A stretch of DNA of 64,000 bases from an uncultured Lentisphaeraceae bacterium (lineage in GTDB: Bacteria; Verrucomicrobiota; Kiritimatiellia; RFP12; UBA1067): contig CAYZYQ010000002.1 of the NCBI GenBank assembly GCA_964482645.1, positions 21,111-85,110 of the forward strand, given 5' to 3'. A program made the position numbers and the translations under genes. Below are positions 1 to 64,000 of the stretch, in pieces. Position 1 is the first letter of the stretch; every line of letters begins with the position of its first letter. Below the pieces are notes generated by a model, which made no database searches, had not been told where the DNA came from, and saw only the letters and a program-made list of their open reading frames with translations.

Positions 1-500
1 TCACGCCAGACGATGCCGCGCCGTGTGAGGAACGCACAGATGTCCGCATGGCGAATGTCGAGAAGGGGGCGGATGAACGTGATTGCGCCGACGCGGGAGA
101 TGCGTTTCAGACCTGCCAATCCGTCCGGCCCCGCGCCACGGGCGAGGCGGAGGAGGAACGTTTCGGCTACATCGTCGGCGTGGTGGCCCGTGGCGATGGC
201 ATCGAGCCGGAGGCGGCGGGTCATTGTCTCGAAGAACGCGAGACGGACGCGCCGCGCGGCCATTTCAAGCGATTCACGGGGTTTACGGACGACCTTCGTC
301 CGCAGGGTATGGAAGGGGAGGCCGTAGGTGTCGGCGAGATGTTCGACGAAACGGGCGTCATCGGCGGAATCCGTCCGCAGACCGTGGTCGACGTGGAGGA
401 CGACGGCCTCGAAGTCGAGCGCGGTCTGCTGCTCGGCCAGCAGGACGAGCAGAGCCGTTGAATCGGCGCCGCCCGATACGGCGAGTCCAATCCTACGCAT
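1..500 (-). CDS. tilS: tRNA(Ile)-lysidine synthase, N-terminal part (gene continues past the left edge)
   Basis: Absent from the ORF track because no stop lies in the window. My minus-strand translation from ATG 500-498 reads MRRIGLAVSGGADSTALLVLLAEQQTALDFEAVVLHVDHGLR..., which carries the SGGxDS PP-loop motif typical of TilS. Confidence 0.75.
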   Translation of the reverse strand, partial: MRRIGLAVSGGADSTALLVLLAEQQTALDFEAVVLHVDHGLRTDSADDARFVEHLADTYGLPFHTLRTKVVRKPRESLEMAARRVRLAFFETMTRRLRLDAIATGHHADDVAETFLLRLARGAGPDGLAGLKRISRVGAITFIRPLLDIRHADICAFLTRRGIVWR

Positions 501-542
501 GGAGAATGCCTTTCGTATTCATCGTTCTCGGGGTAACGGGCG

Positions 543-1439
543 TCAGAACCGGCAACGGAGGCCGAGCGCGAGGATGGTCAGATCGCGGCGGTAGTTGGCG
601 GCGGTTTGCGCCTTGGCCTTGTCGCGGAGGCGTTCGTCCGTGAGGTCGAACTGGTGGACGTTCGCGTAGAACGTCACGTTGTCCGACGCCTTCCACGCGA
701 GTTCAAGGATGAGGTTGAGCGCCATGAGGCCGCTGTGGTAGCTGCCGCCGTCGAGACGTTCCCCGTAGCGGCGGATGAAGAGCCGTTCGTCGCCGTGTTC
801 GGCATGGAACGTGGGTGTGAAGGTGAGGGTGTCCGTCAGATGGAACGTGTGTTTGACGCCCACGCGCGCGTAGAACCAGTCGTTGGGATGGATGCCGCGA
901 CGGAAGAGGTAGAAGGGCGTGAGATACGGGTTGTCGAGCGACTGTTGGAGGCGGTATTCGTGGATGGAGGCGTTCGTCTTGTTTTCGCGGTAGGCGTGCC
1001 GGTATCCTTCCAGCGTAATCCAGTCCATGAGCGCGTCCGTCGTGACGCCCCAGCCCTCCCAGGCCGCATGGTCCTGGCCGAAGTCCCACGTGTACGTCCA
1101 GAACAGACCGTAGTCCATCTCGTTCAACGGGCGGCGGTAGACCGTGCGGCGTTTGCGGGTGAGCGAACTCGATGTGAAATTCCAGAATCCGATTTTCCCG
1201 AACCCGCCGATCTCCTTCGTGTTCCAGCCCACGCGCGTCGTCGTCATGAAGACGGGACGGTTCTCGACGATTTTGCCACGGGAGTGGTAGGCCGAGCGGA
1301 ACGACGGATCGAATGAGACGTCGAACGGGTCGAGTGCGCCGCCTTGCGCGGTAGCGGCCATCAACGCCAGCCCGACCAATCCGGCGAACATTCCGCGCCC
1401 ATACGCCCGCCACTTGTTGTTTTTACGTGTTGTCACCAT
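543..1439 (-). CDS. hypothetical exported protein, possibly an outer-membrane beta-barrel
   Basis: Part of ORF 543..1556; start moved to internal ATG 1439. The N-terminus MVTTRKNNKWRAYGRGMFAGLVGLALMAATAQG looks like a signal peptide. The C-terminus ...LGLRCRF ends in Phe, like an OMP beta-signal. No family recognised. Confidence 0.5.
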   Translation of the reverse strand: MVTTRKNNKWRAYGRGMFAGLVGLALMAATAQGGALDPFDVSFDPSFRSAYHSRGKIVENRPVFMTTTRVGWNTKEIGGFGKIGFWNFTSSSLTRKRRTVYRRPLNEMDYGLFWTYTWDFGQDHAAWEGWGVTTDALMDWITLEGYRHAYRENKTNASIHEYRLQQSLDNPYLTPFYLFRRGIHPNDWFYARVGVKHTFHLTDTLTFTPTFHAEHGDERLFIRRYGERLDGGSYHSGLMALNLILELAWKASDNVTFYANVHQFDLTDERLRDKAKAQTAANYRRDLTILALGLRCRF

Positions 1440-1509
1440 CGGTTTCCTTGTGAAGGACAAATTATAGCATACCTTTTGCCTCTTTCCGTCCGCCCGGCGA
1501 ACCGTTTTT

Positions 1510-1518
1510 TGATATACT
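1510..1518 (+). promoter_or_regulatory. extended -10 promoter element TGaTATACT, 8 nt upstream of ATG 1527 (leaderless or near-leaderless mRNA)
   Basis: The sequence ttttTGaTATACTatgcgctcATG was read directly. The same architecture recurs at 34067, 42108, 47698 and 63141. Confidence 0.45.
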
Positions 1519-1526
1519 ATGCGCTC

Positions 1527-2801
1527 ATGAACGCATTGGCAGAGCAGTTGAATCACGCGCTGGGTCCTGTTGCGGACATGTTGTCCCCGGCCGGACGGCG
1601 TATGTACTTTCCCTACGGGGGCATTCTAGGACAGGGTGCTGAAGCGAAGACGTGCGAGATTAACGCGACGATCGGCATGGCTTTCGAGGAGGACGGATCG
1701 CCGCTCGTGATGGACTGCTACGCCAGTCAGATCAATCTCGACCGCAAGACATTCCTTTATGCGGGATCGTTCGGCCTTCCGAAATTGCGCGAGGAGTGGA
1801 AGCGTCTGCAAATTGAAAAGAACCCCTCGCTCAAGGGCGTCGAGTATTCGCTTCCCGTCGTCACGAACGCGCTGACGCACGGTCTGCGCCTGGCGGCCGA
1901 ATTGTTCGCCGGGCCGGGCGACGAGGTGGTCGTGCCGGATCTTTACTGGGATAACTACGCGCTCGTCTTCGAGGAGGCGTGTGGGGCGCGTCTCCGTACG
2001 TTCAACACGTTTGCGAAAGGTGCGTTCGATGCGGCGGCGCTGAAGAAGGCGCTGATGGAAGGAGCGGAGAAGCAGATTCTCGTCCTTAACTTCCCGAACA
2101 ACCCGACGGGCTACACGGCCACGTTCGCCGATGCGCGGAAGATCGTTTCCGCCGTCAAGGCGGCCGCGTCCGCCGGGCACAAAATCGTCGTGGTGCTGGA
2201 CGACGCCTATTTCGGTCTCGTCTACGAAGAGGGCGTCCACGGCGAATCGCTCTTCGCGGAATTTGCCCGCCTCCACAAGAACGTCCTCGCCGTCAAGCTC
2301 GATGGCACGACGAAGGAGGACTATGTGTGGGGGTTGCGCGTCGGGTTTGTTTCGTTCGCGTTCAAGGGTGCGACGCCTGACCAGCTCAAGGCCCTTGCGG
2401 CCAAGGCGGCCGGCAACGTCCGCAGCGGCGTCTCGAACATTTCGGCGCTCGGCCAGCACGTGGCGCTCGCGGCCATCGGCGCGAAGGACTACGCGAAGCA
2501 GAAACGCCAGAAGTACAATGTGCTGAAGAAACGCTATGGCGTCATTCGCAAACTGCTCGCGAAACATCCGGAGTACGCGAAACGCTTTGAGGTGATGCCG
2601 TTCAATAGCGGCTATTTCATGTGCGTCCGGCCGATCGGCGTGGAGGCCGAGGCTGTCCGCCGCCGCCTCATTGAGACGTATTCGACGGGTACGATCGTCC
2701 TTTCGGGTCTCATCCGCCTTGCGTTTTCCACGACGCCCGTGGCGAAGATTCCGAAACTTTTCGCGAACGTTGCGGCGGCGATTGCCGACTTGCAGAAGTG
2801 A
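1527..2801 (+). CDS. PLP-dependent aminotransferase, class I/II
   Basis: Internal ATG of ORF 1344..2801. Contains LNFPNNPTGY, VVLDDAYFGLVYE and a KEDYVWGLRVGF-type Lys region typical of fold-type I aminotransferases. Its stop overlaps the ispF start. Confidence 0.75.
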   Translation: MNALAEQLNHALGPVADMLSPAGRRMYFPYGGILGQGAEAKTCEINATIGMAFEEDGSPLVMDCYASQINLDRKTFLYAGSFGLPKLREEWKRLQIEKNPSLKGVEYSLPVVTNALTHGLRLAAELFAGPGDEVVVPDLYWDNYALVFEEACGARLRTFNTFAKGAFDAAALKKALMEGAEKQILVLNFPNNPTGYTATFADARKIVSAVKAAASAGHKIVVVLDDAYFGLVYEEGVHGESLFAEFARLHKNVLAVKLDGTTKEDYVWGLRVGFVSFAFKGATPDQLKALAAKAAGNVRSGVSNISALGQHVALAAIGAKDYAKQKRQKYNVLKKRYGVIRKLLAKHPEYAKRFEVMPFNSGYFMCVRPIGVEAEAVRRRLIETYSTGTIVLSGLIRLAFSTTPVAKIPKLFANVAAAIADLQK

Positions 2802-3268
2802 TGCGTGTCGGGTTCGGCTACGATTCCCATCGGTTCGCGGACGGGCGACCGCTCGTCCTCGGTGGCGTGGCGATTCCCGACGCGCCGGGATTGAAGGGCC
2901 ATTCCGACGCAGACGTTCTCGCCCACGCCGTCATTGATGCGCTGCTGGGCGCGGCGGCGCGGGGTGACATCGGATCGCATTTTCCGGATACGGACGAGGC
3001 GTGGCGCGGTGCCGATTCGATGCAAATGCTGGCCGCCGTCGTCGCAGAACTCCATGCGGCGGGATATGCCGTGGGGAACGTGGATGCCACGGTCATCTGC
3101 GAACGGCCGCGTCTTCGTCCGTTCGTCGACGCCATCCGCGCCCGTCTGGCCACCGTGCTGGGTTGTCCCATCGAGGCGGTATCCGTAAAGGGCAAGACGA
3201 ACGAGCAGATGGATGACGTGGGTGCGGGGCGCGGGATTGAAGTTCACTGCGTGGCGTTGCTGACATGA
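2798..3268 (+). CDS. ispF: 2-C-methyl-D-erythritol 2,4-cyclodiphosphate synthase
   Basis: MRVGFGYDSHRF...GHSDADVLAHAVIDALLGAAARGDIGSHFPDTD...VICERPRL is the canonical IspF sequence pattern. The start is GTG 2798 or ATG 2801. Confidence 0.9.
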   Translation: MMRVGFGYDSHRFADGRPLVLGGVAIPDAPGLKGHSDADVLAHAVIDALLGAAARGDIGSHFPDTDEAWRGADSMQMLAAVVAELHAAGYAVGNVDATVICERPRLRPFVDAIRARLATVLGCPIEAVSVKGKTNEQMDDVGAGRGIEVHCVALLT

Positions 3269-3561
3269 ACGGATGGGCGATCGTCGAACGCGACGGCGTG
3301 AAAGCCACCGTGGCGCGGACGTTTCTTCAGCGCGTGCGCGGATTGATCGGTCGTCCGCCGCCACCGCCTGGTACGGGTTTGCTGATTCTCCGGTGTAATT
3401 GCATTCATACGTTTTTCATGGCGTATCCCATCGACGCGACGTTCTACGACCGCCACGGTCGCGTGGTGAAAATCGTGCGTAACATCCGTCCGTGGCGTCC
3501 GTGGGTCTGGGGCGGCTGGCGGGCTGTCAGCGTCCTTGAAACGGCCGCCGCGTCCGAATGA
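3265..3561 (+). CDS. DUF192 domain protein
   Basis: 98 aa. The FLQRVRGLIGRPPPPPGTGLLILRCNCIHTFFMAYPIDATFYD pattern matches DUF192 (COG1430-like). There is an ATGA overlap with the ispF stop. Confidence 0.6.
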   Translation: MNGWAIVERDGVKATVARTFLQRVRGLIGRPPPPPGTGLLILRCNCIHTFFMAYPIDATFYDRHGRVVKIVRNIRPWRPWVWGGWRAVSVLETAAASE

Positions 3562-3580
3562 ATGGTTGGATGGTCTCACA

Positions 3581-3592
3581 GGGGGGGGGGGG
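3581..3592. repeat. G12 homopolymer in the DUF192-purH intergenic region
   Basis: Twelve consecutive G read at 3581-3592. Confidence 0.95.
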
Positions 3593-3723
3593 CGTGATTA
3601 AAATTGGGCACGTGCTAGGAGGAGGATCGCTTCTTCGATCATGAAATTGGGAAGGTTACGGTGGATGAAACAGTGCTTTCATCCCTATTTTAGTTCCGGG
3701 TGGATGTGCTCTCTCGGTGGATG

Positions 3724-3732
3724 TGGTATAAT
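3724..3732 (+). promoter_or_regulatory. extended -10 element TGgTATAAT upstream of purH
   Basis: ggatgTGgTATAATtcc was read directly. It lies 55 nt upstream of ATG 3788. Confidence 0.4.
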
Positions 3733-3787
3733 TCCATTCTACCCATTTGATGCGGCCGTTGCCGCAAACGAGAAGGAACAGAGACCC

Positions 3788-5089
3788 ATGATGAAAGACC
3801 TGAAAGCCGCCTATCGTACCATCGAATCCGACCACTTCGCGCCGGCGATGGAAATTTCGTTCATCGACGGGGAATCCCGTCAGACGCTCCGTTACGAAAA
3901 AGTGACGTGGAACATCGGCGGTGAGGAAAAGGGGCTTCGCTATGGCGAAAACCCTGGTCAAGAAGCCGCGCTCTACAAACTCGTGAACGGCAACTTGGCG
4001 TTGGGCGATGTGGAACTGCTCGGCCCGAACCAGCCGCTCGCCTCGGTGCCCGAACTCCTCCAGAGCGGCAAGCACCCTGGCAAAACGAACGTGACGGATG
4101 CGGACAACGCGCTGAACATCCTCCGCTACTTGATGGACAAGCCGACGGCCGTTATCGTCAAGCACAACAACCCCTGCGGCGTTGCCACGGGCACGACGTT
4201 GGCGGAGGCCTATTTCCGCGCGAACAAAGCCGACCGCCTCGCGGCGTTCGGCGGTTGCATCGCCCTGAATCGCGACTGTGACCTTGAAACGGCGAAATTG
4301 ATTCTCGAAAACTACGCCGAAGTCGTTGTGGCACCCGACTTCAAGCCGGGTGTGATGGATCTCTTCGCCACGAAGAAGAATCTCCGCGTCTTCCGTATTC
4401 GCAACATGCAGCGTCTGGCCGACTACGTGGCGAAACACGTGATCGAGTTCAAGAGCCTTGTCGACGGCGGCCTCGTGGCGCAGACCTCGTTCTGCGCGAA
4501 CGCCCGCCGGCCCGAAGACTTGATGCCCGCCTACTGCAATCGCAAGATCGTGGACAAGGCGACGGGGGAAACGACGTATCGGGAATACAAAATCAAGCGT
4601 TTGCCGACGGCGAAGGAATACGAAGATCTCGTATTCGGTTGGCTTGTCGAGGCCGGTGTGACGTCGAACAGCGTCCTTTACGTCAAGGATGGCGCGACGG
4701 TGGGCATCGGCACGGGTGAACAGGATCGCGTGGGCGTTGCCGAAATCGCGCGTGACAAGGCGTACACGAAACACGCGGACTGGATTGCGTGGGAAACGTA
4801 CGGCAAGCCGTTCAACGATCTGAAGTTGGCGTTTGGCGAAACGGACGGCACGAAGAAGCAGGCTGAAATCATGGAACAGACCCGCGCCGAGAAAGGCGGA
4901 TTGCCGGGTTGCGCGATGGTGTCGGATGCGTTCTTCCCCTTCCGCGACGGTGCGGAGGTGGGCATTCGCGAGGGGATCACGTCGATCGTCCAGCCTGGCG
5001 GCGCCATCCGCGACTGGGATGTGATCGACTGCTGCAACGACGCGAACGTGGCCATGGTCTTCACCGGCCAGCGCTCTTTCCGTCACTGA
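3788..5089 (+). CDS. purH: AICAR formyltransferase (PurH AICARFT domain only; no N-terminal IMP cyclohydrolase/MGS domain)
   Basis: Internal ATG of ORF 3641..5089. Contains LRYGENPGQEAALY, VKHNNPCGVA and SDAFFPFRDG...QPGGAIRD...FTGQRSFRH, the hallmark AICARFT blocks. RYGENP sits only about 50 aa from the start. Confidence 0.8.
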   Translation: MMKDLKAAYRTIESDHFAPAMEISFIDGESRQTLRYEKVTWNIGGEEKGLRYGENPGQEAALYKLVNGNLALGDVELLGPNQPLASVPELLQSGKHPGKTNVTDADNALNILRYLMDKPTAVIVKHNNPCGVATGTTLAEAYFRANKADRLAAFGGCIALNRDCDLETAKLILENYAEVVVAPDFKPGVMDLFATKKNLRVFRIRNMQRLADYVAKHVIEFKSLVDGGLVAQTSFCANARRPEDLMPAYCNRKIVDKATGETTYREYKIKRLPTAKEYEDLVFGWLVEAGVTSNSVLYVKDGATVGIGTGEQDRVGVAEIARDKAYTKHADWIAWETYGKPFNDLKLAFGETDGTKKQAEIMEQTRAEKGGLPGCAMVSDAFFPFRDGAEVGIREGITSIVQPGGAIRDWDVIDCCNDANVAMVFTGQRSFRH

Positions 5090-5152
5090 GGCGCGTGAGG
5101 TGATAGGTGAGTGGTCGAGTTGGCGATTGTGAATTGACGAAGGCCGACTGAG

Positions 5153-6079
5153 ATGAAGGTCGTGTCGCTATTCAGCGGAGCCGGCGGACTGGATCTGGGC
5201 TTTCAGTGGGCGGGGCATGAGGTCGTATGGGCGAACGACCTCTATGTCGACGCCGTGGCGTCGTATCGCGCCAATGTGGGCGGCCACATTGTCTGTAAAG
5301 ACATTGCCGAGATTCCAAGCTCGGACATTCCGGACGGCGACATTGTTATTGGCGGATTCCCCTGTCAGGGATTCTCGGTCGCCAATACAAAGCGGCACGA
5401 ATCTGATTCGCGCAACAAACTCTACCTTCAGCTCCTCCGTGTCGTGAAGGACAAACGGCCCCGCTTCTTCCTTGCGGAAAACGTGAAGGGAATTCTGCAT
5501 TTTGCCGGCGGTAAAGTGTACGAGCAGATTGTGGCGGACATGAAAGCGCTTGGTTATCATGTCAAGAGCCGTTTGTTCAATGTTGCAGACTATGGTGTTC
5601 CGCAAAGGCGCGAGCGTGTCATTTTCGTCGGTGTGCGAGACGACGTGGCGTTTGAGTACGAGTTTCCAACTGCGACGCACGATAAGCACGGCGACAATGG
5701 ACTTCCGCAATGGATTGGGGTGGGGGAAGCGTTGGCGCAGATTGCCGATCCCGACGGACAAAACGATTTGCCCAACCACGTCTATTCAAAGTACAAGCTC
5801 AATTTCAACGGTTACATCGGCCATCGTCCGCTCGATCCTGCCAAGCCCGCACCGACGGTGACGGCGCGTGGGGACGACAAGGGGGGCGTGGTGATTCTGC
5901 CGCATCCAAACGGGTTGCGACGGATGACGGGGCGTGAACTTGCGACCGTGCAGAGTTTTCCGTTGGATTTCGAGTTCAAGGGACCGTTGTCGTCCGTCTA
6001 TCGCCAAATTGGGAATGCCGTTCCGCCTAGATTCGCCGAGGCGCTGGCGAGACAGTTCAACGGGTTTGACGAGAATTAG
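5153..6079 (+). CDS. DNA (cytosine-5)-methyltransferase (M1)
   Basis: Motif I FSGAGGLDLGF, motif IV GGFPCQGFS, motif VI ENVKGIL, motif VIII QRRERVIFVG, motif IX TGRELATVQSFP, motif X GNAVPP. Confidence 0.9.
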   Translation: MKVVSLFSGAGGLDLGFQWAGHEVVWANDLYVDAVASYRANVGGHIVCKDIAEIPSSDIPDGDIVIGGFPCQGFSVANTKRHESDSRNKLYLQLLRVVKDKRPRFFLAENVKGILHFAGGKVYEQIVADMKALGYHVKSRLFNVADYGVPQRRERVIFVGVRDDVAFEYEFPTATHDKHGDNGLPQWIGVGEALAQIADPDGQNDLPNHVYSKYKLNFNGYIGHRPLDPAKPAPTVTARGDDKGGVVILPHPNGLRRMTGRELATVQSFPLDFEFKGPLSSVYRQIGNAVPPRFAEALARQFNGFDEN

Positions 6080-6101
6080 TAGAAAACATTGGAGAAGGCA
6101 G

Positions 6102-7094
6102 ATGCGATATCTTTTCAAAAGATGTGGGCACCAGGAACTGGGTAGTATGGATGCCGATATGCGTCCGAAACGCGGACAGTATCTGCTGATGAAGATGACG
6201 CCGGAGGTGTTGTCGTTCTTTCCGCCACTTTCCATTACGCAGAAGAACGACTATCGGCTTGTTCCGTTTTTCCCGCTTTATTCTAGGACGAAGGTCTATT
6301 GCCGCTTTGTCTACCACAACGATAAGTTTCATGAGTCCACTGCGACGCAGCCACGAAACGAGTACCGTCTTTATCTGAACAGGGAAGTGCAGGGCGGCGA
6401 GTTGCGGTTTGTTGAGGGCGGGATTGTCGTGTTCCGTCTCGTGGACGAATCTGATTTCAACAGAGGAATGTTCCTTGATTACGCGGGCCCACAGGACGGG
6501 GAGCTTTACAGGGTATATGATGAACGACTACGAGCGGGCAGGCTTGATTCCGTAGGGAATTACGGTGTGTGTGACGGAGCGCTCAAGGATTTTGAATGTC
6601 GTGTCGCAAACGTCTCTAGCGAAACTTCAGATGTCGTGGTCTCGGAGACAGACATTGAGTACATCTCCAAGAACAGGGACGACGAGGCGGCGTTGTTCAA
6701 CGAAGTTTCGTTTCGTGATTTTGTGATGGTTGGCTACCGGAGGAAGTGCGCCGTCACGGGAACATCCATTGAACATGGTTCGTTGTGTAATCTTGAAACC
6801 GCCCATATCCATCCAAAGGCGCATGGTGGTACTTTCCTGCCGAGTAACGGGATGATGCTTTGCCGTGATTTCCACTGGGCGTTTGACCATGGCTTCTTTA
6901 CCCTTTCGGACGATTTGGTAGTCATCGTTTCAAAGAAGGTTTCAAGCGAAATGCTTGCTCCATACGACGGCAAGCGAATTTTTGTCCCTTCCAATCCATT
7001 TTTCCGTCCTGACATTGCAAGCGTGAGATGGCATCGCGAACATGTGTTTGAGTGCTTCGGGCAGATTCGGGCAATGAAAGTGGAACGCACATGA
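6102..7094 (+). CDS. HNH-family nuclease, putative restriction endonuclease with an N-terminal DNA-recognition-like domain
   Basis: ATG 6102 is preceded by GGAGAAGG, inside ORF 5934..7094. The C-terminal CAVTGTS...LETAHIHPKAHGG...NGMMLCRDFHWAFDHGFF is an HNH (HNH_2-like) motif. The gene sits between methyltransferase genes, and its stop overlaps the M2 start (ATGA). Confidence 0.75.
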   Translation: MRYLFKRCGHQELGSMDADMRPKRGQYLLMKMTPEVLSFFPPLSITQKNDYRLVPFFPLYSRTKVYCRFVYHNDKFHESTATQPRNEYRLYLNREVQGGELRFVEGGIVVFRLVDESDFNRGMFLDYAGPQDGELYRVYDERLRAGRLDSVGNYGVCDGALKDFECRVANVSSETSDVVVSETDIEYISKNRDDEAALFNEVSFRDFVMVGYRRKCAVTGTSIEHGSLCNLETAHIHPKAHGGTFLPSNGMMLCRDFHWAFDHGFFTLSDDLVVIVSKKVSSEMLAPYDGKRIFVPSNPFFRPDIASVRWHREHVFECFGQIRAMKVERT

Positions 7095-8152
7095 ACGTAA
7101 TTGATCTGTTTTCCGGATGCGGCGGGTTGTCCAAGGGATTCATGGATGCCGGATGCAGAGTGCTGCTTGGAGCGGATGTCGATCAGGCTGCTCTTGATTC
7201 GTTTGAAAAAAACCATCCGGGTTCGATTGGTCTTAGGAGAAGTCTTGCCGAAGAGGCAACGTTCGATAGAATGCGCGAAATCATCGGCGACAGAAAAGTG
7301 GATTTGATTGTCGGCGGACCGCCGTGCCAGGGTTTTTCACTTACCGGCCCGAGAAACTTCGATGATGAGCGCAACAAGCTGTATCTGTCGTATATCAAGG
7401 CCGTCGAGATGTTCAGACCGAAGGGATTTCTCATCGAAAACGTTCCTGGCATGGCAACGTTGTACAAAGGTATGGTAAAAGATGAAATCTTGAAACGGTT
7501 TACGAGGCTTGGCTACAATATTGATTGCAGAATTTTGTGCGCTGCAGACTATGGCGTACCTCAGACTCGCCGCCGTCTTGTATTCATTGGTGTTCGCAAA
7601 GAACTTAATGCCGTCTCGTTTCCGCGGCCTCTTCTTGAGCCGAGCGAATACGTCACGAGCCGCGAGGCCATCGATGACCTCCCGCCATTAACTGATTGTC
7701 TCGGTGAGGAAGTTTCGCGATACGACCGTCCGCCGCGGACGCAATACCAAAAACTCATGCGCGGCAGTTGTACGATACTGTCGAATCACACCGCAACCGC
7801 GCACAAGGATTTCGTCAAGGAAGTGATTGCCCAAGTCCCAGAGGGCGGAAATTACAAAGACCTCCCAAAAGGAGTTGGCGAACATAGGCGGTTTCATATG
7901 GCTTGGACAAGATGTGACGGACACAAGCCATCTCGCACGATTGATACAGGGCATCGCAATTATTTCCACTACGAATATAATCGGATTCCGACCGTTCGCG
8001 AATGCGCCAGACTACAGTCGTTTCCAGATGACTTTGTCTTCATCGGCACACGGACGCAACAGTATCGACAGGTTGGTAACGCGGTTCCACCTTTGCTGGG
8101 ATTCGTCCTTGCAAAACATCTGATGGGACTCGTGGAGGGGCGGAATGCCTAA
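7091..8152 (+). CDS. DNA (cytosine-5)-methyltransferase (M2)
   Basis: FSGCGGLSKGF, GGPPCQGFS, ENVPGM, QTRRRLVFIG, TVRECARLQSFPDDF, GNAVPP. Start is ATG 7091 inside ORF 7052..8152. Confidence 0.9.
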   Translation: MNVIDLFSGCGGLSKGFMDAGCRVLLGADVDQAALDSFEKNHPGSIGLRRSLAEEATFDRMREIIGDRKVDLIVGGPPCQGFSLTGPRNFDDERNKLYLSYIKAVEMFRPKGFLIENVPGMATLYKGMVKDEILKRFTRLGYNIDCRILCAADYGVPQTRRRLVFIGVRKELNAVSFPRPLLEPSEYVTSREAIDDLPPLTDCLGEEVSRYDRPPRTQYQKLMRGSCTILSNHTATAHKDFVKEVIAQVPEGGNYKDLPKGVGEHRRFHMAWTRCDGHKPSRTIDTGHRNYFHYEYNRIPTVRECARLQSFPDDFVFIGTRTQQYRQVGNAVPPLLGFVLAKHLMGLVEGRNA

Positions 8153-9380
8153 ACTCCGCACAATAGACCTTTTCGCCGGGTGTGGCGGACTGATGGACGG
8201 TTTTATGCAAAGCGGTCGTTTCGATACGCTTGCCTGTGTGGAGTGGGAGGAAGCACCATGCCGAAATCTCGTGAACCGCTTGAAAACGAAATGGGGACAC
8301 GCAAACGCCGAGAGGGAAGTCCTGCGCTTCGACATTCAGCGAACGGATGAACTGTTCTATGGCTACGACGATCCGAAGTTCGGACGTGGCGACGGCCTTG
8401 ACAAGCTCGTTGGCGGGATGAAGATAGATGTCATTATCGGCGGGCCGCCTTGTCAGGCCTATTCGCTTGCGGGTAGAATCCGCGACGAGCATGGTATGCG
8501 CGATGACTATCGTAACTATCTGTTCGAGAGCTATCTTGAAGTCGTTAAGCGTTACCAACCAGACTTCTTTCTGTTCGAGAACGTAATTGGGATGTTGTCG
8601 GCGGCGCCGGACGGAAGACCGATAACGAAAAAGATACGAGCAAAGTTTTCAGATGCGGGTTATGTCGTTCTCCCAGATTTTAGGGATGCGGTTTTTTCGC
8701 TTTCAGACTACGGCATCCCCCAAAATCGTCGTCGCATTATCATTTTGGGCGTTCGCGAGGAAAGTTTTCCGAATACGTCCGCAGATATCATTCGAGATTT
8801 CTATGGACGTATCATGCCATCATACCGTCAGCCGAAACGAACGGTTGAAGAGGCGATTGGCGATTTGCCCAAATTGATTCCGACGATAGAGAGGGGGAAG
8901 GTGGTCTATCATCGTCAAGGCGAACGAATCGTTCCCAACCATTTCCCGAGAAAGCACAGCGTTCGCGATGTCAAGGTGTTTAAGTTGCTTACCGAAGACA
9001 TCGAGCAAGGTCGATTTGAGTATACGTCGATTGATCGTTTGAAAAAACTGTATACGGAAGTCACGGGTAAAACAAGCAACATTCACAAGTACTACGTTCT
9101 CCGCCGTGATCAGCAGAGCAATACAATTCCGGCTCATCTGCATAAAGACGGATTTCGACACATCCATCCTGATTCAGAGCAATGCAGGACATTGACGGTA
9201 CGCGAAGCCGCTAGGCTACAAACTTTTGACGACGATTATGAGTTTTATGGAAGTATGGGCGAACAATACAAAATGATTGGAAACGCTGTGCCGCCTGCGT
9301 TTGCAAAAATTCTTGCGCGGGCGATATGTGAAATCCATATGAAGTATTGTCCGTGGAAGATACACGATCTAAACACCTAA
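8145..9380 (+). CDS. DNA (cytosine-5)-methyltransferase (M3)
   Basis: FAGCGGLMDGF, GGPPCQAYSLAGR, ENVIGMLS, QNRRRIIILG, TVREAARLQTFDDDY, GNAVPP. There is an 8-nt overlap with M2. Confidence 0.9.
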   Translation: MPKLRTIDLFAGCGGLMDGFMQSGRFDTLACVEWEEAPCRNLVNRLKTKWGHANAEREVLRFDIQRTDELFYGYDDPKFGRGDGLDKLVGGMKIDVIIGGPPCQAYSLAGRIRDEHGMRDDYRNYLFESYLEVVKRYQPDFFLFENVIGMLSAAPDGRPITKKIRAKFSDAGYVVLPDFRDAVFSLSDYGIPQNRRRIIILGVREESFPNTSADIIRDFYGRIMPSYRQPKRTVEEAIGDLPKLIPTIERGKVVYHRQGERIVPNHFPRKHSVRDVKVFKLLTEDIEQGRFEYTSIDRLKKLYTEVTGKTSNIHKYYVLRRDQQSNTIPAHLHKDGFRHIHPDSEQCRTLTVREAARLQTFDDDYEFYGSMGEQYKMIGNAVPPAFAKILARAICEIHMKYCPWKIHDLNT

Positions 9381-9393
9381 AGAAGGAATTCAG

Positions 9394-10431
9394 ATGAATC
9401 GAAAAAGTCTTTTGCTTGTGTGCGCCCTTGTGGCGGGGAGTGGGCGCGTCTACGCCGAGAAGACGTGGTTTCCCGTGGAGGATGCCGCGCCCGTGGCATT
9501 GTTGCCGCCGCTTTTGGCAACGCCACAGTCGGTGGACGGACAAAGCGCACTTGTGGCGACGCGGACGCCGGAGGCCTATGTAACGTTGAGCGTTCCAAAC
9601 GCCGCGCCGGATGCGTCGTATGCGGTTTCCTATCCACTCACGCCGGCACGTCCGATTTCAGATACCTCGCTCGTTCAGGCGGATGTCGTGAACGCGGGCG
9701 ACGCTTCGGTCTCGTTGGGCATTGCGTTCCGTTTGAAGTCGGGCGGCGAATTTCGCTGGAATGTCAGTCTGCCGCCTGGTCGTCGGCAGGTCACCCTGTC
9801 GCCGGCGGATTGCGTGTCCGCCGTGCCGACTAATCGGTGGGCGGATGTCACCGGGCTTGTCCTGTCCGTCGCCGCGCGGACATCGGATGTCTGCAGTTCG
9901 CTGACGGTTCGCAACTTGTCCGCCATCGAGGCGTTCCAAATGCGCAGTCGGGGTGGTTGCCCATGGCCGGAGGAACGCGAACTCCTGCCCGCCGATCGGA
10001 CGCCCTGTGTCTTCACCTCGCGGGCGGGCGAGTTCAAAGGCAAGCCAGATGCGCGATCGTTCAAAATTCCCGTTGATGGCCGGGCACTCTTCGGCGATCT
10101 GCCGTTCCCCAGTTCGGGCGGTAAGCTCGTGCTGACCATCCGCGCCACCGATCCGCAGACGCGCGCCGTGGAAATCGGCTTCCATCAGTCCGATGGGGCA
10201 GTCTGGGGTTCGACCGCGCTGGCCATCAGCACGGAGTGGCAGGAGATCGTGTTGCCGTTCCGCCGGATGCAGTATTTCCGCCATTGGGGACTGCCCGCGC
10301 TCCCGCCCGACGCGAAACCGGACGCGATGAAATTTACGTCCGTCCACTTCTGTTTCGGAAAATGGCTGTGCGGGGATACGCTCGATCTGCCCCACGGCTT
10401 TGAGGTCAAGTCCATCAAGATCACGCAGTAG
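9394..10431 (+). CDS. secreted hypothetical protein
   Basis: RBS AAGGAA, then a signal peptide MNRKSLLLVCALVAGSGRVYA. GC3-rich frame. No family recognised. Confidence 0.5.
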   Translation: MNRKSLLLVCALVAGSGRVYAEKTWFPVEDAAPVALLPPLLATPQSVDGQSALVATRTPEAYVTLSVPNAAPDASYAVSYPLTPARPISDTSLVQADVVNAGDASVSLGIAFRLKSGGEFRWNVSLPPGRRQVTLSPADCVSAVPTNRWADVTGLVLSVAARTSDVCSSLTVRNLSAIEAFQMRSRGGCPWPEERELLPADRTPCVFTSRAGEFKGKPDARSFKIPVDGRALFGDLPFPSSGGKLVLTIRATDPQTRAVEIGFHQSDGAVWGSTALAISTEWQEIVLPFRRMQYFRHWGLPALPPDAKPDAMKFTSVHFCFGKWLCGDTLDLPHGFEVKSIKITQ

Positions 10432-10443
10432 GAGGTTTGGGAG

Positions 10444-11526
10444 ATGAAAGTGAAATCGATTTTTCGTTCGTGGAGCGCTCTCGTTCTCGCGGCGGTGTTG
10501 ATGGGGTCGCCGGCGGCGTTGGCCGTCGGCTGGGATCGGTCGTTGGACGAGTTTCCCGCGTGTGCGGATGAAGCGGATGACACGGCGCGGTTGCAACGCG
10601 CTATCGACGCGACGCCCGACGGCGTTCTTTACATCCCGCGCGGCGTCTACCGCATTTCGCGTCCGTTGAACGTGCGGAATCTTTGTTCGCTCGACCTCCA
10701 CAAGAGCGCGGTGTTGCAGGCCGTGGCGGACATGGCATTCGTCGTGGAAGTCAATAGTTCGAACGCGCGTGCGCACGACTACAACGTTTTTATTTCCGGG
10801 GGTGTCATCGACGGCGCCGGCCGCGCCTCCTGTCTGCGCCTGACGGGATTCGCGCACTTCACGTTGAAGGACATGACGTTCCTCAACGGGCGGATGGATG
10901 GGTTGCGCGTGGTCGGCGGCTACGAGTTGATCGCGAACAACCTCTACTTCAAATGTACGCAGTCGGGGCTTGCAGGGAACATTGCCGTCAACGTGCAAGG
11001 CGGGGACAGCCATTACACAGACTGTGTGGTGGTCGACTACACGATCGGCTTCAATATCGCGAAAGGCGGCTCGAACCGTCTGACGCGCTGCCACGTGTGG
11101 GGCGGCCCCCTGCCGTCCGTCAAGCCGGGCGAGCCGCGTGAAATGCTCAAGGATTCCGTCAACTTCCGCATCGGCCCCCAGGCGGGCAGCACGATTCTGC
11201 GCGACTGCTATGCCGACACGGGGAAAGTCGGCTATGAAATCGGCGGATGGGACACGCGTCTTCTGGGCTGTTCGTATTTTAACAACTACGGGTTCAAGCT
11301 CGATGACGTGACGGTCATCAAGCATCTGCGTGGCCGCTTGCTCGTGTCGGAAGGCGCATTCGTCAAGACGTCGCCGAAATGCACGGTCTACGAAGGGTGC
11401 GGACAAGTCGAGTGGTACAACATGATGTATTCGGGATTCGCCGCCACGGACGTCTGTCCGGGTGCGCTTACATTCCAGAAGAAGAGCGCGGTCGACCAGC
11501 CGGCGCTCAAACTGGCCGGGGAATGA
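10444..11526 (+). CDS. secreted right-handed beta-helix protein (pectate-lyase-3 / GH28-related fold)
   Basis: RBS AGGAGG and a signal peptide. The N-terminal block DDTARLQRAIDATPDGVLYIPRGVYRISRPL is typical of Pectate_lyase_3-type beta-helix proteins. Confidence 0.6.
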   Translation: MKVKSIFRSWSALVLAAVLMGSPAALAVGWDRSLDEFPACADEADDTARLQRAIDATPDGVLYIPRGVYRISRPLNVRNLCSLDLHKSAVLQAVADMAFVVEVNSSNARAHDYNVFISGGVIDGAGRASCLRLTGFAHFTLKDMTFLNGRMDGLRVVGGYELIANNLYFKCTQSGLAGNIAVNVQGGDSHYTDCVVVDYTIGFNIAKGGSNRLTRCHVWGGPLPSVKPGEPREMLKDSVNFRIGPQAGSTILRDCYADTGKVGYEIGGWDTRLLGCSYFNNYGFKLDDVTVIKHLRGRLLVSEGAFVKTSPKCTVYEGCGQVEWYNMMYSGFAATDVCPGALTFQKKSAVDQPALKLAGE

Positions 11527-11539
11527 CGGAGGTGCGCCG

Positions 11540-14059
11540 ATGAGACTGAAATCGATTGCACGGGGGGCATGGGCTTTCGGTCTGGCGACGTCCTTGGTGG
11601 CGGCGGGCGCGTCCGCCGCGCCGGCTGTGCGCGAGATGTTTTTCGATGAAATTCCGGATGACGAGGCCGCCTGGATTTGTCCCGACGAACCGTTTGCGGA
11701 TGGCCTCAACAAACCGCGCTACTACCGGCGGACATTCGAGACGCGCACGGGGCTTGTCTCGGCCACGGGGCGGTGGTGGGTGGACGACACGGCACGTTTC
11801 TTCCTTGACGGGCGGCCGTGTTCGAGCGCGGCGCGGACGGTCGACCGGCCTGTCGATTTCACGACAGCGTTGAAAACACCGGGCCGTCACGTACTGGCCA
11901 TTGAGGGTACGAATCTCGCGGGAACGGGGGGCGTGTGCCTCGCGCTTGAACTCGTCTACGCCGATGGCACGACGAACCGTGTCGTGTCGGCGACCGACTG
12001 GCGGTGCGCCACGAATCGAATCGACGGCTGGGAGCAACCGGCGTTCGACGATGCCGCCTGGCCGACGGCGCGGCGGCATGACCATCTCTACGCCGCGCCA
12101 TGGTGTACGTTTGCAGACATGACAAGCCTCGCATCCGCCCGCGAACAGGAACGCCTTACCGACCTGGCGGCGCGTCAACGCCAACGTCTCGCCGCCGTGG
12201 AGGCCGCCCTTGCACAGGAGACGAAAGCCCCCGCCCGTATCGTCTACGAACAGGGAAAGCCATTGTTCGAGATGGGCGGACGGCGCTTCGAGACGACGTT
12301 CTACAATTGTTCGGAAGGGTGGAGCGTCCACAATTCCGCGCTCCATCGTCAGGTGGCGATGTTCCGTGACGCAGGGATGCACGTTTACGGCATTGGCGTA
12401 AACACGCCGCAGACGTGGCGGCCCGACGGCTCGATTGATTTCGACAACGCGATCGCGAAAATCAAGTCGGTGCTGGCGCTCGATCCCGATGCGCGGTTCC
12501 AGTTTTGTTTCGACACGTCTGCGCCGCCGGGCTGGTGGGTGCAAAAGCATCACGATGAACTCATCGGCTATGCGAACGGCACGGTGGATTTCGGACAAGT
12601 CATCCAGACGAAGAACATGGCCGTGCCGTCGTTCGCGTCGCGTCTCTGGCGACGGGAAATGGCGGATTTTCTCTCTCGCTTTACGTCCTTCCTCGAATCC
12701 ACGCCGTACGCCGTACGTATTCTTTCCTATCGTCCCGATTTCGGCATCCATCACGAATGGCATACCTACGGGATGTGTGATGGGCTGATGCCCGACAACG
12801 GGCGTGCCATGACGGCGGCGTTTCGCGACTGGTTGCGCGTCCGCTATCGCGACGACCTTGCGGCATTGCGCACGGCGTGGCGCGATTCAACGGTCACGTT
12901 CGAGACGGCGCAAACGCCGACCGTCACCGCGCGTCTCAAGCGCTCGGCGGATCCGTATCGTGACCCCGTGAAAGATCGTGCGGTGATTGACTACGAGATC
13001 TGTCATGCCGAACAGGTGCGGGATTGTCTGTTCGCGTTCAACCGCGCCGTCAAGGAGGCTTGTGGCGGTCGTGCCCTCGTGGGCAACTACTGCGGCTACT
13101 TTTTCGGGATGCCATTTGCGGCGGAGGGATTTCATCTCGCGAACAACGACTTGCTGGATTCGCCGTGGGTTGACTTCCAATGTTCGCCGTACGTCTACGG
13201 TCCCGCTTCGCGCGCGCCCGGCAACGTCCAGTACGCGCGGTGTCTGCTGGAAGGTCTGCGGCGGCGCGGCAAGTTGGCGTTGCTGGAGGCGGACAACGTG
13301 CCGTCGGGCTTCCCTGAACATCCGCATGGGAACTACACGACGAACATTGAGGAGGATATCGCCCTGCTTGCACGCGATTTCGTGCAAACGCTCTGCTGGG
13401 GTTGTGGCTATTGGTATTTCGATTTCGGCATTGGTTGGTACGACCATCCCGCGTTCGGCACGTTCTTCAAGAAGATCTATCCGATTCGCGAACGGGTGAA
13501 GGACTGCCGCAGTGTGTCCGAGGTTCTGGTGGTGGGCGATTATGACAGCGTAATGTACGTGGCCGTGCCGGGACAGGAAGTTCGGCATCAACGGCAGTCC
13601 ACCGACCTTGTGAACGCGTTCGGTCATGCCGGTGTCCCGTTCGACTCGGCGGAACTGGCGGACGTGGCGAGTGGCAAGTTGAAGGACTACAAAGTCTACC
13701 TCTTCTGCAATCTTGTTCATCGGACGCCGGAGAAGTTGCGAATCGTGGAGGCGTTGAAGGCACGGGGGAAGACGGTCGTGCTGCCTGACGTTCCGACGGA
13801 CGCGGCCGAATTGCGTCGTCTGCTGGCGGTGGCGGGCGTACATATTTGGAACGCCGATCCGCAAACCGCGATCTATGCGAACGCCTCCTGCGTGGCGCTC
13901 CATTCGGCCGTGCCGGGCGAGAAGACGATTCGGCTGCCGTCTCCGCGCCGCGTGACGATGCGCTACCCGGAGGAACGGCTCGTGTCGGAACGTACCGATA
14001 CGATTGTCTTCACGCCCCGCGAACAGACGATTTCCACAACTCTTTTCACGTTTGACTGA
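11540..14059 (+). CDS. secreted hypothetical protein, probable glycoside hydrolase
   Basis: ATG 11540 inside ORF 11462..14059. Signal peptide MRLKSIARGAWAFGLATSLVAAGASA. Long GC3-rich ORF within a glycan-active block. The family was not recognised with confidence. Confidence 0.5.
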   Translation: MRLKSIARGAWAFGLATSLVAAGASAAPAVREMFFDEIPDDEAAWICPDEPFADGLNKPRYYRRTFETRTGLVSATGRWWVDDTARFFLDGRPCSSAARTVDRPVDFTTALKTPGRHVLAIEGTNLAGTGGVCLALELVYADGTTNRVVSATDWRCATNRIDGWEQPAFDDAAWPTARRHDHLYAAPWCTFADMTSLASAREQERLTDLAARQRQRLAAVEAALAQETKAPARIVYEQGKPLFEMGGRRFETTFYNCSEGWSVHNSALHRQVAMFRDAGMHVYGIGVNTPQTWRPDGSIDFDNAIAKIKSVLALDPDARFQFCFDTSAPPGWWVQKHHDELIGYANGTVDFGQVIQTKNMAVPSFASRLWRREMADFLSRFTSFLESTPYAVRILSYRPDFGIHHEWHTYGMCDGLMPDNGRAMTAAFRDWLRVRYRDDLAALRTAWRDSTVTFETAQTPTVTARLKRSADPYRDPVKDRAVIDYEICHAEQVRDCLFAFNRAVKEACGGRALVGNYCGYFFGMPFAAEGFHLANNDLLDSPWVDFQCSPYVYGPASRAPGNVQYARCLLEGLRRRGKLALLEADNVPSGFPEHPHGNYTTNIEEDIALLARDFVQTLCWGCGYWYFDFGIGWYDHPAFGTFFKKIYPIRERVKDCRSVSEVLVVGDYDSVMYVAVPGQEVRHQRQSTDLVNAFGHAGVPFDSAELADVASGKLKDYKVYLFCNLVHRTPEKLRIVEALKARGKTVVLPDVPTDAAELRRLLAVAGVHIWNADPQTAIYANASCVALHSAVPGEKTIRLPSPRRVTMRYPEERLVSERTDTIVFTPREQTISTTLFTFD

Positions 14060-14136
14060 ACACACTCGATGACGGCCGATTGATGACGACCGTCGGTTTA
14101 TTCACACACGCATACAAGTAGCAAAAGGAAAATCCC

Positions 14137-16116
14137 ATGAAGAGAAGTCTGGTCTGTGCGGCAGTTCTAGCCGCCATCGGTATGGTCGGTGCGGACATTC
14201 CGCCGCCGTGGATGCCCGTACGGGCGTTGGATGGCAAGGTCTCCGTCTGGGGGCGCGACTATACGTTCGCGTCGAACGCCCTGCCCGTCGCAATCCGCGC
14301 GGTCGGGATGGATTTGCTCACCGCGCCCATGCGCCTTGTCTGCACGGACGCGAAGGGTACGAACATCGTCTGGACGAAGGGCGGCAGCTGGATTCAGGAG
14401 CAGGACGATGAATCCGCGACGGTCTGCGCATGGCAGGGTTCAACGGTCGTCGCGGCCGACGTGACGGCGCGAATCGAATACGACGGCATGGCCGAAATCA
14501 GCCTGGCGCTCGTGCCGGGGCGGAAGTTCCCCGACGTCTACACGATCGGCAAGGCGTGGTTGGAGATTCCGCTTGCGTCCGACTGTGCGACGCTCTACCA
14601 CTTCTCGCCCGCGTCCTGGAGCAAGCTGGACAACGTGGGCGCGGTGGAAGGGCCGATGGCGTTTCCGTTCCGCTGCGCGTTCTGGCTGGGGAACGAGACG
14701 GGCGGCCTGTGCTGGTTCAGCGAAAGCAGCGAGGGCTTCCAGAACGCCGATCCGGAGCGGACGATCGAAGTGATTCCGCAGGGGAAGACGACGCTCCTGC
14801 GCATTCGTCTGGCGGACAAGAACCTGACGTTGCCGGCGACCTGGCGGTTCGGCCTTCAGGCGACGCCCGTGAAGCCGTGGCCGAAGGCACGTGCCGTTGA
14901 CCACAAGGTTCACGCCCCGCAGATGGGCGCGGGCATCACGATCAAGGCCCCGACCGAGTGGTGGACGTGCCAGCGCGCGTTCCCCGACGGGAAGATCGCC
15001 GAATCGCTCGACCGCGCGAAGGCCCAGGGCGCGACGACGATCGTCTTCCACGAGGACTGGGTGCCCGTGCAGAACTGCCCCACGCCCCGGCCGGACTTCA
15101 AGGCCATCGTTGACCAGTGCCATGCGCGGGGGATGAAGGTGTTCATCTACCAGGGCTACGAACTCTCGCCGCTCGACCCCGCCTGGGGCCGTCACCACAA
15201 GGACTGGCTGGCGGTGAACGAGAAGGGCCATTTCACCGGCGTCTGGTATCGCGAGCCGGGCCAGCGCGACTACCGCGTCTGCTACCAGAACGCCTTTGCG
15301 GACGAATGGCTGGCGCGCGTGAAGAAGGCCTACGACGAACTCGAACTCGACGGCCTCTACTTCGACGGCACGGTCATGCCGCGCGCCTGCGCGAACGAAC
15401 GGCACGGCTGCGGCTGGCGTGACGCGAACGGCAAGCTTCACGAGACGTATCCGTTCTTCGCCGTGCGCGACATGATGAAGAAGCTCTACACGTTCGTGAA
15501 GTCGCGCGGCGGCGAAGTGGACGCCCACCAGAGCGGCTACATCTGCCCCGCGACGCTCGCGTTCGCCGACACGTACTGGGACGGCGAGCAGCTGGCCGTC
15601 TCCACGCAGAACATCAAGAAGAACCTGAACCTCGCGGCGTTCCGCGCGGAGTTCATGGGCCGCAACCACGGCGTGCCGTGCGAGTTCCTCGCCTACGAGC
15701 GTCCGGGGAAGTGGTCGATGGAGGACGCCTGGACGCTCTCGCTGCTGCACGACGTGATGGTGCGTCCCTGCGGCATCGTCAACATCCCGCAGGTCGCCGA
15801 CGTCTGGAAGGCGCTGGACGACTTCGGCATTGGCGACGCGACGTGGACGCCCTACTGGAAAAAGCCCGTGTCGGGATTGCCCGAAAAGGTCGAGGCGAGC
15901 GTCTACCGCAAGGGCGCGGATACGCTGACAGTCGTCTCCAACCTGTCGGACGAAAAGCCGGCGACGGTCGCCCTGACGCTCCCGGCGGGCGCGACGTGCG
16001 CGTTCGATGCGCGAAAAGGGACGGCGCTGGCGGTTGAAGACGGCAAGGTCAAAGTGGAACTGCCGCCGTTCCGCATGGCGATCATCCGTTGGACGGTCGG
16101 CGCGTCGGCGGATTGA
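14137..16116 (+). CDS. secreted hypothetical protein, probable glycoside hydrolase-like
   Basis: RBS AAGGAAA and signal peptide MKRSLVCAAVLAAIGMVGA. 659 aa. The function is inferred from context only. Confidence 0.5.
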   Translation: MKRSLVCAAVLAAIGMVGADIPPPWMPVRALDGKVSVWGRDYTFASNALPVAIRAVGMDLLTAPMRLVCTDAKGTNIVWTKGGSWIQEQDDESATVCAWQGSTVVAADVTARIEYDGMAEISLALVPGRKFPDVYTIGKAWLEIPLASDCATLYHFSPASWSKLDNVGAVEGPMAFPFRCAFWLGNETGGLCWFSESSEGFQNADPERTIEVIPQGKTTLLRIRLADKNLTLPATWRFGLQATPVKPWPKARAVDHKVHAPQMGAGITIKAPTEWWTCQRAFPDGKIAESLDRAKAQGATTIVFHEDWVPVQNCPTPRPDFKAIVDQCHARGMKVFIYQGYELSPLDPAWGRHHKDWLAVNEKGHFTGVWYREPGQRDYRVCYQNAFADEWLARVKKAYDELELDGLYFDGTVMPRACANERHGCGWRDANGKLHETYPFFAVRDMMKKLYTFVKSRGGEVDAHQSGYICPATLAFADTYWDGEQLAVSTQNIKKNLNLAAFRAEFMGRNHGVPCEFLAYERPGKWSMEDAWTLSLLHDVMVRPCGIVNIPQVADVWKALDDFGIGDATWTPYWKKPVSGLPEKVEASVYRKGADTLTVVSNLSDEKPATVALTLPAGATCAFDARKGTALAVEDGKVKVELPPFRMAIIRWTVGASAD

Positions 16117-16798
16117 AGCGGTAGCCCGTGCCGTAGACCGTCTCGATCAACGCGGCATCGGTGTCCAGTTTCTTGCGGACCAGCGCGACGTGCTGGTCCA
16201 GCGTCCGCGTCGATCCCAAGTAAGAGACGCCCCAGAGTTCGTTCAGCAGACGGTCGCGCGTCAGAATCTCGCCCGGATGGGCAAGGAGCAGACGGAGCAG
16301 ACCGAACTCAAGCGTTGTCAGCGGCGTCTCCTGCTGGGTGGCAATGGTGCGCAACGTGTGGCGTTTCAGATCGAGTTCATGCGTTCCGCACGGAAGCGCC
16401 GTCCAGCCTTTCGCCTGTTGTTCCGTCTCCAGCGCCCGAGCACGGCGCAGGAGCGCGGACACGCGGGCGATGAGTTCGCGGATGCCGAACGGCTTCGTCA
16501 GGTAGTCGTCCGCGCCAATTTCCAGGCCAAGTACTTTATCGGCCTCCGACGTCTTCGCCGTCAGCATGATAATCGGCAGCGTCTTGTCCGTCTTCCGGAT
16601 TTCCGTACAGACCGTATAGCCGCTTTTCTTCGGCATCATGACGTCCAGCAGCATGAGATCGGGTCGTTGTTGCGCGTAGGCCGTCAACGCGGCCGCGCCG
16701 TCGGCGACGGCGTGAACGTGGTGGCCTTGCCCTTCAAGCGCCACGGGCAACCATTCGCGAATGTGTTTGTCGTCTTCAGCCAACAGGATTTCAGCCAT
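16082..16798 (-). CDS. OmpR-family response regulator
   Basis: The receiver domain reads ILLAEDD...DLMLLDVMMP...IIMLTAK...DDYLTKPF. The C-terminal winged-helix domain reads LTTLEFGLLRLLLAHPGEILTRDRLL...TLDQHVALVRKKL...YGTGYRF. Confidence 0.9.
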   Translation of the reverse strand: MAEILLAEDDKHIREWLPVALEGQGHHVHAVADGAAALTAYAQQRPDLMLLDVMMPKKSGYTVCTEIRKTDKTLPIIMLTAKTSEADKVLGLEIGADDYLTKPFGIRELIARVSALLRRARALETEQQAKGWTALPCGTHELDLKRHTLRTIATQQETPLTTLEFGLLRLLLAHPGEILTRDRLLNELWGVSYLGSTRTLDQHVALVRKKLDTDAALIETVYGTGYRFNPPTRRPSNG

Positions 16799-18317
16799 TT
16801 GTCATGCCCTCCTTTAACCAGATTGTGAATTCACAGCCTCCGCCGTCGCGTAAGGCCACTGTCAAATCTCCACCCATGCCACGTGCGAACTGCCGGGCGA
16901 TGCTCAGGCCAAGTCCGCTCCCGCCGAACTCGCACGTCATGGAATCGTCGCCGCGCCAGAAACGCTCGAACATCTTTTCGAGGTTTTCGGGTTTGACGCC
17001 TGGCCCGCGGTCGCGGACGTGCAACGCGACGCGCCCCCGCGTCCGGCGTTCCGCCACGACTTCGGGCGGTCCGCCCGCCGCCGCATACTTGGCCGCGTTC
17101 TCCAGCAGATTGCGCAGCGCGTGGTGCAGTCCGCCAGTGTCCGCTTTCACGATGATGTCCGGCGGAATCTGCGCATCCGGCGCGAGTTCGGACACGACGG
17201 AGATGAGCGGGAAGTTCCGCAGTTCAAACGAGTAGCGGTTTCTTTCCAGTCGACTGAAATTCAGGACGTCCGTCACCATCTCCGTCAGGCGTCCCGTCTC
17301 CTCCATGATCGACCGTCCCGCTTCGCGGCGTTTCTGCGCGTCTGGCAGAAGATCTTCCGCAATCAGTTCGGCGCACATGCGGATGGACGTCAGCGGCGTC
17401 TTGAATTCGTGAGAGACGTTCGATACGAAGTCCGTCTTCATGAGCGATTCGGCGCGGGCGCGGTTCGCGGCGCGGAGGAGGAGGCCGCCGCCCGCGACGA
17501 GCGAGGTGACGAGCAGGGCGAGCAGACAGGAACCGTTCGCCACGAGCGTCCATGACGCGCCCGCCATCACTTCGTTTCCATTCCGCCACATTACGCGGAT
17601 GCGCATCCCCGGCAGCAAGGCGTCCAGCGGCGCTTCGCCGTAGATTGACCCCGGATGCGGTTCCGAGGACGCGGGCAGGACAATGCGGTCGTGGTGATCG
17701 CGGACTTCGGCGATCGTCGCGCGGGGGGATGTGTTGCCGGGATTGTCCGTCCCGTTGGCCACGAGCGCGGCTGGAATACGCGAGAGCGGCGTAAGCACGT
17801 CGATTTCCATGCCGCAGACGACATTCGTCGCCACGCGAATCCAACTGATGACGTCGGGTCCGTTTACGCCCAACCCAACCGTCCAACCCGAAATCGATTC
17901 GGGCCAGTCGTCGACCCACGTGGCGTCGGGTCCGAGTTGCAGCCCTTTGCGCAACAGGAACGCCCGTTGGACGTCCGTGCCGTTTTCCGCCGTTGGCCAG
18001 ACGATGCCACGGCCCGCCTCCCAGATGAACACGTTGCGCACGTAGGGATCGTGTTTCATCAGCCAGGTGAGCATTTCCTGACGTTCCTTCGCGTTCCCCG
18101 CCAACCGTGCCACGCGGGCGAGTTGTCCGTCGCCGACCGAACGAATCTGCGAACAGATGTCCGACGCGGCGTATTGTGCGCGAGCCTGCAATGACGCCTG
18201 TTCGGCCTCTTGGGCACGGGCGGCTTCGCGGAAGAGGAGGCGAATGCCCCAGACGGTCAACAAAATGGCCGGTGCGCCGATCGCCAGAAAATAGAGCCGA
18301 AGGTCACGATTGATCAT
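16791..18317 (-). CDS. sensor histidine kinase
   Basis: ATG 18317 inside ORF 16791..18530. Two TM segments, an H-box SHEFKTPLTSI, and an HATPase region NLLENAAKYA...RDRGPGV...GGSGLGLSIA. It overlaps both neighbouring genes. Confidence 0.85.
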   Translation of the reverse strand: MINRDLRLYFLAIGAPAILLTVWGIRLLFREAARAQEAEQASLQARAQYAASDICSQIRSVGDGQLARVARLAGNAKERQEMLTWLMKHDPYVRNVFIWEAGRGIVWPTAENGTDVQRAFLLRKGLQLGPDATWVDDWPESISGWTVGLGVNGPDVISWIRVATNVVCGMEIDVLTPLSRIPAALVANGTDNPGNTSPRATIAEVRDHHDRIVLPASSEPHPGSIYGEAPLDALLPGMRIRVMWRNGNEVMAGASWTLVANGSCLLALLVTSLVAGGGLLLRAANRARAESLMKTDFVSNVSHEFKTPLTSIRMCAELIAEDLLPDAQKRREAGRSIMEETGRLTEMVTDVLNFSRLERNRYSFELRNFPLISVVSELAPDAQIPPDIIVKADTGGLHHALRNLLENAAKYAAAGGPPEVVAERRTRGRVALHVRDRGPGVKPENLEKMFERFWRGDDSMTCEFGGSGLGLSIARQFARGMGGDLTVALRDGGGCEFTIWLKEGMTNG

Positions 18318-18958
18318 GGCGTACCCTCGCTGTGCGCCCGCGCGGGGACGCCGTTCGTCATGGCCCGTGTCAACGGCGGACGCGGGCCGTCGGGCACGAG
18401 GCGCGGCAGATGGTAGAGGACGCGATCCCGTTCGTTCCAGGGCAGCCCCTCGACTTTGATGTGGATTTTGTTGAAGGATGTGACGATGCGATCCATCAAA
18501 TCCGGCCGTGACGGGCCAATCGTTCCCCAACCTTGGCAGAATACTTTCAGCAGATTGGGACGTTTGAGTTTTTCATTTTTCCGCAGTTCCATGACGCCGA
18601 TGGACATCCCTGCGAAGAGGGCGGCGCCGCCGCTTACCGACAAGCCGGCGATTTCATGGATGATGTCGTCCCGCTGGCTGCCCAGTCGGCGCGGCGGCAT
18701 GATGAGCCGCACGTGGTCGGCGTAGGCCACAACGGACACGATGTCGTCGTCCATCAAGTCGCCGAGAAAATCGAGCGCGCGCGTCCGCACGTCCGGACCG
18801 GCCAGATGCGAGCAGTCAATGACGATGGCGACGTTCCAGGCTTCGTTCGGCGTCCGATCCGCAACAGACCATTCCCCGTTCGGCCCGATGCCGGGTTGGG
18901 CGCAGACCGACAGTCCGCCCCACGTCGCCACCAGCATGTACAGCATCCGTTTGAACAT
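18314..18958 (-). CDS. exported vWA-like domain protein
   Basis: The signal peptide is MFKRMLYMLVATWGGLSVCAQ. It has a vWA-like layout (VAIVIDCSHLAG..., VSVVAYADHV..., GGAALFAGM), and the MIDAS motif is degenerate (DCSHL instead of DxSxS). It is the first gene of the kinase operon. Confidence 0.55.
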   Translation of the reverse strand: MFKRMLYMLVATWGGLSVCAQPGIGPNGEWSVADRTPNEAWNVAIVIDCSHLAGPDVRTRALDFLGDLMDDDIVSVVAYADHVRLIMPPRRLGSQRDDIIHEIAGLSVSGGAALFAGMSIGVMELRKNEKLKRPNLLKVFCQGWGTIGPSRPDLMDRIVTSFNKIHIKVEGLPWNERDRVLYHLPRLVPDGPRPPLTRAMTNGVPARAHSEGTP

Positions 18959-18969
18959 TTTGTCGTCCC

Positions 18970-20346
18970 CTAGAAGCGTGGTAGTTTCGCCCGCGAATCC
19001 GCCATGCCGCCGGGACGGTTTCGTAATTTCCAGACCTGATCGTGTTCTTCCCGCAGGAAACGGAGGCGTTTCTCGTCGCGCCGGTTGCAGGCCGCGTCCA
19101 CCAGATTCGCCATGTGTACGATCTCCTGCGCCCAGACATTCGGGTACGCGCCACTAGTGAAACGCGCGGCCGCGTGGCGGCAGCCTTCGGCAATGGCGGA
19201 GATTTCCGCGAGCACGGCGTCCGTCAGGCGCGGGTGGCGCGAGTAGGCGCGGTCGTTCGCGAGAATGCGGAAGAGTTCCGTGCCGTTCGCCCGCAACGCG
19301 CCGCCACGCAGGTAGAGCGTACCGAGGCGCAGGAGCGTCCCGCCGAGCGGAACGCCCATCACGCCGTTAAGCGCGTTCTCCAAATCCATCTTCGCGGCGG
19401 ATGCACCCTCGAACGCGAGCGAACCGCCCAGAATCAATCCCGGCAGCGATGCCGCCAACGGCTGCCAGTGTCCGCCGTCGCCCCAGTCCGCCACGAGGAA
19501 ACCCTTGGCGCCAAACAGGCGACCGGCCTTTTCGGCGGCGGACAGATTTTCGCGCATGTTCTCCACGCGCCCCGCGAGCGAGTTCCACGCGCTCGTGCCG
19601 GGGCAGACGTAGAAGTCCAAACCTGCCCGCGCGAATTTCTGCGCCTCATCCATGAACGGGTGGTTGCCTTCATAGCCCCAGTCGAGCGCGATGAGGTCTT
19701 TCGGCAGTTCGGGGACGAGTTCAGGATGTTTCAGAATCACGTCGCCCCAGAACATAGGGCGCTTGCCATACTTCCGTGCACACGCGGCGACTTGCTTCAG
19801 GAAGTCCAGATAGACGCGCCCCTCGCCCTTTTCGCGAACGGCGGCCGCGCTCCGTCCCTCGCCCAACAAGTCGAACGTTTCGTCACAGCCGATATTGAAC
19901 AGGTTGGATGAAAAGTTCGGCAGGAGTTCGGCAAAAAGGCCGTCCACAAACGCGAGTGCGCGCGGATCCGTCGGACAGAGCGTTGTGGGATCTTTCTTGA
20001 ACCCGCCCCATGGTAGGGGGGCGCCGCCGTGCGGCAGTTCCGCGAGGGCGTTGTATTCCGGACGAACAAGCCAGCGTTCGAGATGTCCGAACGAATTTTG
20101 GTTCGGCACGAGGTCGATACCGTGCAGGGCGCAGCAGGCGTCCAGTTCGCGAATTTCAGCTGGCGTCAGCGGTGAGGCGTTTTCCCAGACCGTCCGATGC
20201 GCTGCGTAGGCGAACGTGTGTTCCGTGTAGAGTTGCAACTGGTTGTAGTTGAACTTGGCGAGGATTTCGACGAGCAGTTTCAGAGTGCCCATCGTGGGCA
20301 CCTTGTCGCGACTGATGTCGAGCATGTAGGAACGGACGGCGAACAT
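18970..20346 (-). CDS. GH20-like glycoside hydrolase (beta-N-acetylhexosaminidase family)
   Basis: YMLDISRDKVPTMGTLKLLVEILAKFNYNQLQLYTEHTFAY...PNQNSFGHLERWL resembles the GH20 catalytic TIM barrel. Confidence 0.6.
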   Translation of the reverse strand: MFAVRSYMLDISRDKVPTMGTLKLLVEILAKFNYNQLQLYTEHTFAYAAHRTVWENASPLTPAEIRELDACCALHGIDLVPNQNSFGHLERWLVRPEYNALAELPHGGAPLPWGGFKKDPTTLCPTDPRALAFVDGLFAELLPNFSSNLFNIGCDETFDLLGEGRSAAAVREKGEGRVYLDFLKQVAACARKYGKRPMFWGDVILKHPELVPELPKDLIALDWGYEGNHPFMDEAQKFARAGLDFYVCPGTSAWNSLAGRVENMRENLSAAEKAGRLFGAKGFLVADWGDGGHWQPLAASLPGLILGGSLAFEGASAAKMDLENALNGVMGVPLGGTLLRLGTLYLRGGALRANGTELFRILANDRAYSRHPRLTDAVLAEISAIAEGCRHAAARFTSGAYPNVWAQEIVHMANLVDAACNRRDEKRLRFLREEHDQVWKLRNRPGGMADSRAKLPRF

Positions 20347-20385
20347 GGGCGGTCGGGATGGCGCGTGTGAAAGGTTGCGATGTCT

Positions 20386-21024
20386 CTACCGCCGCGCCAC
20401 GAGGGCGGCAGCGTCCGCCGCGAGTTGGCGGATGCGGGGCCAGTCGTCGTTCGCGAGCGCGTCCTTGGGGACGAGCCACGTGCCGCCGCAGGCGACGATT
20501 TCCGGGACGGCCAGATAGTCGGACACGTTCGAGAGGTTCACGCCGCCCGTTGGCATGAACGTGATGCCCGTGAAGCGGAACGCGCCGAGCAAGTTCTTGA
20601 TCATCTTCACGCCGCCGGCCGCTTCCGCCGGAAAGAACTTGACCATCGGGACGCCCGCCGTGAGCGCCTGCGAAAGTTCACTCGCCGTGGCGATGCCCGG
20701 CACGAACGGCAACCCCGCTTCCTGTGCGGCCGCCACGACCACGGGGTCGAAACCCGGCGCCACGCCGAACTCGGCGCCGGCGGCTTTCGCGTCGCGTACC
20801 ATCTGCGGCGTGAGGAGGGTGCCCGCGCCCAGAATCGCGCCCGGAACGTCCTTCTTGATTGCGGCAATCGCGGGGGCGGCGGCGGCTGTGCGGAACGTCA
20901 CTTCGAGGACGTTCAGGCCACCCGCGACGAGCGCCTGAGCCATGGGTACGGCCTTTGCCACGTCGTCGATGACGATTACGGGGACGACCCCGACTTTCTT
21001 CAGCGTTTCAACTACGTCAATCAT
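20386..21024 (-). CDS. eda: 2-dehydro-3-deoxyphosphogluconate / 4-hydroxy-2-oxoglutarate aldolase
   Basis: ATG 21024 is preceded by AGAGGAGAAAAGAGA. The sequence VVPVIVIDD...LEVTFRT...GAGTLL...GIATASE...VKFFPAEAAGG...MPTGGV is canonical Eda. Confidence 0.85.
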   Translation of the reverse strand: MIDVVETLKKVGVVPVIVIDDVAKAVPMAQALVAGGLNVLEVTFRTAAAAPAIAAIKKDVPGAILGAGTLLTPQMVRDAKAAGAEFGVAPGFDPVVVAAAQEAGLPFVPGIATASELSQALTAGVPMVKFFPAEAAGGVKMIKNLLGAFRFTGITFMPTGGVNLSNVSDYLAVPEIVACGGTWLVPKDALANDDWPRIRQLAADAAALVARR

Positions 21025-21102
21025 TTCTCTTTTCTCCTCTTGAAAAATCGTGTTCTGTAAAATGTTTTGATGCGACAGTGCAACATCGAAATCCACGCTC
21101 AT

Positions 21103-21111
21103 AGTATATCA
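21103..21111 (-). promoter_or_regulatory. extended -10 element TGaTATACT for eda (minus strand); its TGa overlaps the ASCH stop codon
   Basis: The reverse complement of 21103-21111 reads TGATATACT. It lies about 78 nt upstream of the eda ATG. Confidence 0.4.
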
Positions 21112-21564
21112 CAGGAAGCGCGTTTCAATTTCGTTGGACAGATCCGGCGGCAACCGCCACATCCCCACGTTGCCGCGACAGGGAATGGGCGCGGGCAACC
21201 GCCGAACGTTCGAGAGAATCCACCAGTTGGCGTAGCCCTCGTTCCAGATGCGGCATTCGACGGCGAGCGCACCCGTGTCAGGAATGCAACTTGTCGCCGC
21301 ATAATCCATCGTAGCGACAAGGCACCCTGGCCACGACTTCACCTCGTCCCATGTGAGAAGGTGCGCCATAGCCGCCGGATGGCAATGTCCTGCAAGCCAC
21401 GCGACGAGATTGTCGTATTCGGCCTTGCAGAACTTCTTGGATACGCTCATCGCGCACCGCCCCTTCGCTGGAATCGGCAGGGCGCTGCGGTTCTCCACCC
21501 GCTTCAGTCCCGACATGATCAGAACCGCGTATGCACCAGTACAGGTAAAGGCATTGACGATCAT
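21109..21564 (-). CDS. ASCH-domain (PUA-like) protein
   Basis: AYAVLIMSGLKRVENRSALPIPAKGRCAM resembles the ASCH signature (xxG.K..E.R, then a short beta-strand core). 151 aa. It is the last gene of the minus-strand RM island operon. Confidence 0.5.
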   Translation of the reverse strand: MIVNAFTCTGAYAVLIMSGLKRVENRSALPIPAKGRCAMSVSKKFCKAEYDNLVAWLAGHCHPAAMAHLLTWDEVKSWPGCLVATMDYAATSCIPDTGALAVECRIWNEGYANWWILSNVRRLPAPIPCRGNVGMWRLPPDLSNEIETRFL

Positions 21565-21638
21565 TGCAATTTACCCTAAGTAATTTCTGTGCCCGGTGCA
21601 GTCAAACGTGTTGTGTAGGCTATCATTTACCATTGTCA

Positions 21639-21779
21639 TTATCGAAATCGCCTGTCGCATACTCGATACCACCAACCCAAAGAGAACAACCTCTTACGCA
21701 CAAGAATCTTAAGCAAAGTGCCTTTGCCGCGAATCTTACTCATGTAAGCATGGTGCCGCTCTAGGTTGAATGTGTCCAT
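21639..21779 (-). pseudogene. vsr: remnant of a very-short-patch repair endonuclease (vsr) N-terminus
   Basis: My translation gives MDTFNLERHHAYMSKIRGKGTLLKILVRKRLFSLGWWYRVCDRRFR*. The block MSKIR.K.T....LVRK.L.SLG..YRV matches the conserved Vsr N-terminal block. The ORF stops where LPGxPD and the catalytic core should follow. Confidence 0.35.
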
Positions 21780-21790
21780 GTCGAAATATT

Positions 21791-22513
21791 TTATTTCTCA
21801 AATGGGATTTGTCCGCTTCCTCTAATCGAAACGTGATGCCTTGTGCCGCAACCGATGACAACATGATCGTCGAGAGGGATGCCGACAAGATTCCCCGTTT
21901 CAATGAGGCGCTTGGTTTCGGCCAAGTCTTCGTTGCTGGGTGTTGCATCTCCGCTCGGATGTGTGTGTGCTACAATTACGGATGCCGCGCCAAGGCGTAT
22001 CGCCTGACGGAAAATATCTCTGGGATGAAGCGGCGTAGCATCAAGAACTCCTCTGAATACCAATACAGGTTCGCACAAAAGGCGCCCTTGGGTGTCGAGA
22101 TAGAGCGCAAACACGTTTTCCTGCTTCTCGTCGATTCCGACTGATAAAACCTGCCGCACAACATCGTCTGAAGACACGATCACACGTTTGAATGACCGTT
22201 GGGAAGTTCTGACATTGCGCTTTACAAGGGCAAACGCCGCAGCAAGCTGGACGGCGGCAACCTTTCCGACACCGGGAACTTTGGCTGCGACAATCTGCTG
22301 CCATGTCGCATCGACAAGGTTTGCCGCGCTGCCAAAATGCTTGATCAGCCTGTTGGCGAGATCGATTGCGCTCGACCCTTTTTGACCGGTACGGATGAGT
22401 ATCGCCAACAACATCGCGTCCGGCATCTCCCTGACCGGATCAGCCGAACGCATAAACACCTCGCGAGGGCGAGATTCTGGGGGCAAGTCCTTGATTTTGA
22501 GTGTTTCAGCCAT
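21791..22513 (-). CDS. radC: RadC-like JAB/MPN domain protein
   Basis: The N-terminal part reads IKDLPPESRPRE...MPDAMLLAILIRTGQKGSSAIDLANRL. It also contains GVGKVAAVQLAAAFAL, and the JAB motif is VAHTHPSGDATPSNED. Confidence 0.85.
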   Translation of the reverse strand: MAETLKIKDLPPESRPREVFMRSADPVREMPDAMLLAILIRTGQKGSSAIDLANRLIKHFGSAANLVDATWQQIVAAKVPGVGKVAAVQLAAAFALVKRNVRTSQRSFKRVIVSSDDVVRQVLSVGIDEKQENVFALYLDTQGRLLCEPVLVFRGVLDATPLHPRDIFRQAIRLGAASVIVAHTHPSGDATPSNEDLAETKRLIETGNLVGIPLDDHVVIGCGTRHHVSIRGSGQIPFEK

Positions 22514-23618
22514 CGTCCTTCATGCGGGCATAACACGCTTTTACAGTTTTGGAAGGTTTGCCGGCAGCCCTCTTGATATAGATGCCATTATCGGACGGTG
22601 AGTATCTGCACCTTTGCTCAAACACAAAGAATGGTTGTCGAATTGTTGGAGGCTCGGGCGATGGCGTGAAAGAATCAGTTGGGGATGGACTCTTCACGAA
22701 TGGATCTTTTGCATCGGCCCTTATTATCGCTCGCCCGACGAACTCGCCCAGTTTCACGGGCACAGCGTTGCCGATGATTTGTTCCACCTCCGACTTGGCT
22801 CCAACCATCACCCACTCTGCCGGAAATGTTTGAATGAGGCTTCGCTCTTTTGTTGTAAGGGGGCGAAGGTTCTTTGTGGTTACTGGTGCGGCATCGCCGG
22901 GATGCCCAGGATAGCCACTTGGAATCGGGCGATTCACACCTCTTACAGTTGGGCTTGGTTCGTCAATGCTGAAAATACCCCGCCGCGCATAACTGCGGGG
23001 ATGCCGATAATAAAAATCAATGTCGATGGAATTACCGAGATAATCGCGGATTGTCATCGGCTTGTCGGACTGCATTTCCTTGTAAATGTCTGTAAGAGAA
23101 ATCGATGGCTCTTTCAATGAGCCGACAACAACGACGCGCTTTCGTTTTTGAGGCGTCCCACACAATGATGCATCGAGAACCGCGATCGTTAGATGGTATC
23201 CCGCATCTGCAAACAGATTCAATGCTTTTTGGTAGATGTTGGCTTTGATGGCACGGTCAACGTTCTCCATGATAAAAAGTTGCGGTCGTATCTTGCACAC
23301 TATTTGGGCATACGCCGTCGTAAGTTCCGCACGACCACCACTCTCGTCACGTTTGCCCGCAGATGAAAAATCCTGACAGGGCGGTCCACCTACAATCACA
23401 GCCGGTTTCCATTTGCTGATTCGCTCAACAGAGGACTCGACATCCGAGAGATCCTGACGATACGCGGAATGTCCCGTGATGTTCTGATTGTAGAAGTTTA
23501 TGGCGGGCTGCCACCAGTCAAATGCGGCGACGACATCGAAGCCTGCATTTTGCAGTCCTTGCGACAAGCCGCCGCCACCGCAGAATAGATCCACCGTTCT
23601 AAACTTTTTCATCGTCAT
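22506..23618 (-). CDS. DNA (cytosine-5)-methyltransferase (M4)
   Basis: The motifs present are DLFCGGGGLSQG, GGPPCQDFSSAGK, ENVDRA, QKRKRVVVVG, TTKERSLIQTFP and GNAVP. The start is ATG 23618 or 23612, which overlaps the 3' end of the endonuclease gene. Confidence 0.85.
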   Translation of the reverse strand: MTMKKFRTVDLFCGGGGLSQGLQNAGFDVVAAFDWWQPAINFYNQNITGHSAYRQDLSDVESSVERISKWKPAVIVGGPPCQDFSSAGKRDESGGRAELTTAYAQIVCKIRPQLFIMENVDRAIKANIYQKALNLFADAGYHLTIAVLDASLCGTPQKRKRVVVVGSLKEPSISLTDIYKEMQSDKPMTIRDYLGNSIDIDFYYRHPRSYARRGIFSIDEPSPTVRGVNRPIPSGYPGHPGDAAPVTTKNLRPLTTKERSLIQTFPAEWVMVGAKSEVEQIIGNAVPVKLGEFVGRAIIRADAKDPFVKSPSPTDSFTPSPEPPTIRQPFFVFEQRCRYSPSDNGIYIKRAAGKPSKTVKACYARMKDDG

Positions 23619-24687
23619 CGAAAATATCCTTTGAGAAGAAGAGTATTGCGTCAAAACGGCGTTCAGGACTCAAGAACTTATGTCCGCCACCAAGTACGAT
23701 CTTCTTGATTTCGTCTCTTTTGACGATTGGTTTCGTCAGCCTGTCACAGGTCATGAATTGATGTGTCTGCGCTCCACGATAAGCGAATTCCTTGTCACCT
23801 TGATTGCCGAACAGCATGGCATCATAAATAGGAATCTGAAACACTCGCCCTTGTGTCACGAATTCGTACAGGAAACGCACAAGTCTCAATGCGGCCCTTT
23901 GCGGACGAGATATTTCATTTCCCATGTCGAGGCACGATGTATGCATCAAACGCGAAAGTGCGAAATCACTCCACACGAACACATCAAGGCAATTGTCGGC
24001 AAGAACAGGACTTTTACCTTTTGTTTTCCAAACTGGTTGTATCACAAGCGGCTTCTGAATCGCCTCATATTCAAGTAGAAACCTGTCAAGCGCCGCAAAA
24101 ATCGCTTCGCGTTTCGGACGCATCTCATAGACGCTACTCCAGTCACGGATATTACCGCATACCGGCAAGAACAACTTTTTTATGGACTCACACTGCTCTG
24201 CATTCAGCCGTGAGGCGATGCCCAATGCCACATAGCGCATGGTTGCAGAGCGTACAACAATTTCCGAGCCATATTCGCTTTCAGACAGAGACGAAGTCCC
24301 ATTGTCAGGCAATGTTGTCAGCTTTATTTCAAGTGGAGTCAAATACCGACCTGTAGCTTCTTCGGTTATAACTAGATCAATCTTCTCCATTGCCTCATGA
24401 ACAAGCGAACGATAAGGATCAAATGGAACCTCAAATAGAAACTTCAATTTGTCATTTGGCAGACTTGTACCGAAAACCAAGTCAAACGGAATTTCAGATA
24501 TCTGTGGCTTGCCGGCCGTCACTGAAATGTAGTTTGCGGCGTGTTTGGCATCCCTCATGTAACAACATAGCGCGGCTGGAAATGTGTTGTTGAATTGATT
24601 TTTACCCCAACAATCAGGATCGGCAAAGTTCCTATTTGAATTTTTAAGGCCGTACAAGCCAGGCTTTTCGACAGTCGTGTTCATCAT
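23599..24687 (-). CDS. type II restriction endonuclease (N-terminus recalls the HindVP family; unverified)
   Basis: 362 aa, lying immediately upstream of and overlapping M4. The N-terminus PGLYGLKNSNRNFADPDCWGKNQFNNTFPAALCCYM resembles, from memory, HindVP-family endonucleases. AT-richer codon usage. Confidence 0.6.
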   Translation of the reverse strand: MMNTTVEKPGLYGLKNSNRNFADPDCWGKNQFNNTFPAALCCYMRDAKHAANYISVTAGKPQISEIPFDLVFGTSLPNDKLKFLFEVPFDPYRSLVHEAMEKIDLVITEEATGRYLTPLEIKLTTLPDNGTSSLSESEYGSEIVVRSATMRYVALGIASRLNAEQCESIKKLFLPVCGNIRDWSSVYEMRPKREAIFAALDRFLLEYEAIQKPLVIQPVWKTKGKSPVLADNCLDVFVWSDFALSRLMHTSCLDMGNEISRPQRAALRLVRFLYEFVTQGRVFQIPIYDAMLFGNQGDKEFAYRGAQTHQFMTCDRLTKPIVKRDEIKKIVLGGGHKFLSPERRFDAILFFSKDIFDDDEKV

Positions 24688-24913
24688 GTCTTACCTTTCT
24701 TTTGCCGTAGGGATTATGAATTCTGCCATGCCTGTTTCTTGATTATTGAATTCGGTATGGTTCGGACGCCTTATTGCCATTGTCGACACCACAAACATGT
24801 TACCGTTTGGAGCGTCAACACAACCCAATCCGCACGAACGTCGTGCGTATCTGCATCTTACTTCATCCTGTCTCCTTGCTGGCATGGATCCGTCCTATCG
24901 CTTCCAAGCCGCT

Positions 24914-24922
24914 ATTATACCA
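24914..24922 (-). promoter_or_regulatory. extended -10 element TGgTATAAT driving the RM island operon (minus strand)
   Basis: The reverse complement of 24914-24922 reads TGGTATAAT. A leader of about 220 nt follows before the endonuclease ATG (24687). Confidence 0.45.
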
Positions 24923-24971
24923 AAACATTGACATCCGTTCGGCGTGGATTTCCCCTCAATGAACTTTCCTC

Positions 24972-25007
24972 CCGCACCGCCGCATTTATATAAATGCGGC
25001 GGTGCGG
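24972..25007. repeat. 36-bp perfect palindrome CCGCACCGCCGCATTTATA|TAAATGCGGCGGTGCGG
   Basis: Read directly. GC-rich arms flank an AT core. It lies in the divergent region between the RM island promoter and the DUF4349 gene. Confidence 0.9.
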
Positions 25008-25265
25008 AAAAAGCGTGTGAACATCCGCGACTGATGGGAACGACCGTAATAAGGAAACGACCTGTGCTTTTCCATGGACGCCGCCTTTTGCGAATTCCAT
25101 CTCCCGCAGACAGTTAATCGAGCTTCCGAAGTCGTGTCTAAGTTTTCGAAGTCGCGCCTAACCAATGACATCTTGCGTTCGATCTGCGGATTCGCTACAC
25201 TGTGTGACACGGTTCTCGTTCGGTTTGCGAGGAGTTGTCTTCTACAATGATTCAAGGAGGTTTGT

Positions 25266-26180
25266 ATGGAAAAACTGAAGGCTGGGACAGTATTTCGTTT
25301 TGTGCCGATGGCTTTTGCGATGGCCTTGTCGTTTTGCGCCGCGTGTTCGCGTTCTGATGTGGACGCTCCGCGTGTGGAAGTGGCAGACGTATGCTACGCC
25401 GCAGCGCCGGAAGCGAATGAAGTGAAGAATGAGGCCTCCATGGCGTTGGATGTCGCCTCTGCGATGGAGACGGATCGAGCGAACGCGGCGCGGGGGTTCG
25501 TGCAGCAGCTTGTCAGGACGGGAAGTGTTTCCCTAGAGGTTCGCGACATGGATGTTGCGCAACGGGAGATTGGCGCGTGGGCGAAGCGTTTTGGCGGATA
25601 CGTCGAGGAATCGAGTGTCGAGACCACTTCCGGAAGCGTCACCGCGCGTATTCCTACCGCCAGTTTCGAGAAGGCGATGGAGGAGGTGGGGGCTGTCGGG
25701 GACGTGAAGTCGCAGTCTTTGAGCGTCGAGGACGTCTCCGAGCGTTTTTACGACCTGAGGACGCGGCTTGAGACGAAGCGCGTCATGCGCGAACGACTGA
25801 CGAACTATCTTGCGCAGGCGAAGTCCGTCAAGGACATGGTCCAGATAGAGCGCGAGCTGAACTCCGTCGTAAGCGACCTTGAAAGCATGGAAAGGCGGAT
25901 GAAGAGGCTTTCCGCGCAGATAAGCCGATCGACGATTCGCGTGGACTATCGTCTGCCGTATCGCGCCGATCCGCGTGGTGGCAGTTTCAAGTGGCCTGAC
26001 ATCGGCGACAACGCGCGGCGTTTCGCCGTCAACGTCGTGGACTTCATGGTGCTTGCGACGGAATTCATGCTTTACGCTGTCGTCTGCGGTATCCCCGTCC
26101 TGGCCGTGGCGGCGTTCTCCTTTTGGCTGCTCTTCGGCAAGGTCGGTCTTCTGAAGCGGATTTTCAGACGGCTCAAGTGA
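25266..26180 (+). CDS. DUF4349-like lipoprotein
   Basis: The lipobox-like sequence is MALSFCAAC. The central coiled region is ERFYDLRTRLETKRVMRERLTNYL...IERELNSVVSDLESMERRMKRL. Two C-terminal TM helices complete the DUF4349 layout. Confidence 0.6.
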   Translation: MEKLKAGTVFRFVPMAFAMALSFCAACSRSDVDAPRVEVADVCYAAAPEANEVKNEASMALDVASAMETDRANAARGFVQQLVRTGSVSLEVRDMDVAQREIGAWAKRFGGYVEESSVETTSGSVTARIPTASFEKAMEEVGAVGDVKSQSLSVEDVSERFYDLRTRLETKRVMRERLTNYLAQAKSVKDMVQIERELNSVVSDLESMERRMKRLSAQISRSTIRVDYRLPYRADPRGGSFKWPDIGDNARRFAVNVVDFMVLATEFMLYAVVCGIPVLAVAAFSFWLLFGKVGLLKRIFRRLK

Positions 26181-26278
26181 TTCATGCCGGTGGTCGTGGG
26201 CAACGGTGTCGCCGCGGCCTCCAGTCAACGGATGCGTGGCGCGTGGGTAAAATCCGCGGCCATGGAGATGTGTTTTTT

Positions 26279-26287
26279 TGGTATAAT
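26279..26287 (+). promoter_or_regulatory. extended -10 element TGgTATAAT upstream of purL
   Basis: tttttTGgTATAATgcc was read directly. It lies 81 nt upstream of ATG 26369. Confidence 0.4.
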
Positions 26288-26368
26288 GCCGAATTGCGTC
26301 CGAAGTCTCAAAGGAAGAACTGGCACGTCGCGCCGGGACGCACTGATTTAAACTGAAAGGTCTGACTG

Positions 26369-30259
<3,891 letters not shown>

Positions 30260-30272
30260 AAGGGACATTGCG

Positions 30273-30527
30273 ATGGCCGAAACGAAACAGGACGCGAAGG
30301 CGAAGCAGACGTTTGAAACCGCGCTGAAGGCGCTGGAAACGCTCGTCGCCCAGATGGAGTCCGGCACGTTGTCGCTGGACGACATGATGAAGAACTTCGA
30401 GAAAGGGCGCGAGCTCGTGAAGTTCTGCACGGCCGAACTGAACGGCATCCAGCAGCAAATCGAGAAGGTCGTGAACGCGGCCGCCACGCCGCCCGTGACG
30501 GAACCGCTCAATCTCCAGAAGAAATGA
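30273..30527 (+). CDS. xseB: exodeoxyribonuclease VII small subunit
   Basis: ATG 30273 inside ORF 30231..30527. FETALKALETLVAQMESGTLSLDDMMKNFEKGRELVKFC is the XseB pattern. Confidence 0.8.
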   Translation: MAETKQDAKAKQTFETALKALETLVAQMESGTLSLDDMMKNFEKGRELVKFCTAELNGIQQQIEKVVNAAATPPVTEPLNLQKK

Positions 30528-30551
30528 CGTGCCCGAAAGCCGAATCATGAT

Positions 30552-32135
30552 ATGTCCTTCTTCGCATTGACCAGCAGTACGTGGAGCGGCCTGTCCGACG
30601 GCGTGGCGATTCTCATCATCGCCGCGCTGCTCGTGTGCGGGGCGTTGCTGGGCTATGCGTTGCGCGCGTTCATCGGCCGCGTTCGCGCGGAATCGATCGA
30701 GCGGCGGTTGCGTCTGCGGACGGCGGAATGCGAATCGGAAATCAAGGCGCGTCTGAAAGAGGCCGACATCGCCGCGCGCGCGACGGTGCTGAAAGCAAAG
30801 GAGGAGTTTGCGGCGTCGACGAAGAAACGCCTCGCCGAACTCCAGGCCGTTGAGGAACGGCAGACGCGGCGCGAGGACAATCTGGATCGCAAGGCGGCGA
30901 ATTTGGATGCGCGTGAAACGGCTGTGGCGGCGCGGGCGACGGCGGCGGAACAGGCCGAGACGGCCGCGCGTGAAATGTCGGCCGCCGCAGACCAACGGTT
31001 TCAGACCCTCGCCCGCATGACGCACCAGGAGGCGCGGCGGGAGATTCTGGCGCGGGCGAACGCCGAACTTCGTGCCGACGCAGCCATCCTGTCGCGGCGC
31101 ATCCAGGAGGCGGCGCGGGAACAGGGCGCGGCGCGTGCGGCGAAAATTGTGGCCGAGGCGATTCAGCGGTGCGCCGTGGCGCAAGTCAGCGAATGGACGA
31201 CGACGGCGATGGCGTTGCCGTCGGCGGAGATGAAGGGGCGGCTCGTCGGTCGCGACGGGCGCAACATTCGCGCGTTCGAGGCGGCGACGGGCGTGTCGCT
31301 CGTGCTGGATGAAACGCCGGAGACGGTCGTGTTGTCGGCGTTCAATCCCGTCCGCCGCGAAGTGGCCCGCCGGGCGTTGACGGTGCTGTTGGCCGATGGA
31401 CGCATTCATCCCGCCGCAATCGAGGCGGCCGTGGCGACGGCGGAACAGGCCGTGACGCAGGACATGGTGGAGGCGGGAACGTCGGCCGCGATGGAGGCCG
31501 GCGTCACGGGGCTGGGCGCGGAGACGTTGCGGCTGATGGGGACGCTTGCGTATCGGACGTCGTGGACGCAGAACGTGCTGCGTCATTCCGTCGAAGTCGC
31601 GTTGTTGACGGGCGCGTTGGCGGCGGAGATGGGGTTGGATGTCGACCATGCGCGGCGAGTCGGCTTCCTTCACGACATCGGCAAGGCGTTGACTATCGAG
31701 CAGAAGGGCGCCCATGCGCCGCTGGGCGCTCAGTGGCTCAAGGCGCACGGCGCGTCCGCGTCGGTGTGCGCCGCCGTGGCGGCGCACCATGGCGATCCGG
31801 GCACGGACGGCGGCGTGTACGGTGTTTTGTGTGCGGCGGCGGATGCGATTTCGTCGGCGCGGCCGGGCGCCCGTCGCGAGACGGCGGGGACGTACGTGGC
31901 GCGGCTTGAACAAGTGGAGCGTCTGGCGCGTGCACACGCCGGCGTGACGAGCGCATTCGCCGTGCAGGCCGGCCGCGATCTGCGGGTGATTGTGGATCCG
32001 GCGGCCGTGACGGATGCCGAAGCGTCCGTGTTGGCGGGCGAGATTTGCCGTGAGATTTCCGCGCAGACGACGATTCCCGGCCTTGTGCGCGTGACGGTCG
32101 TACGGGAATTGCGGTGCGTTGAATACGCGAAATGA
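30552..32135 (+). CDS. rny: ribonuclease Y
   Basis: N-terminal TM helix, a long coiled coil, a KH region (GRLVGRDGRNIRAFE) and an HD domain (HSVEVALLTGALAAEMGLD...GFLHDIGK). Confidence 0.9.
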   Translation: MSFFALTSSTWSGLSDGVAILIIAALLVCGALLGYALRAFIGRVRAESIERRLRLRTAECESEIKARLKEADIAARATVLKAKEEFAASTKKRLAELQAVEERQTRREDNLDRKAANLDARETAVAARATAAEQAETAAREMSAAADQRFQTLARMTHQEARREILARANAELRADAAILSRRIQEAAREQGAARAAKIVAEAIQRCAVAQVSEWTTTAMALPSAEMKGRLVGRDGRNIRAFEAATGVSLVLDETPETVVLSAFNPVRREVARRALTVLLADGRIHPAAIEAAVATAEQAVTQDMVEAGTSAAMEAGVTGLGAETLRLMGTLAYRTSWTQNVLRHSVEVALLTGALAAEMGLDVDHARRVGFLHDIGKALTIEQKGAHAPLGAQWLKAHGASASVCAAVAAHHGDPGTDGGVYGVLCAAADAISSARPGARRETAGTYVARLEQVERLARAHAGVTSAFAVQAGRDLRVIVDPAAVTDAEASVLAGEICREISAQTTIPGLVRVTVVRELRCVEYAK

Positions 32136-32156
32136 GCAAGTGAAAGGAGTGCGGAC

Positions 32157-34025
32157 ATGAAGAGAGTTCTGTTTTGGACGTTAACGTGCGTGTTGGGCGT
32201 ACAGGCGGGCTTGGTCGAAGAGACGAAGTCGCGGCCGGTGCTGGCGGGTGCGGTCGTGCTGGCGCCGTTCGAGACAGTGTCGGCGAAAGTGACGAATCTG
32301 GGCGCGACGATCAACAACCCGCTCGTGCCCATGCTTGTCTGCACGGCGCTCCAGCAGCAGCTGACGCAGACCTACGGGGCGTTCCGGTCGGATGCGCCGA
32401 TGGGCTGGCTGAGTTATGTGCAGACGCCCGCGTTCGACATTGCGGCGACGAACGACGATCGTGTGGCCGTGGCCGATCTGGCCGAGATTGTCTTCGTCTA
32501 TCCGAGCGTCGACAAGGCGGCGGGGATGCTGTTGAACAATCCGGGATCGACGAAGACGCCCGACGGCGCCATTCGTCTGCTGCCGAGCGAAACGCGCCCG
32601 AAGGAATTGTATGCGCGGTTTACGGCGGATGGCCGCCACTGCGCGTTCGCGTCGTCTGCCGCGCTTGCGGCGCAGGCGTTGGCGGACTTCGCGAAAGTCG
32701 ATCGGTCGGACGCGCCGGGCGGGACGCGCCCGTTGGCGACGGTCTCCGTGACGACGCGCGGGTTGACGGTCATCGCGTCCCATTATCGGGGGCTTGACGT
32801 TGCCGTGAACACGGAGGAGAAGGAGGCGTCTGCGGCGGCCGTCGAGCGCAAGATCCAGGAGATGCTGACGGCGCGGAACAAGCGTCAGATGGCGCAGTTG
32901 GGACAACTCGCGGGCATTGAGATGACGCTGGATCTGGATGCGCAGGGGTTGTCGGTGGTCGGCAAGGCGCAGGCGAAGCCCGGCCGCACGACGGCGACGG
33001 CGGGGTTCCGTCTCCCGGCGGGCGCGTTCGACCGGCTGCCGTCGTCCGCGATGCTCTTCGGCGCGGGGAGTGTCTACGACATGAGTGGCTATGCGTCCGC
33101 CGCCGACTTCACGGCAGACCGGACGTTCTTTACGACGCTCGTCGAATGTCTGCCCGAACTCGCGGCACAGGACAAATCGAAAAGCGTTTCGCAGACGTGC
33201 GTGGTCGAGTTGAAGAATATGCTCGTGGAGGCGTTGTCGGCTTTTCCCGTGCCGACGGCGACGGACTGGGAGGCGACGGCCGTGGTGTGCGATGTGGCGC
33301 GTCATCCCGCACTCGTGTCCGTGGGCGAGCGGGCGGCCTCGGTGCAGTGGAACGCCGTGGGCGACAAGATGATGGCGCGTTTGGCGGCCTGGCTGGAGAA
33401 GGTTTACCCGAAAACGAAGTTTTTGACCGTGGCCGGCGCGGGCGACTACCGGATTGATTGCCACGCGGTGATTGACCATGCGGGCGCTCAGGCGGGTATC
33501 AAACCGACGGATGCGGCGGCGAAGGATCTGGCGGACGGCAAGAAGAATCTCGCGGACATTCTAGGCGGCGCGACGTTGCAGATTCGGACGACGGGCGAAG
33601 GGACGGCGTACCAGACGACGCTGGCGTATTCGGGTTTCAAGTCGGCGGCGGGGGGAATGACGCCCGAAGCGCGTTTGGCGGCCGCCTTGCCGGAAGTGGC
33701 GAAGGAACGCCCCTCCGCCGCGTTCTACGCGACGCCCTATGCGTTTGTGCGCGACGTCGTGCTGCCAATCGTCGTCAAGTTGACGGAGAAGGAGACGTCG
33801 GAGCAGTGTGCGGCGATGATGAAGGCGATGACGCCGGCGGCGGCGAACAGCGCCTGGGCGGGCGCGACGTGGAACGACGCGGACGGGTCGATCCGTTTCG
33901 TTTCCCGCATTACGTCGAACGAACTCAAGAACTTCGGCGCGGCGTTCAACGCTTTCACGGCGGCGTCGATGTCCGCCGCGCTGAGCGGCGATGATGCGGA
34001 AGAAGACGCCGAGGACGACGAATGA
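32157..34025 (+). CDS. secreted hypothetical protein with an acidic C-terminal tail
   Basis: Signal-like N-terminus MKRVLFWTLTCVLGVQAG. 622 aa in a GC3-rich frame. Ends in GDDAEEDAEDDE. No family recognised. Confidence 0.5.
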   Translation: MKRVLFWTLTCVLGVQAGLVEETKSRPVLAGAVVLAPFETVSAKVTNLGATINNPLVPMLVCTALQQQLTQTYGAFRSDAPMGWLSYVQTPAFDIAATNDDRVAVADLAEIVFVYPSVDKAAGMLLNNPGSTKTPDGAIRLLPSETRPKELYARFTADGRHCAFASSAALAAQALADFAKVDRSDAPGGTRPLATVSVTTRGLTVIASHYRGLDVAVNTEEKEASAAAVERKIQEMLTARNKRQMAQLGQLAGIEMTLDLDAQGLSVVGKAQAKPGRTTATAGFRLPAGAFDRLPSSAMLFGAGSVYDMSGYASAADFTADRTFFTTLVECLPELAAQDKSKSVSQTCVVELKNMLVEALSAFPVPTATDWEATAVVCDVARHPALVSVGERAASVQWNAVGDKMMARLAAWLEKVYPKTKFLTVAGAGDYRIDCHAVIDHAGAQAGIKPTDAAAKDLADGKKNLADILGGATLQIRTTGEGTAYQTTLAYSGFKSAAGGMTPEARLAAALPEVAKERPSAAFYATPYAFVRDVVLPIVVKLTEKETSEQCAAMMKAMTPAAANSAWAGATWNDADGSIRFVSRITSNELKNFGAAFNAFTAASMSAALSGDDAEEDAEDDE

Positions 34026-34066
34026 CGCACCGTCCGTGCGGGAGTTCCTTTTTCAAAGGAGGCACA

Positions 34067-34075
34067 TGATATAAT
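34067..34075 (+). promoter_or_regulatory. extended -10 element TGaTATAAT for folE
   Basis: cacaTGaTATAATggc was read directly. ATG 34086 lies 10 nt downstream. Confidence 0.4.
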
Positions 34076-34085
34076 GGCTTGTTGT

Positions 34086-34649
34086 ATGAAAGTTCCGAAT
34101 GAAGAGAAGATTGCCGGGCTGGTCAGAGAGCTGCTGGTGGAACTCGGCGAAGACCCCGACCGAGATGGCTTGTTGAAGACGCCCATGCGCGTGGCGAAGT
34201 CGCTTGCGTTTCTGACGCGCGGCTACCGCCAGACGCCGAAGGAGGTTTTGAACGAGGCCGTGTTCGAGGCCGAGGCGAACCACATGATTGTTTTGAAGGA
34301 CATCGAGGTCTACTCGATGTGCGAGCATCACATGCTGCCGTTCTTCGGCACGTGCGCGATTGGCTACATCGCGAAGAACAAAGTGCTGGGCGTATCGAAA
34401 CTCGCGCGAATCGTTGACGTCTTTGCCCGCCGGCTGCAGATCCAGGAACGTCTGACCGAACAGGTCGCCGCCGCGATCGAGGAAATGGCCGGCGCGGAGG
34501 GCGTGGGCGTCGTCTTCAAATGCCGCCATCTCTGCATGATGATGCGCGGCGTGGAGAAGCAGAATTCAGAGATGGTCACGTCGGCGATGCTGGGCAGTTT
34601 TCGGTCGGACGAAAAAGTCCGCCAGGAGTTTCTGTCGCTCATCCGCTGA
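34086..34649 (+). CDS. folE: GTP cyclohydrolase I
   Basis: [51 protein letters not shown]. The start was set at ATG 34086 because ATG 34074 lies inside the predicted -10 box. Confidence 0.9.
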
Positions 34650-34705
34650 CGGCGGTGCGCACGGAACGTGGCACGACGGATGGTGAATATCCACGGAAAG
34701 AAGGA

Positions 34706-36469
34706 ATGGGAATGATGTCGAATCGTTTGTTGCTGAAAGGACTATGCGCCAGTGGCGCGTTGTTCGCAGGTGTTTTGTGTGCCGTCGCGGGCGGAGGTGC
34801 GGAAAAGGCCGATCCGCGTACGCGCACGTTCGTGTCGCCCGTGCGTGTCGTCTGGACATCGCAGGGTGCGACATACGGTGACCGCGCGTCCGTCAAGGAC
34901 GCCGAGGCGTTGTTGCGGCCGGTGCATGGGCAGGTGCCCGAACGCCAGTGGGGGCAACCGAGCGGCTGCACGTTGGAGAATCGCGGGGCGCCGGCCGGCC
35001 TTGTGCTGGACTTCGGTCGTGAACTCCACGGCGGCCTTCACATCGCCAACGGGGCGCAGGGACAGCCGGGGATGCGCGTCCGTCTCCGTTTCGGTGAATC
35101 GGTGGGCGAGGTGATGGCCGAGTTTGGCGAGAAGAGCGCGACGAACGACCATGCGATTCGCGATTCGATCGAGACGCTGCCCGCGTTCGGCGGGCGCGAG
35201 TTCGGCAACACCGGTTTCCGTTTTGTCCGGATCGACCTCGTGTCCACGGGGCGGCTGACGCTGGAAAACGTTCGCGCCGTGTCGCTGATGCGGCCGATGG
35301 CGCGTGTCGGGGCATTCAAGTCGAGCGACGCGCGTTTGAACGCCGTGTGGGAAACGGCCGTCCGCACTGTCCATCTCTGCTGTCAGGACTACCTTTGGGA
35401 CGGCATCAAGCGCGACCGTCTTGTGTGGTTGGGCGACACGCATCCCGAAACACGCGCGATTCTTTCGGTCTTCGGCGCGGCGGCGGTCTTGCCCGAATCG
35501 CTCGACTACGCCATTGCCACCACGCCCACGAACACGTGGATGAACACGATGCCGAACTACACGTTGTGGTTTCTCCGCAACGTGCATGACTGGTATGCCT
35601 ACACGGGCGACGCGGGTTACGTCCGCGCGCGCGCCGCCTATTTGAAGGCGACGATCGATCGTGTTCTCGGCCACATGGACGCGGACGGGCATTCGACGAT
35701 GCCGGGCTTTCTCGACTGGCCCACGCAGCACAACCAGCCCGCCGTCGTGGCCGGTACGCAGGCGCTTCACGCCCTCGCGCTGGATGACGCGGCCGTGTTG
35801 GCGGACGTGATGGGCAATGCCGCGTTGGCGGCGCGGTGCCGTGCGGGCGCGGCGAAGTTGCGGACGATTCATCCCGAACCCGAGGGCGCCAAGTCTGCGG
35901 CCGCGCTTCTTGCGTTGGGCGGATTGCGGACGCCGAAGGAGATGTTCGATCAGGTTCTGGGACAGAAGGGTCTGGCGGGCGTCTCGACGTTCTACGGCTA
36001 CTACATGCTGGAGGCCATGAGCGCGGCGGGGCGGAACCAGCACGCGCTGAACACGGTGCGCGACTACTGGGGCGCAATGCTTGACATGGGCGCGACGAGC
36101 TTTTGGGAGGACTTCAACGTCGCCTGGACGAACAACGCCACGCGCATCGACGAGTTGCCCGCGCCGGGCAAGAAGGATATCCACGGCGACTTCGGCGAAT
36201 TCTGCTATCCGGGCTATCGCCATTCACTCTGCCACGGATGGAGCGCCGGTCCGGCGGCCTGGTGCATCAACCACGTGTTGGGGCTTCAGGCCATGGATGT
36301 CGGGTGTAAGACGATACGGGTCAAACCGTTCCTCGGCGACCTCCAGTGGGCCGAAGGGGCGTTGGCCACGCCGTTCGGCCCGGTGCGCGTCCGCCATGTG
36401 AAAAAGCCGGACGGCACGATTGAAACGGCCGTCGAGGCGCCGCATGGCGTTAAGATCGTCCGGGAATAG
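34706..36469 (+). CDS. exported six-hairpin glycosidase, alpha-L-rhamnosidase (GH78)-like
   Basis: Signal peptide MSNRLLLKGLCASGALFAGVLCAVA. QDYLWDGIKRDRLVWLGD resembles the GH78 DCP.R(D)ER..W.GD block. The C-terminal region reads YPGYRHSLCHGWSAGP. The start (34706, 34712 or 34715) is uncertain. Confidence 0.55.
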   Translation: MGMMSNRLLLKGLCASGALFAGVLCAVAGGGAEKADPRTRTFVSPVRVVWTSQGATYGDRASVKDAEALLRPVHGQVPERQWGQPSGCTLENRGAPAGLVLDFGRELHGGLHIANGAQGQPGMRVRLRFGESVGEVMAEFGEKSATNDHAIRDSIETLPAFGGREFGNTGFRFVRIDLVSTGRLTLENVRAVSLMRPMARVGAFKSSDARLNAVWETAVRTVHLCCQDYLWDGIKRDRLVWLGDTHPETRAILSVFGAAAVLPESLDYAIATTPTNTWMNTMPNYTLWFLRNVHDWYAYTGDAGYVRARAAYLKATIDRVLGHMDADGHSTMPGFLDWPTQHNQPAVVAGTQALHALALDDAAVLADVMGNAALAARCRAGAAKLRTIHPEPEGAKSAAALLALGGLRTPKEMFDQVLGQKGLAGVSTFYGYYMLEAMSAAGRNQHALNTVRDYWGAMLDMGATSFWEDFNVAWTNNATRIDELPAPGKKDIHGDFGEFCYPGYRHSLCHGWSAGPAAWCINHVLGLQAMDVGCKTIRVKPFLGDLQWAEGALATPFGPVRVRHVKKPDGTIETAVEAPHGVKIVRE

Positions 36470-36511
36470 AACGCCGCCCGGCAAACGTGTTCTCGCAACA
36501 AGGAATCGATT

Positions 36512-37132
36512 ATGCTGACCGTGCTTGACCATCCGCTCGTCCATCACCGTCTCGCCTATCTGCGTGACGCGAAGACGCAGCCCAAACTCTTCCGCGAACT
36601 CGTGAGCGAGTTGACGACCTTTCTCGCGTTCGAGGCGTTGAAAGATCTGGCCACGGAGGATGTCGTCGTCCAGACGCCGCTGACGAAAACGGTCGGCCGC
36701 AAGGTGTCCGAAACGGTTGTGCTGGTGCCAATTCTTCGCGCGGGCATGGGAATGCTTGACGCGATGTTGCACGTGTTGCCGTTCGCGAAGGTCGGTGTGC
36801 TCGGGATGCAACGCAACGAGGAGACGGCCGAACCCGTCCCCTACTACGCGAAAGTCCCGCCGGCGAAAGGCGGCGAGCGCGTGCTCGTGATCGATCCGAT
36901 GTGCGCGACGGGCGGCAGTGCTGTGGATGCCGTGGCGCAGTTGAAGAAACTGGGCTATCGGAAGATTTCATTTCTCTGCATCGTCTCCGCGCCGGAAGGG
37001 ATTGCCCGTTTCGAGGCGCAGCACCCCGACGTGCCGATCGTGGCGGCGGCGAAAGACGAACGCCTCAACGACCATTTCTACATCGTGCCGGGGTTGGGCG
37101 ATGCCGGCGACCGCATTTTCGGAACGCTCTGA
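36512..37132 (+). CDS. upp: uracil phosphoribosyltransferase
   Basis: LVPILRAGMGM, VLVIDPMCATGGS, YIVPGLGDAGDRIFGT. Confidence 0.95.
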   Translation: MLTVLDHPLVHHRLAYLRDAKTQPKLFRELVSELTTFLAFEALKDLATEDVVVQTPLTKTVGRKVSETVVLVPILRAGMGMLDAMLHVLPFAKVGVLGMQRNEETAEPVPYYAKVPPAKGGERVLVIDPMCATGGSAVDAVAQLKKLGYRKISFLCIVSAPEGIARFEAQHPDVPIVAAAKDERLNDHFYIVPGLGDAGDRIFGTL

Positions 37133-37959
37133 TGGTGCGTCGTATCCAGCCGTGTGTCATGACAATCGCCGGCAGCGATTCCGGCGGTAACGCGGGCGTG
37201 AACGCGGATTTGCGCACGTTCCACGGGTATGGTCTGCACGGGTGTACGGTGTTCGCGGCGTTGACGGCGCAGAATCCGAAAGCCGTCCGTGCCGTTCACT
37301 TCGTTCCGCCGACGTTCATCGCCGCGCAGTTGGATGCCATTTTCGAGATGTACGCCGTGAAGGCGCTGAAGACGGGGATGCTCGCCACGGTGGCGGCGAT
37401 TGAGACGGTGGCGGCGAAACTGCGGACGAAGCCGCGCATCAAGAAAGTCATCGACCCCGTGATGGTGGCGACGAGCGGCGCGACCTTGCTTGCGGACGAT
37501 GCGCGCGCGGCGTTGGAGGAACTTCTGTTGCCGCAGGCCACGTTGATTACGCCGAACCTGCCAGAGGCCGAAGTGTTGCTGGGAGACGTTCTTGCGTCGC
37601 GAACGGACATGGAACGCGCGGCGCGGGCCTTGGCGAAAAAATACGGATGCGCCGTTCTCGTCAAGGGCGGTCATGCCGTGGACGTGCGGGAAAGCGTGAA
37701 ATCGACCGCTTGCGCGGCGGACGTGTTGTTCGACGGGCGCCGCTTGTCGTGGTTCGCGAAACCTGTCATCCCGCATCCCGTCTCCACGCACGGCACGGGC
37801 TGTTCTCTCGCGGCCGCGCTGACGTGCGAACTGGCGCGTGGCGCCTCGTGCGCGGCGGCTGTCGAAGGGGCTAAGAATTTCGTTTACGAAGCTATACGGT
37901 TATCGTATCATATAGGACGCAACTGCGGCGTACTGGGTATGCCGGAAAGGAAGAAGTAG
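37132..37959 (+). CDS. thiD: hydroxymethylpyrimidine/phosphomethylpyrimidine kinase
   Basis: ATG 37132 overlaps the upp stop. VMTIAGSDSGGNAGVNADL, ALKTGML, DPVMVATSG, LITPNLPEAE, VLVKGGH. Confidence 0.9.
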   Translation: MVRRIQPCVMTIAGSDSGGNAGVNADLRTFHGYGLHGCTVFAALTAQNPKAVRAVHFVPPTFIAAQLDAIFEMYAVKALKTGMLATVAAIETVAAKLRTKPRIKKVIDPVMVATSGATLLADDARAALEELLLPQATLITPNLPEAEVLLGDVLASRTDMERAARALAKKYGCAVLVKGGHAVDVRESVKSTACAADVLFDGRRLSWFAKPVIPHPVSTHGTGCSLAAALTCELARGASCAAAVEGAKNFVYEAIRLSYHIGRNCGVLGMPERKK

Positions 37960-37963
37960 GACG

Positions 37964-38884
37964 ATGGCGAAAGACGAAAACATGGTACAAGACGACTATT
38001 CCGCCGATGAGCTGATCATCCGCAAAAAGAAGGCGCCCGAACTGAAAGAGGGCGTCACGGCCGAGAGCGTGTTGGCAAGCGCGGCACAGGCTTTGGAGGC
38101 CGTGCGGGCCAAAAGCCCGCTCGTGCATTGCATGACCAACGTGGTCGCGGCGAATTTCACGGCGAACGCGCTGTTGGCGTTTGGCGCCCAGCCGGCCATG
38201 GTGGAAGACGTTGGCGAGGTGTCGCAATTCTCGACGGTCGCCGATGCCGTGCTGGTCAACCTCGGCACGGTGACGAAACCGCAGGGCGACGCGATGCGCG
38301 CGGCCGTTTCCCATGCGAACATGGGCGGGCGTCCCTGGGTGCTCGATCCCGTGGCCGTGGGATCGCTGCTGCCGTTGCGCACGTTTCTCGCGAAGGAGTT
38401 GATGCGTCGCTTCCCGGCCGTCATTCGTGGCAATGCATCCGAAATCGCCTACCTCGCCGGCAACGAGAAGGTGGCAAGTCGGGGCGTTTCGGCGGCCGTG
38501 ACGAGCGACGAAGTGGCGCCGCTCGTGGGCCGTCTGGCCGCCGTCACGCACGCGGCCGTGCTGGTGACGGGCGCGGTGGACTATGTGGCGCTGGAAGGCG
38601 CGCCGCTTGTGGCGATCGAAAACGGGACGCCGCTCATGACGCGCGTGACGGGCGTTGGTTGTGTGCAAGGTGCGCTTGCGGCCGCGTTTCTCGGTGCGCT
38701 CGGCGGCAAGGCCCGGTGGGAGGCCGCTTTGGCGGCGGCGCTCGTGCCGGCGATTGCTGGCGAGATGGCGGCCGAAAAGGCCACGACGCCCGGCAGCTTC
38801 CAGGCGGCTTATCTCGATGCGCTCGATGCGATCACGCCGCAGGACGTATTGACGCGCGGTCGTGTGCAGATCCATGCGTCGTAA
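37964..38884 (+). CDS. thiM: hydroxyethylthiazole kinase
   Basis: SPLVHCMTNVVAANFTANALLAFGAQPAM, PWVLDPVAVG, VIRGNASEI, TGVGC. It carries an N-terminal extension of about 40 aa if ATG 37964 is used. Confidence 0.85.
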   Translation: MAKDENMVQDDYSADELIIRKKKAPELKEGVTAESVLASAAQALEAVRAKSPLVHCMTNVVAANFTANALLAFGAQPAMVEDVGEVSQFSTVADAVLVNLGTVTKPQGDAMRAAVSHANMGGRPWVLDPVAVGSLLPLRTFLAKELMRRFPAVIRGNASEIAYLAGNEKVASRGVSAAVTSDEVAPLVGRLAAVTHAAVLVTGAVDYVALEGAPLVAIENGTPLMTRVTGVGCVQGALAAAFLGALGGKARWEAALAAALVPAIAGEMAAEKATTPGSFQAAYLDALDAITPQDVLTRGRVQIHAS

Positions 38885-38945
38885 AAGGCGTTCAGGCCAA
38901 TCCTTATTTCGTCTCCGGTTGTAACGCGATTTGGAGGCGTCTCAA

Positions 38946-38978
38946 AGTGTCCCAGCGTACGGGACACTTTTTCTTTTC
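38946..38978 (+). terminator. rho-independent terminator after thiM
   Basis: Stem AGTGTCCC, loop agcgtac, stem GGGACACT, followed by TTTTTCTTTT. Confidence 0.75.
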
Positions 38979-39000
38979 CAATTTCGCGGCCTCTCCACGG

Positions 39001-39028
39001 TTGACAAGAAAAAAAAAATGCATATAAT
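39001..39028 (+). promoter_or_regulatory. promoter of giant protein 1: TTGACA, 16-nt spacer, TATAAT, with an A10 tract in the spacer
   Basis: TTGACAagAAAAAAAAAAtgcaTATAAT was read directly. The A-run is 39009-39018. Confidence 0.6.
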
Positions 39029-39095
39029 TTTTGCTGTACGGCGGGAAAGGTCTTCCCGGCGACGGATTGTCAATCGGGTTGATAGGAGATGGTCG

Positions 39096-41987
39096 ATGAC
39101 CGTAAAACATGTGGCATGTGTGGCGTTCGGACTCGCGCTGGCGGGATCGTTGGCGGCGGAGACATGGTATTTGAAGGGCGGTGGCGCACATCGCATCGTG
39201 GACAACGGAAAGAGCGACTGGGGTTACGACTGGTACGCGACGGGCGAGAACGGGAACTGGACGAACGCCCTTGGCGCCGTCGGCGTTCCCGCCGAAGGGG
39301 ATGTGGTCGTCATTCCGGCGAAGGATCCGGCCGCAGACAAAGACACCGTTACGTTTTCGGCCAGCGGCGGGAGCGATGGCAGTCGGACGAAGCCGATCGA
39401 CGCATTGATCGCGTTGGGGAAGACGTGTCTGCACCAGGGGACGCTCGTGCTGCGCGCAGGCGGCGCGGGGTTGTCCATCGGCGGAAACAGCATCTGGTGG
39501 TCGGGGATTGAATGCGTGCCCCGTGGCGAGGACGATTTAGACGCGCAAAGCGTTGTGCTCACCGTGCCGAAGAACGTGACCTTTCAACTTCAGAAGGGTG
39601 TCGTCAGTTCGGGTCCGTCATTTACCAAGGCGGGCGACGGCACGTTCGTGAACTTCTGCGAGGGCGACACGGGCTACGCATTGACGGATTTATATAACAT
39701 GACCGTCCGATTGCAGGGCGGTACGTTCGTGAACAACATGTCGCGCCCCGCGAAGGGCGTCCGTTTCGTCTTTGATTCGGACGATCCAAATGTTCGCCTC
39801 GCGCTGGGGCGAACGGGAGCGGCCAACTATTGGAATTGGGCAATCGAGGATGGCGCGATCGAGGAGACGGACGCGGTTCAGAATACGGAACACGGCATCA
39901 CGACCACGCATACGGATCGGAACCACTATCTCACGATCTGTGGAACGCCGACGGTCAACCCGATGCGGTTCACGGGGGCGTTCTACGAAAAGGCGGGATT
40001 GGTGTGGAATCCCACGACGGCGGATGCGGAATTCGTGATCGCGAAATCAATTTCGCCGACGACGGGCGGGCTGCTCGTGTCGAACGGCGTAGTTCGCCTT
40101 TCCGAGGGTGCCACATTTTCCAAGTTGTCGCGGTTGGACGTCGCGGGCGCCACGGCGCGTCTCGTTGTCGATTCGGGTGCGGGCGTCGCCTTTCAGGCGC
40201 AGGACGTCCGTGTGTCCGATGGTGCAAAAATCGTTGTCGGGCAGGGCGTGACGATTTCGTTCACGGCCGCAACAGTTGACGGTGTCGCGCTCGCGCCGGG
40301 ATTCCACACGGTGGCCACAGCGGCGACGTGGTTGGAAGGCGACGGTTGCGTGTATGTGTCGGGCGGCGAAACGCCGCAAATGAGTGCGGACACATGGACG
40401 GGCGCAGGGGCGGACACGGCGTTGACAACGGCCGCGAACTGGTCAACAGGTGAAACGCCCGATTTCACGACAGGTGGCCTTGTCGCTACGTTCGCGACGG
40501 GCGGTTCACGCGCGACGTTCGTGGGCGACACGATGCTCCGTTTGGCCGGCATCGTCTTCACGCAGCCGTTCACGCTGGACACGGCGGCGGATGCGAAGGG
40601 GATGTTGCTGCTGGGCGCGAACGGCATTTCGACTCCGGCGACCGAGACGGCCCAGACGTATGGCATTGGCTGGCCAATCGTGGCCGTTGCACCGCAGACG
40701 TGGACGGCTAAATCGAACACGACTGTCCGCTACACGACACCGGTGTCGGGATTGTCCACGTTCGATCGGATCGTCGTGGACGGCGAAGGGCGAACGGAAT
40801 TTCTCGCGGCGAACACGTTTCCGAACGACATGATGCTCACGAACGGTACCGTCCGTTTCGCGGGTGACAACGCGATGGGGGCGGCGACGGGTACGACGTG
40901 GGGCGATTCCGATCGGATGCTGCTCGTCTTCGGCGGTGGCGTGAACGTACGTCCTCTACAGTTGTTCATGCCGAGCGGGAGCAAGGACAACCGTATCCGT
41001 TTCGAGGCCGGGACGACGAACCGTTTTGAAGGGAAGGTCATGTTCGGTATCGAGTCTGGTTCTCCCTATCGGACGATGCAGACGGCGATGTTGTTGGGAC
41101 GGGACGCCGAGGTCACGTTTGCGGGCGGGTTGCACGTCCATTATCAGAACCACAACATCGCGGGCCCCGCGCACATCATCGTCACGAATCGGCCGCTCAT
41201 GGTACGTGATCGGTTCTGCCTCTATGCCAAAGATCTCGTCTACGACCTCTGCGTGGCGAACAATCGCGTGAGCGGCAATTCGAGTTTCTGGAACGCCGGA
41301 ACGCTCCGTACTTTGGTTCCATATGCACTTGAAAAGAATGCGCAGGGACAGGTGTCGCGTGTCCAGATGAACGGAACCGATTTTACGCTCGACCTCTGCG
41401 GCAACGACCAGTCGATGGGCGTCCTGGACGGGCGCAACGGGACGATCACGAGCGCGACGCCCGCGTTCTTCCACGTCGCGCAGAACCACATTCCGCAGTC
41501 GTGGGACAATGGGAATGTCTCGGGCAAGCCTAATGTCGGCATTACGAACGCCGTCGTCTTCACGGGCGGGGCGGGGCTTTCGCTCGACGCGGAATTGAAG
41601 GATTTCCCGCACGTGCTGACGGCGACGAGTTCGTCGTCGGGCATGGTGCAGGTGACGTCAGGCCGTCTGACGCTTGCCGCGCCGAACGGGTCGTGGACGA
41701 ACGCGACGGCGGCCGTCGTGGGCGGCGGCACGCTCGTGCTGGAACACGCGCAGGCGATCGGGCGCGAGACAGACATCCTCTTCGAGGGAACGGACGGGCG
41801 GCTTGAACTTGCGGCCGGCGTGGCGCAGAAATGCCGCGACCTCTATTTCGACGGCGTTCGCCAGCGTCCCGGCACGTACGGCAGTTCGCAGAGTGGTGCG
41901 CAGCACAAAGACGACGCGCGTTTCACCGGCACGGGCGTGCTGAACGTCCTGTCCGACGGCAAGGGCTTCATGCTCATCCTTCGTTAA
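39096..41987 (+). CDS. giant secreted beta-helix / autotransporter-associated beta-strand-repeat (PATR-like) protein 1, C-terminal GFMLILR
   Basis: RBS AGGAG and signal peptide MTVKHVACVAFGLALAGSLAA. Contains PATR-like units (TKAGDGTFVNF..., repeated GG(T/A)L motifs). 963 aa. Confidence 0.7.
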   Translation: MTVKHVACVAFGLALAGSLAAETWYLKGGGAHRIVDNGKSDWGYDWYATGENGNWTNALGAVGVPAEGDVVVIPAKDPAADKDTVTFSASGGSDGSRTKPIDALIALGKTCLHQGTLVLRAGGAGLSIGGNSIWWSGIECVPRGEDDLDAQSVVLTVPKNVTFQLQKGVVSSGPSFTKAGDGTFVNFCEGDTGYALTDLYNMTVRLQGGTFVNNMSRPAKGVRFVFDSDDPNVRLALGRTGAANYWNWAIEDGAIEETDAVQNTEHGITTTHTDRNHYLTICGTPTVNPMRFTGAFYEKAGLVWNPTTADAEFVIAKSISPTTGGLLVSNGVVRLSEGATFSKLSRLDVAGATARLVVDSGAGVAFQAQDVRVSDGAKIVVGQGVTISFTAATVDGVALAPGFHTVATAATWLEGDGCVYVSGGETPQMSADTWTGAGADTALTTAANWSTGETPDFTTGGLVATFATGGSRATFVGDTMLRLAGIVFTQPFTLDTAADAKGMLLLGANGISTPATETAQTYGIGWPIVAVAPQTWTAKSNTTVRYTTPVSGLSTFDRIVVDGEGRTEFLAANTFPNDMMLTNGTVRFAGDNAMGAATGTTWGDSDRMLLVFGGGVNVRPLQLFMPSGSKDNRIRFEAGTTNRFEGKVMFGIESGSPYRTMQTAMLLGRDAEVTFAGGLHVHYQNHNIAGPAHIIVTNRPLMVRDRFCLYAKDLVYDLCVANNRVSGNSSFWNAGTLRTLVPYALEKNAQGQVSRVQMNGTDFTLDLCGNDQSMGVLDGRNGTITSATPAFFHVAQNHIPQSWDNGNVSGKPNVGITNAVVFTGGAGLSLDAELKDFPHVLTATSSSSGMVQVTSGRLTLAAPNGSWTNATAAVVGGGTLVLEHAQAIGRETDILFEGTDGRLELAAGVAQKCRDLYFDGVRQRPGTYGSSQSGAQHKDDARFTGTGVLNVLSDGKGFMLILR

Positions 41988-42107
41988 CGGCGAATCGTCG
42001 CTCCTGCGGTTAGTCAAAAAAAAAGAACGCCGAAAAGCTGAAGGTCTTGCACGGGCGGGTCGAAAAACTACGCACAGATTGTTCGCGTCCCACGGGCACG
42101 TGTATTG

Positions 42108-42116
42108 TGCTATAAT
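42108..42116 (+). promoter_or_regulatory. extended -10 element TGcTATAAT upstream of the capD-like gene
   Basis: attgTGcTATAATtcc was read directly. ATG 42123 lies 6 nt downstream. Confidence 0.4.
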
Positions 42117-42187
42117 TCCGCCATGTTCTTCTTCCACGAATTTGTCTTTCGGATTTGGGCGGTGCGACCGCAGGAGCGCGGCGTGGC

Positions 42188-43657
42188 ATGACTCGGACGC
42201 GGCAGGCCTGGTTGTCTTTTCTCGCCACGCGGCTCGTCGGCATTTGTGTCGATACGGCCGTCATGGGGGCGGCGTACGTGGGTGCGTTCGCCCTGCGGTT
42301 CGATTTTCGGGAACCGACGTGGGGCTGGGCGGGTGTCGCGCTGAGTTTCATCGCCGTCTGGGCCGCCCAGATGGTGAGTCTCGTCGCCACGGGGTGCTAC
42401 GGGTTGCCGTGGCGACGGACGGCACTCGTCGATCTGCCGCGTTACGTGGCGGCGGTGTTGCTTTCTGGCACGGTGCTGACGGGGCTTCGCTTTCTGCTGT
42501 CTTCGCCTGAACAGGCGGCGTTGCGTCCGCCATACTCGATCACATTGATCAACATGGTGCTGTGGCTGGTGGGGCTTGTCGCCGTGCGTTTCCTCTGGCG
42601 GGTCTACAAGATGTCCACGCCGGCGGTGGCAGAGCTTCTGAACCGCGACGAGGCGCGGCTCGATTCGCCGGATGTCGTCGCGTTGCTACACGGCGCGTGT
42701 GTGATGGTGACGGGTGCTGGCGGGTCGATTGGTCGTGAACTCGTCCGCCAGATCGTGCGGAACGGCCCGCGTCAAGTGTTGTTGGTGGAACGTGGCGAGA
42801 ACGCGCTCTACGAAATCGACCGCGAAATTCGCCAGCTGGGGACGGACGTCGAATGTCTGCCGCAGATGGTAGATATTGCCGACGCGCCGCGAATGCGCGC
42901 GTTGTTCGCCCGGTACCGGCCGGACGTCGTGCTTCACGCCGCCGCTTACAAGCACGTACCGATGGTTGAGGCCAACCCGCGCGAAGGGTTGTGCAACAAC
43001 ACCGTCGCCACGCGTCGGCTCGGCGAGATGGCGCGCGCGGCGGGTGTTCGGCGGTTTGTGATGATTTCGACGGACAAAGCCGTCAACCCCGTGGGGGTGA
43101 TGGGGATTACGAAGCGGATGGCCGAAATCCTGCTGATGGATCTCAACGGTGGCGGGACGTCGTTCTGCGCCGTTCGCTTCGGCAACGTGCTGGGGTCGAG
43201 CGGCAGTGTGGTGCCGCTCTTCCGCGAGCAGATTGCGCGGCGGTTGCCTGTGACGGTGACGCATCCCGACATGAAACGCTACTTCATGACGGTCTCCGAG
43301 GCTGTCGGTCTCGTGCTGGAAGCGGCCGCGTTGGCGAAGGGCGGCGAAGTGTTCGTGCTCGACATGGGACAACCTGTGCGCATTGTCGATTTGGCTGAAC
43401 AGATGATCCGCCAGGCCGGTTTTCGTCCGTACGTGGACGTCCCCATTCGGTTCACGGGCATTCGTCCCGGCGAAAAGCTTTTTGAGGAACTGGATGTGAG
43501 TGAGCGGAGCGCGTTTAAGACTGGCCATGCGCGGATTTTCGTGAGCCGGAACGCGACTGGCGATGCGGCGACCGTCCAGACGCTCGTGCAGGATCTCACG
43601 GAACGTCCGCATGACGACGCGGACATCCGTACGCAGTTGAAGGACTGGGCGAAATAG
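42188..43657 (+). CDS. membrane-anchored polysaccharide biosynthesis NDP-sugar 4,6-dehydratase/epimerase (CapD/WbpM/PglF family)
   Basis: Four N-terminal TM segments, then a Rossmann domain VMVTGAGGSIGRELVRQI, HAAAYKHVPMVE, ISTDKAVNP, MGITKR. The start is ATG 42188 or TTG 42155. Confidence 0.8.
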   Translation: MTRTRQAWLSFLATRLVGICVDTAVMGAAYVGAFALRFDFREPTWGWAGVALSFIAVWAAQMVSLVATGCYGLPWRRTALVDLPRYVAAVLLSGTVLTGLRFLLSSPEQAALRPPYSITLINMVLWLVGLVAVRFLWRVYKMSTPAVAELLNRDEARLDSPDVVALLHGACVMVTGAGGSIGRELVRQIVRNGPRQVLLVERGENALYEIDREIRQLGTDVECLPQMVDIADAPRMRALFARYRPDVVLHAAAYKHVPMVEANPREGLCNNTVATRRLGEMARAAGVRRFVMISTDKAVNPVGVMGITKRMAEILLMDLNGGGTSFCAVRFGNVLGSSGSVVPLFREQIARRLPVTVTHPDMKRYFMTVSEAVGLVLEAAALAKGGEVFVLDMGQPVRIVDLAEQMIRQAGFRPYVDVPIRFTGIRPGEKLFEELDVSERSAFKTGHARIFVSRNATGDAATVQTLVQDLTERPHDDADIRTQLKDWAK

Positions 43658-43795
43658 ACGGATCGCATCCATGCGCTGGAACGCGCGGCGCCGGTCGCCA
43701 TCGCCGTCGTGGAGGTCTGCGGTTCGCGCGGCTGGAACTGGTTCGATCTTGATTGAGCGGACGCTTGTCGTTTTTGGGCGTTCCTCGTCGTTCCG

Positions 43796-44236
43796 TCAGC
43801 GGCGCGAACCCTGAATGCGTCCCTGCGCGTCGCGGTAGGTTGTTCGTCCCGTACGATCGGTCGTGGCCGAACCTTGGGTACGTCCCTGTACGTCGCGGTA
43901 GGTCGTGCGTCCCGTGCGGTCGGTCGATGCCGTTCCCTGAATGCGTCCCATCGAATCGCGATAGGTCGTGCGTCCCGTGCGGTCGGTTGAAGCCGTTCCT
44001 TGGATGCGTCCTTGCGCGTCGCGATAGGTCGTGCGTCCCGTACGGTCGGTTGTGGCCGTGCCTTGGATGCGTCCCATCGAATCGCGATAGGTCGTACGTC
44101 CCGTACGGTCGGTTGTGGCCGTTCCCTGGTTGCGTCCCAATGAATCGCGGAACGTCTGGCGCATGGTCTGGGCGGACAACGTCGCCGATAGACTGGCGAA
44201 CAGCAGTGTGGCGAGTAAAATGCGAATGTCTTTCAT
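43796..44236 (-). CDS. small secreted protein made of six 20-aa YRD..GR.QGTA.TDRTGRTT repeats
   Basis: Internal ATG 44236 of ORF 43796..45049. The signal peptide is MKDIRILLATLLFASLSATLSA. Six tandem repeat units follow. Confidence 0.6.
   Translation of the reverse strand: MKDIRILLATLLFASLSATLSAQTMRQTFRDSLGRNQGTATTDRTGRTTYRDSMGRIQGTATTDRTGRTTYRDAQGRIQGTASTDRTGRTTYRDSMGRIQGTASTDRTGRTTYRDVQGRTQGSATTDRTGRTTYRDAQGRIQGSRR
43799..44155. repeat. 60-bp tandem repeat, about 5.7 copies (coding)
   Basis: A 60-nt periodicity is visible in both the DNA and the translated repeats. The units are diverged at many synonymous positions. Confidence 0.85.
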
Positions 44237-44302
44237 GTGGCCTCCTTGCAAACGACGATGCGCGTAGTATGTCAAAATCGAACGGAATTGTCCAGCGGGG
44301 GA

Positions 44303-44332
44303 TTGACAAGAAGAAAAAAAAATGGCTAAAAT
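44303..44332 (+). promoter_or_regulatory. promoter of giant protein 2: TTGACA, 18-nt spacer, TAAAAT, with an A9 tract in the spacer
   Basis: TTGACAagaagAAAAAAAAAtggcTAAAAT was read directly. The A-run is 44314-44322. Confidence 0.55.
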
Positions 44333-44395
44333 AATGGCATTCATTTCATGGAGTAGAGTTGTCCATAAATTTGGAATGCAAAGTAGAGGTGACCT

Positions 44396-47125
44396 ATGCA
44401 CATCAGGAAAACAGGAATGGGTTGTGTGCTGGCCGGCGTATTGGCGTCGACCGGGTTCGGCGGGGCCGTGGTGTCGGACGATGGCGCGACGCTCATCTTG
44501 TCGGCCGACGCGGGTGAGACGCTGACCTACTCGGACGCCTTGGCCGGCACGGTGACGAAGATTCTCAAAATCGGGAAAGGGCGCTATGTTTTCGCGCCCA
44601 CGACGCATACGTTCGGCGGCGCGATTGAAATCCAGGAGGGTGTGCTGTCCGGCAATCGCAGCCATTTCGGCAACCCCTCCGCCTGGAAGATTCTGCCGGA
44701 GGGGAGTGTGACGGAACATTCCGCCGGTACGGCGGGCGCGACGCTCCTGTTCGACGTGCGGCCGGACGACTACGCGGCTGGCGAGAATGAAAAGCCGACG
44801 GGGGCATTGGAAATCGGCGGTTCGGGTTTCGAGGGGCAGGGCGCGTTCTACTTCACGATGCTCCCGAACGGAAACGGCTCTGGCAATACCCTCAGCACGT
44901 CGCACTGGGCATTCAAGGGTGGCGTGAAACTGACGGCGGACACGACCGTGGGCGGCGGCCGTTTCGGCTTCAATACGATGGACATGCAGGGGTACGACCT
45001 CTACACGTACTGCACGAACGGGCAGGCGCAGTACGAAATGTATGGGCAAATCAAAAACGCGGGGAACATCCGCCTCAAGAAGGGGGAACTTCTTTTTGAG
45101 CGGGTCGCGGGGTTTTCACCCGCCGTGACGACGCAGTGCGTTGCGATGGCCGATGGGACGACCATACGGATGTACGATTCGCCGACGGACAATGCCATGA
45201 CGACGCTGGGGATTCGTCTGGAGGATAACGCCACGGCCAAGATTCTGGCGACGGGCGGCTCCGACATCCACTACGGGCGGAACGTTTGGAAGGGGGACGT
45301 ACATCTGGACAGGGGGCGGCAACTGAAGTTGATGGCGGATCGCGAGATGACGCTTGACGGCGCAATGGACGGCTCGGCGGATCTCTACAAAGGCGGTTCG
45401 TACGCCGCGACGATCACGTCCAACGCGACGCACGAGTTCCGTTCGCTGACGGTCGAGAAGGGAACGCTGGCACTCGGGCGGAACGCCGACGATACGCCCT
45501 ATTCCGTCACGAACATTTGGGCGGTGGCGGGTTCAGCGGCGGGCTGGGATTGTGCGCGGCTTGACTTGGGGGTGGATCTGCGGACGATGTCGGCGGTCCG
45601 CACGTCGTCGTCGGAGGTCATCCGTATCGGATACAATGGCGGATCGGGCAATCAGTACGGCATCGTCTCGATTGGCGACGGGGCCGTGGTGTCGAACGAG
45701 TTTATCATCGGCATGGGTAATGACACGCGGAACGCCATGGGCGCCGTGTACATGGGCGACGCGACGGTCTACTGGAAGGCGGGTTCCGGTAACGACGGCT
45801 TCATCGGCTCAAATGGAAAAGGTTCCGGTTTCTTCCTCCAGAACGGCGGCACGTTGACGCATACCGGCTATATGAATTTGGGGGCGCACGGTCGCGGCGT
45901 TTTTGTCCAGCGGGGCGGTCTGCATGAGATTCTCGGTTGGAATCCGCTCAAGATCGCGCGTACGGGTGCACCGTCGTATGGACTCTACCATCAGTCGGGC
46001 GGTACGCTCAAAGGGCAGAACATTTGGATGTGTTACGACTATCGCACGAATTGTGTGGATGTCCAGGCGGTCGTTACGACGACGGGGCGCGGCTCGCGCA
46101 TTGAGATGGACCGGACGCGCCTGTTCGTGTCGCGCCGGAACGTGGAGGGTGTCGTCAATGTGGCCGACGGCGCGGTTTGGTGCGGGCAGATCTATAAGGA
46201 TGTCGAGGCGAAGGACGTTATCTGGGACATGGTTAAGGACATCTGCCCGGACACGAAACTCTACGTGAACCTGAACGGCGGCATTCTGACGGCGAAGACG
46301 GCGGACGTGCTGGGCGCGGACGCTTCCCATGCGCCGGATCGCGTGACGGTCTACGAAGGCGGCGTGACGCTCGACGCCTCGGCTGCCGATCTTGTCTTCC
46401 ATGCGCCGTTCGAGAAGCCCGTCGGTCAGGGCGTTGCGTCCATCGCGCTGCCGGCGAACAGCGTCACGAATTTCAACTACTATGTCGGCTCGCCGCGCGT
46501 TCGCATCAAGAGCGCGACCGGCACAGGTGCCACGGCGATGGCGGACTTCAACGAGAAGACACGCCAGGTCGAGCGTATCCGCGTGATGAGTGCCGGTTGC
46601 GGCTATGCAGACGCGACGGCGACGATCGAAAACAACGTGTTTGGCGAAGTGGCGTTGGGCCAGGTTGTGCTGACGGAACTGTCCACGACGGGCGGCGTCA
46701 CGAAGACGGGCGCGAAGACGGCCACGCTGACGGGGGCGAACACGTACGGCGGTACGACGCGCCTCGCGGGCGGCACGTTGGCGTTCACGCATGAAGACGG
46801 CTATCCGGGCGGTGTACTTGAAATCTCCGCCGCCGTGTTGATGGGGGCGTCCGACGCGCCACCGCTTCTGAAAGCCGTGCGTTTGGCGTTCAATTCGGGC
46901 TGTGGCATTCGCGTGACGGAGGCCGAACGGCTCGACAAGGATATGCGGCGCGGTCTCCGGGACGTGATCGAGACGACCACGCCCTTGACGTCCCTGCCGC
47001 CCGTGACGTATGTCGATTCAACGGGCGCGGAGATTTCGCCCGGCGGCTGGACGTTCCTGCTGGACGCCGGCGGCTGTCGCGTCCGCTTCGCCTACCAGCG
47101 CGGCACGGTGCTGATTCTTCGTTGA
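44396..47125 (+). CDS. giant secreted beta-helix / PATR protein 2, C-terminal GTVLILR
   Basis: RBS AGAGGTG and a signal-like N-terminus MHIRKTGMGCVLAGVLASTGFGGA. Contains a canonical PATR unit VTKTGAKTATLTGANTYGGTTRLAGGTLAF. 909 aa. Confidence 0.75.
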   Translation: MHIRKTGMGCVLAGVLASTGFGGAVVSDDGATLILSADAGETLTYSDALAGTVTKILKIGKGRYVFAPTTHTFGGAIEIQEGVLSGNRSHFGNPSAWKILPEGSVTEHSAGTAGATLLFDVRPDDYAAGENEKPTGALEIGGSGFEGQGAFYFTMLPNGNGSGNTLSTSHWAFKGGVKLTADTTVGGGRFGFNTMDMQGYDLYTYCTNGQAQYEMYGQIKNAGNIRLKKGELLFERVAGFSPAVTTQCVAMADGTTIRMYDSPTDNAMTTLGIRLEDNATAKILATGGSDIHYGRNVWKGDVHLDRGRQLKLMADREMTLDGAMDGSADLYKGGSYAATITSNATHEFRSLTVEKGTLALGRNADDTPYSVTNIWAVAGSAAGWDCARLDLGVDLRTMSAVRTSSSEVIRIGYNGGSGNQYGIVSIGDGAVVSNEFIIGMGNDTRNAMGAVYMGDATVYWKAGSGNDGFIGSNGKGSGFFLQNGGTLTHTGYMNLGAHGRGVFVQRGGLHEILGWNPLKIARTGAPSYGLYHQSGGTLKGQNIWMCYDYRTNCVDVQAVVTTTGRGSRIEMDRTRLFVSRRNVEGVVNVADGAVWCGQIYKDVEAKDVIWDMVKDICPDTKLYVNLNGGILTAKTADVLGADASHAPDRVTVYEGGVTLDASAADLVFHAPFEKPVGQGVASIALPANSVTNFNYYVGSPRVRIKSATGTGATAMADFNEKTRQVERIRVMSAGCGYADATATIENNVFGEVALGQVVLTELSTTGGVTKTGAKTATLTGANTYGGTTRLAGGTLAFTHEDGYPGGVLEISAAVLMGASDAPPLLKAVRLAFNSGCGIRVTEAERLDKDMRRGLRDVIETTTPLTSLPPVTYVDSTGAEISPGGWTFLLDAGGCRVRFAYQRGTVLILR

Positions 47126-47228
47126 TCCCAGCCGCCCTGCCGCAGCCTTCGTCGAGTTGGACATGAAAAGTTGAAATCCTCCTTTTCGCTGGTTTTTGAT
47201 ATAATCAGCGGCGAGAGGAAAATGGACA

Positions 47229-47666
47229 ATGGCCAACGTAAACCAGAGTGCCGAGAAGAAGGCGAAGAAAGACGAGTTCTACACGCAGTACGCAGACATC
47301 GCGCGTGAGATGGAGGCGTAGCTCGCCTATGATGCGAACGCCTTTCGCGGCAAAACGGTCTTCTTGCCATGTGACGATCCGGAGTGGAGCAACTTCACGA
47401 AGGACTTCGCCGAGAACTTTGAGCGCATGGGCCTCGGGAAACTCATCTCGACGAGCGATGCATTCAACAACACGACGATGAACGCGAATGGACATTCGGC
47501 AGGGGGCGGCGGGGCGGGACGCCCCGCCCTACCGGAAACGCAAATAAATGGCACACCGGTAGGGCGCGACGTCCTCGTCGCGCCGTGGTCGAAAGGTGGC
47601 GCGATAAAGGACACAAATCGCCAGATGCTCTGCAAGACGCACAACCGCGCGAAGGGCAATCGGTGA
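47229..47666 (+). pseudogene. composite remnant: EcoRI-like adenine methyltransferase N-terminus (in-frame TAG at 47319), a REP-like insert, and an HNH C-terminal fragment
   Basis: The frame reads MANVNQSAEKKAKKDEFYTQYADIAREMEA*LAYDANAFRGKTVFLPCDDPEWSNFTKDFAENFERMGLGKLISTS..., matching the M.EcoRI-family N-terminus (KKSKSDEFYTQY...CNCDDP..SNF...NF..LGLKKLI). After the repeat it ends in PWSKGGAIKDTNRQMLCKTHNRAKGNR, an HNH tail. Confidence 0.7.
47507..47584 (+). repeat. 78-bp hairpin-rich REP/MITE-like element, copy A
   Basis: The first hairpin is GGGCGGGacgcCCCGCCC. An inverted repeat pairs GCCCTACCGG with CCGGTAGGGC. The last hairpin is GGCGCGACGtcctCGTCGCGCC. By my hand alignment 63 of 78 positions are identical to copy B. 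Confidence 0.8.
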
Positions 47667-47697
47667 ATAGGGCCACTTCCCCAAGCCGTGCCGAATG

Positions 47698-47706
47698 TGA
47701 TAGAAT
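47698..47706 (+). promoter_or_regulatory. extended -10 element TGaTAGAAT, 7 nt upstream of ATG 47714 (leaderless)
   Basis: gaatgTGaTAGAATaacgaccATG was read directly. Confidence 0.4.
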
Positions 47707-47713
47707 AACGACC

Positions 47714-49546
47714 ATGAAAAACGAGCCAAAGAAGATTGTCCGTATTACCGACACCACACTGCGTGACGCGCACCAGTCCCTTTGGGCCACGCGTATGCGG
47801 ACCGACGACATTCTCCAGATTGCCGAGAAAATCGACAACGCCGGCTACTATTCGCTGGAATGCTGGGGTGGCGCCACGTTCGACGTGTGTATGCGCTTTC
47901 TCCGCGAAAATCCCTGGGAGCGTCTGCGCCAGATCAAAGCCGTCTGTAAGAAGACGCCGCTCCAGATGCTGTTCCGCGGCCAGAACATCCTCGGCTACAA
48001 GCACTACCCTGACGATATCGTGGAGCGTTTCACCGCGCTCGCCTGCGAGAACGGCATGGACATCTTCCGCGTGTTCGACGCGCTGAACGATCCGCGCAAC
48101 CTTGAACAGGCGATCAAATGCGTGAAGAAGTACGGCGGACACGCCCAGGGCACGATCTGCTACACGACGTCGCCCGTCCATACGGTCGAGAACTACGTCA
48201 AGCTCGCCAAGGAACAGGAGGCGATGGGCATTGATTCGCTGGCGATCAAGGACATGGCCGGTATCCTCACGCCCGGCGCGGCTCGCGAACTCGTGGGCGC
48301 ACTCGCTCAGGCGTTGCCCGACATGCCGATCCAGATCCACTCGCACATGACAAGCGGCATGGCCGCCGCGATGTACATGGCCGCCGTTGAAGCCGGCGCC
48401 GGGTGCGTGGACTGCGCGATTTCCACAATGTCCAGTTTCAGTTCGCAGCCCCCGTGCGAATCGATCGTCTCCATCCTCGAATCCGAAGGCTTCGAGACGG
48501 GGCTTGACCAGAAAGCCCTCGCCGAAATCAACGCCTACTTCCGCGATCTCAAGCAGAAACGCCAGCCGACGTCCTCCGCGAAGGTTGAGCCTGTGGACGC
48601 GGGCGTGCTCGTCCACGCGATTCCGGGCGGCATGATTTCCAATCTCCGCAGCCAGTTGGCGCAGCAGGGTGCGTTGGATCGCTTGCAGGATGTATTGGAC
48701 GAACTGCCGAAGACGCGTGCGGACATGGGCTATCCGCCGCTCGTCACACCGACGTCGCAGATTGTCGGCGTCCAGACCGTGCTGAACGTGTTGAGCGGCA
48801 AGCGCTATGGCATGGTGACGGACGAGACGAAGCACTACGCGGCGGGCTACTACGGCCGGACGCCCGCGCCGATCGACAAGAAGCTCCAGAAGAAACTCAT
48901 CGGCGACCTCAAGCCCATCACGTGCCGCCCGGCCGATTTGCTCAAGCCCGGCCTTGCGGCGGCGGCGCGTGAAATCCCGGCGAAGTTGATTCAGGCGGAA
49001 GAGGACATCCTCAGTTACTGTCTGTTCCCGGAGGTGGCGCTTGGCTACTTCAAGTGGCGCGCCCAGCCCGAAGGTGCGCGTGATCCGATTCCGGCCGACG
49101 TCGAGATGCAGAAGACGTCCGAGGCGGCATCCGCCGCGCCGGCGGTGTCGGCGGACGATGCGCGGTTCGTCGCGATTGGCAAGGCGTTTGCGGCGTTGAT
49201 GGCGTCGTGCGGCGGTGCCCCGGCGGACGGCCTTGCCGCGCCGCTCCCGACCGTCGCCGTGCCGGTGGCGAAGTCGGCGGACGAGAAGAAGGACGCGGCA
49301 CCGGCCGTGCCGGCGGGAACGCCGGTTCCGGCGCCGTTGAACGGGACGTTCTACCGCAGTTCTGGTCCGGGCAAGCCCGAACTCGCCAAGGACGGCGCGT
49401 CCGTCAAGGCGGGCGAACCGTGCTGCATTGTTGAGGCGATGAAACTCTTCAATCCCATCAAGGCCACGGCGGCCGGCAAAATCACGTTCCTCGTGGAACA
49501 CGGTGCGGCCGTGACGAAGGGGCAGACGCTGGCCGTCATCGCCTGA
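47714..49546 (+). CDS. biotin-dependent carboxyltransferase with C-terminal biotinyl domain (OadA / PycB / 5S family)
   Basis: ITDTTLRDAHQSL, ECWGGATFD, RGQNILGY, HSHMTSGM and a C-terminal biotin attachment site CIVEAMKLFN. Confidence 0.85.
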   Translation: MKNEPKKIVRITDTTLRDAHQSLWATRMRTDDILQIAEKIDNAGYYSLECWGGATFDVCMRFLRENPWERLRQIKAVCKKTPLQMLFRGQNILGYKHYPDDIVERFTALACENGMDIFRVFDALNDPRNLEQAIKCVKKYGGHAQGTICYTTSPVHTVENYVKLAKEQEAMGIDSLAIKDMAGILTPGAARELVGALAQALPDMPIQIHSHMTSGMAAAMYMAAVEAGAGCVDCAISTMSSFSSQPPCESIVSILESEGFETGLDQKALAEINAYFRDLKQKRQPTSSAKVEPVDAGVLVHAIPGGMISNLRSQLAQQGALDRLQDVLDELPKTRADMGYPPLVTPTSQIVGVQTVLNVLSGKRYGMVTDETKHYAAGYYGRTPAPIDKKLQKKLIGDLKPITCRPADLLKPGLAAAAREIPAKLIQAEEDILSYCLFPEVALGYFKWRAQPEGARDPIPADVEMQKTSEAASAAPAVSADDARFVAIGKAFAALMASCGGAPADGLAAPLPTVAVPVAKSADEKKDAAPAVPAGTPVPAPLNGTFYRSSGPGKPELAKDGASVKAGEPCCIVEAMKLFNPIKATAAGKITFLVEHGAAVTKGQTLAVIA

Positions 49547-49581
49547 GGCGGCGGTACAAATCCAAGTTAGGAGGACGAGTC

Positions 49582-50031
49582 ATGGACTTTACATCGGCGG
49601 CGTGGATCTGGCTCTATCTGGGCGCGTTTCTGATGCTGGCGGAAATCGTCAGTCCCGGTCTCGTCCTCTTCTTCTTCGGTCTTGCGGCGGCGACGGTTGC
49701 CGGGTGTGTGTTTTTGTTTCCGGCGCTGTCGACGGCCGCGCAGCTGGCGCTCTTTTCCGCATTCGCGATTGTCTATCTCGTTGGTCTGCGGCGGCTCGTG
49801 AAAGGCGTGTTCGTTGGCGATGTCGAGCAGTCGGGCGGCTTGGCGAGTGCGTACGTCGGCCGTGTGGGGAAGGTCGTCGAGGCGATTCGTCCAGGCGTCC
49901 CCGGCCGTATCGCCTTGGGTGATGCGGAATGGACGGCGGTGGCGGACGAGACGTTGGACGTGGGACGCGAGGTGCGCGTCGTGGCGCAGCAGAACTTGAC
50001 GCTGACCGTCGCGCCCGCTCAGATGCAGTAG
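49582..50031 (+). CDS. NfeD-family membrane protein
   Basis: Three N-terminal TM helices and a C-terminal OB-like domain GRVGKVVEAIRPGVPGRIALGDAEWTAVADE. Confidence 0.65.
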   Translation: MDFTSAAWIWLYLGAFLMLAEIVSPGLVLFFFGLAAATVAGCVFLFPALSTAAQLALFSAFAIVYLVGLRRLVKGVFVGDVEQSGGLASAYVGRVGKVVEAIRPGVPGRIALGDAEWTAVADETLDVGREVRVVAQQNLTLTVAPAQMQ

Positions 50032-50498
50032 TCGAACGTCGGCGTTTCGGCCGTTCGGGCCATTTTCATCATCCGCGTCAGAGTAATGCTCGCGAGCGCG
50101 TTGCGGAGGGCGTTGTTGACATCGCCCCAGATGGCGCGGGCGAACGCGCTCGTTTTTTCATCGGTGTGAGCCTCGTCGAGTCCGTCGAGAATGGCGAGCG
50201 GTCCCTGCATTGTCTCCACGATGGCGAGGAGGGTGATTTCGTCTGGATCCTTGGTCAGACGGAAGCCGCCGGCGACGCCGCGGATGGAACGGATCATGCC
50301 GGCCTTGCGGAGGGGGATGACGAGGCGCGAGGCGAACTTGAGGGAAAGATCCTGGTCTTTCGCGATGGCGGCCATCGTGCGGGGGGACGGATCGTGTTCG
50401 TGGGCGGCGACGTCCATCATGATGCGAAGGCCGTAGCGGGCTTTCGCGGAAATCTTGAGCGCTTTTGCGGCGCCGCGTCTGGTGGTTGTTGTTTTCAC
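50019..50498 (-). CDS. Rrf2-family transcriptional regulator
   Basis: The tail of ORF 50019..51176 reads KISAKARYGLRIMMDVA...IAKDQDLSLKFASRLVIPLRKAGMIRSIRGVAGGFRLTK. The proposed start is GTG 50498, which is uncertain. Confidence 0.7.
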   Translation of the reverse strand: MKTTTTRRGAAKALKISAKARYGLRIMMDVAAHEHDPSPRTMAAIAKDQDLSLKFASRLVIPLRKAGMIRSIRGVAGGFRLTKDPDEITLLAIVETMQGPLAILDGLDEAHTDEKTSAFARAIWGDVNNALRNALASITLTRMMKMARTAETPTFDYCI

Positions 50499-50602
50499 GT
50501 GCCGCCCATTAAACCATATCGCCCGACGTAAATCAAGCGACTGTTCAATACGGCCGTATTTCGGACTCCTTGATTGGGCGACAAAGTTTCCAGGAAAGGC
50601 TA

Positions 50603-50633
50603 TTGACGGCAATAAAAAAAAAATGGGTATAAT
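50603..50633 (+). promoter_or_regulatory. promoter of giant protein 3: TTGACG, 19-nt spacer, TATAAT, with an A10 tract in the spacer
   Basis: TTGACGgcaatAAAAAAAAAAtgggTATAAT was read directly. The A-run is 50614-50623. Confidence 0.55.
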
Positions 50634-50672
50634 TGCCTTGTTGCTGGATTTTCGTTTAGAAAGGACGAGGCG

Positions 50673-53600
50673 ATGGCGTACACAAAGAAAACTGAATGGT
50701 TGAAAAGAGCGCATCGGCTGGAAACGGTCGTGCGGCGCGTGGCGTGGAGTGTCTGCGCGTTTGCCGTGGTCGGAACGGCCGGTGCGGCGGAAATTGCCTT
50801 TTCGGGCGGCGGGGGCGATGGTGATCTCGCGTCGCCCGCCAACTGGACGGGTGGCGTCTTGCCAGGTACGGACGACGTCGCGGTCGTCGATGTCGGAACT
50901 TCGGGTGTTTCGTACACGTTGTCCGCTCCCGTGACGTTCGGCGGTCTCGTCTTTACGGACAACGCGGATGCCGCCGTCGAACTCGCGTCGGAGAGTACGC
51001 TGACGCTGGGCACGAACGGTCTGGTCTGCCGCGTGGCGGGCGGCATCGCGCTCAAATTGCCGCTGGCCGTCGCGGGCGAGCAGACGTGGAACTTCGGCGG
51101 TGGTCAAGCCAAGTTCTACAAGACGATCGCCGGCACGGATCCGCTGACGCTGGCGAACGCGAGGGGGCTTTGGCACTATTGGTCGCCGCGCTATGACGGC
51201 AAGATTTCATACACGGGCATCAAGCGGTGGAGCAACAAGGATGATTCCCGGCCGACGCATATCAACTTCTACGAGCCGGACTGCAAATAGGCAAATGAAA
51301 TCGCCCTGCTGGACTGGTGCGAAGTTCGCCTCCTTTTCGGCGGGCCTGTCAGTTTCGCGCAGCTCTTTCCGGGGATGGATCCGCTGTCGGTCGGGCAGGG
51401 CTTCGGCATTGAAGCCGTCGTGGCGACAAAGGACGAAGGTGCGGCCGGCGGCGTGGGCCGTCCGACGCTGACCGTTGGCGCGGGCGAGGCCGTCAAGATG
51501 TGGCAGTTCTGCCTGGGCGGCGGCGACATGATCCAGACGAACGGCTCGTTCACGACGCAGGATGCATTCTGGATCGGAAACAACTGGTACTACAACTACA
51601 CGTACGGCGAGCCGTGCCACTACTACTTGAAGGGCGGGGCTTTAGAGACGAAGACGCTGAATATTGGTGAGTACGGAAGGGGTGTCAATCGTCTCGTCCA
51701 GTCGGGCGGTACGGTGACGGTTTCTTCGACGATTGTCATGGGCGGCGGAAACCAGACGGATGAGAACTGCCTGTCTGAATGGTGTCAGGACGGCGGCACG
51801 GTGACGGTGACGTCCGTGTCCGCGCCGAACAACAACTACGGCACGCTGCTCTACTATCCGGAGGGGCAGTGGGGGGATGGACGGGCGTTGTACGAACTGA
51901 AGGGCGGTACGCACGTGACGCCGCGCCTCCTGTTCGGCACGAACTTCGACCCGACGCCGGACACGATGACAAAAGATCGTGGGTCGCACATGCCCTGCCA
52001 CAATTCGTACGGACTCTTCGACCTCGCGGGCGGGACACTGGACGTCGGCGTGGGCGGCATCGCGTCCGGCTGGAACTGGAATCCCGACGGCTGGATTTCG
52101 CCGGCGACGAACGCCTATGCCGACGTGCGTCTGCGCAAAGGTACGGTTCGGACGGGCACGAGCGCGACGACCGTGCCGCTGCGCATTCCGCGTTCGGATG
52201 CCGCCGTCGAGTGGAACACGGCGACGGACACCGCCCACACGGTCTTCGCGCCCGTTCTCGGCGACGGCAATCTCGTCAAGACGGGCGCGGGGACGCTCGC
52301 GTTGACCGACGCGACGGCGTTCAACGGTTCGATCGAGGTACGCGAAGGTTCGCTGCGCATTCTCGGCAAGGGCGGGGCTTCGGGCGAAGAGACGGCGCCC
52401 GTGGAGACCGGACACGACTTCTGGCAGTGGACGGGCGACGCGGCCCAGGCGGCCGGCGCGACGAACGGCGCGGCGGTCTCCATCTGGACAGACCTCCAGC
52501 ACGGTGTCGCGGCCACGAACGCGAACATCTACCTCCCCCACGAAGGAGGAAAGGACGTGCGCTACGCCTGTCCGACGCTTGTCGCCGGGGCGTTCAACGG
52601 ACACGCCGCCCTCCGCTTCAACGAGGCGATGCTGACCGTGCCGGCAGACGTGAACCCCTTCGTCGGTGCGAAGGAGATGACGATTGTTCTGGCGTTCAAG
52701 ATGACGGCGGCGGGCATGGAGCCAATCGACCGGGGTGAACGCGCATGGTACAGCTATTACGTTGACGGAACGCATATGCTGAATCCAGGTAACGGGGACT
52801 ACAAAGGAGCCTGGGGGCCGTGGTTCCAGTGGTGTAGTGGCAACCGTCTCAAGTTCATGGTGGATGTCGGTGGAGCTGTGGAGGCTGGCGATCACATTGT
52901 CGCGTCGCAAGAGGGTGTATCGCTTAAAGACGATGTCCATGTGGCCGTGGCGACTGTGAGCGAGGCCGACGGTATCACGCTGCTCGTCGATGGCGACTTC
53001 ACGAATCGCGTGTGGACGGGAGCGTACCATCCGTTGTTCAACGGTTACAACAATGCAAAGGCGCTTCCGCTCATGCTCGGCTGCCTCGTGAGCGACGCGG
53101 GAAACGCACGGACGATCAGCGGAATGCATTTGGGCGAAATGCGCATCTACACGAACGCGTTGTCGCGCACCATGATGTCGGATCTTTCCGCCGAGCTGTA
53201 CACGAAGTACAACGGAAAGCTGGAAGGACTTGCCAACGTTGTCTCCGGATGCGAGGGCGCCGTTGCGGGCGAACTCGTCGCGCCGGACGCGCCGGTGATT
53301 CCGGCGGATCTGCCCGCGCCGGCACAGCGCTGGACGGCCGATTCGCTGGCGGCGACGCATACGGACGGCGCGGCGGTCGAAAGCTGGGCGACGACGGACG
53401 GGACGCGCGCGCTGGCCGTCGAGGACGGGTGCACGGCGCCGATGTTCGTGGCGCAGTCCGCGAACGGACACGCCGCCGTCAGGTTCGACGCGGATGCGCA
53501 GACGTCGCTGGGCGCTCCGGCGAAGGACGTGTTGGCGCAGACGGACTGGAACAACTGGACGATGGCCGTCGTCTTCCGCGCCACGGAAGGGGCGACGGGA

Positions 53601-54488
53601 CGCACGGGCGTGATGGAAGGGCGCGGGCTCGTCTCGATGATGAAGGACGAGACGAGCAAGAACGCATTCCAGTTTGCACTCGTCACGAACGGCGAACTGC
53701 GCGCCTATTCGTCCGAGGAGAGCGTCTTCCGCCGTCGCCCGTTGCGGCTCGACGACGGCGCCGTCCATGTGGCCGTCTTCACGAGCGACATGGCAGGACG
53801 TTACTGCGGCAAGCAGGACTGCATTTTCGTCGTCGATGGCATTGTGAACGAATACAAGCCATGGTCGAATCCCGAACTCATGAAGACCGATGCGTTCCGT
53901 CTGCGCCTGGGGCAGCTCGTCAACGGCAAGGGCTTCTTCTCCGGCGAGATTCTGGAAGTGCGGTGGTACACGGCGGTGAACGCGCCGCTGACGATGGAGC
54001 AGACGCTCGGCGTGTGCACGGAACTGGCGACGACGTACGGCGTGCCGCTCTATCCGCGCGGAAACTTCGGCCCTGGCAAGGTGGCGGCGTATGGCCTTGG
54101 GGCGACGAACGTCTCCGTGGCGGCGGGCGCGACGCTCGTCTTGCCGCAGGCCGTCCAGTCGCCCTACACGGTCGGCGCGGGACAGACGCTGACGTTGGAC
54201 GGTGGCGAGGTCATGGGGCCGCTCGTCGTGTCGGACGGTGGCGCGTTGCGTCTGACGTACGGACAGATGGCGGAAATCGAATCGCTGAAAGCCGTCGACG
54301 CGGTGCGTCTCGACGTCGTGGGCCTGCCATCGAACCGTGGCTCGTTCACGCCGCTTGCGCGAGTCGGCACGGCGGACATGGCGGAGGCAAGCTGGACGGT
54401 TGTAGGACGTCGTGGCAGCACGGTGGAAATCCGCGACGGCGTGCTGGGCGTCGTCTCGCGTAACGGCACCGTCCTGATTCTCCGCTGA
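50673..54488 (+). pseudogene. giant beta-helix / PATR protein 3 with two LamG-like domains and C-terminal GTVLILR, interrupted by one in-frame TAG at 51288-51290
   Basis: ORFs 50673..51290 and 51375..54488 are in the same frame, and the 84 nt between them has no stop and stays GC3-rich. Contains a PATR unit NLVKTGAGTLALTDATAFNGSIEVREGSLRIL and two LamG-like blocks (...NGHAALRFNEAML..., ...NGHAAVRFDADAQ...). Confidence 0.6.
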
Positions 54489-54561
54489 GTCCAGACCTGT
54501 CCGTATTCGAAAACGACAGAACGTTAGATCCGCTTCGCGGGATGCCGAAGTGAATGCGGAA

Positions 54562-54591
54562 TTGACGCGGGGGCGGGACGGGCGGTATAAT
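54562..54591 (+). promoter_or_regulatory. sigma70-like promoter: TTGACG, 18-nt spacer, TATAAT
   Basis: aaTTGACGcgggggcgggacgggcggTATAATgcc was read directly. Confidence 0.45.
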
Positions 54592-54597
54592 GCCGTC

Positions 54598-55584
54598 GTG
54601 GCCGTTGAAGAGAAAAACCGAAAGATCGTCGCCGCCGTCCGGAGGTGCGCCCCCGCCGTCCTCGCCGCGCTCTGGGCGGCGCCGTTCATCCACCACGGCA
54701 GCACGAAGCGCGCCGTTCCAGACATGACAGACGCGGTCTGCGTTGCGGGGGGCGAGATTGACGGCGGGGCGGGACGCCCCGCCCTGCCAAAAGGACGGAC
54801 GAATGGCATTCCGGTAGGACGCGACGTCCCCGTCGCGCCAGCCGTCGCCACGTCCGCAAGCGCAGCGTCCGGCGCCGCCGCTTCGCCCGAACCCGCGACG
54901 ACGGCAGACGGGCGCTTCCGCGTCGCCGTACGCCCGGCAACGAACGGCCTCGCGCGGCCGGACGGCGTGGCGCTGTTCGACCGCTGGCGCCGTCGCGGCG
55001 CGGCGGACGACGCGTTCCGCCTTGCGCCGCCCGGCTGGTGGTTCCGCCTCCCCGACGGCTTTTCGGACGGCGTGACAATCTTCTCGCGGGGCGAGATTCG
55101 ACCTGCCGCGCGGACGCCCTACTTCCCGCCCGTCTTCGCAGACCGCGTCTCGCTCCTCCCCCAGGCGCGGTGGCATCTGCTCGGCGCGGGCGCGGCCGAA
55201 TCCGGCCTCTGGCACAGAATCACGCCGGCGAACTTCTTTTTTTCCGATTCGGCTGAAATGAACGCACCCTATCCGAGGCTGACGGCCGACGGTGTTGAAT
55301 CGTCCTCTCCATCGGACGGCTGGCGGGACGGCCACATGACATGGGGCATCCCCATCGGGTGGGCTGGTCGGAATGTCGCCGAAGAGGGCGGTGCGTATGT
55401 GAAACTCATCCCTCGCGAATATGAACAACAGTTCATGATAGACAGAAATGGAAAGGTCGGCGTGCGGAAGTTCGGCCATCAGGTGACACGGGACACGAAC
55501 GACACGATTCGCCTTGACGTCACGGTGGTGAAATCGAACGGAGGCGACGTGCCGAATGTGTCTGGAAGGAGTGGTGTGCGATGA
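54598..55584 (+). CDS. hypothetical protein (start uncertain) with REP copy B embedded in frame
   Basis: The frame stays GC3-rich to the stop at 55584, and there is an ATGA overlap with the next small ORF. Candidate starts are GTG 54598 and ATG 54724. No family recognised. Confidence 0.4.
   Translation: MAVEEKNRKIVAAVRRCAPAVLAALWAAPFIHHGSTKRAVPDMTDAVCVAGGEIDGGAGRPALPKGRTNGIPVGRDVPVAPAVATSASAASGAAASPEPATTADGRFRVAVRPATNGLARPDGVALFDRWRRRGAADDAFRLAPPGWWFRLPDGFSDGVTIFSRGEIRPAARTPYFPPVFADRVSLLPQARWHLLGAGAAESGLWHRITPANFFFSDSAEMNAPYPRLTADGVESSSPSDGWRDGHMTWGIPIGWAGRNVAEEGGAYVKLIPREYEQQFMIDRNGKVGVRKFGHQVTRDTNDTIRLDVTVVKSNGGDVPNVSGRSGVR
54762..54839 (+). repeat. 78-bp hairpin-rich REP/MITE-like element, copy B
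   Basis: It has the same 24-nt 5' block as copy A (cggcggggcgggacgccccgccct) and a matching 3' hairpin, CGCGACGtcccCGTCGCG. Orientation is the same as copy A. Confidence 0.8.
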
Positions 55585-55790
55585 AAGCGTCCGTGAAGAT
55601 TCTGGTGGCCGCCGCATGTGGATGCGCGGTCTTGTTGTTCGCCTGTTGGTGCGTCGTCTGTGGCGGGGCGATTTTCTCCCGGGAAGATGGTTTCTCGGAC
55701 GCGCGGAAGTCCCTTGACGTCCGCCTTGAAGCCCTTGGGACGTATCTGACGGAATTGGCGGCGGCGTGGCGGACGTACGGCGACGTCTGA
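55581..55790 (+). CDS. small membrane protein
   Basis: RBS GGAAGGAG. Begins MKASVKILVAAACGCAVLLFACWCVVCGGAIF, one Cys-rich TM helix. 69 aa. Confidence 0.35.
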   Translation: MKASVKILVAAACGCAVLLFACWCVVCGGAIFSREDGFSDARKSLDVRLEALGTYLTELAAAWRTYGDV

Positions 55791-56125
55791 TGGACGAGGC
55801 GTTGCAGAATACGTCTCGGACGGGAGGCGAAGCCGTTCGGAGGAAATGAGATGAGCAGGATGCCTCTGTTGATCGTGTGCCTGTTGGTCATGGGCGCACC
55901 CATGCTGACCGCGCTTTTGTCCAGATCTGGACTTTCGCGCCAGATCGCGTCGGCGGAAGGGGGCATTGCGCCGTGAGCTTGAGATCGACCGGCGGTCGAC
56001 TCGGACGGTACGGTCGGTGTCTGGAAGTTGTACCAAGAGAGGGTGGCTGAAGTTGATGGGAGAACGATTATTTGATACGATGCAACGCGAGATTTTAGAG
56101 ACGTTGATATGAACATGAGGTTGAA

Positions 56126-57148
56126 ATGACGAGACGGTTACTTGACGTGGACAAGGTGCGGATTGCCGGTGTCGCGGCCTGTCTGCCGTCGGCGGCGGAA
56201 GACAACCTTGCGCGATGTACGGCGCTGTACGGCGACGCCGCGCGGGCGCGTAACGTCGTGCAGACCACGGGGATTCGCGCCCGCCGCGTGGCCGCGCCCG
56301 GCGTGTCGTCGCTCGACCTGTGTACGGCCGCCGCCCGGCGTGTACTGGACGTGTGCGGCGTTTCCCCCTCCGCCTGCGGTGCGGTCGTGGCCGTCACGTT
56401 CACGCCAGAACGCCTGATGCCCGGCAACGCCTGTCAGGCACAGACACGCCTGGGACTGCCGACGGACGCGCTGGCGTTCGACGTGGGGCTGGCTTGTTCG
56501 GGCTATCCCTACGGGCTCTACCTCGCGGGGACGCTTGCCCGCGCCACGGGACGGCCGGCGTTGCTATTGGACGGTGACGTGCAAACGGCCGTGCTCGATC
56601 CGCAGGATGGCGCCACGGTTCCCGTGATGGCGGACGCCGGCACGGCGACGCTCGTGTTGCCCGCGCCCGACGCCGTGCGCCCATGGCAGTTCGGCTTTCT
56701 CACCGACGGCGCGGCGGGGGCGGCGCTGTCGGTACCGCGTGGCGGGACAATGACGTTGGACGGGTTCGCGCTCTTCAAATTCGCCGCGATGGACGTGTCG
56801 CGTTTCCTGTGCGATTTTCTGGCGGCCGCATCCTGCCCACCCGCCGCCGTGTCGGCGTTCGTGCCCAACCAGTCGACGCTGTTCACCATGCGCAAACTCG
56901 CGCAGCAACTCGGCATTGATGCGGCGCGGCTCTGGATCAGCGGCGACGTGTTTGGCAATTCCGCCTCGGCGAGCGTCCCCGTGACGATCGCCCATTGTGC
57001 CCCGGCGGCGAGAACGGCGGAGGGTTGGCCGAACCTGCTGGTCGCGGGATTTGGCGGCGGGCTGTCTGCATCGGCCGCGCGTGTGGATCTGCGGGCGGAT
57101 TGCCGGTTCGCGTTGTTCGATCACACGACGGCGGAAGGGGAGGGCTGA
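56126..57148 (+). CDS. 3-oxoacyl-ACP synthase III (FabH)-like enzyme with an atypical active site
   Basis: The Cys motif is GLACSGYPYGL and the Asn motif is GNSASASVP. The expected VPHQAN block reads VPNQST, so the catalytic His is replaced. Confidence 0.7.
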   Translation: MTRRLLDVDKVRIAGVAACLPSAAEDNLARCTALYGDAARARNVVQTTGIRARRVAAPGVSSLDLCTAAARRVLDVCGVSPSACGAVVAVTFTPERLMPGNACQAQTRLGLPTDALAFDVGLACSGYPYGLYLAGTLARATGRPALLLDGDVQTAVLDPQDGATVPVMADAGTATLVLPAPDAVRPWQFGFLTDGAAGAALSVPRGGTMTLDGFALFKFAAMDVSRFLCDFLAAASCPPAAVSAFVPNQSTLFTMRKLAQQLGIDAARLWISGDVFGNSASASVPVTIAHCAPAARTAEGWPNLLVAGFGGGLSASAARVDLRADCRFALFDHTTAEGEG

Positions 57149-57152
57149 CGCG

Positions 57153-57383
57153 ATGGAGGCCGAACGTGCGTTCTTGTCGTTTGTGGCGGACGTGATGTCC
57201 GTCCCGCCGGAAAGCCTGTCGCTCGCCACGACGATGGCAACGTGTCCCGCGTGGGACAGCGTGATGCACATCCGTCTCGTGCTGGAAATCGGGGCGCGGT
57301 ATGGCGTGGACATTCCGCTGGAGACGATTCCAACGCTCACGACCCTGGCGGATTTCTTTCGGTGCGTACAGGCTGAGGTTTGA
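57153..57383 (+). CDS. acyl carrier protein
   Basis: 76 aa. MEAERAFLSFVADVMSVPPESLSL...CPAWDSVMHIRLVLEIGARYGVDIP has a DS phosphopantetheine attachment motif within a four-helix ACP pattern. Confidence 0.7.
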   Translation: MEAERAFLSFVADVMSVPPESLSLATTMATCPAWDSVMHIRLVLEIGARYGVDIPLETIPTLTTLADFFRCVQAEV

Positions 57384-57385
57384 CG

Positions 57386-58897
57386 ATGCGGATTGCCTTG
57401 TTGTCCAACGTGACGATTGACGTTCTTGCCGGCATGTTCGACAAGGCGGCACACGCCGTCTGGATGCCGAGCGGATTCGGCGCGTGGGTTGAAACGGCGT
57501 TGGCGCCGCCACCGGAACTGCGGGCGTTTGCGCCAGATGCGATTTTCCTGTTGCTCGACACTTCTCATGGCGCTGTGGATGCGGCGCGGGTCGAACAGGC
57601 TCGTACGGCGTTGGCGGCGGCGTTTCCGGCGGCCGTCGTGGTGAATGTGGATCTGGACGACCTTGCGGCCTGTGCGAGCGGCGCCGCGTTCTACGACGAC
57701 CGCATGTGGCGGTTTGCCGCGATGCCGTGGTCGTTGGGTGGTCTGCGGGCGATTCGCGATGAAATTCTGCGCCTGCTCGCCGCGATACGCGGCGAAGGCG
57801 TCCGCAAAGTCCTCGCGCTCGACCTCGACAACACGCTGTGGGCGGGCGTTGTCGGCGAAGACGGCGCGGCGGGGGTACGTCCGTACACGGAGTTCCAACG
57901 TGCGCTTAAGGCTCTGCAGCAACGGGGCGTGTTGCTCGTGGCGTTGTCGCGGAACAATCCGGCGGACGTCGCGCCGCTGTGGAACGATCCGCGCATGGCG
58001 TTGACGGCAGACGATTTCGTAGCCCAGGCGATTGACTGGGGGGAAAAGGCGGACAATCTGTCCGCGCTGGCGCAGACGCTCAATTTGGGAACGGACGCAT
58101 TCGTGTTCGTGGACGACAATCCGGCCGAACGGGCGCGGATGCGGGCGTTGCGTCCCGATGTCGCCGTGCCCGAGTTTCCCGCCGACGCGCACGACCTTCC
58201 GGCGTTCGCCCGCCGGTTGGCGCGGCTCTATTTTCCCTGTTTCCGCGTGACCGACGCCGACCGCGCCAAGACGGCGCAGTACCGCGCCGAGGCCGCGCGG
58301 CGGCAGTTCGCGGCGGGGCGGTCGCTGGACGACTATCTGCGGGAGTTGGAGATCTGGGTGGATGCCCATCCCGCGACGGCCGATGAAATTCCGCGCCTGG
58401 CGCAACTGGCGCGGAAAGCCAACCAGTTCAACGTGTGGCCGCATCGTCGCACGGACGCGGAACTCGCCGACTTGGCGCAGTCGCCGCGCCATCTCGTCAT
58501 GTCCGTCCATGCGGGTGACCGCTTCGGCGATCAGGGGATCGTTGGCTTGCTCGTAGTCTCGCTGGATGTGCCGCCGCTATTGACCGACTTCGTGCTGAGT
58601 TGCCGGGCGATGCATCGAACGATCGAGCGGGCCGCCGTCGCCGCGTTGGAGACGGCGCTTGTGGCGCGGGGCGTGTCGCGCCTTCGCGCCGTGTGGACGC
58701 CGACGGCGAAGAACGCCCCTGTGGCGAATTTGTTTACAGACCTCGGCTTCGTTTCATGCGTACCATTCTCCGAGGGTGGAACGGAGACGTCCGTCTGGCC
58801 GTCCGGGACGTGTTTCTATGAAGAATCCCTGCCGCGCCCGACGCCGTTGTGTCACGCCTGTTCGGGACGTTCGGCGGGTGTCGGCATCGTCCCGTAA
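57386..58897 (+). CDS. HAD-IIIC / FkbH-like domain protein
   Basis: HAD motif I LALDLDNTLWAGVVGEDG, motif II LLVALSRNN, motif III FVFVDDNPAE. The C-terminal acyltransferase-like domain reads FNVWPHRRT...GDRFGDQGIVG...LSCRAM. Confidence 0.7.
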   Translation: MRIALLSNVTIDVLAGMFDKAAHAVWMPSGFGAWVETALAPPPELRAFAPDAIFLLLDTSHGAVDAARVEQARTALAAAFPAAVVVNVDLDDLAACASGAAFYDDRMWRFAAMPWSLGGLRAIRDEILRLLAAIRGEGVRKVLALDLDNTLWAGVVGEDGAAGVRPYTEFQRALKALQQRGVLLVALSRNNPADVAPLWNDPRMALTADDFVAQAIDWGEKADNLSALAQTLNLGTDAFVFVDDNPAERARMRALRPDVAVPEFPADAHDLPAFARRLARLYFPCFRVTDADRAKTAQYRAEAARRQFAAGRSLDDYLRELEIWVDAHPATADEIPRLAQLARKANQFNVWPHRRTDAELADLAQSPRHLVMSVHAGDRFGDQGIVGLLVVSLDVPPLLTDFVLSCRAMHRTIERAAVAALETALVARGVSRLRAVWTPTAKNAPVANLFTDLGFVSCVPFSEGGTETSVWPSGTCFYEESLPRPTPLCHACSGRSAGVGIVP

Positions 58898-59003
58898 GCG
58901 AGAGGAATGTGGCATGGATTTTCAACTCGGAGGGTGTCTGCATGGCTTGTCTTTTGGCGGAAAGCGTGTATAATATTCGCCCGTTAAAGGAGTTATTGAA
59001 CCC

Positions 59004-60884
59004 ATGGAAAAAACGAATCATCTGTTTAAGGCCGAAATCAAGGAAATGCTCGACCTGGTGGTCAATTCCCTCTACTCCAAGAAGGAAATCTTTCTGCGCG
59101 AGCTGATCTCCAACGCTTCGGACGCCATCGATCGTGCCAAGTATTTGGGATTGACGCAGCCCGAGCTCGTGTCCGACAATCCGGCGTGGAAGATTTCAAT
59201 CGTGTGCGACAAGGACGCGAAGACGCTCAAGGTTTCGGACAACGGCGCCGGCATGAACGCCGAAGACCTGGAGAAGAACCTTGGCGTCATTGCGAGTTCC
59301 GGCACGAAGGCGTTCCGCGAAGCGCTCAAGCAGAAGGGCGGCGCGAACCTCCCCGAGCTTATCGGCCAGTTCGGCGTGGGCTTCTACGCCGCGTTCATGG
59401 TGGCGGACAAGGTGCGCGTCGTTTCCCGCAAGCGGGGCGAAACGGCCGCCTACACGTGGGAGAGCGACGGCACGGGGTCCTATTCAATTGAGGACGGTGT
59501 CCGCGAGGAGTGTGGTACGAGCATCATGCTCCACCTGCGCGAAGACCAGGAGGAGTATCTGGACGAGTGGCGCATTCGCAACCTCGTGAAGAGTTATTCC
59601 GACTTCATCGCCTATCCGATCGTCTTCACGGGCTTGCCGCCGAAGAAGGACGACAAGGGCAACGAAATCGCGCCGGACGATAAACCGCTCAACACGATGG
59701 TCGCCCTCTGGAAGCGCAACAAGAAAGACGTCAAGCCGGAGGAGTACACGGAGTTCTACAAGCATCTCACGCACGACTACGTTGAACCGTTGGAGACGAT
59801 TCATTTCTCGGGCGAGGGCCAGGTCGAATTCAAGGCGCTCCTCTTCCTGCCGAAACAGGCGGGCATGGATGTCTACATGCCGAACACGAAGCGTGGGCTT
59901 TCGCTCTATGTGCGCAACGTCTTCATCGGCGACGATTTTGAAATGCTGTTGCCGGAGTACTTGCGGTTCGTCAAGGGTGTAGTGGATTCGGCCGATCTGC
60001 CGTTGAACGTCAGTCGCGAGATGCTTCAGGACGACGCCATCATCCGCAAGATCAAACAGGCCGTCACCTCGAAGATTCTCACGACGCTGCAGGAGATGAA
60101 GGACAAGAAGGCCGATGATTACAAGACCTTCTATGCGACGTTCGGGCGCGTTCTGAAAGAGGGCGTTCGCGTGGACTACGCGAATGCGGATCGCATCAAG
60201 AAATTGCTGATGTACCCGACGGCCAAGACGGAGGACGGCCGGCAGATTTCGCTGGACGACTATGTGAAGGCGATGCCGAAGGAGCAGAAGGACATCTACT
60301 ACCTGACGGCCGAGCGTCTGGAAGAGGCGCGTCATTCGCCGCAGATTGAACAGGCGCTCAAGCACGGTTGCGACGTTCTCTTCTTCGTCGATCCCGTCGA
60401 TGAATGGTTGCTCGACGATTTCCGCGAATACGAGGGCCGGAAGCTCGTGGACGTCGCGAAGGGCAGCGTCCAGTTCGGCAGCGAGGAAGAACAGAAGACC
60501 GAGAAGGAGGCCAACGAAAAGGCCGCCGCCGACTTGAAGCCGTTCCTCGATTCCGTGAAGGAGCAGTTGAAGGACGATGTGTCCGACGTGCGCGTCTCGA
60601 CGCGCCTGGCAGATTCGCCCTGCTGCCTCGTGGCGGATGAACACGCGCTGTCCGCGTCGATGGAGCGCATGATGCGCGCGATGAACCAGCCCGTGCCGAA
60701 ACAGAAGCGGACGTTGGAAATCAACGCGGCGCACCCGCTCGTGGCGAAGATGAAGAATCTCGCGGGCGACGATTTGAAGGACGCCGTGGAACTGCTCTAC
60801 GATCAGGCGTTGATTGCCGAGGGTTCGGCGATTCCCGATCCGGGGCGTTTCGCGAAACTCCTCACCGCGCTGATGCTCAAGTAG
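59004..60884 (+). CDS. htpG: molecular chaperone HtpG (Hsp90)
   Basis: FKAEIKEMLDLVVNSLYSKKEIFLRELISNASDAIDR, GQFGVGFYAAFMVADKV, LNVSREMLQ. Confidence 0.95.
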   Translation: MEKTNHLFKAEIKEMLDLVVNSLYSKKEIFLRELISNASDAIDRAKYLGLTQPELVSDNPAWKISIVCDKDAKTLKVSDNGAGMNAEDLEKNLGVIASSGTKAFREALKQKGGANLPELIGQFGVGFYAAFMVADKVRVVSRKRGETAAYTWESDGTGSYSIEDGVREECGTSIMLHLREDQEEYLDEWRIRNLVKSYSDFIAYPIVFTGLPPKKDDKGNEIAPDDKPLNTMVALWKRNKKDVKPEEYTEFYKHLTHDYVEPLETIHFSGEGQVEFKALLFLPKQAGMDVYMPNTKRGLSLYVRNVFIGDDFEMLLPEYLRFVKGVVDSADLPLNVSREMLQDDAIIRKIKQAVTSKILTTLQEMKDKKADDYKTFYATFGRVLKEGVRVDYANADRIKKLLMYPTAKTEDGRQISLDDYVKAMPKEQKDIYYLTAERLEEARHSPQIEQALKHGCDVLFFVDPVDEWLLDDFREYEGRKLVDVAKGSVQFGSEEEQKTEKEANEKAAADLKPFLDSVKEQLKDDVSDVRVSTRLADSPCCLVADEHALSASMERMMRAMNQPVPKQKRTLEINAAHPLVAKMKNLAGDDLKDAVELLYDQALIAEGSAIPDPGRFAKLLTALMLK

Positions 60885-60887
60885 GTG

Positions 60888-61550
60888 ATGAGGAAGGGCA
60901 GCGTCCTGGTCACGGGCGGCGCGAAGCGGATTGGTTGTGCAATCTGCGACGCGCTGGCGGTGCGCGGGTGGCGGGTGCTCGTCCATTCGCGCACGTCGGC
61001 GGGGGGGCTTGGCGCGGACTTCGCCGATCCCGCCGCGCCGGGACGCCTGTTCGCCGCCGCGTGTGCCCAAGCGCCGGATCTCGTCGCGATCGTCAACAAC
61101 GCCGCCGTGTTTGCCACGGCGGCCGTTTTGTCCGAGGCAGATGCAGCGCGGATGCGGCAGATCAACGTCGTCGCGCCGTCTGAACTCACGGCACGGTTGG
61201 GGGCGCATCTGCGGGCGGTGAATGGACGTGGTGCCGTCGTCAATCTGTTGGACGACCGAATCTTTCGCGCGGCGACGGTGACGACGCCCTATGTCGAGAC
61301 GAAACGGGCTTTGTGGGATGCCACACGGGCGGCCGCCGTGCGTGAGGCGCCCGTGTTGCGTGTCAACGCCGTGGCGCCGGGGCCGGTGTTGTTGCCGGCA
61401 GATGGCGCGGCGCATGAGAAGGGAGGGCCGGTGCTGTTGGACCGGCGTCCCGCGCCGGAAGACGTGGCGGCTGCCGTGGCGTTTCTGCTCGAAGCGCCGT
61501 CGGTGACGGGGCAGGTGCTTGCGGTGGATGCCGGGCAGAGTTTGTTGTAG
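60888..61550 (+). CDS. short-chain dehydrogenase/reductase
   Basis: SVLVTGGAKRIGCAI (TGxxxxG), IVNNAAV, YVETKRAL (YxxxK), VNAVAPG. Confidence 0.75.
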   Translation: MRKGSVLVTGGAKRIGCAICDALAVRGWRVLVHSRTSAGGLGADFADPAAPGRLFAAACAQAPDLVAIVNNAAVFATAAVLSEADAARMRQINVVAPSELTARLGAHLRAVNGRGAVVNLLDDRIFRAATVTTPYVETKRALWDATRAAAVREAPVLRVNAVAPGPVLLPADGAAHEKGGPVLLDRRPAPEDVAAAVAFLLEAPSVTGQVLAVDAGQSLL

Positions 61551-61576
61551 CGGGAAACGAAGAGGAGAAGCAGGAC

Positions 61577-62173
61577 GTGATTGTTCATCTGCGAGGCGAA
61601 TTGGTCGAGAAGGACATCGGCCGCGTGGTCGTCGACTGCGGCGGCGTAGGCTATGGCGTCCAGATTCCGCTATCGACGTTTGATCGTTTGCCGGCCGTTG
61701 GGACGCAGGTCAAGCTCTTCACCCACCATGTTGTGCGGGAGGACGATCAGATTCTTTTTGGCTTCGCGACGGCGGGCGAACGTGATGCGTTTGAGCTGGT
61801 GACGACGGTATCGGGTGTCGGACCCAAACTCGCGTTGGCCGTGTTGTCGGGTCTGACGGTCGGCGATTTGCAGTTGGCCATCTCGCAGGGTGACGCCAAG
61901 CGGCTGGCGGCGGTGAAGGGTATCGGGAAGAAGACCGCCGAGCGTATTGTGGTGGAACTGCGCGACAAAATCAATCCCATCGAGGCGCTTGCGAACGCCA
62001 CGGCCACCACGTCCCGGGAGCAGTCAAACGTGCTGCGCGACGCGATGCTCGCGTTGTCGGCGCTGGGGTTTGGCGATGAGGTGGCGCGGGCGAAAGTGCA
62101 GGCCGTGCTCGAAGCGAACCCGAACGTGTCGGACACGGAGACGGTTGTCAAATTGGCGCTCAAAGGATCGTGA
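61577..62173 (+). CDS. ruvA: Holliday junction DNA helicase RuvA
   Basis: GTG start. LRGELVEK...VDCGGVGYGVQIPLSTF...LFGF...ERDAFELVTTVSGVGPKLALAVLS...LAAVKGIGKKTAERI. Confidence 0.9.
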   Translation: MIVHLRGELVEKDIGRVVVDCGGVGYGVQIPLSTFDRLPAVGTQVKLFTHHVVREDDQILFGFATAGERDAFELVTTVSGVGPKLALAVLSGLTVGDLQLAISQGDAKRLAAVKGIGKKTAERIVVELRDKINPIEALANATATTSREQSNVLRDAMLALSALGFGDEVARAKVQAVLEANPNVSDTETVVKLALKGS

Positions 62174-62176
62174 CCG

Positions 62177-63115
62177 ATGGAAGAGGAAGATGGCGAGATC
62201 ATCCGTTTGACCGTGCCGGCCGAGGGCGTTGAGCGTCTGGACGTTTGGCTGGCCGCGTCGTGCGCGGGCTTTTCGCGCGCGCGGATTCAGGGGTTGATGA
62301 AAATCGGGCGCGTCTGCGTGGACGGGGTGGCCGTGTTGCGCGGTTCGCAGAAGACGCGTCCTGGCGCGGCCGTTGAGATTTCCGTGCCGCCGCCCGTGCC
62401 GGCCGATCCGGAACCGGAGGACATTCCGCTCGACATCCTCTACGAGGATGCGGACATTCTCGTTCTGAACAAGCCGGCGGGGCTTGTTGTCCATCCGGCG
62501 CCCGGTCATTTGACGGGGACGCTCGTGAACGCCCTGCTCTACCATTGTCCAAATCTTAAGGGCATTGGTGGCGTGGCGCGGCCGGGGATTGTCCACCGCC
62601 TCGATCAGGACACATCCGGCGTGATGGTTGTGGCGAAGACGGAGGCGGCGTTGCAGACGCTTGCGAAAGAGTTTGCGTCGCATACCAATTTGCGCAAGGT
62701 CTACCGGACGGTCGTTCATGGTTGGCCGTCGCCGCCGCAGGGGCGGATTGAGACGTACATCGGGCGGTGTCCATGGGATCGCAAGAAGATGGCCGTGGTG
62801 GAACGTGGTGGGAAGGTTGCGATTACGAACTACCGGGTCTTGGAGACGGTGAAAGGCGAGTCGGCGCGGGCGCTCGTTGAATGCGAAATCGAGACGGGGC
62901 GGACGCATCAGATTCGCGTTCACATGGCGTCGGTGCTGGGCTGTCCGGTCGTCGGCGATGCGCTCTACGGTCGGGCCGGATGGGATCGGCAGCTCAATCC
63001 GCCGCCGTCGCGCCAGCTGCTTCATGCGTGGCAGTTGGCGTTGAAACATCCTGTGACCCGCCAACCGCGCGTTTTCGAGGCGCCGCTCCCGCCCGAATTC
63101 ATCCTGGGGGATTGA
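62177..63115 (+). CDS. rluD: RluA-family 23S rRNA pseudouridine synthase
   Basis: S4-like N-terminus, VLNKPAGLVVHP, HRLDQDTSGVMVVAKT, RTHQIRVH. Confidence 0.85.
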   Translation: MEEEDGEIIRLTVPAEGVERLDVWLAASCAGFSRARIQGLMKIGRVCVDGVAVLRGSQKTRPGAAVEISVPPPVPADPEPEDIPLDILYEDADILVLNKPAGLVVHPAPGHLTGTLVNALLYHCPNLKGIGGVARPGIVHRLDQDTSGVMVVAKTEAALQTLAKEFASHTNLRKVYRTVVHGWPSPPQGRIETYIGRCPWDRKKMAVVERGGKVAITNYRVLETVKGESARALVECEIETGRTHQIRVHMASVLGCPVVGDALYGRAGWDRQLNPPPSRQLLHAWQLALKHPVTRQPRVFEAPLPPEFILGD

Positions 63116-63140
63116 TTGGACCGCACAGGCGTTTGAGATT

Positions 63141-63149
63141 TGATATACT
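63141..63149 (+). promoter_or_regulatory. extended -10 element TGaTATACT, 6 nt upstream of ATG 63156 (leaderless)
   Basis: gatttGaTATACTctcggcATG was read directly (t63141 g63142 a63143 TATACT). Confidence 0.4.
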
Positions 63150-63155
63150 CTCGGC

Positions 63156-64000
63156 ATGGACTTTCTCTCTGCGTTGATTCGATTGGGAACGGCGGTCATT
63201 CCCGTGAAAAGCGTCCGCAAACGTTTGCGGCGGCGTGGGCTTGACGGGATTCGTCGTGCCGAAATCGCGAAGATCGTACCCGTCGTACGTGCACGTTACG
63301 CGCGTCATCTTGTCGTGTGTCGTGCAAAACGCGCACGGGGGGAGCGTCTGCGAGTTTGTTTCCTCGTCTGCGATGCGGCGATGTTTTCGGCCGAGCCAGT
63401 CTATCAGGCCTTGTTGGGAGATGCGCGTTTCGAGCCGTTTATCGCGGTCGTTCCGCGCGTGTCCAGAGGCGAGGCGTTTCTGCGCGAAACGTTGCAGAAG
63501 ACGCTGGACACGTTGCGTTCGCGTTATGGCGAGTCGGTCGTTTCACTGTACGATGTGGACACGCGGACCTGTTCGTCGCTGGAGAATCGTGCGGACATCG
63601 TATTCACGTCGATTATTTATGCCGATCAGACGTTTCCTCAATATGGGGTTGTGGCGTTGAGTCGGTTCGCGCTTGTCGCCGGGATGCTTTACGGATACGG
63701 CGGTATGACGAAGTCAAGTCTTAAGCGTGTTGAGACGTCGCCAATGGTATCTGCGTTTTGGCGATTTTACGTGCCGAATGGCGATGTGGCGAAATTCTTT
63801 TCCGCCGTCAATCCGCATGTCAGGGATTGTACGGTTGTCAGCGGTTATCCGAAGATGGATCGCCTTGCGACTTGCAGACCGAAGACGAATCGGCCGAAGA
63901 CGATTCTGCTGTGTCCACACCACTCGCTTGAACGTGGACCGGGTGTTGTTTTAGCGCTTTCGAATTTTCTGCGCTTTTCTGATTTCTTTTTGCGGTTGCC
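63156..64000 (+). CDS. partial CDS running off the right edge, possibly a CDP-glycerol glycerophosphotransferase (TagB/TagF)-like protein
   Basis: Not in the ORF track because it has no stop. My translation MDFLSALIRLGTAVIP...RLRVCFLVCDAAMFSAEPVYQALLGDARFEPFIAVVP...PKTILLCPHHS is stop-free for 281 codons. The layout recalls TagF-family enzymes. Confidence 0.45.
   Translation, partial: MDFLSALIRLGTAVIPVKSVRKRLRRRGLDGIRRAEIAKIVPVVRARYARHLVVCRAKRARGERLRVCFLVCDAAMFSAEPVYQALLGDARFEPFIAVVPRVSRGEAFLRETLQKTLDTLRSRYGESVVSLYDVDTRTCSSLENRADIVFTSIIYADQTFPQYGVVALSRFALVAGMLYGYGGMTKSSLKRVETSPMVSAFWRFYVPNGDVAKFFSAVNPHVRDCTVVSGYPKMDRLATCRPKTNRPKTILLCPHHSLERGPGVVLALSNFLRFSDFFLRL

Follow-up and report, generated by a model that had tools for sequence, protein, structure and literature searches.

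A short C-terminal tail shared by unrelated large exported proteins of Kiritimatiellae is a candidate sorting or surface-retention tag

The window, i.e., the whole stretch of 64,000 nucleotides that was analysed, belongs to a gut or rumen Kiritimatiellae genome and encodes three proteins, here called pA, pB and pC, that end in nearly the same heptapeptide (Table 1). The start of pA is most likely the methionine at 39096, which follows an extension of the open reading frame devoid of a signal peptide. This codon is favoured because a perfect sigma-70-like promoter (39001-39028) lies inside the longer frame. A promoter-like site was also found for pB (44303-44332). The true start of pC is really at 50673, and its homologues (P0023-P0030, 1239-1272 aa) have a tryptophan at the place of the in-frame TAG. 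Searches with Pfam and NCBIfam matched PATR (TIGR02601) in pB and pC, and found no match to it in pA. The original prediction described the three proteins as giant; at 909-1271 aa they are better called large.

Table 1. Genes and C-terminal elements of the three tail-bearing proteins in the window.
Feature	Position	Strand	Description or basis
pA gene, 963 aa	39096..41987	+	Sec-type signal peptide MTVKHVACVAFGLALAGSLAAE; beta-rich; no Pfam domain
pA C-terminal strand-turn-tail element FTGTGVLNVLSDGKGFMLILR	41922..41984	+	Profile-profile comparison with the pC family
pA tail GFMLILR	41964..41984	+	Stop TAA 41985-41987
pB gene, 909 aa	44396..47125	+	Signal peptide; beta-helix, one PATR repeat
pB C-terminal hairpin and tail WTFLLDAGGCRVRFAYQRGTVLILR	47048..47122	+	AlphaFold strands; homologue tails
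pB tail GTVLILR	47102..47122	+	Stop TGA 47123-47125
pC gene, 1271 codons	50673..54488	+	Signal peptide, PATR and LamG-like regions; in-frame TAG 51288-51290
pC C-terminal strand-turn-tail element VEIRDGVLGVVSRNGTVLILR	54423..54485	+	Translation; family tails
pC tail GTVLILR	54465..54485	+	Stop TGA 54486-54488

The heptapeptides (GFMLILR in pA, GTVLILR in pB and pC) stand directly before the stop codon. Translation of the three genes returned the endings that had been claimed for them (SDGKGFMLILR, AYQRGTVLILR and VSRNGTVLILR), and the codons of the tails differ, as had also been stated. Since the codons differ and the DNA 3' of the three tails is mutually unrelated, the tail is conserved at the protein level. 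Apart from the tail, the three are as divergent as predicted and could barely be aligned, with best BLASTP E-values of 0.075 for pA/pB, 0.17 for pA/pC and 5e-4 for pB/pC, the latter over a PATR-like stretch. The three are also the only ones with the ending [LIVMF][LIVM]3R among the 2,321 stop-terminated segments in the six frames of the 64-kb window. The motif as first written, G-[T/F]-[V/M]-L-I-L-R, is present in all three proteins, but the real unit is looser, G-x-x-h-x-h-[R>K]-COOH, in most cases with a beta-strand and a short turn before it.

The tail is locked to the end of proteins. In the 325,101 residues of the window and related loci, the 7-residue pattern matched 22 times at the C-terminus and three times internally; the internal rate predicts about 0.01 terminal matches. 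The pA superfamily comprises 708 clusters at 50% identity. Among the representatives of the best 150 of these clusters, 105 have the exact G..h.hR ending, where the internal rate of the pattern within the same 150 proteins predicts 0.11. In 124 relatives of pA picked without regard to the tail, the conserved positions were G(-7) (91%), h(-4) (98%), h(-3) (85%) and h(-2) (96%), with a hydrophobic residue at position -5 in 69%; the last residue was R in 81% and K in 9%. In about 8% of the pA relatives the terminal position is taken by F, D, E, Q, N, H or Y, and the arginine is therefore not absolutely required. The invariant core is G(-7)xxh(-4)xh(-2) with a terminal Arg, and the consensus of the strand-turn-tail element in the pA family is G.GvL.V-(turn)-G..hhhR. 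The upstream motif lies mainly 12-14 residues from the C-terminus in this family (range 11-16, with one outlier at 27).

The tail is kept in orthologues while its flanks change, down to 25-36% identity for pB, 27-31% for pC and about 30% for pA. It is present in 14 of the 15 full-length homologues of pB. Orthologues of the three proteins almost never run on past the arginine, the tail being flush with the stop codon.

The original prediction hung on enrichment beyond the three window proteins. We found the tag to be lineage-wide in Kiritimatiellae, unannotated, and spread over no fewer than 12 unrelated families. Related Kiritimatiellae DNA (566 kb) has 1,244 long frames, of which 36 carry the tail and fall in about 12-13 unrelated families, 13 being the number of single-linkage families among the 36 carriers. 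Every sampled Kiritimatiellae MAG has the tag, in a sampling of genomes guided by homology. The carriers are mostly very large, adhesin-like or glycan-binding, with many unrelated folds. Their cargo domains include PATR/beta-helix, LamG, PA14/GLEYA, CBM-like and esterase domains, in fusions such as CBM-like with LamG, Flg_new_2 with fn3 and DUF4886, or PA14 with GLEYA, PATR and LamG, and in Metallophos fusions. Comparisons between families with hhalign showed that only the last 15-20 residues are common, hence there is no shared C-terminal domain. For the pA and pC families, profile-profile comparison singled out the strand-turn-tail element as the sole common region.

Nearly all complete carriers have a signal peptide (106 of 120 by a crude heuristic test), and the tail is almost confined to proteins with a signal peptide. 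Secreted glycosidases and other signal-peptide proteins of the same window and loci are devoid of it. We also scanned metagenomes for the exact DNA of GTVLILR followed by TGA. Among the 24 matches, 19 lie in frames of at most 130 aa, which gives the chance baseline, and five terminate ORFs of 626-2206 aa, adding four or five new carriers. A profile built from the 42 C-terminal residues returned only 21 candidates, with five fragments at E ≤ 10, from an index of 5.8 billion proteins whose word-based search is unsuited to so short a motif. Together, these analyses demonstrate that the tag exists, is position-specific, under purifying selection, modular and associated with signal peptides, and that it comes without a known sorting domain.

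The AlphaFold model of pB is a beta-helix (pLDDT 85.8), for which the best Foldseek matches, all weak, are autotransporter passengers (Hap, Hbp, SepA, Ag43, pertactin). Its strands 885-890 and 895-900 were modelled at pLDDT of about 91-92, and residues 901-909 are coil at about 64. In the pC model the hairpin 1016-1027 is built, and residues 1031-1037 form a coil that stays below pLDDT 50. Both models end in a small beta domain and a free tail, which is left unpacked while the neighbouring strands are placed at pLDDT of about 77-92; they were built on shallow alignments of 9-12 sequences, and the one for pC is mediocre (pLDDT 67.5). As the last folded strand is only 3-6 residues away, the tail may add to it as an edge strand missed by AlphaFold.

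No sorting model of Pfam or NCBIfam matched the full proteins or their C-terminal 80 aa (E ≤ 10 for NCBIfam, E ≤ 1 for Pfam). In particular, the PEP-CTERM models TIGR02595 and PF07589 gave no match to pA, pB and pC or to their last 80 residues, nor did Por_Secre_tail or the type B CTD of the T9SS; the full proteins also lacked Pfam matches to the PF03797 barrel or to RTX repeats, a frequent feature of T1SS substrates. With only 4-5 hydrophobic residues and no model match, the tail is indeed too short for a PEP-CTERM or LPXTG anchor, as had been argued, and the reported lack of sortase-like and exosortase-like genes in the 64-kb window was confirmed, including for EpsH-type exosortases. Related PATR proteins elsewhere have other endings: a PATR protein in locus L022 ends in a true PEP-CTERM anchor, and in locus L050 a protein has the PF03797 barrel of a classical autotransporter. 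KGFMLILR or PFTLVVR recalls the cleavage motif of prepilins, G/FTLIE, but this likeness was discarded, since it lies at the wrong end of the protein, with no Glu at +5 and no helix after it. Peptidoglycan cross-linking of the Lpp type, via a C-terminal Lys, was rejected, since the conserved residue is Arg. In the literature on Kiritimatiellae, the PVC group, sorting and autotransporters we found no description of this tail.

The beta-signal of outer membrane proteins (OMP) has the consensus zeta-x-G-x-x-[aromatic/hydrophobic]-x-[aromatic/hydrophobic] (bioRxiv 10.64898/2026.09.25.754295). The original prediction had set this signal aside because the tail does not end in an aromatic residue. This is correct for the last residue, but G(-7), h(-4) and h(-2) fit the core G-x-x-h-x-h in register in the pA, pB and pC families, and this invariant match makes the dismissal of kinship premature. 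On the other hand, R or K comes last in about 90% of the 124 pA relatives, in place of an aromatic or hydrophobic residue, and the mostly hydrophobic positions -3 and -5 do not fit the amphipathic strand of a beta-signal. No beta-barrel lies upstream of the tail in the AlphaFold models, and no OMP family of Pfam or NCBIfam was matched. The sole OMP-like candidate of the window (543-1442, minus strand) ends canonically in LALGLRCRF, and found no confirming match in sequence searches of Pfam, NCBIfam or the PDB. There is a precedent for a soluble protein with such an end: in Llps (L-type pyocins) a short C-terminal peptide pairs with beta-strand 1 of BamA, through a motif, [ar/h]-x-[ar/h]-x-[ar/H], that has no Gly and carries an aromatic cap (bioRxiv 10.64898/2026.09.25.754295).

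We lean towards reading the tail as a new tag that acts after Sec export, in sorting or in surface retention, and is recognised in trans by beta-strand augmentation. This partly agrees with the original prediction of a secretion, sorting or attachment tag for PATR/beta-helix cargo: all tests that could be run point the same way, the cargo being wider than PATR/beta-helix proteins and the function one that we infer. In consensus the tag reads (beta-strand)-(3-6 residue turn)-G-x-x-h-h/x-h-R-COOH, and the stop codon always follows at once. Its last 7-9 residues would lie outside the globular fold of the monomer, as a free, very hydrophobic peptide prone to form a beta-strand and ending in Arg and the alpha-carboxylate. 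After export by Sec, an envelope component could capture this peptide by beta-strand augmentation and recognition of the Arg and carboxylate, and then either carry the protein through the outer membrane or retain it at the cell surface. The tag may in this way stand in for the autotransporter barrel, PEP-CTERM anchor or T9SS CTD that comparable cargo has in other phyla. Candidate readers are the beta1 strand of an Omp85/BamA-type protein, given that tail and beta-signal have the same core, or a carboxylate-binding domain of the PDZ type like the one in GspC of the T2SS. A GspD-type secretin was found in one tail-bearing organism. No partner gene recurs beside tail-bearing genes or in the window, where we found only housekeeping, CAZyme, restriction-modification and AAA/DUF4143 genes.

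In a more specific form of this reading, the tail would pair with beta-strand 1 of BamA or of a TamA- or TpsB-like Omp85, and a barrel supplied in trans would translocate or anchor passenger-like proteins that have none of their own. The in-register match of G(-7), h(-4) and h(-2) to G-x-x-h-x-h argues for it, as do the beta-helix of pB with its weak structural matches to autotransporter passengers and no barrel domain, and the precedent of a short Llp peptide binding BamA beta1 (bioRxiv 10.64898/2026.09.25.754295). Yet the terminal Arg and the usually hydrophobic positions -3 and -5 do not make an amphipathic strand, five or six residues cannot span a membrane, the OMP-like candidate of the window has the canonical ending, and no Omp85 gene was seen beside any carrier. 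We regard this form as unlikely. Slightly more doubtful still is the full scheme of a Kiritimatiellota "barrel-in-trans" display, in which a one-strand beta-signal docks on beta-strand 1 of an Omp85 (BamA, TamA or a paralogue) and is followed by translocation or anchoring. If true, it would be a previously undescribed route of outer-membrane secretion or anchoring for hundreds of cargo families, and a trans-acting beta-signal would extend the client range of BAM/Omp85 past barrels.

The tail might instead be intrinsic to structure, as a last edge or cap strand, or a strand swapped between subunits in oligomers, fibres or a coat, with no sorting machinery involved. It adjoins a beta-hairpin, sequences of the TVLIL type strongly favour beta structure, G-T-h-x-h resembles the PATR repeat strand G-T-L-x-L (as in the PATR-like segments of pA-pC), and self-association would account for the need of a free end. 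We nevertheless find this account rather unlikely: AlphaFold leaves the tail unpacked in both families, the tail also follows domains other than beta-helices (DUF4886 esterase-like, CBM-like), the families have no common C-terminal domain, and a structural role has no need for an exact Arg ending in at least 12 unrelated families. The strict free C-terminus would also fit a motif that a periplasmic PDZ protease (Prc/Ctp, HtrA) recognises or that protects against it, serving as a quality-control degron or as a processing site lost on maturation, since PDZ proteases such as Prc/Tsp and DegS recognise free, non-polar C-terminal strands. This is improbable, as a terminal Arg is atypical for PDZ domains of the Prc/Ctp and HtrA type and a degron would hardly be kept by hundreds of surface-type proteins that are abundant and have strong promoters. 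Offensive mimicry, where carriers would be contact-dependent or secreted toxins blocking the BamA of competitors, is very improbable. Lectin-like cargo with a short C-terminal beta-signal-like peptide is the architecture of Llps, but the carriers form many paralogues, 600-2200 aa long and equipped with enzyme and adhesin domains, set amid housekeeping genes and devoid of immunity genes, and the Llp motif has an aromatic cap and no Gly. Finally, the motif is short and many carriers have PATR-type ancestry, which could suggest coincidence, functionless shared ancestry or a DNA-level element at gene ends. This is effectively refuted by the counts (3 of 2,321 segments, 22 terminal against three internal matches, 105 of 150 against 0.11 expected, 36 of 1,244 frames), by the differing codons and downstream DNA, by the unrelated families of the carriers, and by the metagenome scan, where chance matches sit mostly in short frames and five matches end long ORFs.

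Kiritimatiellae are abundant, almost uncultured degraders of polysaccharides in guts, rumens and sediments, and a large part of their biggest secreted proteins is unannotated. The tag offers a simple sequence rule to predict the surface and secreted proteome of this lineage and points to a sorting machinery so far undescribed. It addresses a standing puzzle, how the PVC group displays autotransporter-like PATR proteins that lack a barrel or a PEP-CTERM anchor. With only seven residues, it lends itself to direct tests by swapping tails on reporters and by peptide pull-downs, and it could double as a display tag.

The tail shares traits with several known systems. Like PEP-CTERM, LPXTG/sortase and GlyGly-CTERM/rhombosortase signals, it is a lineage-restricted C-terminal tag with a basic last residue on many paralogous secreted proteins, but it lacks their signature motif, transmembrane helix (about 20 aa in PEP-CTERM substrates) and basic cluster. 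T1SS substrates carry a C-terminal secretion signal and no N-terminal signal peptide, whereas pA, pB, pC and most carriers have Sec-type ones. The PATR repeats of pB and pC, and the passenger-like beta-helix modelled for pB, recall type Va autotransporters; these have their own 12-stranded translocator barrel where pA, pB and pC end in the heptapeptide.

The OMP beta-signal, read by BamA beta1 and BamD, is likewise found at the extreme C-terminus, with the same spacing of Gly and hydrophobic residues, a tendency to form a beta-strand and the need for a free end. It differs in that here an Arg lies one residue past the dyad and the intervening positions are mostly hydrophobic, and in that it closes a transmembrane beta-barrel, whereas the cargo here is soluble (beta-helix, LamG, PA14, etc.). 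Llps are alike in having a short C-terminal peptide, unstructured until strand pairing, on a soluble protein of carbohydrate-binding type; they are small bacteriocins of Pseudomonas, and the tail is found on hundreds of large resident paralogues in Kiritimatiellae. The CTD of the T9SS (Por_Secre_tail, PF18962/TIGR04183) likewise labels some of the Sec-exported surface or secreted proteins, often of huge size and with diverse folds. Its end is a hydrophobic strand with a basic residue behind it, and the extreme C-terminus matters. However, this CTD folds as a domain of about 80 aa (70-100) and is restricted to Bacteroidota/FCB, whereas the tail-bearing families have about 15-20 residues in common.

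Translation of the open reading frames showed that three large exported proteins, pA, pB and pC, end in GFMLILR, GTVLILR and GTVLILR, respectively, flush with the stop codon. They are otherwise nearly unalignable, with best BLASTP E-values of 0.075, 0.17 and 5e-4, of which the third falls in a stretch resembling the passenger-associated repeat PATR (TIGR02601). The tail codons are unlike and the DNA 3' of each gene is unrelated; the conservation is therefore at the protein level. The original prediction of a heptapeptide shared at this level by divergent proteins is thus confirmed. Four aliphatic residues plus Arg end three of the 2321 stop-terminated segments in the six frames of the window, i.e., only pA, pB and pC. 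A looser, Lys-tolerant pattern adds HtpG (...ALMLK), a cytoplasmic false positive.

Feature coordinates, in the window or in the related genome locus (L0xx) named
Feature	Position	Strand	Remarks
OMP-like protein	543-1442	-	~299 aa, signal peptide; ends ...DLTILALGLRCRF
C5-cytosine DNA methyltransferase	5153-6079	+	
HNH endonuclease	5934-7094	+	
C5-cytosine DNA methyltransferase	7052-8152	+	
C5-cytosine DNA methyltransferase	8145-9380	+	
C5-cytosine DNA methyltransferase	22506-23654	-	
HindVP-type restriction enzyme	23599-24687	-	
Signal-peptide protein	32157-34025	+	622 aa; acidic C-terminus ...GDDAEEDAEDDE, without the tail
pA promoter	39001-39028		perfect TTGACA-16-TATAAT, sigma-70-type, 12/12
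pA start	39096	+	most likely start, just downstream of the promoter; begins MTVKHVACVAFGLALAGSLAAE...
pA stop	41985-41987		after ...SDGKGFMLILR
pB promoter-like site	44303-44332		near-perfect sigma-70-type, 11/12, directly upstream of pB
pB start	44396	+	
pB stop	47123-47125		after ...AYQRGTVLILR
pC promoter-like site	about 50603-50633		TTGACG-19 nt-TATAAT, by eye, upstream of the true start
pC gene	50673-54488	+	true start 50673, with signal peptide
In-frame TAG in pC	51288-51290		
pC stop	54486-54488		after ...VSRNGTVLILR
GspD-type secretin	L049 1883-4852		
P0044	L049 10001-14725		1574 aa
Giant pB relative	L016 2931-8375		
Giant pB relative	L017 85-4851		
PATR protein	L022 15999-17372		ends in PEPSTYGFGLGALALAAAAIRRRRK
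PATR protein	L050 15743-16552		

With the chosen starts all three proteins have signal peptides, and are therefore Sec-exported. The upstream promoter sequences suggest that each tail-bearing gene is a separate, strongly expressed transcription unit. An in-frame TAG divides pC in two, a signal-peptide fragment of 205 aa and an ORF of 1037 aa; eight of eight homologues, one of them 98% identical, have Trp (TGG) at this site, and the TAG is either a nonsense mutation (a pseudogene) or an error of sequencing or assembly. Single PATR repeats in pB and pC are their sole Pfam/NCBIfam matches (pA has none), and no sorting-domain model of these databases matched the full proteins or, under permissive thresholds, their C-terminal 80 residues. 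Between the three lie housekeeping genes (PurL, RNase Y, thiamine genes, a PseB-like dehydratase, OadA) together with glycosidase and restriction-modification genes. As originally predicted, the annotated genes of the window include no sortase- or exosortase-like gene, nor a rhombosortase-like one. Restriction-modification genes are dense at 5153-9380 (+) and 22506-24687 (-). The 622-aa signal-peptide protein lacks Pfam/NCBIfam matches and is another unannotated exported protein.

Homologues of pB, from 97% to about 25-36% identity, end in RGTVLILR, RATTIILR, RGTVVIFR, RGTMMIFR, RGTTVIVR, RGTQIIIR, IGLMLLLR, RGLLLVFK, TGFCILLK, YATTLIVK or RRMHLIIR, with a lone exception (...LVISVQ), and those of pC (98% to 27% identity) in NGTVLILR, NGTLLVFR, SGLTIIFR, FGSSILIR, SGTFIVIR or RGLLFVVH. 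The pA family is very large (708 clusters at 50% identity, E<=1e-3). Among its best 150 representatives, 105 end exactly in G..h.hR (h, hydrophobic), against 0.11 expected from the internal rate of the same proteins; 15 more fit [GAS]..h.h[RK], 12 retain the strand and end in another residue, and the remaining 18 are about half evident fragments or frameshifted translations, the others being near-variants (e.g., GLTVIAR, GLIGIVR). In 124 pA relatives picked by an upstream family motif only, ignoring the tail, G occupies position -7 in 91%, hydrophobic residues occupy -4, -3 and -2 in 98%, 85% and 96%, and the last residue is R in 81% and K in 9%; positions -6 and -5 are variable. Given variants such as GTVITFR, GLSINFR and GTMISIR, the invariant core is therefore G-x-x-h-x-h-R-COOH, and homologues almost never extend past the terminal Arg. 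The giant pB relatives of Kiritimatiellae in L016 and L017 (1588-1814 aa), which lack G..h.hR, share another ending, ...H[RH]FFKVEV[KE]L[GK][DN]R, whose sequence may represent a second C-terminal signal of the same lineage.

Loci encoding pB relatives all came from Kiritimatiellae MAGs of gut, rumen or environmental origin, which submitters had in some cases labelled Lentisphaerae or Verrucomicrobia, a breadth drawn from homology-guided loci only. In 566 kb of loci, later ones included, there are 1244 long frames, of which 36 end in G..h.hR; these form 13 single-linkage families, one of them probably a chance frame. Together with the excess among pA representatives, this shows the enrichment beyond the window that the original prediction had set as a test. 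A seven-residue pattern applied to 325,101 residues was matched 22 times terminally and 3 times internally. An exact-DNA metagenome scan for GTVLILR followed by TGA returned 24 matches, of which five terminate ORFs of 626-2206 aa and 19 lie in frames of at most 130 aa, i.e., chance appearances. Carriers often adjoin each other (L008, L051, L053). Nearly all complete ones have signal peptides (106/120 by a crude test), in line with the expected association with export. Other signal-peptide proteins of the same DNA (among them GH2, GH3, GH36, GH71, GH123-like, rhamnosidase, pectate-lyase-like) lack the tail; it is thus a mark of some exported proteins and not of all.

Carriers encode CBM-like (PL4 domain III) and LamG domains, Flg_new_2 with fn3 and DUF4886, Laminin_G_3, or three PA14 with GLEYA, PATR and LamG; several have no Pfam domain. 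The predicted PATR/beta-helix cargo thus holds for pB and pC, but other carriers bear unrelated domains (CBM-like, LamG, PA14, DUF4886). In P0037 (1729 aa) and P0044, a C-terminal half made of a pA-like module (~750 aa) and the tail is fused to an enzymatic head, acetyl-esterase-like or purple-acid-phosphatase/Metallophos, a build that suggests a stalk-plus-payload architecture.

When the C-terminal 130 residues of the three families were compared profile to profile, only the final 15-20 residues aligned (roughly G-h-L-x-V, turn, G-x-x-h-h-h-R), plus one upstream PATR-like repeat between the pA and pB families; there is therefore no shared T9SS-type C-terminal domain. AlphaFold2 modelled pB as a beta-helix (pLDDT 85.8), whose best, weak structural neighbours are the autotransporter passengers Hap, Hbp, SepA, Ag43 and pertactin. 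A hairpin of strands 885-890 and 895-900 is placed with confidence in this model (pLDDT about 91-92), followed by coil at 901-909 (QRGTVLILR, about 64). The weaker pC model (67.5) places a hairpin at 1016-1027 and leaves GTVLILR as coil (<50). These monomer models from shallow alignments predict, in two unrelated families, a free, highly hydrophobic peptide and not a packed strand.

Chance and a DNA-level element were excluded. The tail might instead be intrinsic to the structure, as an edge strand, a cap strand or a strand exchanged between subunits, as it closely follows the hairpin and is similar to the PATR-repeat strand G-T-L-x-L; its occurrence after non-beta-helix domains and its unpacked state in the models make this unlikely. 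Both a protease-related signal and Llp-like toxicity fit the numbers and context poorly, the former being improbable and the latter more so still. PEP-CTERM, LPXTG, GlyGly-CTERM and T9SS signals were recognised by five properties taken together: they sit strictly at the C-terminus, are under purifying selection, recur as modules on unrelated exported proteins, are missing from other exported ones and are not packed. The tail shows the first four and is predicted to share the last. Comparable PATR cargo in other organisms uses a textbook PEP-CTERM anchor (L022) or a classical autotransporter barrel (PF03797; L050, apparently frameshift-fragmented). Because of these five properties and the fit of this comparison, we lean towards a post-Sec sorting or surface-retention tag. 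Position, selection, modularity, the link to export and the lack of a known model thus agree with the original prediction of an unrecognised secretion, sorting or attachment tag, and the function itself is somewhat favoured. No Pfam/NCBIfam model (June 2026) covers the tail, no description was found in the full-text literature, whose coverage is incomplete, and public records of carriers are essentially nameless. We rate it as a putative member of the C-terminal protein-sorting tags.

Such a tag, whose length does not suffice for a membrane helix or transmembrane strand, might be captured by beta-augmentation, as its free beta-strand and obligatory free carboxylate suggest. It could otherwise be read by a PDZ-type domain, e.g., that of GspC of the T2SS; in L049, small membrane proteins flank a GspD-type (T2SS) secretin at a distance of 5 kb from a tail-bearing gene, and at least one carrier organism therefore has a secretin pathway. 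The OMP-like product of 543-1442 is aromatic-rich and alternating in sequence, with a canonical end, and matched nothing in Pfam, NCBIfam or the PDB sequences. It may be a novel outer-membrane beta-barrel; if so, it would provide a useful comparator for the true beta-signal of the lineage. The beta-signal core is zeta-x-G-x-x-[aromatic/hydrophobic]-x-[aromatic/hydrophobic], and short C-terminal peptides of soluble lectin-like bacteriocins pair with beta-strand 1 of BamA (bioRxiv 10.64898/2026.09.25.754295). Because the invariant residues of the tail coincide in register with this core, and given the bacteriocin peptides, an Omp85-type reader is the most concrete candidate, albeit a doubtful one. 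The tail nevertheless differs from OMP beta-signals by its terminal Arg, its hydrophobic -3 and -5 residues and the lack of any barrel, three features that speak against an ordinary substrate signal for BAM.
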